Shown here piece by piece: positions 1 through 64,000 of a stretch of DNA of 64,000 nt. The position numbers were made by a program, and so were the translations under genes. Below the pieces are notes generated by a model, which saw nothing but the letters and a program-made list of their open reading frames with translations, did not search any database and was not told the DNA's origin. The stretch is from assembly GCA_964187785.1 (NCBI GenBank), contig OZ076409.1, forward strand, positions 31,684,001 to 31,748,000, given 5' to 3'. Source of the DNA: Amphiscolops sp. MND2022. Lineage: Eukaryota. Position 1 is the first letter of the stretch; the number at the start of each line of letters is the position of its first letter.

Positions 1-755
1 GTCTTGGAATCCCATGCGAAAGGGAGATTGGAGAAGGAGTCTTAACCTCGACAGTACACCGGCAAGTCGGAAAATTGACAGAACTATGGAAAGTTTTTTT
101 CAAAGCTTCATTTTTCAACGAATAAGAGCCGCAGCTCAAATCGGTTTTCTGTTCCTAAAAGCCCTTTACCTAAGCTTTCCAATGCATATTAGTTAGATCG
201 CTTCATGTTCTGAAAAGTGCTTTTTTTGCAAAATATAACTTTTCCAGTTACGTTTTTGCCGGTGGTTCGGAAAACAAACTATACTGACCCAAATAACAAA
301 CCATTCCAGATAGTCCAGAGATTCTCAATAAGACAGTTTTTTGTTTTCCTCTATGCTTTTTGCGTTTCGTAATTTATTTTTCATTGCGAAAAACATCGCT
401 GTCCTCATTTGAGGACGAAATCTCTGTCGAGGTTAAGCGAGCAAAAATCCGGTGCTTGATTTGCTTTCAGAAGGTTCACTATCTGATTAGAGTCAGTGAA
501 AGTTCTGTGTTTCCTTATTTGCGAATCCCACTGAAGAAGGGAAGCAGTAGCCAAGACTTTCAGGGAAGAATAGCATTCTGCTCTGAAAAATTAGGCCATG
601 TGGCATGTTTGAATTGAGAATTATGATGAGATCATTGCAATTTCCAAACCTAAAGGCGACAGATTACATTTGTGTATATTGGAGATGAACTCAAAGCATG
701 AAGTTTCTTCACATAATGAGACAATGATAACTCGAATAATTGAGGTGCTAAAGAA

Positions 756-1169
756 ATCATTACGATTCATATGCCGCAACGAACTAGCAAGATCTTAACA
801 GCCAATAAAAACCCGTTATTTTAGATACGCGTTACGAAACTTGCTCGTTACACTGTGTGATTTGGCGTTACGCGTAGTGATCAAAATGCTGTGAATGACT
901 AATTTACACTCTAAAATTACGTACTTTGACTGGTTTCCATTTCACACACGAATGGAAGCATCGTTTGGAGTTATTTTTACTCACTGTGTGTACCACTTTT
1001 CTCTAATTACGCTCGATGATCGCAATCCACAATTTTTGATTACACTGTGCATCACAATCCGCGATGAACACGATGCACTCTTTGACTTGAATACGGTTCG
1101 CTCTCGTTTTACGGAAAGTTCATTTTATACTTGACGATAAATTCCACTTTTGCGGCATATCGTAATGAT
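756..1169. mobile_element. MITE-like element, same family as 11834-11994
   Basis: Ends ATCATTACGATTCATATGCCGCAA and TTGCGGCATATCGTAATGAT are inverted repeats, and the left end matches the palindromic element at 11834. Confidence 0.65.
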
Positions 1170-2660
1170 TGATTTTCAAAGAATAGAGGATTGTTTGTGA
1201 ATCAAGGCATTTTCAAAGTTTCGCTAGTTTCGAAAATGCGTTATGCTATTTTTTTTCAGCTATTTGGCGTTGGCGATCGCATTAATCACTTGAATGACGG
1301 TCATGTTGATACTGCAAAGTTCAATTCGGTCGGCCATAATGTTGCAACAAAGTCACCCTGTGACAAAAACGGCCATGTTTACTAATCAAAGTTCACTGTT
1401 TCATCCTGGTCGCTTTGAACGAGTCTACTCGTTCAAATTCAATTCTTGAATGGAGTCTCAAGGTACTTCTTCGGGTATTTTTGTCACTGTATGATTATCG
1501 AAAAGTTTCAATAGTTGACCGTTGAAAATTTGGAAGACTTTGCTCGTTTTGAACATTGAGCGGGGAGCTGACTTGTTCTACGATTTCGGCCACTTTATCT
1601 TTCAGTTTATCGCGAAGACATCTACTGGGTCCCTCTTCGTTTTGCTATCAGTTTTACATGAATTAACAAACTGGATGAGGCCGAAGGCGTCCCAAATTTT
1701 TTGGTTATTTTTTAAATTGGTTATTACACGACTCTTTGAACTGGTGAAAGAGAACATTGCAGGACGAAAGGAGTGACATTTATGAAAAGTATTCAAGACG
1801 ACACCTTTCAGTGTCAATTCTGAAGTCTTTGCCTTAGTCACCAACATTGATTGTCACCAAATGTTCACTCATCAGAGAAGGGTTTATTCTGGTCATTCGA
1901 AACGCTCGTTCAAGTGACGTTTATGAGTGATATTTCGAGCATGGAAAGGTCCAGTGATAAGCACTGAGAAAACAACCTTATTCGGTTGCTCCTTGTCGCT
2001 TGAACTCTGCTGCTAAAGGTTGTCAAGTCTTATGAAGCGCTACGGCGAGTTAGAAAAACTTCCAAGACGTTGAGTTTTTCAAGTAAGCTACCATCTGGTA
2101 TCAGTAGAAAATGTTTGAAATCGTAGATTATCTTAGTACGTTTCGTCAAAATTGCAATAAATCATTGGGGTATATCCCTTGCTCTGTCAAAAATTGAGGA
2201 GCCCTGCCTCGAATGCGCACGCAAACCGTCTCCCTGTTACTATTTCTCCGATAGCAGGAATATTATTGAAATCTGAAGATTTCTACTTTTTTTTCAGTAA
2301 AATTCTCGCACGATACTGAATAATTCAGATACTTTGTTCGGCAGTGACTGTAAGCGTGAGAATCAAATTCCTCAAGCTGCCGACGACTATTCAATTCTCG
2401 TGCGATGGAACGAGCGAGTGGTAGTTTCGCATTCTTACGCTGACGTCATTGAGATGAAGCGAGCGAATGTTCGTAATTGTGCTTTCGTTGCGCCGAGTTA
2501 TTGAGATGAAGCGAATTTCGCGTAGAGCTTCGCCTGCATTCAAATATATATTTGCTTTAGTCCGAGATTTACTACTATTACTGCTAAAAGACTGAATTGA
2601 TTCTAGTCTACAAAAAAAGAAATACTTGATGATATTTCCATGTACAGATTTTTCAAACAA
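1170..2660 (-). pseudogene. Highly decayed DNA-transposase-like remnant (possibly hAT)
   Basis: Broken minus-strand frames include an STDTRW segment reminiscent of the hAT TRW motif; many stops and frameshifts. Confidence 0.3.
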
Positions 2661-2759
2661 CAGATTTAAAGGCCGTATAAACTGGTACAGTGATTAATTG
2701 TGCGCTAAATTATGATTAAACAGGAGTGTTTTGGTATTCCAGATATGATTCTATTATCA

Positions 2760-3500
2760 ATGAAAGATCAAAGCAGAAATAATAGTATGCCTCGGATGGT
2801 GCCAATTTTTTAAAAATGAGACGTTCACCTCTACACGATCAGTTGTTGTTACAAATATTTTGTTCTCGTGCTCGGTAGACATTTCTTACGGAGTACTTCT
2901 GAAGGAAAAACTTCAGAATTTCGAAAACATGTTGCTCTGGGACACTGAATATCTATGCATTAATCATTCCAGTTCCAACACTTCCTCTCATACGCTTGAA
3001 AAATCCTAACAGAATTTTTCTGCATCGTGGTAGTTTTGTTCAAATGTTTTATTTGTATCGCCATGGATAAGTGTTCCGTATTGTATGTATGATGAGTGTA
3101 ATATAAAGTTTGTGCATTTTCTGGAAACCTTCCCAAGTGCCTCAATTTTGATACCATATCAATTGCAATTCATAGCCGTTTGATGTCTTATTGATATGGT
3201 CCGTAAACTTCAATTCATCATCGGTGACAACATTGAGATATTTGAGACTATTGCATTATCTGATTATTTCATCACTCTGCTTGATGGTTTCAAGTGTTTT
3301 CACTCTGAATGAAACGCATTTCGTTTTGTCAACATTGATATACAATTTACTTGCTACGAGTCATTTGATAACGCGAATCAATTCTCAATAGCTTATAAAC
3401 TCTCCTATATATAATGTTCAATGAAACCAAAATACTGTTAATATGGCTTCATATCTCTACACTAGGGGCCCTTTGCCGCCTCTCTCGGTTTTATCAAAGA
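2760..3500 (-). pseudogene. Decayed LINE reverse-transcriptase C-terminal fragment
   Basis: Minus-strand IDKTKCVSF...SLKYLNVVTDDELKFTDHI resembles the KTK...KYLG..D..L.F..HI end of CR1/L2-type RT. Confidence 0.55.
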
Positions 3501-3634
3501 TTGTAGAATTGTGACTAATTGTGTCAATAACGTTCAGGACTTGTTTATTTTGATATATCTAAGACCAAGTTTTATTCACTTTTCTGTTTCCTCTAATAGT
3601 AGAAGCACAGCTAGTCAATTCTATCACAAAAAAG

Positions 3635-5147
3635 CAGGGCTGTCATATTTTACTGTTAAAAACGATTTTTACAATTTAACATGTAAATTACGAATTTTCA
3701 CATGTAAAATAGTAAAAAATGTGTTAAAATCAGCGGTTCAACTGCCGAAACAGAAATGACAGTTTGCCTGCTTTCTCAACCCCGAGAGAACTTCTCAATC
3801 GTCCGTACGTCAGGCCCATCGTCGAAAAATATCTCCAATCCAGCAGATGATGAAACAGCCTCAACAATTGAGCTAGCCACGTCAACCAAGATGGGGTCAA
3901 AACCCATGCGAAGACCACCTTTCCACCACGAGTCAGATGAGACATTCTTGAAACTGGAGCCAAATAAATGTGGCGAATATGGCGGAATTTTTCCCATGTA
4001 TTTCATCAAAGCGGGAAGAACATCACTTCCGCAGGAATCCTTGATATACGATACGGCCTCACTTACTTCACTCGGATTCAATTTCTCCCCTGTGTGATGT
4101 GGGTCCAACAAATACGCAGCGTACACCACCGGTGTCAAAACCATAGATGTTCGTTTAGACTCTAGCTCCACAAAATTATCTGGTGCTTTTTCAACAACTG
4201 GTTTCCAAAGTAAATAGCTGTCGGACAGTTTACAGGTGTCTTTTTGAAGACAATTCAAGCATTCTCCCAAAATCTCCAGAAACTCTCAAACACATGACAT
4301 CCATACGTATGTAGGAAGGGATAACCTGTTTTTACTTGCTTTCTCATTAAATTCATATTTGCAGCGTTGTCAGTTACGATACTTGTAACTCGGACACCAA
4401 ATTCTTCTGGCACGTTCTTGATCTGCTCAGATATGACAGTCACAAGATAGTCAGCTGTGTGCATTCCACCAAGTGTTCCGATTGTATTCACAAGGTAACA
4501 AGATCCATTTGTGTAGAAGCAAACTCCCAAAACTGGCTCATTAGACAATGTCGGCCATCCGTCTCATGATGAAGTGCAATTGGCTTCAGAGACCAGAAGC
4601 TTCATTTTGTCTTTTTCCGCATCGTACACTTCATCCAATAAACGTCCAGCAATATCACGACGATCCGGAATAGTTGTATTGGGCCTCAGTTTCTCCACAA
4701 GACGTTTTAGATGATCATTAGATGCAGCATTGATTGGTGTATTCGTTGCAATAAAATATCTTGTTATTTGTAGATCAATATCGTGCTGCTTTGACTTTGA
4801 CGATGCCATGTGCAACGTCGTTTGTCTTAATGTTTTCAGAGCCGAAGGTCCCGCATTATCGTTTTCAGATTCTGTCGCACCCTTACAATCTTTTTCAATG
4901 TGTTTTTCCATCCTTGCTGCATTATTGACAATTTCCAGCCCACAGTTTTTGCATTTTGCACGCTTGTTAGTTCCCGACAAAATTTCCTTGAAGTAGGACC
5001 ACACTGGTTTCTTCTCTCGAGGCATCTCAAAATCTGAAAAACGCTGAAATCTCTGTTATCTGTTAAAAACATGTTAAAAATAGGGTGTAAATAACATGTA
5101 AAAAAAGGTCGTGTTATAAACACATTGTTATTAACATGACAGCCTTG
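3635..5147 (-). mobile_element. hAT DNA transposon, internally deleted
   Basis: TIRs CAGGGCTGTCAT / ATGACAGCCTTG (1 mismatch) and a perfect 8-bp TSD CAAAAAAG at 3627-3634 and 5148-5155. Confidence 0.93.
3776..5025 (-). pseudogene. hAT transposase pseudogene (BED zinc finger, DDE core fragment, dimerisation domain)
   Basis: VWSYF...AKCKNC...MEKH (BED finger), VTDNAANM...YGC, AAYLLDP, WW...SSSAGLE, split over three frameshifted ORFs (4564-5025, 4255-4548, 3776-4270). Confidence 0.9.
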
Positions 5148-5319
5148 CAAAAAAGTGATCGCTATTTTGTTTTTCGCCTGCTACCTAGCGAGATGTTATG
5201 TTTGGCTTTCTCATGTGTGCTTCTCGTAATAATGTATCCAATTTGTATGTGCTCGACTGTGAGGTGCTATAAATTCTGCGAGTGCCTCCAACTTGTATTA
5301 TTCAACCTTTTTGTTTTAG

Positions 5320-5531
5320 CATGCACTTGAAACAGATATCATCTACCGACATTCACCGTTCAAAACAGAAGCAGACATTTTCGGCCAGTTTGATAAAATC
5401 GAGAGTGACACAGGCACATTGATTGTTCTCATTCATATGAAGTTGTTAGATAACGGGGAACCTGAGCTAGATGTGCGATCGGATCCTACTGATATTGTCA
5501 TGGGAAGCGAAAAAGGCCTCACTCATGAAGG
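5320..5531 (+). CDS. MORC2: MORC2-like gene, exon A (end of GHKL ATPase region)
   Basis: ttttag acceptor and gg|gttgga donor. Translates [62 protein letters not shown], recognisably like MORC2 (ETELIYKYSPF...[20 protein letters not shown]). Not in the ORF track. Confidence 0.9.
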
Positions 5532-5982
5532 GTTGGAAATTTAATGGAAACTCTTTAGAAATTTTTGAAATCGGATTTTAGCCCGTATGTTATGCTAACA
5601 AGCTACATGTCTAATCTCTCCAAACGTTCCTTTGGCCGGCCTTCGGTCAATTGCAAGATAACCTTTGAGTTTACAGTTGAATAGTCCATATATTGTGGCA
5701 AAATTGATTCATGTTAAACTTTCTTTAACGAATTGGTAATTCTTTTTGAAGGAGACCTTTGTATCCACATTCATTTTTGTGCAAGTCCTAAATATGAGCC
5801 ACCAAGCAGTGAAATATCAATGTAGTGAATTTTAACTGTATCAAACCTCATCAAATTTGACGAGACCCTGACGGATGTGAAAAATGAAACGAAATTGTCT
5901 GATGAAACCTATTCATGCACGAATTTAAGCTTTTGTCTGTTGAAGCATTGCTTGGGAAAATGGTTTGTCATATATATTGCAG

Positions 5983-6360
5983 GCTAGTGCTTGAACGAAG
6001 ATCTCTGAGAGCATACACCAGTATCATGTATTTGGAGCCAGTCATGAAGATCTACATTCAGGGAATCAAAGTGCAAACGAGAAGACTCGCCAACTGTCTC
6101 TATAAGCCCAAACAGTTCAAATTTTCATCTACCAGGTTCAAAACCAGAGCTGAAAACGACGCCCGAGAAGCAAGAACTCATGCAAAACTTGCAGAAGAGA
6201 AGGCAAGAGAAGCGGAGAGCAAGTACAGAGACCTCTTGAAAAGAGTTGGCAACTCTGTCAACAGAGAAGCTCGCAGCAAATTGAACTTAGCTAAAAATGA
6301 CGCTGAAGATCATAGGTCTGAAGCAATTTACAAAACTAAATTAGCGGATCAGAAAGAAAA
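5983..6360 (+). CDS. MORC2: MORC2-like gene, exon B (S5-like domain start and coiled-coil CC1 insertion)
   Basis: ttgcag acceptor and aa|gttagt donor, phase compatible with exon A. ERRSLRAYTSIMYLEPVMKIYIQGIKVQTRRLANCLYKP...FKTRAE...AEEKAREAESK; the coiled-coil insertion is characteristic of MORC1/2. Confidence 0.95.
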
Positions 6361-7977
6361 GTTAGTGCTCTGTACTTAATCGTTTGTCCTGAAATGTTTG
6401 ATATGTCGCAAGTTCTCATTTGTTTTCAGTCTTCTCCAACAATTTCTACATGCCAATCTAATAGTTCAAAAATCTAACTTTTCCAAAGTCAAGTCTTCCT
6501 CAAATTTTTTCTGAGTCTTCCATGCTTCCTTGTGGCGCCGTGACGATGCCTGGAATTCCTTCCGTTCTATGGGAGCATTTTCTAACAATTTTGATTGGAT
6601 GAAGATAATCTTTCTCAGACAACGAATCCAACTTCAAATCCAAAAATATCCAACAAAGCGTGCGATTGCCATTCCTGTCAGTTTTCAGTTATTTTTAGTT
6701 ATTTTTCTTGCTTTTTGGGAGAAAGTTGTCAAGCATTCCGAATTTGGAATAAGGCGTTTAGAGTAAACTCAAATATAGGGAGTACCAAAAAATACCCGAA
6801 AGGAGGCCTCGTGGCCAGGAAACGTTTTTCTTTAACAGAGCATCAAAGAAAAATTAAATTGATGAATTTTTTCAATAAGTCGCGCATTGTCGGAAAAACA
6901 GGAGGGACCCTTTGGGCTCAAAAGGAATTTTTTGATCCAAAAATATTTCGGAAAATAGAAATCCCTTTTGGAAAATTGAAATTTATTCGAAAAGTCGCAC
7001 AGTGCCGAAAACCCTAAGGAGGACCCTTTAATCTCAAATCGTTTCGAGGATACGGTTAATCCTGTCAAAAATTTAAAGGGAGTAAGACCCTTTAGCTTCA
7101 TTCGGTACCCTTTAGAACTTGGCTTAAAGTCTGTAAAAAGTGGACCATCAGTGTGAGGTCTGTTGTCTTACAAATAAATTGCCCCTGTAAGCGTCGGGCA
7201 CTGTTTTTAGTCCTGCTGCTATTGCTCAACTCCTGGAGTAAAATAGCAATAATGCGACGAGATACTCACCATTGGACGCTCAGGAAAAATTTTTCGTCCA
7301 ACTGGGACTTATAACTCGGCGCCCCTCTCAAGGCGCAGCCTTTCAAATTGCAGAACAGTCGCAGTGTCTTTTTTATGCCACGCTGTTGCAAAAAAATCAA
7401 AGCGTTCAGAACTTCTTGCAACTTGAGAAAAAATTGGGAAAATGTCTCTCGCCGAAAGAAAATCCTTTTGTCTTTTCTATCTTCGTAAAAGGTAACTATA
7501 ATCATTTGACCTCGAGAAGAACCAGAGAATTTCCAGTAATTTTTTGATATCTGTCAGTTCGCACAGTAAATGAGTTAATCTTATGGTCTGCACGTTCTAT
7601 GAAAGCGCCGGCTAAAAGTGACACAGAAGCCACGAAAAAGCAACAAGAAGTCGTAAAGAATCGAATGCGAAGACAACTGTCTCTTGGAAGTGAAAAGAAC
7701 TCTTGATTGCCTTTTCTTGTTTTCAAAATGGTCATCGCAGATGGAAACCTCGATAGATTTGAACAACCCTGAACCTTCGATTATACAATGAAAAAATTGA
7801 ATCAAACTGTTTTTGAAAAGTTGGACCGAAAAGTTCATCGGCCTCACGATACTAAAATTGTTATGGAGGAAACATTCGGTTTGTTTGGATTGTGCTGATA
7901 TGGAAACCGCGCTCTAGTCTAGTTTTTGCAGTAAGCAAAAGATGACCTGAGAACAGTTCAAAATAGGCGCCAAAATT

Positions 7978-8051
7978 GGAAGCTAGCGAGTTTCGAACTC
8001 CGTTATTCTGCTTCGTAAGTCAGCGCCCTGACCAACTGGCATATAGATACC
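7978..8051 (-). mobile_element. tRNA-derived SINE head / pseudo-tRNA
   Basis: Minus strand ggtatctatatgccagttggtcagggcgctgacttacgaagcag...gagttcgaaactc has A-box-like and GTTCGA B-box motifs but a poor acceptor stem. Confidence 0.5.
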
Positions 8052-8439
8052 ACGACGCATATCGGCCGCTTTATAAAAGTGACTTGTATCTAATTCGGAA
8101 GCCAATGAAATCGTGTAAATCGTGTATTTTGAGTAAATCGGTAGTTCGTGTAACGTTACAAAAAGTTCGTGGTTTTCGGTGCGGTACACGTGCCGACGTC
8201 AATTCACTGCATAACGTTATACCTATCATTAATGAAGTCCATTTTGAAAGAAATTTAAACCCTTACCTACCTACCTGGCGAGTGTTGAATTTTTTCTATG
8301 ATTTTTCTTTATCGCATTTTTTTGCATTTGAACAAGGTTCTGGTAGTATATTTCAACTTGAACAAATATAAAAGTTCGCGAGATTCGACTCGAATCTGCC
8401 TGCCGGGACAAGCCAACCCAAAGGCGCTAGATCTGCAAT

Positions 8440-8963
8440 ATTTACGTTTTATAGAACTGTTTCTTTTTTAGTCGGCGCATTTTAGTAGAAAATGTGCCCG
8501 ACTCTTACAGTGGGTAGTTTTTTTAGACACGAAAGGTCCACCTTTTGTTCATTTGTTCAACAACGTCAAACCTCAACAACTCCAACCTCAGAAGCGCGTC
8601 CAAAACGAAAAGAAAAAACAAAACAGATGTCCAGAACCTCGAAAACACACTAAGGATCCCCCCATAGCCCCACTTTTTTTCGGCACTGAGACTTTTTGAA
8701 ACTTTTTGGATTGCACGAAAGGGTCCCCTCTTCATTTGTTTCGATATTTTGCAACACAATGGATGTCAAAAAATCGCAAAGGGTCCTCCTTTTACATTTT
8801 TCGACACTGTGACACTGTTCAAAAATCTCATTAAAAAATTCCCCCCTTCAATTTTTCTTTCATTTTTTGCAACCAGCTGGAGTTTCACAAAGCCCGAAGG
8901 GTCCCCCCTTTTCAATTTTGAGCCTTAGATATAGCGCCGACTTTGGCCGTTCTCGGCTTGTTA
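8440..8963 (-). repeat. Dispersed non-coding repeat, related in inverted orientation to ~6780-7260
   Basis: Shared motifs (aagggtccc / gggaccctt, tttcggcactg / cagtgccgaaa, gcccgactcttacag / ctgtaagcgtcgggc). The end aacaagccgagaacggccaaagtcggc resembles Helentron/DINE-type ends. Confidence 0.45.
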
Positions 8964-9773
8964 TTCTAGTAATCCTTCCTTGGAAATCTTTTCTCAAAAT
9001 TTCAATGTGGTAGAAATGGAAACTTTTTCGCTCAGCGTTTTCATTGTCGATGGAAGATTTTAAAGCTAAAAATTCCTCTTGAATGTAGTATCAGTGATCA
9101 TTGATGTTAACTTTTTTGCTCTAAATGAATGCTCATTTTATTGAAACTGTAATTGAAGTTTTCAATGCAGAAGACCTTTTGCCCAATATTCGGTTGCATT
9201 GCGGTCTGGTAACTGTAAAATGTTTTCGTGAAATTTGAAACCCATGAAACGTATGCAAATGCAATGATGTAAGTTTATCTAACTAGGCTGTTTTCTATCA
9301 TTATCACTTCATCCACCTGTATACGTTTCCTGGACTTCAATGTGTGGCCGCTTTCATTGTTATAAAATAAAATGGGCGTCCGGAAACAAGCACTCAAGGA
9401 AATAACGCCCAAAGCGTAATAACGTCAATATAAACTTACGATGACGTAGCTAGCTACGTTCACAAACCTCTAGTACCCTGAATGCTTTAGCGAAGTGCCA
9501 TTACTAGTCCAGTGGTTGAGTTTGCCGGAAGCCTACATGGAGGGAAAAGAAGCCCCCGTATGGAGGAAGGCCAAGTCATTCAACCAATATAATAATTATG
9601 GCTGTTATGAGAAATAATTCTTCTATCACTATCTCCTATGGGTCTTTTTATGAGGTGTTTTTTTCTTATAACCAAAGCAATCATCGTGATCAGATGAACT
9701 ATTAAAAGATGACCTCAGATTGAATCTGAGTATTGTTTCATTCTTCAGCATTAAATAATTGTTAAAATTTCAG

Positions 9774-10201
9774 GCTCTTGAAGGATCCGAAAATTTTACA
9801 TCTCATTTTCGGATTCAACATTGAGAACCGATCGTGTGACGGTATGTTTATGTACAACTGCGGGCGCCTCATCAAAATGTACGATCGCACGGGTCCCCAG
9901 TTGGATGGCAAAGTGACATGCAATGGAATTGTGGGTATTGTGGACGTCCCGTACATAGTGTTGCAACCAGCACACAATAAGCAAGATTTTGCCGATGGTA
10001 AAGAATACAGGCATCTGTTGAAGGTCATGGGAGAACATCTGCTGGACTACTGGAACGACTCCGGAATCGTAAAAACAGGAGTATCTGAGTTTTGGGAAAG
10101 TTTTGGATATGAAAGCACTAAGAAATGGTGGGAACCTCCGTCAGATGAGCTGCGGTATGTAAAGAAGCGACAAATGAACATCCCTCAAGCCATTCAATGT
10201 G
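9774..10201 (+). CDS. MORC2: MORC2-like gene, exon C (S5-like transducer domain to first Cys of CW finger)
   Basis: tttcag acceptor and g|gtacgt donor. FGFNIENRSCDGMFMYNCGRLIKMY...GIVGIVDVPYIVLQPAHNKQDFADGKEYRHLL...AIQC. Confidence 0.96.
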
Positions 10202-11310
10202 GTACGTTTTCTTCTTTCAGAGCAGTACTTTCAGTACTTTGTTGATTGAGCGAGTCTCAATCGAAACTTTTGCTTTGAATAATATTTCCTTGAACTTTAA
10301 CTAGCCGTTGTTACCTTTTACTCTCGGCAGACATCTTCAAGCCAATATCTCACCAATATGCTTGAAATCTCGTCGCGTCTGCCTTTTCCCTGTAACTCCA
10401 TTAAGGTGGTTGTTTTTAGGAGTTGGCTGGGAAGTGAGAAACATAGCCAAAATCAACTCAAAAATGGCCAAGAAACAGCCATTTTTCGACTTTTTTCAGT
10501 TTTCTCAAAAACTCCATACGATTTAAACGAAATTTTCTACAGTCATTATACTCCATATTTATCTTCTTTACCGCACATGCGGCCCTGGTTTAATTAGATG
10601 GACGTGGTAGAACCTGACGGCTGCTGTGGAAACTTTTGAAGAATTTTCTGGCATTTTTGAACGTCAATAATTCGAATACTTTGAAGCTTGAGCTTCAAAT
10701 CCTATTACCCGTCACCACAACTCACTGGGTATAAAAATATTTTCAGCTTCCAGTTAGTCTGCTTTGAATTCAGACTCAAAAACTGTCCATTCTATTCGAA
10801 CGAATTTTTAGACAGTCATTCAATACCGTAATGGTCCTAATGTGCAATGGCATCACAATCATTTGACTGGGATCTGAGAAACATAGCAAAAATTTGTTAA
10901 CTACTGCTTTCCTAAAAACAGTACCACTAAAAATGCTTTCTTAGCAGTTTTTCGTTATATAGAAGAGAATGTTGACTCGAAGGAAGTAAACGCTTAAGCA
11001 CCACTCGGTGGCAAAATAGGGCCAGGCGATAGTAAGCTGGACAATTACCTGAGGTGTTCCAAAGTTTTGAGACTGCATGCAACTTTCCATGATGCATATG
11101 GATACATGCGCAGCTTTGAAGATGTCGGACCCGGATACGTGTACACTGTAGCCAAGGCTCAGTCTTTCCGTAACAACATGCTATTTGGAGCGTTTCGATG
11201 CATTTCCTTTTTGCACATGAAGTCAATGTGCATTACAGTCCAGCTAAGTAAGTTTTTTTTCCGCTATAGTCAACTACATAATGAGCGCCTTTTAGAAAAA
11301 CGCCAAAACC

Positions 11311-11377
11311 CCAGAGAGATTCGAACCTGCAGCCTCCCGATTGCACGGCATAAGTGTTGACCACTGTGCCATAGGGA
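11311..11377 (-). mobile_element. tRNA-derived SINE head
   Basis: Minus strand tccctaTGGCACAGTGGtcaacac...gcaGGTTCGAATCtctctgg has canonical Pol III A and B boxes without a full cloverleaf. Confidence 0.6.
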
Positions 11378-11584
11378 CGTTATTGAACAAAGTTGAACTG
11401 TTGAATATATACGGATGCGATTAAAATAATATATATACGCATGTTAAAATAATCGATGTCTTCGTCATGTGTTGCGAAGCACCGCTTCGCCTCTGTGTTG
11501 ACATTCATTTGTACTCTGAATTTTGTTCTGTTCAGTTGCATTCTGACGTTCAGAGACATAATTATTTCAAACATTCACGAGGTT

Positions 11585-12097
11585 ATGAGCAGCCCTGATT
11601 TGAGCCATACAAGTGGCTATTGCAGCAGTTTGACGATAAACTATCGAGGCGATCAGAAGGATCAAGTTGACCAAGGACATTTATCAGTTCCGAACTTTGA
11701 AAGAATCCTATTCGACCAAACAGACAACGAGAGATCACCCTACAGTTTTTGCTGTTGTGATTCCGGAGTGGAGAGGTCTCTGGTTTTGGTATTTTTACAT
11801 TACTTCATACTCGTCGCAGTTTTCACGTTCTGTATCATTACAATACATAAGCCGCAACGAACTAGCAAGATCTTGCTAGTTTGAATAACAGCCAATGGAA
11901 ACGCGTTATTTCAGAATAATAACGCGTTTTCATTGGCTGATAATCGAACTAGCAAGATCTTGCTAGATCGTTGCGGCATATGTATCGTAATGATTCTTTT
12001 CCTAACTCTTTGTGAAAACGACAACAAAGTGTCTAGTTGGATTTTAGCTATTCTATCAGCTTGTATAGGTCATATTGTACCACGCCCAAAATCATGA
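11585..12097 (+). pseudogene. P1 small two-helix membrane protein upstream of ATPase, split by a MITE
   Basis: Removing the MITE gives ...GVERSLVLVFLHYFILVAVFTFC-ILFLTLCENDNKVSSWILAILSACIGHIVPRPKS*. Its stop overlaps the ATPase ATG (ATGA). Homologous ORF at 46440-46676. Confidence 0.7.
11834..11994. mobile_element. Near-perfect palindromic MITE (fold-back), apparent AT target duplication
   Basis: AT-CATTACAATACATAAGCCGCAACGAACTAGCAAGATCTTGCTAG...CTAGCAAGATCTTGCTAGATCGTTGCGGCATATGTATCGTAATG-AT. Excising it and one AT restores the host ORF frame. Confidence 0.85.
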
Positions 12098-12789
12098 ATA
12101 GGCGAATCAGTACGGCTTCTCATTGCTTCGTTTCTGTGGTGGGACCAGCTGGTTCAGGAAAAACACAATTGATTGGAAGAATGATTTGCAACCAAGAACA
12201 AATGTTTCGCCCTGTTTTCGACAAAATACTCTACTTTTATAAACACTATCAACAAGCATATAACAAGCTTGAAGTGGAACGCCTGGTCAAGAACATCGAT
12301 TTGGAACTCATTCAAGGTATGGAGTGGAATGCGATCGAGCGAGGGGAAATCTTGAAGCAACGAACCATCTTTGTTCTAGATGACTTGTACGACGAAGCTG
12401 CTGACAGCAAAGAATTTTTGGAATTGGTCATCGCTGGTCGTCACCGAAACATTGATTTGATGGTGCTGCGGCACAACCTATTCCAACAGTCATAATACTC
12501 AAAAACGATTGATTTGAATGTGACTCAAATAGTTCCTTTCAATAGTCCGAGAGAATCTGAACAAATTGGGATTTTTTGACGTCACTGGGCGAGCGTTCCA
12601 CTCTATTGAAAGTATATAAAAGAGCAACTCAGGAAGTATTCGGTCATTTATTGATAGATTTGGTTGTGAGGAGCAGTAGGAACCTGCGTTATAGCTCCCA
12701 TTGCTCTGGCGACGAACCATCCCTCTTATTGCGCGAGGCATCTTTTCTTCCCCATCCATGATGAATTTCCGTAATTACTATACAGTTGA
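12094..12789 (+). pseudogene. P1 A32/FtsK-like DNA packaging ATPase
   Basis: Walker A VVGPAGSGKT, Walker B IFVLDDL, GRHRNI motif, GHLLIDL. Premature stop at 12493-12495 and a later frameshift. Confidence 0.92.
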
Positions 12790-13099
12790 TTTATATCTGA
12801 AATTTTCACCAACATTGAATTTTTTCATTTTGCATTGTCCAGATGACAAAATGAAGTTTTTCTGTGACTGTGTTTTCAACGTTGTAAAAGGGAAAGTCAA
12901 GCTATACAAGAGGTTGCAACAAAAAGCGGCGCTCCTTGCACATGAGAAAACGAATCGAGAGAAAACTTGTTCGAAACGGCGAGTTGCCTTGAAAAGAAAA
13001 CGCCAAGTGTTGGGCTCAGAGAGGGGTTTGCGTATATTGAAATTGATTCTGCCATTCGTACTCAATCATTTGAATTTTTTTCATGGTATCGCACAGTAG
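12740..13099 (+). pseudogene. P1 conserved small basic ORF downstream of ATPase
   Basis: FILHCPDDKMKFFCDCVFNVVKG...KRKRQVLGSERGL is homologous in position and motif to 46914-47180 (FLKYCGKEFLNFCSECAIDII). Confidence 0.65.
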
Positions 13100-13599
13100 C
13101 TTAGGTGACCTAATTTTGATCACTCATGAAGAGTATATTTCTCTTAAAGACAAGAGAAAACACCGGACGCAAGTGAGAAACAAAAACAGCAATTACTCTT
13201 AATGTTTGAAGCTACTGAAACTAAAGTTGAACACGTTGAAGAAGAACACTTCAAAACCTTCAATACTGCAGGAGAATTGCCCAAAGATTCTTTAGTCGCT
13301 CAATTGAACTTGAACTCGAGGACTTGGGCAGTTTGAACAACACAGAGACGAAACAATCTTTCAAAAACTTATCTGATCAAGTCTTGTCAAATCTATTAGA
13401 ACCTGGCGTAACAGGAGGGAAAAGTGAAAGATCGAGACAAATTTTGAAAAAGATTGAAGATTGCGATCGAACTACGATAGACGAAACAAAATCAAACGTC
13501 AAAAACGTAAAAACATTTGAAAAACCGACGTAATCTTTGATTGCCAATCACAGCAGCGTCTTGACGAAACTGAATCACCTGACCAACTAGCTTCAGGTA

Positions 13600-13923
13600 C
13601 TGCCAATGTTGTGAAACAAATCGGACAGTGGTCCGTCGATTTGTATGCAGGTAGTCACACACTGTTTCTCTATTGTGATCTTGTACAAAATGAGACGCTG
13701 GGCGACAGGCAGACGGCACTGTTGAGATCCAATCCCCTGAAGAGTATGACTCTGGCGCACACTATGGGCGAGGTGAACAAATTAACAGTGGAAGCGGATT
13801 GTCAAACCCCATTTCCAGTCCATCAATCTAACTCTTGCCAATGAAATAAGCCGAAAGATGCCTTTTTTGAGCTGCGGTCGCACCAACATTACTTTGGCTT
13901 TCCGACCAGCACCGCGTAATTGA
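13600..13923 (+). pseudogene. P1 minor capsid (penton-like) protein, C-terminal fragment
   Basis: VDLYAGSHTLFLYCDLVQNETLGDRQTALLR motif typical of Polinton minor capsid proteins; N-terminal part and upstream integrase are missing. Confidence 0.75.
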
Positions 13924-13987
13924 ACAACATCATTGTTCAATTTTTGGAAGGTTCAGTTGGTCAGTTTGAAAATTGTACACTTTCACA

Positions 13988-14420
13988 ATGGATGCTCATT
14001 ACGATTCACAAATCAAATCAGGCGCTCACACCAATTACAGTGGACCAGACAGATGGGATCTGGAGGTGGAATCGAAGCATTTGCCGTTCGTATGGGTCGT
14101 GTAGCCATTCCCTTAGTAAGAAAATATGTTTTGCCAGTAGCGAGACAGATTGGCAGAAACTTGCTTGAGACTGCCATCCCCGAAATTGGAGATATTTTGG
14201 CAGAAGCCCAATCGAAAACTTTTATCAAGTGCCGCGAAAAATACTGCTGCAAAAACAATGAGTAACAATATACCGACAGGAGTAGCCCTTCGCCCGGGCG
14301 GCGGCGACGACGGGCGGAACACGGGGTGGTGCGACGGAAGGCGAATGACAGCGGCGTACGGCAATTGGCAGGATTGGCCAAAAGAAAAGGGAACAGTTCG
14401 ACAAGCAATTCGAGAAAAAC
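13988..14420 (+). pseudogene. P1 basic core-protein-like ORF (pVII-like)
   Basis: RQMGSGGGIEAFAVRMGRVAIPLVRKYVLPVARQIG followed by an Arg/Lys-rich tail. Same position in P3 (RQRGSGIGALAAG) and P4 (RQRGSGIGPLALG). Confidence 0.7.
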
Positions 14421-14439
14421 AGCAGCCAAAAAAAACCGG

Positions 14440-15600
14440 TCCCACATTTTGTCTGAAAAACCTTATTGACTTGAATCGCATTGTACTGTGTGTTGCAGTA
14501 GCACTTTACCATGAAGATGGAAAGACAAGAGCGAAACCTGGTGATTATGAAGATGTTTTCACCAACAACACACTTCAGCATCTTTTCTCACATGCGGAAA
14601 TATACCTGAATGAAAAATTGATTTCTCACAGCAATAATTATTACTTGCATTCAGCTTTCGTAGAGACTGAACTTTCAACTGACACGGAAAGCAAAAACAC
14701 ATGGGCCGATTACCAAGGATACAACTATTGCCCAAGTTGACTGGAAAAGATCGACTGTTTAACAAGCTCGCTGTCAGCTTTGTAGAAAAAAGGAATGCAA
14801 AATTCAACTCTGCGGTGCTCTCCACATTGACATTTTGGACTGTGAGAAATTTTTACTTCCAAATGTAACTCTACACGTGCGTCTGTATCGATCACCCAGC
14901 AACATTCTTCTCCATCTAAAAGGCACTGATGAGGAAGGAGGCCAAAACCTTGGACGGTAAAAAAGACGGACCTTGTTGAAAAAGCCTCTCTCTTTGTTCG
15001 GAAAGTGGTCGTGACTGACAGCGTGAAATTGTCAATCGAGAGGGCTTTACTGAAAAGTGACGCGGTCTATCCCTACATTGAGAGTTTAAACAAAAGTTTC
15101 ATCATTTAAGCTGGACAAAAGTGTTTCATAAAGAATAATAATTTTGGCATAGAGCCCTTTCGGCGTCTAACATTAATTATGGTAAACAATTCTCTGTTCC
15201 GGAGTACGCCTTTCAATGAAACACCATTCTCCTATCAAAAGGTCAACTTGCAGCTGGTAGAAATTCAGCGAGGCAACGGGGTACCGCTAGCGGGAACTCC
15301 CCTAGACACAACAAACATTGTGAGGTCATATTACAATACCATAACAGCACTCGGCTTCAAGGAAAAAAGCAACGGAATCAAGCTAGAAGATTACGAAGAC
15401 AATCACTTTTTCTTGTCTTTGATTTGACTTCAACAGAGGAGGCCAGAAAAAATTTCACACTTTTTTCTGGATTTACCGGCTCCAGCCTAACCTTAAAGTT
15501 GTATTTTGAAAAGGCTCTCAACGATGCTATCGAGTTATTTTTAATTGGTGAGCGGTTCAGTCAAGATACTGTAGATTCGGCAAGAAACATAAAGAAACAG
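14440..15600 (+). pseudogene. P1 major capsid protein (double jelly-roll type)
   Basis: FTNNTLQHLFSHAEIYLNEKLISHSNNYYLHSAFVETEL...PFSYQK...YYNTITALGF...FDLTS; several frameshifts, N-terminus deleted. Confidence 0.88.
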
Positions 15601-18600
15601 ACGTTACGAAGGTTAGTGCGACTCTGCAACACATGATTCTTCAAATTTTCTACTTGGCCGTAGCCTTTGTAGGAATCTGGTCTGCAGACAATTTCCGCAA
15701 GCAACCAGTAACTACTCAAATGCCCACAAACTTTCCTGCGTTTGGTTTCAAATTGTAAACGCTTCCCCCGAAAAATCAGATGGATCGCACTGGTTGCTTC
15801 TCGGCGCTACTATTGAGCAGGAACAAAAGCAATATTTTTGTCTGGGACTGTTTGGGTCAACCAGATTCTCTCTACACAACTTTTTTAAATCACTTGAATC
15901 AATTATATGGAAAAACTGGATTTCGGCAAATTTCACTCACACTACAAAATGCCAGCTCCAATATGTATGTGTGGCCTCTATTGTCTCTTTTTGATTCACT
16001 ACATAGCAAAAAAGCACCACAAAATGTCAACTCCATGGAAAATTTAAATTATATAGTGAAGATGAAATTATTCGTTTCATGAATGATAAATACAAAACAC
16101 TATTTCGATATACTATCTTTTGAATGCAAATAAACTTTCTGAGTAAATCTTTTTATACACGATACTTCGATCTGATCAGAATATGCGTCATCTTCAACTA
16201 AGGTTGAACAAAAACATTCAACTCAATCATCAAAAGAGTCATTGCTATCACTGTAGGACACAAGACCACGTGTTGAACGTATTTTTTGCTAGTACGTTTA
16301 GCAACATCACTGTCATCGCTAGCTTCCAGACCTTCGTCATCAATGTACGGACGTTTCGGGAGATTTGGTTGATTCCTATCTTGATTGGAAACAATTTCAT
16401 CATATTCGTTCCAATCTATGCAATATTGCTCATCTTCAGTTTCTGTTTGTGCTTGCTGGTAAGAACCAGAATCAGGAGGACCTGAAGCAAACTCGTAGTC
16501 AAAAATGAAATGTGATTTTTTTAAACTTTTTGATTAAAAAGTGCTATTAGCTGAATGGGCTGGATTCCAAAAGTGGCAGCAGAATTGGTGTTTGGTTGCG
16601 TTTGTTATATGACTCGGCACGTGGTGAAGGAGAAGCCGAAGCGGACGAGTCACTTTTGTCTTCATCAGAATCACTCGAGGACAATGAAACGGGCGAACAG
16701 GGAGCTCCTTGTACATTGTCTGATTCCATTGAATCCCAAAGTGCTGAAATCAAAACGATCAAAATTTTTCAATTCCAAAAAGAAAGTAACCTTTCGATGT
16801 CAGACTAACCAAGTTTGTTGTTTCATAAAGGTGAATATTTTTGGCATAGAGCCCTTTCGGCGTCTAACATTAATTATGGTAAACAATTCTCTGTTCCGGA
16901 GTAAGCCTTTCAATGAAACACCATTCTCCTATCAAAAGGTCTACTTGCAGCTGATAGAAATTCAGCGAGGCAACGGGGTACCGCTGGCGGGAACTCCCCT
17001 AGACACAACAAACATTGTGAGGTCATATTACAATACCATAACAGCACTTGGCTTCAAGGAAAAAAGCAACGGAATCAAGCTAGAAGATTACGAAGACAAT
17101 CACTTTTTCTTGTCTTTGATTTGACTTCAACAGAGGAGGCCAGCAAAAATTTCACACTTCTTTCCGGATGTACCGGCTCCAGCCTAACCTTAAAGTTGTA
17201 TTTTGAAAAGGCTCTCGGCGATGCTATCGAGTTATTTTTAATTGGTGAGCGGTTCAGTCAAGATACTGTAGATTCGGCAAGAAACATAAAGAAACAGACG
17301 TTACGAAGGATAGTGCGACTCTGCAACACATGATTCTTCAAATTTTCTACTTGGCCGTAGCCTTTGTAGGAATCTGGTCTGCAGACAATTTCAGCAAGCA
17401 ACCAGTACCTACTCAAATGCCCACAAACTTTCCTGCGTTTGGTATCAAATTGTGAACACTTCCCCCGAAAAATCACATGGATCGCACTGGTTGCTTCTCG
17501 GCGCTACTATTGAGCAGGAACAAAAGCAATATTTTCGTCTGGGACTGTTTGGGTCAACCAGTTTCTCTCTACACAACTTTTTTAAATCACTTGAATCAAT
17601 TATATGGAAAAACTGGATTTCGGCAAATTTCACTGACACTACAAAATGCCAGCTCCAATATGTATGTGTGGCCTCTATTGTCTCTTTTTGATTCACTACA
17701 TAGCAAAAAAGCACCACAAAATGTCAACTCCATGGAAAATTTAAATTATATAGTGAAGATGAAATTATTCGTTTCATGAATGATAAATACAAAACACTAT
17801 TTCGATATACTATCTTTTGAATGCAAATAAACTTTCTGAGTAAATCTTTTTATACACGATACTTCGATCTGATCAGAATATGCGTCATCTTCAACTAAGG
17901 TTGAACAAAAACATTCAACTCAATCATCAAAAGAGTCTTTGCTATCACTGTAGGACACAAGACCACGTGTTGAACGTATTTTTTGCTAGTACGTTTAGCA
18001 ACATCACTGTCATCGCTAGATTCCAGACCTTCGTCATCAATGTACGGACGTTTCGGGAGATTTGGTTGATTCCTATCTTGATTGGAAACAATTTCATCAT
18101 ATTCGTTCCAATCTATGCAATATTGCTCATCTTCAGTTTCTGTTTGTGCTTGCTGGTAAGAACCAGGATCAGGAGGACCTGAAGCAAACTCGTAGTCAAA
18201 AATGAAATGGGATTTTTTTAAAACTTTTTGATAAAAAAGTGCTATTACTGAATGGGCTGGATTCCAAAAGTGGCAGTAGAATTGGTGTTTGGTTGCGTTT
18301 GTTATATGACTCGGCACGTGGTGAAGGAGAAGCCGAAGCGGACGAGTCACTTTTGTCTTCATCAGAATCACTCGAGGACAATGAAACGGGCGAACAGGGA
18401 GCTCCTTGTACATTGTCTGATTCCATTGAATCCCAAAGTGCTGAAATCAAAACGATCAAAATTTTTCAATTCCAAAAAGAAAGTAATCTTTCGATGTCAG
18501 ACTAACCAAGTTTGTTGTTTCATAAGGTGAATTTTTTGGCATAGAGCCCTTTTGGCGTCTAACATTAATTATGGTAAACAATTCTCTGTTCCGGAGTACG

Positions 18601-21600
18601 CCTTTCAATGAAACACCATTCTCCTATCAAAAGGTCAACTTGCAGCTGGTAGAAATTGAGCGAGGCAACGGGGTACCGCTAACGGGAACTCCCCTAGACA
18701 CAACAAACAATGTGAGGTCATATTACAATACCATAACAGCACTCGGCTTCAAGGAAAAAAGCAGCGGAATCAAGCTAGAAGATTACGAAGACAATCACTT
18801 TTTCTTGTCTTTGATTTGACTTCAACAGAGGAGGCCAGCAAAAATTTCACACTTTTTTCTGGATTTACCGGCTCCAGCCTAACCTTAAAGTTGTATTTTG
18901 AAAAGGCTCTCGACGATGCTATCGAGTTATTTTTAATTGGTGAGCGGTTCAGTCAAGATACTGTAGATTCGGCAAGAAACATAAAGAGACGTTACGAAGG
19001 TTAGTGCGACTCTGCAACACATGATTCTTCAAATTTTCTACTTGGCCGTAGCCTTTGTAGGAATCTGGTCTGCAGACAATTTCAGCAAGCAACCAGTAAC
19101 TACTCAAATGCCCACAAACTTTCCTGTGTTTGGTTTCAAATTGTGAACGCTTCCGCCGAAAAATCACATGGATCGCACTGGTTGCTTCTCGGCGCTACTA
19201 TTGAGCAGGAACAAAAGCAATATTTTCGTCTGGGACTGTTTGGGTCAACCAGTTTCTCTCTACACAACTTTTTTAAATCACTTGAATTAATTATATGGAA
19301 AAACTGGATTCCGGCAAATTTCACTCACACTACAAAATGCCAGCTCCAATATGTATGTGTGGCCTCTATTGTCTCTTTTTGATTCACTACATAGCAAAAA
19401 AGCACCACAAAATGTCAACTCCATGGAAAATTTAAATTATATAGTGAAGATGAAATTATTCGTTCCATGAATGATAAATACAAAACACTATTTCGATATA
19501 CTATCTTTTGAATGCAAATAAACTTTCTGAGTAAATCTTTTTATACACGATACTTCGATCTGATCAGAATATGCGTCATCTTCAACTAAGGTTGAACAAA
19601 ATCATTCAACTCAATCATCAAAAGAGTCTTTGCTATCACTGTAGGACACAAGACCACGTGTTGAACGTATTTTTTGCTAGTACGTTTAGCAACATCACTG
19701 TCATCGCTAGCTTCCAGACCTTCGTCATCAATGTACGGACGTTTCGGGAGATTTGGTTGATTCCTAACTTGATTGGAAACAATTTCATCATATTCGTTCC
19801 AATCTATGCAATATTGCTCATCTTCAGTTTCTGTTTGTGCTTGCTGGTAAGAACCAGGATCTGGAGGACCTGAAGCAAACTCGTAGTCAAAAATGAAATG
19901 GGATTTTTTTAAAACTTTTTGATTAAAAAGTGCTATTACTGAATGGGCTGGACTCCAAAAGTGGCAGTAGAATTGGTGTTTGGTTGCGTTTGTTATATGA
20001 CTCGGCACGTGGTAAAGGAGAAACCGAAGCGGACGAGTCACTTTTGTCTTCATCAGAATCACTCGAGGACAATGAAACGGGCGAACAGGGAGCTCCTTGT
20101 ACATTGTCTGATTCCATTGAATCCCAAAGTGCTGAAATCAAAACGATCAAAATAATTTTTTCAATTCCAAAAAGTAATCTTTCGATGTCAGACTAACCAA
20201 GTTTGTTGTTTCATAAAGGAGAATATTTTTGGCATAGAGCCCTTTCGGCGTCTAACATTAATTATGGTAAACAATTCTCTGTTCCGGAGTAAGCCTTTCA
20301 ATGAAACACCATTCTCCTATCAAAAGGTCAACTTGCAGCTGGTAGAAATTCAGCGAGGCAACGGGGTACCGCTAGCGGGAACTCCCCTAGACACAACAAA
20401 CATTGTGAGGTCATATTACAATACCATAACAGCACTCGGCTTCAAGGAAAAAAGCAGCGGAATCAAGCTAGAAGATTACGAAGACAATCACTTTTTCTTG
20501 TCTTTGATTTGACTTCAACAGAGGAGGCCAGAAAAAATTTCACACTTTTTTCTGGATTTACCGGCTCCAGCCTAACCTTAAAGTTGTATTTTGAAAAGGC
20601 TCTCAACGATGCTATCGAGTTATTTTTAATTGGTGAGCGGTTCAGTCAAGATACTGTAGATTCGGCAAGAAACATAAAGAAACAGACGTTACGAAGGTTA
20701 GTGCGACTCTGCAACACATGATTCTTCAAATTTTCTACTTGGCCGTAGCCTTTGTAGGAATCTGGTCTGCAGACAATTTCCGCAAGCAACCAGTAACTAC
20801 TCAAATGCCCACAAACTTTCCTGCGTTTGGTTTCAAATTGTAAACACTTCCCCCGAAAAATCACATGGATCGCACTGGTTGCTTCTCGGCGCTACTATTG
20901 AGAAGGAACAAAAGCAATATTTTTGTCTGGGACTGTTTGGGTCAACCAGTTTCTCTCTACACAACTTTTTTAAATCACTTGAATCAATTATATGGAAAAA
21001 CTGGATTTCAGCAAATTTCACTCACACTACAAAATGCCAGCTCCAATATGTATGTGTGGCCTCTATTGTCTCTTTTTGATTCACTACATAGCAAAAAGCA
21101 CCACAAAATGTCAACTCCATGGAAAATTTAAATTATATAGTGAAGATGAAATTATTCGTTTCATGAATGATAAATACAAAACACTATTTCGATATACTAT
21201 CTTTTGAATGCAAATAAATTTTCTGAGTAAATCTTTTTATACACGATACTTCGATCTGATCAGAATATGCGTCATCTTCAACTAAGGTTGAACAGAAACA
21301 TTCAACTCAATCATCAAAAGAGTCTTTGCTATCACTGTAGGACACAAGACCACGTCTTGAACGTATTTTTTGCTAGTACGTTTAGCAACATCACTGTCAT
21401 CGCTAGCTTCCAGAGCTTCGCCATCAAAGTACGGACGCTTCGGGAGATTTGGTTGATTCCTCTCTTGATTGGAAACAATTTCATCATACTCGTTCCAATC
21501 TATGCAATATTGCTCATCTTCAGTTTCTGTGTGTGCTTGCTGGTAAGAACCAGAATCAGGAGGACCTGAAGCAAACTCGTTGTCAAAAATGAAATAGGAA

Positions 21601-24600
21601 TTTTTTAACTTTTTGATTAAACAGTGCTACTACTGAATGGACTGGATTCCAAAAGTGGCAGTAGAATTGGTGTTTGGTTGCGTTTGTTATATGACTCGGC
21701 ACGTGGTAAAGGAGAAACCGAAGCGGACGAGTCACTTTTGTCTTCATCAGAATCACTCGAGGACAATGAAACGGGCGAACAGGGAGCTCCTTGTACATTG
21801 TCTGATTCCATTGAATCCCAAAGTGCTGAAATCAAAACGATCAAAATAATTTTTTCAATTCCAAAAAGAAAGTAATCTTTCGATGTCAGACTAACCAAGT
21901 TTGTTGTTTCATAAAGGAGAATATTTTTGGCATAGAGCCCTTTCGGCGTCTAACATTAATTATGGTAAACAATTCTCTGTTCCGGAGTAAGCCTTTCAAT
22001 GAAACACCATTCTCCTATCAAAAGGTCAACTTGCAGCTGGTAGAAATTCAGCGAGGCAACGGGGTACCGCTAGCGGGAACTCCCCTAGACACAACAAACA
22101 TTGTGAGGTCATATTACAATACCATAACAGCACTCGGCTTCAGGGAAAAAAGCAACGAAATCAAGCTAGAAGATTACGAAGACAATCACTTTTTCTTGTC
22201 TTTGATTTGACTTCAACAGAGGAGGCCAGCGAAAATTTCACACTTTTTTCCGGATTTACCGGCTCCAGCCTAACCTTAAAGTTGTATTTTGAAAAGGCTC
22301 TCGACGATGCTATCGAGTTATTTTTAATTGGTGAGCGGTTCAGTCAAGATACTGTAGATTCGGCAAGAAACAAAGAAACAGACGTTACGAAGGATAGTGC
22401 GACTCTGCAACACATGATTCTTCAAATTTTCTTGGCCGTAGCCTTTGTAGAAATCTGGTCTGCAGACAATTTCAGCAAGCAACCAGTAACTACTCAAATG
22501 CCCACAAACGTTCCTGCGTTTGGTTTCAAATTGTAAACACTTCCCCCGAAAAATCACATGGATCGCACTGGTTGCTTCTGGGCGCTACTATTGAGCAGGA
22601 ACAAAAGCAATATTTTCGTCTGGGACTGTTTGGGTCAACCAGTTTCTCTCTACACAACTTTTTTTAAATCACTTGAATCATTTTGAATGCAAATAAACTT
22701 TCTGAGTAAATCTTTTTATACACGATACTTCGATCTGATCAGAATATGCGTCATCTTCAACTAAGGTTGAACAAAAACATTCAACTCAATCATCAAAAGA
22801 GTCTTTGCTATCACTGTAGGACACAAGACCACGTGTTGAACGTATTTTTTGCTAGTACGTTTAGCAACATCACTGTCATCGCTAGCTTCCAGAGCTTCGC
22901 CATCAATGTACGGACGCTTCGGCAGATTTGGTTTATTCCTCTCTTGATTGGAAACAATTTCATCATACTCGTTCCAATCTATGCAATATTGCTCATCTTC
23001 AGTTTCTGTTTGTGCTTGCTGGTAAGAACCAGAATCAGGAGGACCTGAAGCAAACTCGTAGTCAAAAATGAAATAGGAATTTTTTTAACTTTTTGATTAA
23101 ACAGTGCTACTACTGAATGGACTGGATTCCAAAAGTGGCAGTAGAATTGGTGTTTGGTTGCGTTTGTTATATGACTCGGCACGTGGTAAAGGAGAAGCAG
23201 AAGCGGACGAGTCACTTTTGTCTTCATCAGAATCACTCGAGGACAATGAAACGGGCGAACAGGGAGCTCCTTGTACATTGTCTGATTCCATTGAATCCCA
23301 AAGTGCTGAAATCAAAACGATCAAAATAATTTTTTCAATTCCAAAAAGAAAGTAATCTGTCGATGTCAGACTAACCAAGTTTGTTGTTTCATAAAGGAGA
23401 TTATTTTCGGCGTCTAACATTAATTATGGTAAACAATTCTCTGTTCCGGAGTACGCCTTTCAATGAAACATTATTCTCCTATCAAAAGGTCAACTTGCAG
23501 CTGGTAGAAATTCAGCGAGGCAACAGGGTACCGCTAGCGGGAACTCCCTTAGACACAGCAAACAATGTGAGGTCATATTACAATACCATAACAGCACTCG
23601 GCTTCAAGGTAAAAAGCAACGGAATCAAGCTAGAAGATTACGAAGACAATCACTTTTTCTTGTCTTTGATTTGACTTCAACAGAGGAGGCCAGCAAAAAT
23701 TTCACACTTCTTTCCGGATGTACCGGCTCCAGCCTAACCTTAAAGTTGTATTTTGAAAAGGCTCTCGACGATGCTATCGAGTTAGTTTTAATTGGTGAGC
23801 GGTTCAGTCAAAATACTGTAGATTCGACAAGAAACAAAGAAACAGACGTTACGAAGGACAGTGCGACTCTGCAACACATGATTCTTCAAATTTTCTACTT
23901 GGCCGTAGCCTTTGTTGAAATCTGGTCTGCAGACAATTTCAGCAAGCAACCAGTAACTACTCAAATGCCCACAAACTTTCCTGCGTTTGGTTTCAAATTG
24001 TAAACACTTCCTCCGAAAAATCACATGGATCGCACTGGTTGCTTCTCGGCGCTACTATTGAGCAGGAACAAAAGCAATATTTTTGTCTGGGACTGTTTGG
24101 GTCAACCAGTTTCTCTCTACACAACTTTTTTAAATCACTTGAATCAATTATATGGAAAAACTGGATTTCAGCAAATTTCACTCACACTACAAAATGCCAG
24201 CTCCAATATGTATGTGTGGCCTCTATTGTCTCTTTTTGATTCACTACATAGCAAAAAAGCACCACAAAATGTCAACTCCATGGAAAGTTTAAATCATATA
24301 GTGAAGATGAAATTATTCGTTTCATGAATGATAAATACAAAACACTATTTCGATATTACTATCTTTTGAATGCAAATAAACTTTCTGAGTAAATCTTTTT
24401 ATACACGATACTTCGATCTGATCAGAATATGCGTCATCTTCAACTAAGGTTGAACAAAAACATTCAACTCAATCATCAAAAGGGTCTTTGCTATCACTGT
24501 AGGACACAAGACCACGTGTTGAACGTATTTTTTGCTAGTACGTTTAGCAACATCACTGTCATCGCTAGCTTCCAGAGCTTCGCCATTAATGTACGGACGT

Positions 24601-25072
24601 TTCGGGAGATTTAGTTGATTCCTCTCTTGATTGGAAACAATTTCATCATACTCGTTCCAATCTATGCAATATTGCTCATCTTCAGTTTCTGTTTGTGCTT
24701 GCTGGTAAGAACCAGAATCAGGAGGACCTGAAGCAAACTCGTAGTCAAAAATGAAATGTGAATTTTTTTAAACTTTTTGATTAAAAAGTGCTATTACTGA
24801 ATGGGCTGGATTCCAAAAGTGGCAGTAGAATTGGTGTTTGGTTGCGTTTGTTATATGACTCGGCACGTGGTGAAGGAGAAGCCGAAGCGGACGAGTCACT
24901 TTTGTCTTCATCAGAATCACTCGAGGACAATGAAACGGGCGAACAGGGAGCTCCTTGTACATTGTCTGATTCCATTGAATCCCAAAGTGCTGAAATCAAA
25001 ACGATCAAAATAATTTTTTCAATTCCAAAAAGAAAGTAATCTTTCGATGTCAGTCTAACCAAGTTTGTTGTT
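15122..25072. repeat. Six-copy tandem array, unit about 1697 bp (MCP 3' half + protease + convergent acidic ORF + PolB tail region)
   Basis: The MVNNSLF ORF ends at 15427, 17124, 18819, 20512, 22210 and 23674. Copy 5 has a ~220-bp deletion at about 22680. Junction microhomology TGTT. Confidence 0.97.
15595..16123 (+). pseudogene. P1 adenain-like cysteine protease (copy 1 of 6)
   Basis: FVGIWSADNF...IVN...GSHWLLL (catalytic His), WDCLG, LQNASSN-MCGLYCL (catalytic Cys). A 4-nt TATG duplication puts the Cys out of frame. Confidence 0.88.
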
Positions 25073-25074
25073 CT

Positions 25075-28000
25075 TTTCAAGTGACTAATGTTCATAAGCA
25101 CGTGATTGCACGCCATGATCCAGTAAGTATCGTTTGTCGTCTTAAGAACTCAGAGCTAGTTTGTTCACCCGGTTGACAAGAATTTGATGGTTGATAGAAC
25201 GCAATTGTGTCATTGATCTTCTGACAGATTGATGATCGAACAGACGTGATTTGAATAGGTCATGGTGCAGAGTCTTTTTGACATCTTTCTGAAATGCTTT
25301 CACACTCTGCTGCGAAGCCCCTTCGAACTGAATGCTATACAGCTTGGATCGTAAACACACAACTTCATTCAGAACCCTTCCTTGAAGTTCATCAGTCATT
25401 GTGAAGGGAACTTTCTTGTTGGACTTTTCTTGAAGAAAATGAAACTCGGGGTAATCAGATAAATCCAGGAGGTGTTTGAAGCCTTGCATTTACTCGTACA
25501 AGTCTTTCGTTTACATGCGATATAGTAGCGAATCAGTGTCTTTATAACACACTTTCAAACGATTACCTATCGAGGTTTCATCTCGTCGTAGTGGAAGCGG
25601 TAGAGACAGAGCTTTGAAAGGTCAAGTATTAAAGCACCCACCGGAGTTGGCTTTTCCCAAGAAATTTTGTTAGGAGAAAAGGTGACTGACATTAAATTGT
25701 CGTGGATGATCTGAAAGCCTTTAAAATTGGGTTTTTGCAAGTGCTTTTCAGCTTGCTTCCTACTACTGACAAAAAGTATTTCCCGGCGGTTGCGAAATTT
25801 TTCCATAGTTTTACCAAAGCAAGCATTTTTCACGAGTTTGTAGATTTTTTTCAAAATGATTCCCAGCTCGTTTCCTCATAACAGTGTTTTTGGATAATCC
25901 CCAAGCCACTTGTTTTGTCTAAACTGCAATACACGGTGCAATCGTTTCACTTTAGGACCATGCTTCAGGTAGATTTTCAGGTTTCTGTAGTGACACATAA
26001 TTGTTTATAAAATAGCGTCTCTGTCAACTTTTTCGTCGCATCCGAAGCGCTCCAAAGTTTCATTCCAAAGCCATGATAACCATGATTGTTGTATGGGAAG
26101 TTTCTCCGGTGCAGGAAGCAGATCATTGTGTTGATCACGCAGCTCCGGGGGATACTCAAGGTCAACTTCAACAAAAAATCCAAAATCAGAGTCGTCACCA
26201 GTGTTGAGTACCTCAACGAGAGTTTTTGTATCATTCCACGTGTAAGAATCGAGAGGAAGCATTTGCAGCATGGTCTCTGCATAAAGGGAAGTCACGTCAA
26301 AAAAGGCTCCGCCGTTTTTCCGCGACAAAGTCATTGAGGTCTTTTCTGTTGGCTACCAAAATGGCGAAGCTCACCAATGTAGTTGATGCCTCCACGGATG
26401 CCTCTTTCGCAAAACAAGAGCATATCGATATCTGTTAACAGACCAGGGTTGCTTTGGTTGTAATTAGCATTGCTTCCCATCTCAAATTCGGTGCCGAGAT
26501 AAAATGAGCAGGGTCGAAAGAGTAAACTTTCATACACACTCTCCTGAGAAGTTGGAAGACATCTGCTAAAACAAGTACATCAATTTCTAGGTATACGTCG
26601 TGATAGTCGCCCAGGGATTTGCATTGCAACAAGTTGTAGAGATTAAGAGCTTTTTTCACTGATCTTCTGTGACATCAATTTTTCCAGTCAAAGTGTTTTT
26701 CCAATCATCGCCATAAGCCGGTTGAGGTTGATTGAACTTTTCGAAAGAATGATGATAACTGTACGGGAAAAATCCTTTTTCAGAAAAGAGCGTCCAATGC
26801 ACCTGGGGATAGACTGAAGAAAAATGTTCTCTGAGAAGCGCAAAGTCCTCCTTCTTCAAGGTTTTAGCAAGAAAGTGCAAGCATTGAGTCATGACCAGAA
26901 AACTGTCCAGGAATCGCATTGCATTCGAAATTTTCACAATTTTACCTTTTTTTGTTGTGTATGATCCGACAAGGATGGAAACACTGGAAGAGATGTAGAC
27001 TTCATCGGTTCTAGAAATGGCCGACAAAGTCTCATTTGCTTTGAGGCTCAATTGTTTGATGATGTGATGTGCATCGTAACGGGAAAGATTTTGAGAGAAC
27101 ACCGGAAGAAAAGAAACCGATCGTGCTTTTAAGTTACATTCGGGATGTGCAACGCCGAATATATGACCTGTTAGATGGCAGTGATGAATCACTTTGCGAG
27201 GGTGTGCAATGTTATTGCCAGAAATGCAACAAGCAGTAGCTGCATCTGTCATCAACTGCTCTTGTTCTAGTTTGGATGTTTAAAAACGGATACTTTTGTT
27301 TTTCCACGTAAGCACAAGTCAATCAACCCCGCAATTTTTTCATCAATTTTCAATACAATCTTCTCTGTAGAATGCTTCATCCGTAATACTTTTGGTTCTC
27401 TTGTCGAAAAGAACAGCGCCAAAACTGGCTGGATATTGTCTTTCAATTTCGGTTGTGTTGGATGTTGATGCGCCATTTTCATCACATTTAACATCAATTT
27501 CTTCCAAATCAGCATACACAACGAAAGGGCACCATTGCGTTTTCTGCCAATTACTGGAAAATATAGTCTTCCCATCTTCGGGCATTTGTATCTCCACCGG
27601 CTTGTGCTCTTCACAAAACTCCAAGTGTTTTTGATAGTTTTTTTTCGCACAATCGGTTGAAAACAATTGCCGCAAAACTTGCTCTTGGGACATTTAAATC
27701 GCTTTCTTCGAGAAGTTCTTGATGAGACAATAGTGACTTTTTGTGTCCTTCATGGGCAACAGTTACTTGTTCTTCTTTCGACTTGCTCTGTTTTTGGACT
27801 GATAAACATTGTAGAGATTTTCATTCTCGGAGCGGTAAACTGTAATGGAAACATTATTTCGTCTCCCAAAAAAGCGTAATTAACTGAGACACATTGGAAA
27901 ATCTTGTATATTGAAGTCCAATCTTTCGAGCAAATGCATATAAGAAAAAGGTCGCTTACAGTGTTTCTTCTGAGGATACAATGCCGCGAAAACACAGTAC

Positions 28001-28882
28001 AGGAAACATAAGTCATCACTTTTGTTTCTATCATTCAGAATACTTCTTGAGAGCCCACTCAAAGTGGCAAGCGTTGGAATGAAGGATGAGCCCGATCGTC
28101 TCATGGGAGCTTCGACTTCGACTTCAACAGCAAGACGCGTGTCCACAACCCAACCGGATCCTCCAGAGCAATAAACTTTCTTTTGAGAGATTAATTGATC
28201 AACAAAATTGTTAAAGTCATCGTCCTGCAGTTCATGTCCCAATGGTTCCATTTTTGTATGGAAATACGCTATCACTGTCTCTCCCTCCAACGGTTTCAAC
28301 AGTCAAACGTGAATAGTAAGGCCAACTCTACTTGACTCATTGATTGGTAATTTGTTGTTGATGAATGATAGAATTTGTTTGTTGTTGGATAGTAAATATT
28401 GAAACGGTTCCACCACTGTTGATTCCAACTCCAAGCGATAAATTGTGCAAGCCGAATTGAGAGCTGTTTTGAAGCCAGATGTTTTTGCCGCCTCGTCAAA
28501 TTCAGATCTTTCAGCCTGAGTGCTATTGCTACCTGACTTGTACGAATGGGAATTGCTCATATGGTTATCAGGTGTTTCTCGATTTCCGAAAATACTCGTA
28601 CAGCAAACACATTTCAAATTGCCAGTTAGTTTGTGTACGTTCCTCAAGTGGCGAAGTAAATTGGATATGGAAATGAATTCTATACCACAAAGACCGCATG
28701 TAAACTTCGTGAGGGAAAGAACTGGTTCTTTTTTATGTCGACTCCGAATATGTTTTTTTTTCGAGGCAAAAGGTATACAACAATCTTCGCAACGATGCCA
28801 TCCTGTTTTCGAAAATAACTTTTTCTAGCTTTATGGAATCATTATATTTACTTGTCACATTTGGGGAAGATTTCATGACCAT
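25075..28882 (-). pseudogene. P1 protein-primed family B DNA polymerase
   Basis: N-terminal C2H2 fingers, GSGW...GSSFIP...D.LCFLYCV, exonuclease VYADLE, NLSRYDAH, FLDS, endonuclease-VII-like HHCHLTG...AHPECN, KGFFPYSY, RGG, DVTSLY, KLVKNACFGKT, DTDSL, DDKRY. Many frameshifts. Confidence 0.95.
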
Positions 28883-31332
28883 TTTTGAACGACAAAAACG
28901 GCTAGAAAAATTAGTGATTTCCGAATACGTTTCAACAAAAAATTGTTTGATAATTTTCAGTTAAAAGTCGAGATGATTTCGGTTATTCAATGTTCAAATT
29001 GGTAGGATATCATGAAAGGTTGTTCAGTTTTGTTCAATAGTTGGGTTATATAAGAAGTTTCACACCATGGTATATCAAGATTGAGAACGGAATATTGAAA
29101 CAAGAAAGAAATTTTATCTAGTTTGGACAACTCATTTTGTATCTAATTTGTCAAAACATCAAACAATAAATTCTCAATGTTTGAAAGTTTAGGATTCACG
29201 AATGGCTTCAAAGTTCGCCGATGAGAATGCATAAAAGAATATCAACTAAATTGTTAAAGTCATCGTCCTGCAGTTCATGTCCCAATGGTTCCATTTTTGT
29301 ATGGAAATACGCTATCACTGTCTCTCCCTCCAACGGTTTCAACAGTCAAACGTGAATAGTAAGGCCAACTCTACTTGACTCATTGATTGGTAATTTGTTG
29401 TTGATGAATGATAGAATTTGTTTGTTGTTGGATAGTAAATATTGAAACGGTTCCACCACTGTTGATTCCAACTCCAAGGGATAAATTGTGCAAGCCGAAT
29501 TGAGAGCTGTTTTGAAGCCAGATGTTTTTGCCGCCTCGTCAAATTCAGATCTTTCAGCCTGAGTGCTATTGCTACCTGACTTGTACGAATGGGAATTGCT
29601 CATATGGTTATCAGGTGTTTCTCGATTTCCGAAAATACTCGTACAGCAAACACATTTCAAATTGCCAGTTAGTTTGTGTACGTTCCTCAAGTGGCGAAGT
29701 AAATTGGATATGGAAATGAATTCTATACCACAAAGACCGCATGTAAACTTCGTGAGGGAAAGAACTGGTTCTTTTTTATGTCGACTCCGAATATGTTTTT
29801 TTTTCGAGGCAAAAGGTATACAACAATCTTCGCAACGATGCCATCCTGTTTTCGAAAATAACTTTTTCTAGCTTTATGGAATCATTATATTTACTTGTCA
29901 CATTTGGGGAAGATTTCATGACCATTTTTGAACGACAAAAACGGCTAGAAAAATTAGTGATTTCCGAATACGTTTCAACAAAAAATTGTTTGATAATTTT
30001 CAGTTAAAAGTCGAGATGATTTCGGTTATTCAATGTTCAAATTGGTAGGATATCATGAAAGGTTGTTCAGTTTTGTTCAATAGTTGGGTTATATAAGAAG
30101 TTTCACATCATGGTATATCAAGATTGAGAACGGAATATTGAAACAAGAAAGAAATTTTATCTAGTTTGGACAACTCATTTTGTATCTAATTTGTCAAAAC
30201 ATCAAACAATAAATTCTCAATGTTTGAAAGTTTAGGATTCACGAATGGCTTCAAAGTTCGCCGATGAGAATGCATAAAAGAATATCAACAAAATTGTTAA
30301 AGTCATCGTCCTGCAGTTCATGTCCCAATGGTTCCATTTTTGTATGGAAATACGCTATCACTGTCTCTCCCTCCAACGGTTTCAACAGTCAAACGTGAAT
30401 AGTAAGGCCAACTCTACTTGACTCATTGATTGGTAATTTGTTGTTGATGAATGATAGAATTTGTTTGTTGTTGGATAGTAAATATTGAAACGGTTCCACC
30501 ACTGTTGATTCCAACTCCAAGCGATAAATTGTGAAAGCCGAATTGAGAGCTGTTTTGAAGCCAGATGTTTTTGCCGCCTCGTCAAATTCAGATCTTTCAG
30601 CCTGAGTGCTATTGCTACCTGACTTGTACGAATGGGAATTGCTCATATGGTTATCAGGTGTTTCTCGATTTCCGAAAATACTCGTACAGCAAACACATTT
30701 CAAATTGCCAGTTAGTTTGTGTACGTTCCTCAAGTGGCGAAGTAAATTGGATATGGAAATGAATTCTATACCACAAAGACCGCATGTAAACTTCGTGAGG
30801 GAAAGAACTGGTTCTTTTTTATGTCGACTCCGAATATGTTTTTTTTTTCGAGGCAAAAGGTATACAACAATCTTCGCAACGATGCCATCCTGTTTTCGAA
30901 AATAACTTTTTCTAGCTTTATGGAATCATTATATTTACTTGTCACATTTGGGGAAGATTTCATGACCATTTTTGAACGACAAAAACGGCTAGAAAAATTA
31001 GTGATTTCCGAATACGTTTCAACAAAAAATTGTTTGATAATTTTCAGTTAAAAGTCGAGATGATTTCGGTTATTCAATGTTCAAATTGGTAGGATATCAT
31101 GAAAGGTTGTTCAGTTTTGTTCAATAGTTGGGTTATATAAGAAGTTTCACATCATGGTATATCAAGATTGAGAACGGAATATTGAAACAAGAAAGAAATT
31201 TTATCTAGTTTGGACAACTCATTTTGTATCTAATTTGTCAAAACATCAAACAATAAATTCTCAATGTTTGAAAGTTTAGGATTCACGAATGGCTTCAAAG
31301 TTCGCCGATGAGAATGCATAAAAGAATATCAA
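28198..31332. repeat. Three-copy tandem array, unit 1043-1044 bp (pPolB 5' end and upstream region)
   Basis: Units start at 28198, 29241 and 30284; only a handful of differences between copies; junction microhomology ATCAA. Confidence 0.97.
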
Positions 31333-31408
31333 GGATTCATATTTGGCTCTCTACCATATCAAGGATTCATAATTGGCTCTAACAGATCAAGGATTCATAA
31401 TTGGCTCT
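31328..31408. repeat. Three ~23-bp subterminal repeats of P1
   Basis: ATCAAGGATTCATA(T/A)TTGGCTCT occurs three times, about 50 bp before the ACTACT terminus candidate. Confidence 0.75.
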
Positions 31409-31879
31409 AAGCGCGTCTCAAGCATTCATGATTGTCTCTAAACCACCCTTTCCTTACTACTGTGATCCTTTATTCTCGCTTAACGGTTTTTTCCGGACTT
31501 TAAAAAACTTTAAAAAATACTTATATGAGGTAGCATTTGATGAAATTGTGAAAATTTCGATTAAAAAGTCGCAGAGCGCCTAAAAATCCAACGGCTTCAA
31601 AGAGAGTTGGGTCTCTTTGGTTTTCGTTTACTTCAGCGTACATTAGATTAAAATTGTCCATCTTGAATTCGAACACTCCCAGCCACGCACTCATCAACTA
31701 TGGCACTGGAACAGCTTACAGAAACTCAGAGAAATCTGCCAGTTCGCTGGTCTTAAAAAGCCACTACTATAGTCGAAGTTTTTTTTGAGAAATGAAATCG
31801 CACCATTACGACGATACGTTTTAGACTGGAAAAGTGAGGAAACCATGCGTTCTGTGTAATAGAGTCAGTTTTTTTATAG

Positions 31880-32259
31880 ATATGTGCCTTAAATGGAGGT
31901 TACTGCCCACAAGCTCTTCTAACATTGGGAAGCAGTACCCTCCCAACTGGGTGTGCAACAATAATCCTGATGCCCAGTACAACAGATGCAATGCCCCCGA
32001 ACAAAAGTTCTCGTTTCCACTCATTGACAGAAAAAAACTCAACAAAGATGCTGTTACTACTCCTCCGCCTGAAGATAAGCCTACAATAACGAAGGCTGCA
32101 GAAATGCCGAGTTTTGGAAGAACCATTCTTAGAAAACCAGATGTTTTGCCTCCGATGAGGATCTTCAAACCCAGTCCGTTACCTTTGTCAATCATTGGCC
32201 CCACCAAAGTGAACGAATCGCCAAAGCTACTAAACCAAACTCAATTACCAGCGAAAAGA
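31880..32259 (+). CDS. MORC2: MORC2-like gene, exon D (CW-type zinc finger and start of Pro-rich linker)
   Basis: ttttatag acceptor; the phase-1 join with exon C gives QC-D-MCLKWRLLP...YPPNWVCNNNPDAQYNRCNAPEQK. aga|gtacgt donor. AIQCD lacks the first Trp of the MORC3/4 WVQCD motif, consistent with the MORC1/2 type. Confidence 0.95.
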
Positions 32260-32818
32260 GTACGTTAGACTTTTGGATGTAATGATGGAGTTGCAACAAT
32301 TTCGAAGCTTGCATGGCATTTTATGTTTTCAAATTTGAGTCTGTTGGACATTTCTACCCGTTTATGATGAACTTTAAAACTCCTGCTAAGCCCTAGGAAA
32401 CCAGATTCATTAGCTGGGGAATCCCTACAATATAAAGTTTCGGAGTATGCCCAAATGTTTCGGCTTGTGTTGAACCACGGCGGCCATTTTCAGGGAGTAT
32501 TTTCTTTTTCAGGTTTAGAAAAAATGTTGCAAACTTTATCTGTGCTCAAGTGCTGGTGGGAAATTTCTTCGCAAAACTTTAGATGGTTTGAAACGGTTCT
32601 TTTTTTCAAAGGATATATAACTCCTTTTTATTTCTAAAAATAAAGAAAGTAATAGTCTCTCCATAAAATTAGTCATCCACATTTGGATATGTAGTTTAGT
32701 TATTCGAGTAAGTCAGTCATTTATCCAACTTCGTTGTCAGACAAATTTTTTCGTTGCTGTTATGAACTTCATTAACGTCATACGCTCATCTTTGTTCAAT
32801 AGTTTCAACCTGTTGACG

Positions 32819-32946
32819 TTGAGGGACCTGATGTTCTCATTCTTAGTGTAAAAAGAAATGACTGTTGTTGTCCTCCATGGAACATATGCATTCTAAAATT
32901 TCGAAAAACCTGGATACTGAAGAAACTCGAAAGTTGGCATTTCGTT
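32819..32946 (+). repeat. Left copy of ~130-bp direct repeat flanking P2 (right copy 42825-42954)
   Basis: TTGAGGGA...GTTGGCATTTCGTT occurs on both flanks with about 9 substitutions and one 2-nt indel. Confidence 0.92.
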
Positions 32947-34731
32947 GGCATTAGTTGGCATAGTAGTATGCGAAATGCCGATCCTGATATAAACAAAAAA
33001 ATTCAAGTCCGTCTAATCATTAGAAATTAAGCATTTTTCCCAAAACAAATCATCAAAATTAGGGTTTTTCACACCAAGCAACAAAAAAAAATTAAAGTTC
33101 GTATAATCATTAAAATTGAGCATTTTTCCAAAACAAACCATCAAAATTAGCCTTTTTTCACAACTAAAAAATAGCATCATGAAGCAAAAATTCACTAACC
33201 TCTATAGTGTAATACATTGTGTGCGGCCAGCGTTCAATGTGTGATACATTATTTGTGCAGCCAGCGTTGCAACCAGCGTTGCAGCCAGCGTTGCTGTACC
33301 GGAGGCAATGCAAATTGAAAATGAATAGTGGAAAACGCAAGTACCGGCGTATACGTTATTACCTCAGGTGCCTTCGGTGTTATTATATAACTAAAACTAA
33401 CATTGATTCTTCTCCCATGGCTTAGTGGTTATAGCATTGACTAAAGTTAAGGCTTCAGCCGGGGTGTTTGAGGTTCACTTCTAACCAACGTCCCCCAGTC
33501 TTTGTAATAACTTACATGCTATGGGAGAATAACCACCAACGGCACAGTTCTTAAAAAGGATGATCCCTGCTGTTGAAACTCTTAGTGGAACAGACTCACG
33601 ATGGGCTTTGATTTTACCATAGGTATGCCAATGCATATACCAATGCACATGCCAAAGCACATGCCAATGCACATGCTAATGAGCATGCCTCTGGGTTTTG
33701 CATTTTTAATACATGGGAAATCATTTTAGAGAAAAACGACAGGAACAAAAGTTGGAGAGTATTCACACATTTTACCGAAGCCGCTTTGCGTGTTCCTAAG
33801 GGTTTTGTGGATAATCAACCCACTAATTACTAGGTGAGAAAACACCCTGAAATACAGCTTCGCTGGCTCTGCATATATTTTTCTCGACTTTCTCGACACC
33901 CTTTTAACTTTTTCATCTCAATAAATGTCTCTTCATAAGTTTGGTTATTCTAGTGAACAGCTAAAACTGAGGGAATATCAGGAGCTAAAAGATATGATAA
34001 AAAGTCAAGAAAAGCTAGCCCAAATAACCCATTCCGTATTAAAAGTTTCGAGAATGAATTAGAAAATGAATCAGAAAACTTATCAGAAAACTTGTTAGAA
34101 AATCAAGAGAAATTAATAGAAGAAAAAATACTAGACCAAATACTAGACCCACAGGAAATTCAAAATGTTTTATTAAACTCAAAGTTTATCAATGATATTT
34201 ATTCCCAGTTTTCGGACCTTTCAAAAACCATGAATAAGTTAGAACAAAATATGAAAAACTCTTTCAACAAAGAACTGCTTTAATAAATGAAGTATTAGAC
34301 TTGATACACAAGAGTAGTTTTGAAATATTGACAGTCCGCAACTTAAAGTTTGTATCAACTGCGGGTCCAGCTGGAATGATTTTAAATGGTGATGAAATAA
34401 AAACTATTCTTAATAGTCTAGATCAAAATAAAATTACTGTAACTAACAACATAATTCAACTACTTTATGACAAAGGTTTTTTCGATTCTTTTCCCAATAA
34501 AGATCAAGCTTTTGCAAATTATCTAACTTTGAGTGAAACATTCTGATTGGAGAAGTATGGAAAAACAATACCTACTTCAGATGGTGAATATTATCTGTCT
34601 GATTTAGATTATTCTACCGGAGAAAAAATTTTGAGGTCATTGAAAAAAGATTCCTATATAGATATAGTTGATATGAAACACAGAATATATTAACACCAAC
34701 GGAAATGAATTTCGTTTTATATGAATGATAA

Positions 34732-35211
34732 ATGGAACAAAAACTCTATCCCTCAGCGCCCTATTTAAAAAGCGATGTAGAATCAATTATTAATAAGCAA
34801 TTAGCAAAAGTATCTAGTTTCAATAATTCTATTCAAAATATCATGATGATGATGAAATATTATGAAATGGAAGAAAAGAAATATAAGAAAAAATACACCA
34901 AATACAAGCTAATAAATAACCTAATTAACTCGACTTATGGTCTTGTAATAATAGGAACATATTCAGCATCCGTTACTCTAAGTAATACTGGTGTGGGCAT
35001 TATAGTTGTTCCAATCACTGCAGGAGTTGATTGTGCAACTGGTATTCTTGTTGAAATTTGTTCCAGTTATTTGAAGAAAAAGGAGCAAAATTATAAACTT
35101 AAGTACGCTATTATTCAGAAGACACTTGACGACTTTAGACAACTTCATGTCACTGGCCTAAAAGATTATCATATAAATGAAAAAGAATATCACCGATTTG
35201 TGAATATGTAG
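34732..35211 (+). CDS. P2 putative membrane protein (coiled coil plus Gly-rich hydrophobic hairpin)
   Basis: MEQKLYPSAPYL...YKKKYTKYK...GLVIIGTYSASVTLSNTGVGIIVVPITAGV. Resembles a recurrent Polinton accessory ORF; the stop at 35211 may be premature. Confidence 0.6.
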   Translation: MEQKLYPSAPYLKSDVESIINKQLAKVSSFNNSIQNIMMMMKYYEMEEKKYKKKYTKYKLINNLINSTYGLVIIGTYSASVTLSNTGVGIIVVPITAGVDCATGILVEICSSYLKKKEQNYKLKYAIIQKTLDDFRQLHVTGLKDYHINEKEYHRFVNM

Positions 35212-35365
35212 GAAAATTATCAATCACAAAATAATATTACAAACAAGCGTGATACAACAACATCAAACAGATTTTTTAAATGATTAATTTGTTCAATTTT
35301 AACATAAAAAGTAAAATTCATTGAAAATTATATCGCTATTAAATAGATAAGTTTATTATAAAAGA

Positions 35366-35584
35366 ATGGAGTATTGTAGAATTTGTAATTCTGATTATAA
35401 AAAAGCTTTCAAATCTGATCATTTGAAATCAGTAAAACATTTAGAAAAGTTAAATCAATATTATTCTAAAAAATGTAATACATTCATGCCCCTATCAGAT
35501 AAGTCCAATCATTTAAGTTCAAATGACCACAAGAACAAAACTAAACATCAGCGAATTTCGTGTGAAGATTGTGGTAAATATATC
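35366..35584 (+). pseudogene. P2 first, truncated copy of pPolB N-terminal zinc fingers
   Basis: MEYCRICNSDYKKAFKSDHLKSVKH...CEDCGKYI is a diverged paralogue of the sequence at 35958-36178. Confidence 0.8.
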
Positions 35585-35957
35585 ATTTTTGAGAAAAACA
35601 TCGAAACAAAAGTTGTAGAAAATCAACAGTTACACACATTTTAATTCTAACCTTTTTCTACAATCAACCCCCCCCCAATTACCAGGTGTAAAAACTGGGT
35701 TTTTCTGACTTCTCTAAATTGAGTCATCCTACTATACCGACTCAGGCGATCAAAGTTATAGACAATAACAAACTTTTTTCAAAAATAAAATTTTCCATAA
35801 CCCGAACCCAGCAATCAACACCTATCAAAACAGGTGTAAAAATGGGTTTTTCTGTCAAAACAGGTGTAAAAAAAGGTAAGAAAAATAGAAAATTTCCAAT
35901 TTTTAGAAAATGTATTCATAGAAAAATTTCAAACTATTTTTTCTTCATTGAATAGAA

Positions 35958-38951
35958 ATGGAGAATTGTAGTATTTGTGATTCTAATTATAAAAAATCCT
36001 TCAAATCTGATCATTATAAATCAGTAAAACATCTTGAAAAATTAAATCAATATCATTGTAAAAAATGTAATTTTTATATGCCCTTATCAGATAAAAGTTC
36101 TCATTTAAGTTCAGACCAACACAAGAACAAAACCAAACAACAACACATTTGGTGTGAAGATTGTGGTAAATATATATCTGATAAAACAAGACATTTCCAA
36201 AGTGAAATTCACAAAGCCCACGCAGCTTCGCGCACAGCTTCGCAGGCAGCTTCTTACACAGCTTCCCACGCAGCTTCCCACACAAGTCTGCACTTTGGTC
36301 AAGAGGTTGAAGTAATTGTGAATGAAAAAACACATTAAATTGAAAGTAAATCCAACCGAAAATCCCGAACATCACATAAATGAACTACTAAATGGAAATA
36401 ATTTTTCCCGATATAAATATCAATTGAGTTGTTTAGCTAAGTTTTCAAAATACATCAACGGAGAAGAAAGTGTATTTCACAAATGGGTTAAATCAGATTT
36501 TAATTACAATCACACATTCCCTGATCATACAATTCACAACACATTAATGCAGAAATTAGATGATGAACAATTAGAAGGATCAGGCTTTGTGGTAAACCGT
36601 ATTGTCAATGTTATATTAGAAATATATAAAGTCAATGATATTCAAGCTTCTTCATACATTGAGTTGCCAGAAAAATATAAGAATAATAAATCAATTATAA
36701 ATATAAAAAATAATGATCAATTTTGTTTATGGTGCATCATAGCATATTTATATCCCGTTGAAGACAAAAATATATATATCTGATAAAACAAGACATTTCC
36801 AAAGTGAAAATCACAAAGCCCACGCAGCTTCGCGCACAGCTTCGCAGGCAGCTTCTTACACAGCTTCCCACGCAGCTTCCCACACAAGTCTGCACTTTGG
36901 TCAAGAGGTTGAAGTAATTGTGAATGAAAAAACACATTAAATTGAAAGTAAATCCAATCGAAAATCCCGAACATCACATAAATGAACTACTAAATGAAAA
37001 TAATTTTTCCCGATATAAATATCAATTGAGTTGTTTAGCTAAGTTTTCAAAATACATCAACGGAGAAGAAAGTGTATTTCACAAATGGGTTAAATCAGAT
37101 TTTAATTACAATCACACATTCCCTGATCATACAATTCACAACACATTAATGCAGAAATTAGATGATGAACAATTAGAAGGATCAGGCTTTGTGGTAAACC
37201 GTATTGTCAATGTTATATTAGAAATATATAAAGTCAATGATATTCAAGCTTCTTCATACATTGAGTTGCCAGAAAAATATAAGAATAATAGATCAATTAT
37301 AAATATAAAAAATAATGATCAATTTTGTTTATGGTGCATCATAGCATATTTATATCCCGTTGAAGACAAAAAAATATAACTTCAAAATATACTATGTATT
37401 TACCTACTTCATGTACCGAAGGTTTAGAATTCGCTATGAAAGTTAAAGATTTTCCCAAGTTCGAAAACTTAAATAATTTAAACGTAAATGTTTTTGAACT
37501 CACAAATAGTGTGCTAACACCAATCCTCATTAACGAAAATTACTTACAATCACAAATAGAGTTGCTGCTTTTTGAAAATCATTATTACCTAATAACAAAG
37601 TTGCATTGTCTAATAAATAAAAATTCACGCATGAAATGGGTGAAAAGAAGATGTTTAACAGCATTTAGTTCAGAACAAATTTTTTTCGATCATACATCTC
37701 GTTGTATAAATCAACAACCAACTAATATCACATTCAGTTATAAGGATCACTTAAATTCGAAGACTACCACATGAAGCTACCACTCCCAATTAGAGTATAT
37801 GCAGATTTCGAAAGTATTAATCAACCCACAAGAAATAATGATTTCAAAGTATTATTTAAACGAATTCCAATTGCAGTAGGATTTTATCTAATAACATCAT
37901 CTGGAAATTGTTATTACTAATAATTCGGCGAAAGCTGCGTAACATGGTTTGTAAATGAAATGTTGACACTAGAACACGAAGCGAACAAATATTTTGAACA
38001 ATACTCCTCTTAAAATGGCCCCCGAAAAAGAAGAATCATTTCAACAATCCAAAGTGTATTGGCTTTGTGAAAATCCACTTGGTGATACGCAAAGCGCTTC
38101 GGTGATAAAGTTCGAGGTCATGATCATCTTACAGGCAAGTACCGAGGAGCAGCCCATAATAAGTGTAATTTAAATTGTAAAAAAGTCATCAAGTTATGTT
38201 CCCATGTTTTTCCACAACCTTTCTGGGTATAATTGTCATATTATATTTGAAGAACGCTTAACAAAAGCTTACAAAATGGGGTATGAACCAAAAATAATTC
38301 CAAAGTCAATGGAAAATTATGTATCAATTCAAGTAGATGTTTAAGATTTTTAGACTCATATGGTTTTCTTAGTAGTGGTTTAGATAAATTAGTTAAGAGT
38401 ATAAACAGTTTCCCAATAATGGATTCCAACAACTTTGGAGATGAATTATTCAAAAAGAAATTGGCTTATCCTTATGAATACCTAACACATAGTAATTTCA
38501 ACGAACCATTGAATCTAACAAAAGAAGTCTTCTGGTCAACACTAAAACAAACAACTCCACCAGATGAAGAAATTAACCGAACACAAGAAATTATTGAAAA
38601 ATATGATATAAAGAACGGACAAGAATTAACTATGTTATACTTAAAAATGGATTTCCTCCAATTAGCTGATGTATTCGAAAACTTTGTTTAGAAGTCTACA
38701 CTTGAATACAGCATCAATCCTTTGTATAGTTACTCTCTACCTGGTTATAGATGGAAAGCTGGTTTGAAGATAAACAAAATCAAATTAGATTTCATAAAAG
38801 ACAAAGAATTATTACTACTACTTGAAAGTAATATACGTGGAGGAATTTCAAGTGTAATGGGACCTCGTTACATTGAATCAGATGAAAATACACAACTTTT
38901 ATACATTGATGCAAATAATGTTTATGGATGGGCACTGAGTCAATACCTTCC
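35958..38951 (+). pseudogene. P2 protein-primed PolB, 3'-truncated by LINE
   Basis: Three C2H2 fingers, EGSGF...SSYIELP...NNDQFCLWC, HYYLI, VYADFE, HDHLTGKYRGAAHNKCN, FHNLSGY, FLDS, AYPYEY, IRGG, YIDANNVYGWALSQYLP; polymerase motifs B and C are missing. Confidence 0.93.
36168..37378 (+). repeat. 602-bp tandem duplication inside P2 pPolB
   Basis: ORFs at 36322 and 36924 are near-identical (offset 602); junction microhomology AAATATA. Each copy includes a 12-bp minisatellite encoding HAASRTASQAASYTASHAAS. Confidence 0.95.
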
Positions 38952-41900
38952 ATAGGAGGAACTATTCAAAAAATAGCAAAGTAAATCTAAATTCGACTCC
39001 AACTTAAAAATTTTTTTTCTAAACGTCAGGGGCTTGAAAAATATAACAAACTTGAATATACTGCCTGAGGTAGTGAAACATTTCGATGTCGTCGGCTTGG
39101 TTGAAACACTGTCAAATAATTTTGACAAAACATACTTTGATAGCTTCGATGTTTATACTGGTAAAGACGAAAATAAGCTAAAAGGTTTCCACGGAATGGC
39201 GCTTATGGTGAAAAAAACACTACAACACAAGTTTTTTTGGAGAGCGGCTCAGGGTTTTGGTTTGAAATAACAAATGCAAATCTCTGCTATGGCATAGGTC
39301 TCTTTTATATTCCATGTGAAAATTCGAAATATTGGCATCAGGAACTTTTTGATTCAATAGAAGAAGTTACCCAACATAGATATGCTAATGAAAATGTAAT
39401 CATACTTGGTGACTTTAATGCTAGAACGGGCCTACAGCCCGATTTTGTATCATTAGATGAGAATGATTCACTGTTTCAAAACCGTGCTAATGCGGACAAA
39501 AAAGTCAATAACAATGGCCGACGTCTAGTCGACTTATGTAAAACTTGTGATATGCTAATCGTAAATGGACGAGTTGGTTCGGACAATAATATAGGCAATT
39601 ACACCTGTACTACTTATAATGGAAAAAGTACGGTTGACTATGCTATAGCAGATGCGAAAACAATTACGAAAATATATTCGTTTGACATTCTCGGTTTTGA
39701 CCCTAGCTTGTCCGACGTTCATATGTCAATCACAATGAACGTCGACTTCCGAAACAAAACCGTCGCGGAAGTGAGAGAGCATCTCCCAAGAACAAAAGTT
39801 AGAAAATGGAATGAAAATATCAGGATTAAGTACCAAGAAAAATTAAGTATAAGATTAGCGAGCGGTGGTTTTGTGCCAGAAATCGACCACGAAACCGATC
39901 TAAACTCTTTCAATGAAAAATTAAAACAAAGTTTAACAGAAATTGCTACTGAGGTAGGGGCGCTACGAATGAAAAAAAACAAATGCGCAGAAATGCCTGG
40001 TTCGATAAAGAATGCGAAAATGCGAGATCAGAATATCGCAGAGCAATAAGACATACTCTACTGACTCATCTCAAAAGATTAGCCTTGAAACAATATAGAT
40101 CTATCATAATAGATCCAATAATAAACGGACAGAATATCATACGCAAGTGAATGACGAGTTGCGGAGCTTGTGTCAGTCAAATACGCAGCCTTTTTGGTCA
40201 AGACGGAAAAACATGGAGTCTGTGGAAAAAGCGTTGAGCATTGATCTCGAAAACTTGACGCAACATTTCATTAGTCTGAATCAAGCCCCTGATATTAATG
40301 ACTGTCCTAATGAACATGTAGTAGTTAATAATGATGATCAAATGTTAACTGACGATTATTTATGTTTTCTGGATAGTCCTTTTGATCTAAAGGAAGTGCA
40401 GTGTTGCGTTAAAAAGTTGAAAAATGGCACATCAGCTGGTCAAGATAACCTTTTTCCGGAGTTGTTCAAATATGCACCCACTGATTTCTATGTGCTACTT
40501 ACTAATTTCTCAATGATATACTAGAAAAAGGCCAGATCCCGGATGAATGGGGGTTATCTATAATCTGCCTCATTTACAAGAAAGGACAAATGAGTGATCC
40601 TAACAACTACCGTGTAATTTCACTTATTGATTGTTTAGCAAAATTCTTCACAAGATTACTTTCTGACAGAATACAGCAGTTCCTCGACTCAAAATTAATC
40701 ATCGGCGAGGAGCAAGCTGGTTTCAGACCGAAACATTCATGTATGGACCAAGTGTTCGCTCTTTTCAACATCATTAATTGGTACGTTACAAAAGGTAAAA
40801 AATTGTTTGTCATTTTTGTTGATTATGAGAAGGCGTTCGACCGAGTCAATCGTATGTATCTATGGCAAAAATTACTCGCGAGTGGCGTGAAAGGGAAAAT
40901 TTTGAAAGTAGTCGAAAATCTGCATCAGAAAACCAAGGCCTGTGTACGAGTGAATGGTACCACATCGCAATATTTCGATTGCATGATGGGAGTAAGACAA
41001 GGCGACACACTTTCGCCATTGCTTTTTACCATTTTTCTAAATGACTTCAAAGACTTCATTAGCAACTATACACGGGGACTCAGCCAAATTGCATCTTTAG
41101 AAAAGTTATGTGAGCGTGAGAGCGAGCTTTTCGAATCTCTGTTCGTTCTGCTTTACGCTGATGACACAGTTCTACTGAGTGAAACCGGAAATGACATGCA
41201 GTTAATGATTAATGCAACAGCTGACTACTGTAAAAAGTTTGACATGATTATCAATGTAGGTAAAACTAAATATGATTTTCTCGAAAGGCAAAATCAGGAA
41301 ATTGTCAACGCTATATATAAACCAAACGAAACTAGAAAGGGTAGATAGTTTCTGCTACCTTGGCATAATTTTCAAGTACAACAATACCTTCCAATTATCA
41401 ATACAACACAACATTGACAAAGCTAGGAAAGCCCTATTCAAACTCGGTGTAACAATTTCAAAATGTCAGATGCCGATTGCTCTACAGTTGTATCTGTTTG
41501 ACTGCCTTATAAAACCGATCCTGCTTTACGGGTGTGAGATTTGGGGAATGGAGAATTTTGAAACAATAGAGGTATTTTTATCGCAATTTTTTACGGCGCA
41601 GATTGAAACTAAGGAGACACGTCCCAAAACCAATGGTGTACGGTGAATTCGGAAAAAGCGAATTGACTATACAATATGGCAGAGAATGGTAAATTTTTGG
41701 AAAGGACTAACAGAACCGGAGAACAAATTGTCTAACTTAATGCTGAGTAAAAAGCTATTTGATCAGCAGGACAAATGGAACATCAAAATTAAGAGCATTC
41801 TTATATCTTTAGGTGTACCTTATGTTTTCGAACACGTGGAACTGATATCTGGAAACCAATTAAAAGAGTTTACTAACAAAGCCACTGAAGAAATTGCCGG

Positions 41901-42397
41901 GCATCTGTGGTGCTGCAGCATTAACTCGAATTCTATTACTGACATATATCGCACATACAAACATAAACTACAGATAGAGTGTTATATATCTACCCTTAAA
42001 AAAGGGATGCGATATCTTTGAGTAACTTCCGTTGTGCAAGCTCGACGTTACCTGTAGTTAGAGCTAAATTTGGACAGCTTAGCTTAGGAAAATGCCCTTT
42101 CTGCAGCCTACAAACGAAAAGCGACGAATATCATCTTTTACTCTGCAATCACTAAGACTGATCGCCAGGCATTAATCGATGCATGTTCTTACATTAAACC
42201 AAATTTTTACGAGCTTGACCAGCTGATGAATTGTAAATCGGCGAAAAAACTGCAAAATTTAGCCAAATTTTGCCGAACAATTCTTGAAACTTGTCAAAGC
42301 ATTTAAATGAATGATGTTTGATTTATGTTACTACTTTTTGTTACAGTTTATACGCCTTGATGTCAAGGCCAAAACTGATAATTTACTTCTTCTTCTT
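38952..42397 (+). mobile_element. LINE retrotransposon (APE endonuclease + RT; RTE-X-like by C-terminal motifs), frameshifted
   Basis: FLNVRGL, LVET, LGDFNARTG, STVDY, SDVH (APE); NYRVISL, QAGFR, FVDYEKAFD, GVRQGDTLSPLLF, YADD, YLG (RT); PILLYGCEIWG; CPFC...DEYH; 3' (CTT)4 tail at 42386-42397. Confidence 0.95.
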
Positions 42398-43395
42398 GGT
42401 TAGAAGTGAACCCCAAACACTCCGGCTGAAGCCTTAACTTTACTCAATGCTATAACCACTAAGCCATGGGAGACGAATCAATGTTAGTTTTAGTTATATA
42501 ATAATAACACCGAAGGCACCTGAGGTAATAACGTATACGCCGGTACTTGTGTTTTCCACTATTCATTTTCAATTTGCATTGCTTCCGGTACAGCAACGCT
42601 GGCTGCACACATTATGTATTACACATTGAACGCTGGCTGAAACGCTGGCCGCACACATAATGTATTACACTATAGAGGTTATTGAATTTTTGCTTCATGG
42701 TGTTATTTTTTAGTTGTGAAAAAAGGCTAATTTTGATGATTTGTTTTGGAAAAATGCTCAATTTTAATGATCATACGAATTTGAATTTTTTGTTTATATC
42801 AGGATCGACATTTCGCATACTACTTTGAGGGAGCTGATTTTCTCATATTCTTGGTGTAAAAAGAAATGACTGTTGTTGTCTTCCATGGAACATACGCATT
42901 CTAAAATTTTGAAAAACCTGGATCCTGAAAAACCTCGAAAGTTGGCATTTCGTTCAATGGAATTGCTCAATTCGGCTCCGAAGGTGTATAATTTTGTTTT
43001 TAGAATTTAATTTCAGTTTCATACCTCAACCGTTTTAAAACAGTTTTGAACGTTTCGTGAAATAGCCCTGTATAACCAAAATAAACGTTGTTAGTTTTCA
43101 ACGGAAATGTGTTGAGTAAAGTGTTGGAGAAAAATTTTCAATTAGTAAATGCCGAGAACAATTAGATGGATTCTTTTACCTGTTGTAGGTTCGTAAAAAG
43201 GATAATATATTCAAGTATCAATCAGACCAGCCCTTCGGACACACTTCCAATTGGCTACTGAGGGGTCTCATTCCCTAGGGAAATTAACATGAAGTGGTCT
43301 TTTCAGTGGAGAAAAACTGGTCACAAACATTTACACATTTGAAAGGAAACGCCGACTAAAAACAGGTTGCGAAGTGTGTACAAATGAATAATTAA

Positions 43396-43940
43396 CCCTA
43401 AATGGACCATTGGGACGTATACGTCCCAGTTAGTTTCTGCAAACTTTTGAATTAACCCTAAATGGACCATTGGGACGTATACGTCCCAGTTAGTTTCTGC
43501 AAACTTTTGAACGAACCAGCTGACCGTATGGTAAAGAAAACTCTCGAATAAGATTTTCAGACAATATTACATAGCATTGCATGCCTTTTCACGGAATATT
43601 GACATGTCTCCAAAATCAAGAAAACGGGACGCGCAGATTTTCCGTTTTTTCAGTTTTCGTTTGTGGCCGCTTTATCCCACTTGTATCAAGATTGGGTCAA
43701 AGTGGCCATAGCATGTTTTGAAACATGCTGAAATGCAGTCAGAAACACGAGGCGTGCAAAGTTTTGGCGCAAAGTCCGGAGCCATTGCGGCTTTCACAAA
43801 AATCAATTTGAAAGCCCTGATTGTCTTTTAAACGCCCTATGAATCTTTTGTCGGACTTGAATAGTTCAAGAGATATTGCGCTTGAAAGTTTAAGCACCAG
43901 ATTTTTGGATGAATCCGGAAATTTCCTTGTCCATTTAGGG
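43396..43940. mobile_element. piggyBac-like non-autonomous element
   Basis: TTAA-CCCTAAATGGAC...GTCCATTTAGGG-TTAA; the left 60 bp are tandemly duplicated (TTAA at 43392 and 43452). Confidence 0.85.
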
Positions 43941-44215
43941 TTAAGGCTTCCTCACGTCACATTTTGAAAAGGTGTAAACTTGAATTGGTAGTGTTAAAAG
44001 TAACTCAAATGGAAAGTGTTGACATACTTTCAAACACTAATTCATTGCCTAGATATTGCGGTCATTATATCGAAAAGGCCTTTTTGTGGGTCACCAAGTA
44101 ATATAACAACTTGTAAGAGTTGGTGTTTGAAAAAACGTTGAATGATATAATGATACGATTGTAATAAAATTCGAACTTTGTCTCATTTTGTGCTGTAACT
44201 GCGTTTTCATTGTAG

Positions 44216-44413
44216 ATCATGACGGTGGATGAAAGCCTTCCTGCTGCCACTATACCAAAAAATGTCAACAAAAGCAGGAAAATGAAATCGCCTTCTCCTG
44301 AGCCTCCTCCGAGGCAGAAGTCATCGAGTCGAATTCAAGCTGCAGCTGTCAAAGAAAAAGAAAAGGCTTTGCCTCTACGGCGAAAAAGCCCGACTCCGCC
44401 TCCTAAACCAAAA
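44216..44413 (+). CDS. MORC2: MORC2-like gene, exon E (disordered Pro/Ser/Lys-rich linker)
   Basis: ttgtag acceptor and aaa|gtgagt donor, 198 nt, phase 0 on both sides. IMTVDESLP...KSPSPEPPPRQK...RRKSPTPPPKPK. Low complexity, so assigned by splice sites and phase. Confidence 0.75.
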
Positions 44414-46439
44414 GTGAGTTTTACTGAACAATCAATCCTGTTTTGGAGATACTGTTACATGAGTAGTTGTGGTTGATATACCCCATGAAATAGAAGGGAG
44501 TAGTGAAGAAAACCGCCGGGTTTGCAACGTGGTAGGGTTCCCACGCTGCCAACGGGATTGGATTCTTCCATAAAGGACATTTAGGAGCCGCTCCTTTTGG
44601 ATTGAATTTCATTCGGCGGTCCGAATGAATGTCGGAATTGATTCGGCGCTCGCGAAAAACGTCCTTTTGCCTCTTGGAAATTGTTTAGGATTCGACGCTT
44701 GAAATGAATGTTTTTTTCCGAATACATTTCAAAAGCCTATCGAATTATAAAGTTCATGTAGGAAAAGCATAGATATTTTTATTTGAATGAATGTCTTCAA
44801 TGTTTGCAAGAACTAGCCTTGACATTTTGGTGCAAATGAATATGTAACATGGTGGTGGATTAACTGGTACTTTCAAGTCTTTCGGCGGTTGGAATGAAGG
44901 TCGTGAATGCCCGTGAAAACAAACGTCGATTCTGCAGTCGGAATTGATTCGGCGCTTGAGAAAAACGTTCATTGGGTTGTCAGAATGGTGTCGGCGTTCG
45001 GAAAAACTATTCTTTCAGAGCTCGGGAATACTTCGCTGCTCGAGAAAAATGTTCGTTTTAATTCAACACTCGGAATTTTCCTTTCTCGAAGAAAAGCGTT
45101 CCTTTTCATTTGGCGGTGGAAACTCGATATACAAGTTGTTCGATTTATCTTTCATTTGAACGTTTTATTCGAAGCTGAATTGTTTGCTGTTTTCGAAGAA
45201 TGGTTCAGACTGGAAAAGAAGAATGAAGTCAAAAGAAATAGATGTGATCAAAGTACAAGTATTTTACAGATTACCATTTGGGAAAACTGACATTTTTGAA
45301 ATTTATCGAAACTTTGTGATCAGCTTTTGCTTAGTTCAACAGAGAAATACAAATTTGAACCTTACTCCAGAACAATTACAAAAATTGGTAAAGGAACAAC
45401 TGGAAATCAGTTGTGGGTGTTTATCCAAGTATAGTGAAGGTTGCAGGCTGCTTGTAATTGCTCGTGACGCACAAAAAGTTTTTGAAACTTTTTTGTGACA
45501 AGGGTAACTGTTTGGACAGAACCAAATTCCAGAAATGCCGGCAAGCTACACTTCTGTCACTCTGGAGCATTTTGAGGTTGAAGTTTCCCGAGCAGTCACA
45601 TTTGTTCAATGACTTGAAGGGTTGAGTTAAGAATCGGTGAAATGAATACAAACGCCAATCAAATATGCCTGTCGTTGACTCCTCAATTCAGTGTCTGTTT
45701 GTCACTATCAAATAACAGTCACTGTATTACCCTAACCAAAGACGAGTACATTGCAGTTGGTGATCACAGGGTTACAAGAAGAGGTGTGATAACTTAAATG
45801 TATCAGATTATTACCTACTGAAATCAACGTTTGGTGTTGTGGACGCAGGAATTTTGGACAGAGTATGTCAACCGAATCTGCGACACATGAGACAAAACTT
45901 CCAATGATGAAAAGAAAGTTACCACCTCTCAAAATACCCCTAATTCAAAAACCCCTGATCCAGTGGAAGTTCCCAAAGAACATCCTAATATTCCTGAAAC
46001 AAATCAGGGAAAAGAACAAAGTCCCTAGAATTTGGTACTTTTGTGGATTTGGTAAAAGACGTCCATGCTTCAAAAGCGATTTGCAGAGTGACGATTCCTT
46101 CATTCTTTTACACACATTCAAAGAATTCAATTGCTTCCAACAGTAAAAAAAACGATATTAACTTGTGCTTGCTTACTTTTGTATATTAATTTTCCTCTTG
46201 GGAACGAAAGAAGAACGGATTTCATGCTTCAGCTTACCTTAATTCCTCAACATTGTCAAACAGGAAAAAACAATTTTGTACAAGAAACACATTTTGTGAG
46301 CGGTACGAAATAATCTATAATCTTTAGTATTCAGCATGCTGGTTTGATTGATTTGTAAAATCAATTCACTTACTTTATCAAAACCCTTTTTAAATCATGT
46401 AGTCAGAACCAGTTGACTCGCCCGACGCAATAACTAGTT

Positions 46440-46676
46440 ATGAAATTATTTGCGATGAAAACAATCTGGAAAGACTTCCTCGGAAGTTTTGTAATTCCAC
46501 AAAAATACCAGGAAACTCAGTTTGTGTTTTTTGTTCACACGATTTCAGTATTCCTTCTCATATCAGTTTGCTTGCTAAAGCTATTTTTCTATGAAGTACT
46601 CTGCGAGGATATGCCATTTTGGAGTTCACTTTTGGGTGGTGCAGTTGGATTTTTGATACCTGGTCGAAAGCTTTGA
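46440..46676 (+). CDS. P3 small membrane protein upstream of ATPase
   Basis: FVFFVHTISVFLLISVCLL...FWSSLLGGAVGFLIPGRKL; two hydrophobic helices, homologous to the P1 ORF at 11585. Confidence 0.65.
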   Translation: MKLFAMKTIWKDFLGSFVIPQKYQETQFVFFVHTISVFLLISVCLLKLFFYEVLCEDMPFWSSLLGGAVGFLIPGRKL

Positions 46677-46912
46677 ACAAGATTATTTTTACAGCTCTCA
46701 AAGTTTTCATGCCTAGTTGGTCCGTCTGGGTCTGGAAAAACTCGACTAATTTTCTCAATGCACACCAAAGATTTTTTATCCAAGGTTCAACAAAAACTAA
46801 TACTTTACAGAGACTTCCGACTTAATTTGAAGAAAGTGGAGAAAAAGATGACTATTGAACGTTTTAAATGTCTCAATTTCGAACTGATAAAGACCCTTCA
46901 GGACTGTAGTCC
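46673..46912 (+). pseudogene. P3 packaging ATPase N-terminal fragment
   Basis: LVGPSGSGKTRLIFSM Walker A motif; remainder deleted. Confidence 0.8.
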
Positions 46913-47729
46913 CATGGAAAAATTCACTTCACTTCAGCAGCAACGATTTTTAAAGTACTGTGGAAAAGAGTTTCTGAATTTCTGTTCTGAATGTGCAATC
47001 GATATTATAAACTGTACGGTACCAGTTGATTTGGAGTTACAATTTTACAAGCCACAGCTCTAACAGCTCTGCAAAAAAACCTACTTCCAATCACTAGCGT
47101 AGAAAAATCTGGTGTCCAAGAAAGGTCTCAAAATGTTGAATTGGATTTCTCGTCCTTGTTTTTGTTATCTAACAAATTGATTTTTTGTGATGAACATCCA
47201 GGAGTCCATATTAATACCAAAAGTTTCTACATTAAAGAAACAATTCAACCTTACAAGTTTTGAAATATTGAGAAGTGGAGCAAAAGACCAAATCACCGAC
47301 TTCCAACGAGGAAACACCTTTCCACACACTGTAACGACAAAACCGGAAGAATAAATTTTCACTGAAAGTTTTGTAATTACTGGATATGCTTACAGTTAGA
47401 GACTAGGAACAAAATTTTGATTATAACTCAGCCTCTGATTCAGTTGATTTTAACGACTCTGGTGAAATAACAGTCAACAAAAACTCCACCAAAATTCCCC
47501 TCAACACTTCTCTACAGCCTACAACAACCAAACAAAAACTTGACTGATCTCTCATACTCCCTCATCCCAAAGGAATTGAAATTGAATAGTAACTTGGTAC
47601 CCAATAAAAAAGCCAGTAACTTTTTGAACCCTGAAGTGATCACAAGAAACAACTTGAATCAGATGCCAGCGACACAGAATTTAAAGGTTCCAAAGCGTCT
47701 GGATCGAAAGACTGAACAACTCTCGTGAG

Positions 47730-48628
47730 ATGGAAGAACAACGTTGGAAAAACTTTACACACAGGGTGCAGTTGCATATGGTAGTGTACAGAGTTTGAAA
47801 AATGCAAGCACACTACCAAAAAAGAAGATGGAAAAGGTTTTAGCGCAAACGAATGCCCATACGAAGGACGCCTAGAACAAAATTTTCTCCTCAGAGTTCA
47901 AGCCTACAGATTTAATAAATTTGGTCAATAGATAATGCCTATATCGATAAAATAGCCAGATACAATAATAGTGTAAAATATTTACTAGTTGCAGCGGATG
48001 TACTCTCACGTTTTTTTAACGAGTTCAACCAATGAAAACGAAAACGGCCGTCGACACAGCCCGAGCTTTTAAACGAATAATCTCCAAGGATTTCCCCAAA
48101 AACGTTTGTCGACAAAGGCACAGAGTTCAAGGGCTAATTCAAACATTTTGTGAGTCTAAAGGAAGTGAAATCTACAATACTCACAGCGAATCAAAGTCTG
48201 CTTTTGCTGAGCAAAATCTTCGTTCTCTAAAGAAATCATTTACAAGCATTTGGAAAAAAGAGGACTTATTATTACATCAACAAACCTCAAAATTTTGTTG
48301 ACATTATTAATTCACGTGTCAACAGAGTGTCTTGTTTGGCTCCGAAAAAAGTTGAAAAGAAGCATACAGCTCATCTAGTTTCTCTGACAAATGTCATTCT
48401 GTTACCGAAATCAAAATTCAAAGAGGGGATCTTTTGAAAGTGACAAAGGAAGATTTACCATTCAAAAAAGGCTACAAGCAAAATTACACAGACGAAGTTT
48501 TTCTAAATCGATATAATTGCTACCCTCAATCCTCCTACATACAACCTACAAGACTCGCAAGGAGAAAAACGTTAGGAAAATTTTACGAAGAAGAAATAGT
48601 TTTGGTTCGGAAAAATGGACGAATTTGA
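47730..48628 (+). pseudogene. P3 retroviral-like (rve) integrase
   Basis: WSIDNAYIDKIARYNNSVKYLLVAADVLSRF, MKTKTAVDTARAFKRII, KSAFAEQNLRSLK, FKKGYKQNYTDEVF, GKFYEEEI; frameshifted. Confidence 0.92.
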
Positions 48629-49440
48629 AATTCATTTATTATCCACTGCCTCAATGGGTATTTTTGAAACACACTAGCATCATTCAAAAATCACCTACAT
48701 CAAAGCATTTTCTTGGATGGTGATTGACGTGCGGCTCTATCGGAATGTATTTTCCCATCTCACAGATTTTTTCTTTTATGTACATGAAAAGCAAATGAAA
48801 AATGACGTCAGTGAAAGCTCTGCAGAAGAAGACCGAGAATGAAGAGGAGAGAAATAGGTGTACATTACACTAAAAAAATACAGCTGTGATACAAAGAGTA
48901 TGACAGTTTTCATTCGTTACTATTTGGAATACGTGAGCTTCTTCCATTGCTCCTTGAGGTTAGTAAAAATCAAACACGAGGTGGCAAAGTTGAAATCAAA
49001 ATTGATGCCAATGCCTGTTTGACGTTTCCGACCGGGAACATTCCAAACCTACTGGGTTTCAAGAGAAAAAAGACCCCATTTGTCTTTCACATCGGCAATG
49101 AAGAGTTATCAATATCTAGAGCACTTGTACCAGACTATCCTTTTGACTTACGTTCCGGAATTACGTTTTGGTTCACACGGAACTGATTGATTATCAGAAT
49201 ACTGGAGATGTGAAAGCACCTGTACTACGAATACTGGATAGTGGAAAACGCACAGAGAACGAAAAACCTTGACTTTACAAAGCTTGCAGACAAGATCATT
49301 TTTTGATTTGCAATACAAAAAACTGTGGGTTCAAAACATTCAATCAATAAGCATTCAACTTGGAACAAAAACGGGTAACCTTGTTCCGTTTGTTGGAATG
49401 GGTAAGGTAGTATCAACCCTAAAATTTGAAACATTTGCGT
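48615..49440 (+). pseudogene. P3 minor capsid protein
   Basis: MDEFEIHLLSTASM...RAALSECIFP...PNLLGF...YPFDLRSG...LIDYQNTGDVKAPVLRI; broken frames. Confidence 0.75.
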
Positions 49441-49441
49441 G

Positions 49442-49810
49442 ATGGATAAGTACTATGCAAAACAAGTTTATTTACCACACTTTTCAAGTTATAATAGACA
49501 GCGAGGCAGTGGAATTGGAGCATTAGCAGCAGGGCTTGTTCGCGTAACTTTTGCTAAAATTTTTCTATTACCAGCAGCAAAGTCATTCGGAAACGAAATG
49601 CTCAAACAATGTGTCCCAGAACAATCGGATGTGATCACGAGCCGAAAATCACCTCGACAAGCAGCAAAAATGTTCTATTAAAGACAATCAGGAAGCAGAT
49701 TGATGGACGAAAGAAACGTGTACCAAAAAAGCGGTCGAAAAACCATAATCCGTTATTAAAAATGCAAGCAGAGAAGTCGGTCAGATTTCTTCTCAAAAGT
49801 GAAAGTTGTT
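49442..49810 (+). pseudogene. P3 basic core-protein-like ORF
   Basis: YYAKQVYLPHFSSYNRQRGSGIGALAAGLVRV...LPAAKSFG plus Lys/Arg-rich tail. Confidence 0.7.
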
Positions 49811-51890
49811 ACCTAGTGTTAACGCTGGAAGCAGCACACAGCTCACTTGACATTTTTGAGCGATCACCAGTTTTGATTACTTTTGATTCTTCTTTTGAAC
49901 AAAAAATCGGACATACTTACGCACCTAACTTCTTTCATTAGTTTGTCTCGGAGTTTGGTATCCGTAATCGCGGTCAAGAATTTTGAAACAAGTAAATCTT
50001 CGGCTGTAATTCCCTCGAACGCGCATTCCTTTCCGATTTATATCAGTCTCCGCTAGAAGTCTTCTGGTGATTCGGTTTCGTTCTGTTTTGTCAAAGAATT
50101 CTTGGCGGTTGTGATGTTTGTTTCTCTTTGGTAAGAAGTATTCGTTGAAAAATCGAATCAGATCTCTTATGACTATTTTGTCCGGTTCTGTTTCATATTC
50201 TGCCCTTGTCATCTGGTATAATGCCTCTGGGCTGATACCCCATATAAAATCTTCTTGTAGTTCGGCCTCGTTGTCGGTCCAACTGCTTTGTGTCAATTCG
50301 ACTCCCCGTATTAGTTCGGCGAGGTCTATTTTATACTTTCTCTTTGTATACTGCCGAAGTCTCTCGAGCCACTGTTTCGGTGTAAATTTTCTTTTCTGGT
50401 CATGTGGCTGAGGTTTGGTACTACAATTTGGTTCGTTTCCTGAGTCATTTTCTTTTTTCGATAAAATCAATATGTTGTTAAGAGTGCTGCCTGCACTGCG
50501 CCATTTCTGGTTGGTAATGAATAAAATGAGTGTTTAGTACGAATATCTCTTACTAAAACGTACAGTCAATCGATCTACACTCTAGCCCAACGTATATAAA
50601 CAAACGATGATGTAGTACGAAACAGTTTTGTTTACAATTTCAGATTCTAACGTAACATAAATATCATCTGAAGTGGCTAGTAATTAAGTATCCGAGATTT
50701 TGATTGACAGATCATCCCAATAAATCGGTTCGGTTGTTGACACCGTATAACAGAACCAACATTGGAATTCGAAGTTGTTGGATACCGAAAGTTTTTTGGA
50801 ACTGCAAATTTTTTTCTGGAAGTGAAATCCAAAATTGTTCAAAATGACGGAACAGACTTATACGATGCAGTTGATGCCAATGCAACAGATTCTCCCATTT
50901 TTGGTAATAACACTCTTCACTCCCTTTTTTCTGAATGCACACTAACTGCAAATGGGGTAATAATTTCAATCGCCAACAGTCTTTATGCCCATAAAGCCTT
51001 CATTTAAACAGATTTTTCCAATGGCAAAGAAGATAGAGATACGTTGAGATGCTGTTTATACATACGAAAGTAACCCCGCCAACACAACAACTGCTGTTTT
51101 CACAACAAAGGAACGGGAATTCAGACATTCTCATGAGTTGACCTTTTTCGGTAGAGTTGCATCAGATGTGTTTTCATGTGACAAACATTTGCTCAGTGCA
51201 GTTACTTTGCGCATTCGCTTCGTGAGATCCAAGCTCGACTTTGTTTTAATTTACGACAATGCTGCAAAACATAAGAGAATCAAATTAATTCAAGCGAACT
51301 TTATGTTCGCAACATGACTGTATCGGATAGTTTTTACCGCCATAGAAAATCTCTGACAAAAACATCTGCACTCTATCGGTATATTGAGGTTTTGCCCAAA
51401 ACGCTTCCCATTCCCACAGGTAGCCGATGTTGGAGGAAAGAGGATGTATTTAGCAAAGAATCCATTCGAGGCTTTGCATTAGCTTCAATTTCCAATCAAG
51501 AATTTCTCGGATCAAAACTTACAAATCCTTCTCGTTATCAGAAACAATTTGAACGAGATACCAGTGTAGCGATATGGATATCCTTTAGCAGGAACATCAT
51601 TGGCGACCGATGATGAGAAACGTGTATACTTATCAACAGTTGATACTCTTGCCTTTGATTATCATGGACGAGGAATTCTTTTCAGTGATTACAGCAATCA
51701 TTTTCTGTTTGTTTCTGATCTCATCAGTACCCAACAAGCTTCGCATGATTTTCTATACCCTGAACCCACCAATGCTGCCATTTCTTTTCAACGGCGCTTG
51801 CTGGGAACACTGAGGTTTTTCTCTCGGGTGAAAGAGCTTCAACCTTTTATATTGATTCGAATCGAAAAGTATCTAAAAATGTCATTCTGA
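49806..51890 (+). pseudogene. P3 major capsid protein, interrupted by a Gypsy fragment
   Basis: HSSLDIFERSPVLITFDSSFEQKIGHTYAPN | EPTLEFEVVG...FGNNTLHSLFSECTLTANG...YAHKAFI...NHFLFVSDLIS. Confidence 0.88.
49930..50752 (-). mobile_element. Truncated Ty3/Gypsy LTR retrotransposon (5' LTR, PBS, partial gag)
   Basis: Minus strand starts TGTTATACGG at 50752; LTR of about 245 bp ends ...CA near 50508; PBS TGGCGCAGT at 50495-50503; gag-like PKQWLERLRQY...YFLPKRNKHHNRQEFF...QNETESPEDF. Confidence 0.8.
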
Positions 51891-51907
51891 ACCCAACAAC
51901 ATGAAAA

Positions 51908-52250
51908 ATGGATGAAGTTTACCTTTCTCAGCTGATACAAAACGCTTCGCGTCTTAAAACTAGGTTTGGAGGTATTTATCCAGCAGATAAATTTCCAATT
52001 TTACTACCTACCAATACGTTTGTGTTTAATTCGGAAATTTCGACCAGCACCGGTAAACACTGGGTCGTTTGCAGCAATGCGAAAGGTGAATACAATTTGC
52101 TGACCCCCTCAGCTTGGACTTGTTTTCTCTTTACCCAAATATTGCCTGAAGACTTGTCGCCAACATTGACATTTCGACATGTTGTTTGTTTAATACTCTT
52201 TATCCAAAGATTTCCTTTATTACTGAAACCGACTTGCTACGCTTTTTGAA
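51908..52250 (+). pseudogene. P3 adenain-like cysteine protease, N-terminal part
   Basis: RFGGIYPADKFP...FVFNSEISTSTGKHWVV (catalytic His); catalytic Cys region lost. Confidence 0.82.
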
Positions 52251-52477
52251 AAAAAATTATTGTAATTCAGTTCTAAAATTTCAGTTATCTTCGAAGTTAG
52301 AAGAGGAGCTAAGTTTAGAGCTGCATGACCAGTTCGAAAAAAATCTGCAATAAGATAGCCACTATAAGGTCCGAACATAACACTTTCCAAACGCTGCATT
52401 GTTGTTTGACTCAGTCCTGAATGGACTTGTCCCGCCTTGTCACATTTTTGCACTGACAAACAAACTGGAGGCAAAAA

Positions 52478-52845
52478 CTATTTAGGGTTCCGGCTTGAAG
52501 TAACAAAATGTCCATTGTATTGAATTGCTTGATCCCACCGCTCGAACTTTTGACCATACACGTCATCGCTGTTTGATATTAGTGAAGCGTAGGTAGTATA
52601 TAAGCACGGTAACAAATGATTTTTAGGTTGACCTTTCGTCTGGTTATCTCCAAAACATAGAACAAGAACATGATAGTGATTGTCTGCGTGATGTTTCATA
52701 ATCCTTCATGCGCGGGTGAGTGTAAACCAAACGAAAAATTAATCTCTACAGGAAAATCAACTCCGCTTTTGTGTTTTTCGTTGAATATATGAAATCGGAA
52801 TATTTTTTCTGGATTGTTCGAAATGATCAGGAGACCTCTCAACAT
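52478..52845 (-). pseudogene. P3 accessory ORF with HUH-like motif (one frameshift)
   Basis: MLRGLLIISNNPEKIF...FSFGLHSPAHEGL / KHHADNHYHVLVLCFG...CLYTTYASLI. Confidence 0.4.
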
Positions 52846-52879
52846 GGCCTCCACTATATTTTAGGGGGTCAATGTTTTC

Positions 52880-53225
52880 CTAATTTTCGTCGTTGTACTC
52901 CTCTCCGAATCTATAGAAATTGCTGAAGACTTCTTCACCACCTTAACTCGATTGAAATCCTTTGTACAGCTACCTGGTGGTTGTAAAATTGAATTTCACC
53001 TCGAAAGCAACTTTTCAAACTCTCTTTTGTCATGTTGACTTTCTGTGCAGATATAAATACGTCGTCAGCCTTCTTAGTGAATAGTTTTCTGGAAATTTAG
53101 GTCCCTGTTCTGTCATAGGTTTTTATTGTAGCTCGAACAAGTCTACTTGAAGAGTGGGAAATATTGTGATGGAAATCGTCAAAGTTTTTGTCTTTTGGCA
53201 GAGTGAAGTCACTAGAGAAGGACAT
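52880..53225 (-). pseudogene. P3 PC4-like ssDNA-binding protein remnant
   Basis: MSFSSDF...SSRLVRATIKTYDRTGT*ISRKLFTKKADDVFISAQKVNMTKE fits the PC4 pattern (R.V....F.G..YI.IR.F......KGI.LT.EE); TATAA about 55 nt upstream. Confidence 0.5.
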
Positions 53226-54244
53226 TCTGAATGCGACAAATAGAGTCTTGAAATGAGAAGACTCTTGAAACTGGTTATAATTTTGTGGTTCTTGGGAGGT
53301 ATCGTTTGATTAGTCTACCTGGATTTGTCAACACACGCTGCTTGCGGCATTCTCTTTGTAGTAAATGTCCACTGTAATGAAAAACCTACATTTTTCCATA
53401 AAATGACATATGATCACGAGTTGTCGGCATTTGTTCTTTGTAGTGAAGGTTCCTTTAATAAAAAACACATTTTATACTAGCTAATAAAAGAGCTCATTTT
53501 ACTAGGGGTGATCGAATACGGTTCCCACTTGTGACCGAGCAATTCTAGAATAAACGACTAAAAACTAAAGTTGATTCACTTTGCTGGAAACTTCAACTGA
53601 AATTGGGCAGCCTTTGCAACTTTTGGGTACAGTCTTGACACTTTTCACGTCTCAGATTTGTTGTTTACGAAACACAGTTGCAAAGAGCTATAGTCATCAT
53701 TGAGCAGCAGAGTGAGGAAGACCAAGAGAGGCCGAGACAAACATTCGGCGGTGGGAAACCAAAAAGGAAATCTTGCTACCCAACATTGTATTCAACAAAA
53801 TTGCCAAATTATTGGTACCAGCAAGTACCATTTTGCAAAAGAAACGGGAGCTTGACTGTGTCTTCGAATGGCGTGATTCACATGAGGAATGGGACGTCGA
53901 GGAAATCCATCATTCTGATCTTCCAAAGCTATCAATCAACATCGAACGCATTTTGTGCAAACACGATTCCTCATTGGTACCCATCACACCTAATCAAATG
54001 GTAGTCTGGAGAGAAATGGAATCACTCGAGATATTCTGGGGTTGGAAAAAGATCCATCACGACAACCTCCAGATATAGAAAATACCGATTCGGGTGAGAA
54101 GAAATCTACAATGCCAGACAGCACGCGAACCGACAATTACCAACTAGCAACGACGATTAGGAGAAAGCGCATCGATTAGAAAAGAAACTCATCACGATTG
54201 TAACTTGAAACTTTCAACTAACCAACAAAATATTCAACTAACAA

Positions 54245-57020
54245 AATATTATCGGTGGAAGTATTGCGGGAGTTTTCATGCCAGTAACCTTGACATTTCA
54301 ACCGGGTATACTTCGCTTCCTAATTATGAAAGAGCTCCGTTTCAATGAATGCTTTCTGTGCATAATAGCCATCCGTCGCGTCATATCGCAGGTTGTTGCC
54401 GTTAATTTGCAGAATTCGACACTTGACTCCTTAGTAAATGTTCTGAAGATCAACTGAATTGCGAATGCCAACAAATTAGAATGCTAAAGTGTGCCCGTTG
54501 GGTCCATAAAGGGGTCCAATCTTCTGCTCCAAAGACGTATCAAAAGTAACAAGCAATGGAGGTTTCTCAAAAAGACCCAAGCTGCTTTAGTTAGCTCCAA
54601 CAGGTGAATTGTTAGGTAGCATTTCTTTTCCTGGAGTGAAAATCAGACGGACTTCTCTGAAGTTTTCGTTTTTTTTTGACTGGTTCTTTTTCTCGACTTT
54701 TTCAGCCTTCGAGACCGCCCATCAATTAGTTTTTTCACTGTTTACTTCAATGCTGATTTCGCGGCTCGTTTGATTTTTCTGGAATCAACCTCCATCATTT
54801 CAGGTAAACAACTCTTCACCGATTGATTTCACAGCCGGTAAAGGAACATATTCGGCAAAGGGGAGAGCAACACGAGCAATTCCGAGAGCGAGAGGTCCGA
54901 TACCGCTACCTCTTTGGCGCGCATGCCCTGTAAAGTGAGGCAAAGTTGCTTGCCGAGAGTGAAAACTCTGCCTTTCAGTCAAACTTTCGGAACTTCAAAG
55001 TGAGATGAGTACCAAGAAACGGAATGTAAACACCAGTTGCCGTAAGCAGTCCCATGAAAATTTCTCGGATGGAGATCAGAACTAAGGACTTGAATTGCAA
55101 ATTACGGAAACTTCCGTCTGTAGTGGTTGAAGTAGTGTACAGATCACCGTTTTTCAGCCTTCGTCTCGTGTCAGTGACACCTAAAACTGGGGCCTTGGCT
55201 CCAGCAACATTTTTCTGCTCGATTATATTACAGTGAATAAAAAATCTCGCTTCCTGTAATAATATCCAAAGGAAACTCACCTCTTATTGGTTGATGTTGT
55301 TCTTGCACCAATTTATTGGTCCCGATAAAAAACCCACCGCGATTAGTGTCAAAGATTCCTGTGAAACCTAGAACATTCAAGATATTTTTGTCATGGAAAC
55401 TGATTCGATACCCTTTGTTGAACTTCAATTCAATAACGTCGTCTTACAGTTAAGTTTCAGCGAGGGGCTTATTGTAGGAAGTCCCTTCTTTCAAAGTATT
55501 TAGTATATCAAGGATACTTCCATACTTTCCTGCTGGAAAAGTGACATTATTTGACCACTCTTCACGCCTGATTGACTTGACGATGGTTTCACGTGAAACG
55601 AACTGTCATGGGTTGTTTTCGGAGTGTAGCTCCTGCTGGGGACATTTTTAATGCTAGATGCGAAAGTATTTCAGCCAAAGCCAGTCTTCGGTCTCCGTGC
55701 AACTGCAGCTGTTCCGGCAAAAGGTTTCGAAATACGGCCATTCTATTACCATGACAAACTTCCATAGATCCTGTTGACTCAAGGGAAATTCAAATTCGTT
55801 CATTGTAATCCAATCTTTATCAACTTCTCATGGAACTTTCCTGGAATGTCTTCACCGTCACCGGTTGATAAGGATTACGTTGAGGGATTGAACGTGGCTT
55901 CTTTTGTAACGATGATTTGCCTCACTATGAGTTGTGTAAGTCTCGATGCCGTTCGCTTCACAAAACTGTCTAAAAGCTCCTTTAAACAAAGGTCCTCTAT
56001 GTGACCAAACTTTTGTGGGGTTTTTGTCGATGATCGTACGCGTGAAAGATTTCGCTGTCTCGTTGGCCTAATTCGAACTCATGGGTCCAACTCGTGGTTT
56101 CCGGGATAAAACATCGACAGTTACCAAGAGATATTTCACACCGTGGTTGTATTTAACGTGGTTGTATTTATTGTGGTTGTATTTACCGTGGTTGTATTAA
56201 CCGTGGTTGTATTTACCGTGGTTGTATTTACCGTGGTTGTATTTGGCTAGCTTGTCGACATAAGCCACGTCAATAGACCAAATGTCATTGATATCGAACG
56301 CAAAAACTTCCACGCGAGGGAAGCGTCGTAGAAACTGGGCACTATTTTGTGTGGGCATTTTTTCCCTGAAGCAAATTGTTAACTTTTCTCCAGTTCAACC
56401 CGCTAGCTTTCTTGGTTTGCAACACTGCCATAAGCAGCGGGTCCTTTTCGATACAATGCTTCAAGTTTGCGAAGATCTGATTCAGAGACAGTCCCAGCGT
56501 CGCGGAGCATTCGTTTCTTCTTCAAGAGCTTCGATAGATGACTCCTCTCCGGAAACAGCTTTCTTGGAGAGACGTTTTTCGGGGTCTTGTTTCTAGAACC
56601 ATTGGTTTTCTTTGCAAATAATGACTGTAGAACCTTTTGACGTCAGAATTAGGAACTAACAGGTGAAATATAAATTTTTGACAAAATTCTTCGATAGTCG
56701 GGAACATGAAGATCTGTCGTTGCGAATTGTAGAGGAAACTAGTGGTTCCAGCAAAGTTGGTCGGTTGTCAAGAGTCAAAAAACTGTCTTAGTTGATAGAG
56801 ACATCAGAGGAGTCGTAAATTTTTTGAATAGGCTCGAATTTCTTCAGTTGCCATGGTTTTATCATTGAGCGACTTCAAAACATGTTTTCCCGGTCGGCTA
56901 CTGGAGATGATGACGTAGCCTCACTCTTTTCCTCCTGAGGTTTTTCAGGTGGTTGATTTCTCTGTAACGGTTAACAACTTTGTCTTCTCGTTGATTGTTG
57001 TATCTTAAGTTTCCGAGTTT
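54245..57020 (-). mobile_element. Polinton/Maverick P4 fragment in opposite orientation (integrase, minor capsid, core, MCP 5' end)
   Basis: Minus strand: integrase DIWSIDVAYVDKLAKY...VKYLLVTVDV (about 55790-56480); minor capsid FFIHCNIIEQKNVAGAKAPVL (54975-55803); core RQRGSGIG (54625-54982); MCP FEKPPLLVTFDTSLEQKIGP...YAQKAFIETEL (54245-54622). Confidence 0.88.
56141..56244. repeat. 15-bp minisatellite x7 inside P4 integrase
   Basis: (C/A/T)(C/T)GTGGTTGTATT(T/A)A repeated seven times; reads KYNHG on the minus strand. Confidence 0.95.
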
Positions 57021-57023
57021 TTT

Positions 57024-58187
57024 GAGGCTTCGAGCGAGCGAAGCGAAGCGACGAAGTCTCTATTGTTCCGCGTTTACTAGCGTTTTGGTTTTTTTTTTCG
57101 CGTGACATACCCTCTGCACTTGTATTAATTGAAGGCTATTTTCTCAGGGCCTATTTCCCGCGACCATCCAAACTTTCCAAAAAGAAACGCAACTTGATGC
57201 TCTTTCTAACCGTGTAAAAACTTTCTGAAAATTTTCCACCGGCGCGATTTTATTAGCTTCGAAAGCGCGAAATTTTCGAAAATTTTTAGGGTTTTTGTCG
57301 ATTTTGCTATTTTTCTTTTCGCAAACCACAGCGAATTGGCCCGATGTAGGTACTAACCGACGTAAAACGATGTTTTCTTTAATTTGGTGAAAGTTTTTTT
57401 ATCCTAGAATTATTGGGCTTTGCGAAAATGACCATTAAAAATAGGAAAAATTTTCGGTTTTTTGCGTAAAAAATTTCTCAACCTATTTTCAAGTAGCAAT
57501 CAGTTCTAATCCAAGCAGTGGTGTTTCTACTCGATAACAGGTCTGCTTAGCTGCCCAAAGTTAGAAATTGGAAAGTCACAACGTTTACGTCGGACAGATA
57601 GAGACAAAAAAGTTTCCAAATTTTTTGAATTTTTGATAAATTGCTCTCTTTATTCAATTTTGTAAAAGTTTCGGCCTATTTTCTCGGAGCCTAATACTTC
57701 GAGACCATCCAAAAACTCAACAAATTGTTGGAACTGAATTTGTTGGTGAAGATTTAAATGTTGTTGGATTTTCGGGCAGTGAGAAAATAGCGATTCAATA
57801 TCGAAAATTTTTTTGGAACATAATTTTTTTCGAATATTTTGGAGCTTTCACTAATTTTGCTCATTTCTACATTACAAACAACGTCGACCCGGCATAAAAT
57901 ACGTCCTATCCGACTTCTTTCACATGTTTAAAGTTTCATTGTGATACATTTTTTGGTGGTTGAGAAAATGGCGATTGAAATTCTGAAAATTTACGTTTTT
58001 TCCCAATTTTTTCCTTTTCAATTCTTTTCAATTTCATTGTATTTTGAGCATTCTCGTACCATATATAACCTTAGCTATTCGTCATAGCTAATAACTTGGT
58101 AATATGGTTCAAATGCACATGATGATAGTCAATTATGGCTGCGGGACCTGTCGCTCGAAGCCGTGCGCAAATTCCTTTGCGCCTATG
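57024..58187 (+). mobile_element. Helentron/DINE-1-like non-autonomous element
   Basis: Subterminal inverted repeats GGCTTCGAGCGA (57026-57037) and TCGCTCGAAGCC (58151-58162), 3' hairpin GCGCAAA-TTCC-TTTGCGC, T-runs at both ends, no TSD. Confidence 0.7.
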
Positions 58188-59181
58188 TTTTTGGTAGTTG
58201 TTTCATGTGATTCTCTTTCGGGATGAGAATAAATTCTTGTGAAGTCATTCTGTTTGGTAATAATGTATCACATACAATGCTCAGTTGCTTCTCGAAAGGA
58301 AACAGCTTATAATCTTCGAAAGTAACATTGCCAGTGATAATTTCGAGAGCGCACTCACAAAGGAACTTGATTTCTTATGAATCACATTGGCAAAGAAACT
58401 TTTTGTATTCTTTCTTTGTCTTTCCGGACGTTTTTTAAACTTTGGATAGAATGTTTGGCACGCGAACATTGAGAAAGTTAACTTTTTCTCCCAGATACAC
58501 GAGGTCCCACAAAGACATGAATAGACGGTCATTTGTGAAAATAATTTTGTTCATAGGCATAATAACTCCAACTACATGTAAACGGTTTCTATTCCTTGGG
58601 TTATTTATCTTTCATCGGGACAGGTCCAGTTTTTGTTTAAGGCTAGACAATCGAGAAAATCACCAAGCCCGGAGTCACCTAAAGTCAGTTGAATCAAATC
58701 TGGCCAACCAGTTTATATATTGAAATATTCTCTTGTCATCTTGGTATTTTTTTCAATGGCTTTTTCAGCGTTCAAGAAGGAAATCACCGTCTCCCGAAGT
58801 AGACAAGAGAAAGGTTAGCTTTACTAAGTTATTTGAGTTGCAATAAAATTGATGCGAAGAATAAGGGCGATTTGTCATCACTCTCGTTTTGATGAGACCG
58901 GGATTCCCTCCCATACAAAAACAGGTTGATCATACTCTGGACCATAAAGGTTCATGGTTCCAGGCGGACCATACTCTGGGCCATATATGATTCCAGATCA
59001 TATATTCCAGACCATTGTGAGATCATAGAAAACTGTGTATGGCACCATGTATGATCAGAGTCGTTTCAACTTAACGGTATAACCAACCTGGTCGGGAAAC
59101 CCGGGAGTCCTTCTGATTGAGTTATCTGAATGAGCTATTCGATATATACAATTTGACAGCACGCATTTTGAAATGTTTTAG

Positions 59182-59286
59182 TCGGCTGCCCTAAATGCTG
59201 CTGCACAAGCTACCAGTTCAAACGCAGTCAGCTCTCGTAGCAATTCCCCATCGACTGAAACTGCGCCTCTTAGTAAAGCATCACCT
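59182..59286 (+). CDS. MORC2: MORC2-like gene, exon F (Ser/Ala-rich linker)
   Basis: ttttag acceptor and cct|gttagt donor, 105 nt open frame SAALNAAAQATSSNAVSSRSNSPSTETAPLSKASP. Confidence 0.65.
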
Positions 59287-59375
59287 GTTAGTTGTAAATT
59301 CCAACAACCAAGGTAGCCCAATTGATTGTGGCCCCTGAAAAGTAGTAATTGACATGCTCTGAAACAATGTTTCAG

Positions 59376-59492
59376 AAAACGACCACCGCGTCTCTCAGAG
59401 ACAAGGATGAAAGACCGGCCTCCAGAAGAACAGAAAGAAGTGAGAGACAGGAAACACAGAGTCAAAGAGAAACGGCTAGCCAATTACTTCAA
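59376..59492 (+). CDS. MORC2: MORC2-like gene, exon G (charged linker)
   Basis: tttcag acceptor and caa|gtgata donor, 117 nt, KTTTASLRDKDERPASRRTERSERQETQSQRETASQLLQ. Confidence 0.62.
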
Positions 59493-59684
59493 GTGATAAT
59501 TAGAATAAATACAAATGGTTAAATCCGAGTTGAAACCCAATGCACTAAGTATCAATGTTGTTAAAAAGTTTACTAGCTATCGATGTTTTACTTATAGGTA
59601 TTGCAACGTTTTTTGAAGCTCATTTCCTTAAATCTACTAAATTGGTCCTTAAATAAAATAACATGCTAGTTTATTTTATTCCAG

Positions 59685-59777
59685 GCAAAAAGTTCGCGCT
59701 TGGCAAGCAGTAATTCAGCTTCAACGTTGCCTCTAGCACCCAAAAAAGTTGAGTCAAAAAAATCTCACAAGGAAAAG
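59685..59777 (+). CDS. MORC2: MORC2-like gene, exon H (linker)
   Basis: ttattccag acceptor and aag|gtatgt donor, 93 nt, AKSSRLASSNSASTLPLAPKKVESKKSHKEK. Confidence 0.68.
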
Positions 59778-61062
59778 GTATGTTATTTTGAAACATTTTT
59801 TCAGTGATGACCATTTTATTCGGCGCTTTTTAAAGAAGCAATTTTTTTGCGACGCAGACATGCTGAAGCGTCCACTATTGTTAATAATTTCAAGTGTATA
59901 AATTCATCAAGTATGTTTCTTGGTAGAGGGTTTTCAAGAATCGTTTAAGAACATGCACAGGACTGAAAAAAGTTGGTCGCACAGCTAGACGTGATCATAG
60001 ATACTCTTTTTGCGTTTTTTTCTGAGTAAATTCGCTGAGCAAATTCGCTGAGCAAATTTTTCCGAAACAATGTTTAGGAGTCGCAAAAATTTTCGACTAC
60101 TGATGCAATCGTACTTTTTTTCTCCCGACCTTTCAATGAAGCTTTCAAATTTCTCAAAAACTGTCCATACGATTTTATAAACTTGCCCAGTCATGCAACA
60201 CCCAAAGTTGCTACTGCGTGCGCAATGGCATCAAACTCGTATGACTGGGATCTGAGTTTGGTGAAAAAACGTTTGAAACATTTCGGAAAACTTGACAGAA
60301 ATTGCATAAAACGTTGAAAATCTGAAATTTTTGGTCATATTTGGGGTCATTCTGGGGTCTTTGGGGTCAACCAATTAAGTCCAAGAATCTCTACAAATAC
60401 ATATCGCATGATATTAATTCTACGTCAGTTGAATTCTCCGGGTGAAACCCTTTGGCTTGGATATAAATTTGGAACATGGCAAAATTTGTTTGAAAAACGC
60501 GGCTGATTTGAATATTCTCCTTTCCCATTTGACATATGGACGAAAAATAACAACTGTCTCTGTTTCTGTACATGTTTTTAAAAGCTTTGCTCTTTTTGAT
60601 CCTCAGTTCCCAAATTTTCGTTTCAGTTTTCAGTTTACCCCATTTGGAAACGACTGTCTATTTTCAAGACCGCACGAACTGCAAAGGAGTTAATTCAAAA
60701 GACCACTACCATTTCCCATTCATTCAAATACTGGGATTGACGCTCATTTCGATTGTAAATTGAAACTTGCAATGCTTGCATTTTTCTTGCAAAATGCTGA
60801 ATTGTTTCGAGAAACTTGTTTGAAAATGAAAGATGTACTTCTGGAAAAGTTTGATAGAATGATGTTATCCCAGAAAATTGTGTTCAAATGCTAGGAAATG
60901 ATCTTGGATTAACAAAAAGAGCTGGGAACGGCATACGTTGGCGCCCGCTCGATGTTCAAAAAGCAATAAAAACTTCAAATTGCTTAAGAACAAAAATGAG
61001 ACTTCCAATGCGAAAAAGTCACTCTGGGCTTGAGAAGACTTTTTTCTAACTGAAAACTGTAT

Positions 61063-61125
61063 ACAGTCAACTCCGGTTAATTCGTATCCGGACAATTCGG
61101 ACTTTCGCTTAATTCGTATGCATCT
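61063..61125 (+). mobile_element. Solo Tc1/mariner-pogo-like TIR
   Basis: TA-CAGTCAACTCCGGTTAATTCG... start typical of pogo/Tigger-type ends; partner end not found. Confidence 0.4.
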
Positions 61126-62314
61126 AAGACCTCCTTTTCGCAACAACCAAAGTGAAATTGTGAAAACGACGCGAAATAAAAAGATTCTTCAAGTTTTTTT
61201 GTTATCCCTCCACTCGCCTATTGACATAGTTTATATCTCGAAGAAATGTTCCAAATTGGCTCACAGTTCGCTTGAAGTTGTCGAAAATTATTATTTTCAA
61301 AAATTACTTCAGGTTTTTTCAGACAATAGTATTTTCTCACAAAACTATGCTATGTAGCCAAAATCTCTAGTTCTCAGCAGAAAAACAAAATATTCCCACA
61401 AAAAAGCAAAGACCATACAAATATTACTCAACGTTTGAAAACTGTTTTGGCAATTTTTGCCTTTCTGGGCATTTTATGGCATTTGAAAAAAGCATAGGAT
61501 TTTCCTACTATCTCAAAAATCTGTGAAACATGCTACCCACTAACACAAAAATTACTACAAAAATTACTTTTGACGATCGAAATTGGAAAAAATGTCTATT
61601 TTCTGAGAGCATTTTGGGCAGTTTTCGAACAAAGAACTTGAACTTTTTCTTCTAAAAAGCGTACTGGCTAGCTATTTTTAGCTTTTTTGGGTTTTTGAGG
61701 CACCTTTCATCAAAATTCTCTGAGTTTTATTTCGAAAAAGCGTACTGTGATGCTGCTGTTTTTTGTTGAACTCTGAATATTCTAGCGAACACAAACATTC
61801 CAAAAAATTGCAATAAAGTTGTCAGAAATTTTCGTAATTTTCACCTATTTAAGGGTAATGTTGCGTTTGTTTTCCGACGAAACGTTTCAGATTTTTTTCC
61901 AAAAAAGCATATCTTGGATAACTGGTTCGTTCGTCCTTGAACCTTTTGGACAAACTAACCCACAAAATTAGTCAAAAGTTTTTCATTGAAAGGTTAAAAA
62001 ATGGATTTTTTTGGAAATTTTTGACCATTTGATGTCATTTTGGGGATTATCAAAAAGTCCAAAAATCTCGACAAATACATTCGCATGAAACTAAATTTAC
62101 GGTAGTCGATTTCTGTGGGAGGACCTCCTCTAGCATTTCGGTATAATCTTCGAACAGGGGAAAAACGCGACTGAGTTAGTGATGTTTCTTTCCCTCATCA
62201 AAATCCGAACGGAAAATAATTAAAAAAGCAAACTAGGTGCCAATAGATAGAAAATTGCTTTTTATAAGTGCCAATCAAATAATTTTTTCATCAGCCACAA
62301 TTGTTATACTTTAG

Positions 62315-62487
62315 GAAGTGGACGATGTTTCAACTGCAGATGAATCTACTGCATCTGATATACATGTGGGGTCAGAGCTGCAATGTTTGCATTCCAATAA
62401 GTGGCTAGATGTGAAGGTGCTGGAAATCCATTCGCGCACCAAGAAAGTAAAAGTGCAATTCAAGCAGAAAAACAATGCCGATAAATG
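62315..62487 (+). CDS. MORC2: MORC2-like gene, exon I (Tudor/chromo-like domain)
   Basis: ctttag acceptor and tg|gtaaga donor. DIHVGSELQCLHSNKWLDVKVLEIHSRTKKVKVQFKQKNNADKW fits the beta-barrel chromo/Tudor-like domain found C-terminal of the linker in MORC2. The gene continues beyond the window. Confidence 0.75.
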
Positions 62488-62609
62488 GTAAGATTTATTA
62501 CAGAAAAACTATCGGTGTTTGCCGCTTTTAAAACCACTGAGAGCTTTTAAAATCAAATTCCAAATATTGATATGTGATTCACGAATCGCGCATCACGTAT
62601 GTGTCTGTT

Positions 62610-62745
62610 ATAAAAACTAAAACTAGCATTCATCCATCTCCAATAGCTTAGTGTTTATAATCGAGTCTAACGTTAAGGCCTAGAGGGAGTGTTTGGGGTT
62701 CACTTCTAACCAACGTCCCACAGGCTTTGTTATAACTTACTATAA
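62610..62745 (+). repeat. Diverged solo copy of the tRNA-like segment of the P2 TIR
   Basis: AACTAAAACTA...TAGCTTAGTG...GTTAAGGC...GTGTTTGGGGTTCACTTCTAACCAACGTCCC...ATAACTTAC matches 33388-33514. Confidence 0.7.
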
Positions 62746-62824
62746 CTTACAATCATTACTTAGTGATCGTAAGTGTAAAAAGTTGAATTGACAACTATAA
62801 AACCAACATCGACTAACTGAAAAT

Positions 62825-63285
62825 CAGGGACTCCGAAAAAATAATTTTTATGGAAATAATGGCCATAAATTATTTATTTTTCATCACGAAAATAAAAATT
62901 ATTTATTTTCAGATAGAGTTTAGGGAAATAATTTATTTCACATACTTGAAATAATTTCAGAAAATTTTGGCGCCTACAGAAGTGGAAAGCAAACAAAACG
63001 CGTGATCAAAATTTCTCAATTGTCGAGCAAAAAAACACACTAAAGACACATTATCACTCCAATGCACCGTTTTTATCAATAATAAAAAATTCTGGGATGC
63101 CGAATGGATTTCCTGCATAATGCAATTTGAATTTTGCTATTCAAATTGTTTTAGGAAATTTACCATTATTTCCATTATTTATTTTTTTCAAAAAGTTAGG
63201 GAAATAATTTATTTTTTGCGAAGGATTAGGGAAATTATTGATGGCTTTACGTCCATAAAATGCCATTATTTTTACGGAGTCCCTG
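62825..63285. mobile_element. hAT-type MITE
   Basis: TIRs CAGGGACTCCG / CGGAGTCCCTG with a perfect 8-bp TSD CTGAAAAT at 62817-62824 and 63286-63293. Confidence 0.92.
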
Positions 63286-64000
63286 CTGAAAATATATCAA
63301 TAAACTAAATACCTTTCAAATTGGATATGATTGAAACTATTGCGGGGAGGGAATCAATCAGGCAATTGAATAACATGAAAAATACACATTTCAACAATCT
63401 CCCCTTTGTTTCTTTCACTGCTTGAGATTAATGACAGCCTGTAAAGCAACGATCGCCGCAAATATGAAACTGTATAATTTTCTTTATTCGTTCATGAGGC
63501 GACAACGTGTGCCTAGTAATTTCACGAATATACACTTTCAATAGCGATGACATGATAGAGCATACTAACAAGCGGAATGCGAATCAAATGAATAAATTAA
63601 CAATGAATGTGTTATTCATTACACCAATCACAATGACTGATTGTAGACACATATCAATTTACGGATGTATTCCGTGAAATATCAAACGCGAGAATGCAAA
63701 CTGAGACTTTTCAGAAATGGGCCTTTATCAGTTCTCACGTTAGTGCGCATGGCTCGTTTGATACGCTCACTCGTTTCGGCTTTTATATACGATTCCCTGC
63801 ATTTATGTAGGCAATTTGTGTATGGCAACTACGTGACTGTCAACAATAGATTCAAGAACAGGTAGTTCTGAATTTTCCACCGTTGGGATGTTCGCGCTAC
63901 GGTTGAAAACAATCTGAAATGGTGTAAAACCATTTGAATTTACCAAAGAATTCTTTGCAAACACAGAATAAGCGAGTGCCTGATCTGGCGAACACTTCAG

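Follow-up and report, generated by a model that had tools for sequence, protein, structure and literature searches.

A long host duplication flanking a decayed Polinton in an acoel MORC2-like intron, with junctions that suggest a one-ended integration

A MORC2-like gene and its repeat-laden introns

Judged by its exons, the window analysed here (the whole stretch of 64,000 nt) is a MORC2-like gene of an acoel. The gene spans positions 5320-62488, its exons map in order across the window, and its S5-domain exon is 90% identical to the MORC2A-like sequence of Symsagittifera roscoffensis. The MORC2 family is known for transposon silencing. The introns of this member carry several decayed Polinton remnants, at ~12000-25000, at 25000-31300 (with a polymerase on the minus strand), at the element described below as P2, and at ~46000-56600.

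P2 occupies a single intron of this gene. Upstream of it, an exon encoding a CW zinc finger (31880-32259, plus strand; Pfam zf-CW, E 5e-12) aligns by tblastn with residues 505-632 of the S. roscoffensis MORC2A-like protein at 77% and is followed by a GT donor at 32260. The next exon (44216-44413, plus strand) is preceded by an AG acceptor at 44214-44215 and aligns with residues 644-699 at 59%. The splice sites thus delimit a GT...AG intron of 11,956 bp on the plus strand (32260-44215), which contains a left copy of a duplicated host sequence (D1), then P2, then a right copy (D2). The flanking exons are in frame on either side of this one intron, and therefore the duplicated sequence, called D hereafter, is intronic and both flanks belong together; no additional exon within the intron is needed by the related protein. 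A join between two unrelated loci, or a chimera of them, was considered and is ruled out by the collinear MORC2 exons. The genome of a related acoel is given as ~70% repetitive (PMC6451197), so that the intronic place of D is no proof that it is single-copy.

About 14,400 of the 64,000 bases (~22%) lie in long tandem arrays, and TRF returned 38 rows for the window, short reiterations being common here without any integration. Between 15086 and 25150 there are six tandem copies of a 1.5-1.7-kb unit that includes part of a capsid-like gene from a Polinton remnant; compared over stretches of 300 nt, the copies are 78-100% alike. At 28198-31441 stand three tandem copies of 1,043 bp, 99.7% identical, which represent either a recent duplication or an assembly artefact; where this array meets the DNA of the host intron, it closes with about four reiterations of a 28-nt motif. 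The intron of P2 also harbours a short element (43390-43946) with TTAA-CCCT...AGGG-TTAA ends, which we take to be piggyBac-like; its left terminus occurs twice over, as a perfect 60-bp tandem pair, and is a second terminal duplication within this intron. Further upstream, a palindrome with 77-bp arms (11834-11994), partially copied 11 kb upstream (750-820), is probably a small non-autonomous element, and at 3650-5150 the minus strand encodes a BED zinc finger within a decayed element, probably a transposon of the hAT type.

The decayed Polinton P2

P2 is a decayed Polinton/Maverick of 9,863 bp (32962-42824, plus strand), recognizable by its TIRs, its end motif and its polymerase gene. The left TIR (32962-33488, plus strand) starts with AGTAGT at 32962, and the right TIR (42396-42824, minus strand) ends with ACTACT at 42819-42824, as a previous reading of the sequence alone had stated; the termini are hence of the (AG)n or (AGT)n type, in the form (AGT)2//(ACT)2. 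The TIRs are long (~430-527 bp) and differ by 17 substitutions in 412 aligned positions and by five indels. Reiterations of 12 and 24 nt are present inside them, short reiterations distinguish one TIR from the other, and a tandem repeat of ~88-90 bp in the left TIR is missing from the right one.

The polymerase gene (35366-38970, plus strand; 60-83% identity to relatives) is broken by stops and frameshifts, by a duplication of its 5' part and by a 602-bp tandem duplication at 36170-37373. It is cut off near residue 810 of ~1,250, where a broken LINE starts. Its assignment to the protein-primed family B polymerases comes from its relatives, the P2 fragment by itself having no Pfam match: 775 of 2,898 candidates are related at E<=0.001, the best being 82% identical, and PF03175 was found in one of the four relatives scanned (P0124, which also has an endonuclease VII match). 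The LINE (38963-42395, plus strand, its 5' edge approximate) encodes an endonuclease and a reverse transcriptase (Pfam PF14529 and PF00078, with a weak PF03372). A 3' stem-loop and a short CTT tail, presumably the 3' end of the LINE, adjoin the inner end of the right TIR; the LINE thus abuts that TIR where the remaining Polinton core is absent, and no TSD of its own could be seen by eye.

No retroviral-type integrase was detected in P2, either as a Pfam match or as a match to the integrase-like fragments of the neighbouring remnants, and no packaging ATPase, protease or capsid gene was found in it. The ATPase- and capsid-like fragments of the neighbouring remnants match each other, not P2. The integrase was likely lost where the LINE now sits. 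P2 is a defective copy that has long been decaying, at a locus that has been rearranged repeatedly since the insertion.

The TIR terminus had no match in metagenome contigs; four viral contigs matched a 16-mer of it, with a homology that ended at 17-18 nt and is put down to chance, and a polymerase relative used as the query found no locus in viral contigs. Inside the window there is no second Polinton with both ends and a TSD that could serve as a control. An isolated 126-bp fragment of the left end of a related Polinton (62615-62740) is 83% identical to 33389-33515 and reaches 27 bp beyond the TIR.

The flanking duplication and the two junctions

The sequence-only reading had proposed that P2 is flanked by a direct repeat of host DNA in place of a 6-bp TSD, and alignment bears this out. 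D1 (32819-32946, 128 bp, plus strand) and D2 (42825-42954, 130 bp, plus strand) are 91.5% identical (E 5e-49), with nine substitutions in 128 aligned positions and one 2-nt indel. The first base of D2 directly follows the ACTACT that ends at 42824, so that the right copy begins precisely at the terminus of the element. The 5-8-bp TSD expected of Polintons is absent, as was also claimed: with shifts of up to 6 nt allowed at either end, P2 is flanked neither by an identical 4-5-mer nor by a 6-9-mer carrying one mismatch or none. A long host duplication adjoining the element, of 128/130 bp, is what a one-ended integration would leave.

D was presumably single-copy before the insertion. No third copy exists in the 64,000-nt window, and apart from D the two intron flanks share no homology longer than 10 nt. 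A 27-nt core of D had no match in metagenome contigs or in prokaryote genomes, and a 60-aa open frame across D2 and its flank had none among 1.84 billion proteins, which does not amount to proof that D is single-copy. Three other identities for D were tried and rejected: no frame of it matches the related protein as a MORC2 exon would, the flanking exons joining in frame; no Rfam family matches within the intron; and no TIRs of a larger element were found to straddle P2.

Could the repeat simply have been created by the assembly, through a haplotype switch or a mis-join? We regard this as very improbable. Some of the nearby arrays, at 99-100% identity, could themselves be artefacts, but D1 and D2 differ at nine sites and by one indel, the filler described below occurs as such nowhere else, and the collinearity of the gene is unbroken by the element.

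The two junctions are asymmetric. At the right, element and host meet bluntly, without filler: the element and the host bases preceding D1 have no terminal base in common, and nothing is inserted. At the left, the end of D1 is followed by a 15-nt filler, GGCATTAGTTGGCAT (32947-32961, plus strand), and only then by AGTAGT. The filler had been described as reiterating a local motif, and it does so: it can be tiled from two segments (6 + 9 nt), both of which occur in the last 15 nt of D, an arrangement equalled by 38 of 1,000,000 random 15-mers. The left junction is one of three places in the window where three copies of an 8-mer lie within 35 nt, and five simulated sequences contained none. An insertion templated within ~20-30 bp of the junction is what theta-mediated joining produces, and the filler is of this kind; polymerase theta was probably involved, as far as a junction pattern can tell.

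One clean end and one host-repaired end are what would be expected if the integrase had acted at the right only. A rather different origin would involve no integrase: a staggered break would have captured a Polinton genome in its free linear form, host repair joining both ends. Both termini are intact, the filler looks like a product of repair, and a 9-nt homology to be described next could have guided the capture. The right junction, however, is blunt, has neither microhomology nor filler, and coincides exactly with the start of the duplication, as expected of a strand-transfer joint. Alternative end joining (alt-EJ; PMC2943611) can also leave blunt joins, and the capture of a free genome is accordingly improbable without being far-fetched.

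Near the end of D lies a 9-nt stretch, GGCATTTCG (32936-32944, plus strand, and again at 42944-42952), which is the reverse complement of positions 10-18 of the left TIR (32971-32979). This match, like the intronic setting and the loss of the core at the place of the LINE, goes beyond the sequence-only reading. A match of this length to the left terminus is reached by 0.11% of 53,883 control windows, a post hoc figure; the right TIR differs at one of the nine bases, which leaves a 7-nt match of the sort reached by 2.6% of control windows, again post hoc. The orientation of the match is inverted, so that it could act only by way of a fold-back step; a further 9-nt match to the terminus, lying at 43147 in direct orientation, was left unused. 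The filler's last 4-5 nt can also pair with TIR bases immediately inward of the terminus: its final four are complementary to the four next to AGTAGT on the inner side, and this 4-mer occurs at 7 of 1,950 intron positions by a count that was likewise post hoc. The inverted 9-nt match and the 4-base fold-back may link the breakpoint of D to the free end of the element, a connection made post hoc. As template for the filler, either the host end or, through fold-back, the end of the element could have served, or the two by turns.

D1 and D2 have diverged by 7.0% (95% CI 3.3-12.9) and the TIRs by 4.1% (2.4-6.5), that is 9/128 vs 17/412 (Fisher P 0.23). The repeat and the insertion would thus be compatible with a single age. 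The duplication is nominally the more diverged of the two, with a probability of 0.08 of at least nine differences in 128 positions at the TIR rate, and D1 may be older or derived from another allele.

This nominal excess is one of several observations that would suit an origin in which the repeat has little to do with integration. An older tandem duplication may have covered the site, with a later deletion up to the left terminus that removed the TSD and the intervening sequence; or else two insertions of the same family, 130 bp apart, may have recombined into a hybrid with a "pseudo-TSD," models of a sort discussed for HERV-K (PMC5488345). With ~22% of the window in long tandem arrays, duplications are plentiful, and the LINE and the missing core mean that the two halves of P2 could stem from different copies. 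Against this, two or three independent events would be required, with a breakpoint falling exactly at the terminus; a filler folding back on the TIR is not predicted; the intron flanks are otherwise devoid of homology longer than 10 nt; and the order of the exons excludes two unrelated loci. Taken together, these points make either version unlikely.

Possible routes to the duplication and their parallels elsewhere

We lean, with a confidence slightly better than even, towards a one-ended integration, in which the integrase joined the right end only and host repair, by synthesis-dependent end joining, joined the left end ~130 bases further on. Several observations speak for this mechanism: a short TSD is lacking, and the first base of D2 comes directly after the terminus; the right junction is free of terminal microhomology and filler; the filler tiles from two local segments; the breakpoint sits at the 9-nt inverted TIR match while the filler folds back on the TIR; the divergences of D1/D2 and of the TIRs are compatible; and both flanks lie in one intron, in the right order.

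The course of events, every step of which is our reconstruction, would be as follows. First, the integrase would have attached the right 3' end to the target ahead of D, which would account for the blunt junction; the left end would have stayed free and intact. A host polymerase, probably polymerase theta, would then have carried out short rounds of primed synthesis and release between the left end and the nearby TIR-like host stretch, with the 15-nt patchwork filler as the product. Stable annealing would have followed, and fill-in or recombination would have copied D, which would thereby have come to stand on both sides. In the subsequent decay the LINE would have been added, the core with integrase and capsid removed, and D1/D2 and the TIRs allowed to diverge.

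A number of points count against one-ended integration. Truncation is frequent at aberrant retroviral ends (PMC5041404), but P2 has an intact left terminus. The D1/D2 divergence is nominally above that of the TIRs, the locus has been repeatedly rearranged within a duplication-rich window, and P2 retains no integrase. The homology tests, moreover, are post hoc, the match is inverted, and the direct match at 43147 went unused.

The aberrant or one-ended integration put forward in the sequence-only reading stands in part: the predicted asymmetry, blunt at the right and templated at the left, is present, but the sequence would be identical if a normal insertion had later suffered a break at its left end and been mended there. 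In that event P2 would have been inserted with a 6-bp TSD and a break would have occurred at the left terminus; the host end would have copied ~120 more bases from an empty homologue, or by a template switch across the TSD, before end joining with filler restored its link to the element. In worms, duplications of 100 bp to 10 kb with templated insertions arise when an end is extended on a sister or homologue and then sealed by theta-mediated joining (PMC8654963). Such a repair would account for the intact left end, allelic divergence could account for the slightly higher D1/D2 distance, and the window is full of tandem duplications. It nevertheless requires a second event, with a break exactly at the terminus and no loss of bases; in the literature examined, the re-cutting of integrated Polinton ends has not been demonstrated, excision being only one option in a model. 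On balance, repair after a normal insertion is unlikely, though it deserves to be taken seriously.

If P2 arose by one-ended integration, would similar copies have been noticed? The case for Polinton integration is built almost wholly on the 6-bp TSD. The published lengths are 5-8 bp for Polintons (10.1101/2023.08.22.554363), with 5-6 bp for mavirus, 1-9 bp for EMALEs and TSD-like repeats of 7-23 bp for the tyrosine-recombinase PLVs. Surveys of Polinton-type elements have looked at 6 bases of flank (10.1101/2023.08.22.554363), at perfect 6-bp TSDs (PMC8097293) or at 50 bp, and with 6-50 bp of flank all three, as their methods are described, would have missed a 130-bp duplication. A perfect 6-bp TSD together with the end motif was reported for 628 of the 2,863 candidates with inverted repeats (PMC8097293); in the survey with 50-bp flanks a TSD was given for 57/97 and 179/305 integrase-type elements, which leaves many without one. 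A search of titles and abstract openings, and of the TSD passages of Polinton, PLV and virophage papers, turned up no report of long flanking duplications at Polintons; the supplementary TSD tables (PMC12220804 S4, PMC8547959 file 1) may contain cases.

A bolder proposition is that host-completed integration is a regular Polinton route, and that TIR-bearing copies recorded as having no TSD hide a sizeable class with long duplications and templated filler, their breakpoint set by homology to the element's own terminus. We hold this to be doubtful. If true, Polintons would continually supply the host with small duplications, and one could read from their junctions how a genome capped by a terminal protein becomes linked to a chromosome.

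The P2 locus suggests that Polintons fail and get rescued as retroviruses do, one old copy being too little to establish the mechanism. This would be a known failure mode of retroviral-type integration, seen at one old locus in what is, as far as found, a new class of element. The integrases of Polintons and of HIV-1/ASLV belong to the same superfamily.

Like other Polintons/Mavericks, P2 has the end motif, TIRs of several hundred bp and a protein-primed polymerase (PMC8097293; 10.1101/2023.08.22.554363), and such elements are abundant in a related acoel, Mavericks making up 4.5% of the P. naikaiensis assembly (PMC6451197). In vertebrate Mavericks the (AGT)2//(ACT)2 motif accompanies 6-bp TSDs (PMC8097293). 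P2, unlike these, carries a duplication of 128/130 bp with filler where a 5-8-bp TSD is usual, has no integrase, ATPase or capsid gene that could be found, and measures only 9.9 kb, of which one third is LINE.

The left junction has its counterparts in DNA repair. SD-MMEJ, for which work in flies has found a link to polymerase theta, leaves fillers with direct and inverted repeats as its loop-out and snap-back products (PMC2943611), and a patchwork filler with direct and inverted local repeats is common to P2, to SD-MMEJ/theta joining and to abortive-SDSA duplications (PMC2943611, PMC8654963). The size of the P2 duplication also falls inside the range of 100 bp to 10 kb given for abortive-SDSA tandem duplications (PMC8654963). 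Contrary to P2, both processes are described at breaks without an inserted element.

Among retroviruses, HERV-K (HML-2) offers a natural germ-line parallel: it too is inserted by an integrase of the retroviral type, 6 of its 451 putative TSDs measure 61-450 bp (PMC5488345 Table 2), a range that includes P2, and it shares the "pseudo-TSD" ambiguity. It differs in being an LTR element, in having sequenced empty alleles for two of the long-TSD cases, and in its fillers, which measure no more than 2 nt or consist of a 7-nt viral remnant (PMC5488345), whereas that of P2 is 15 nt long. The mechanism preferred here is modelled on the aberrant one-ended integrations of HIV-1 and ASLV. These proviruses have one normal end, and the other most commonly adjoins duplicated host DNA, hundreds to thousands of bp long, usually with short homology and possibly with several appended pieces (PMC5041404); a normal end opposite a host-joined one, with long duplication and templated pieces, is likewise the pattern at P2, where the short homology is a post hoc candidate. 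The retroviral cases are experimental, were induced by drugs or mutants in RNA retroviruses and often have a truncated aberrant end, whereas P2 presents, in a single fossil from which its case is inferred, a left end that is intact.
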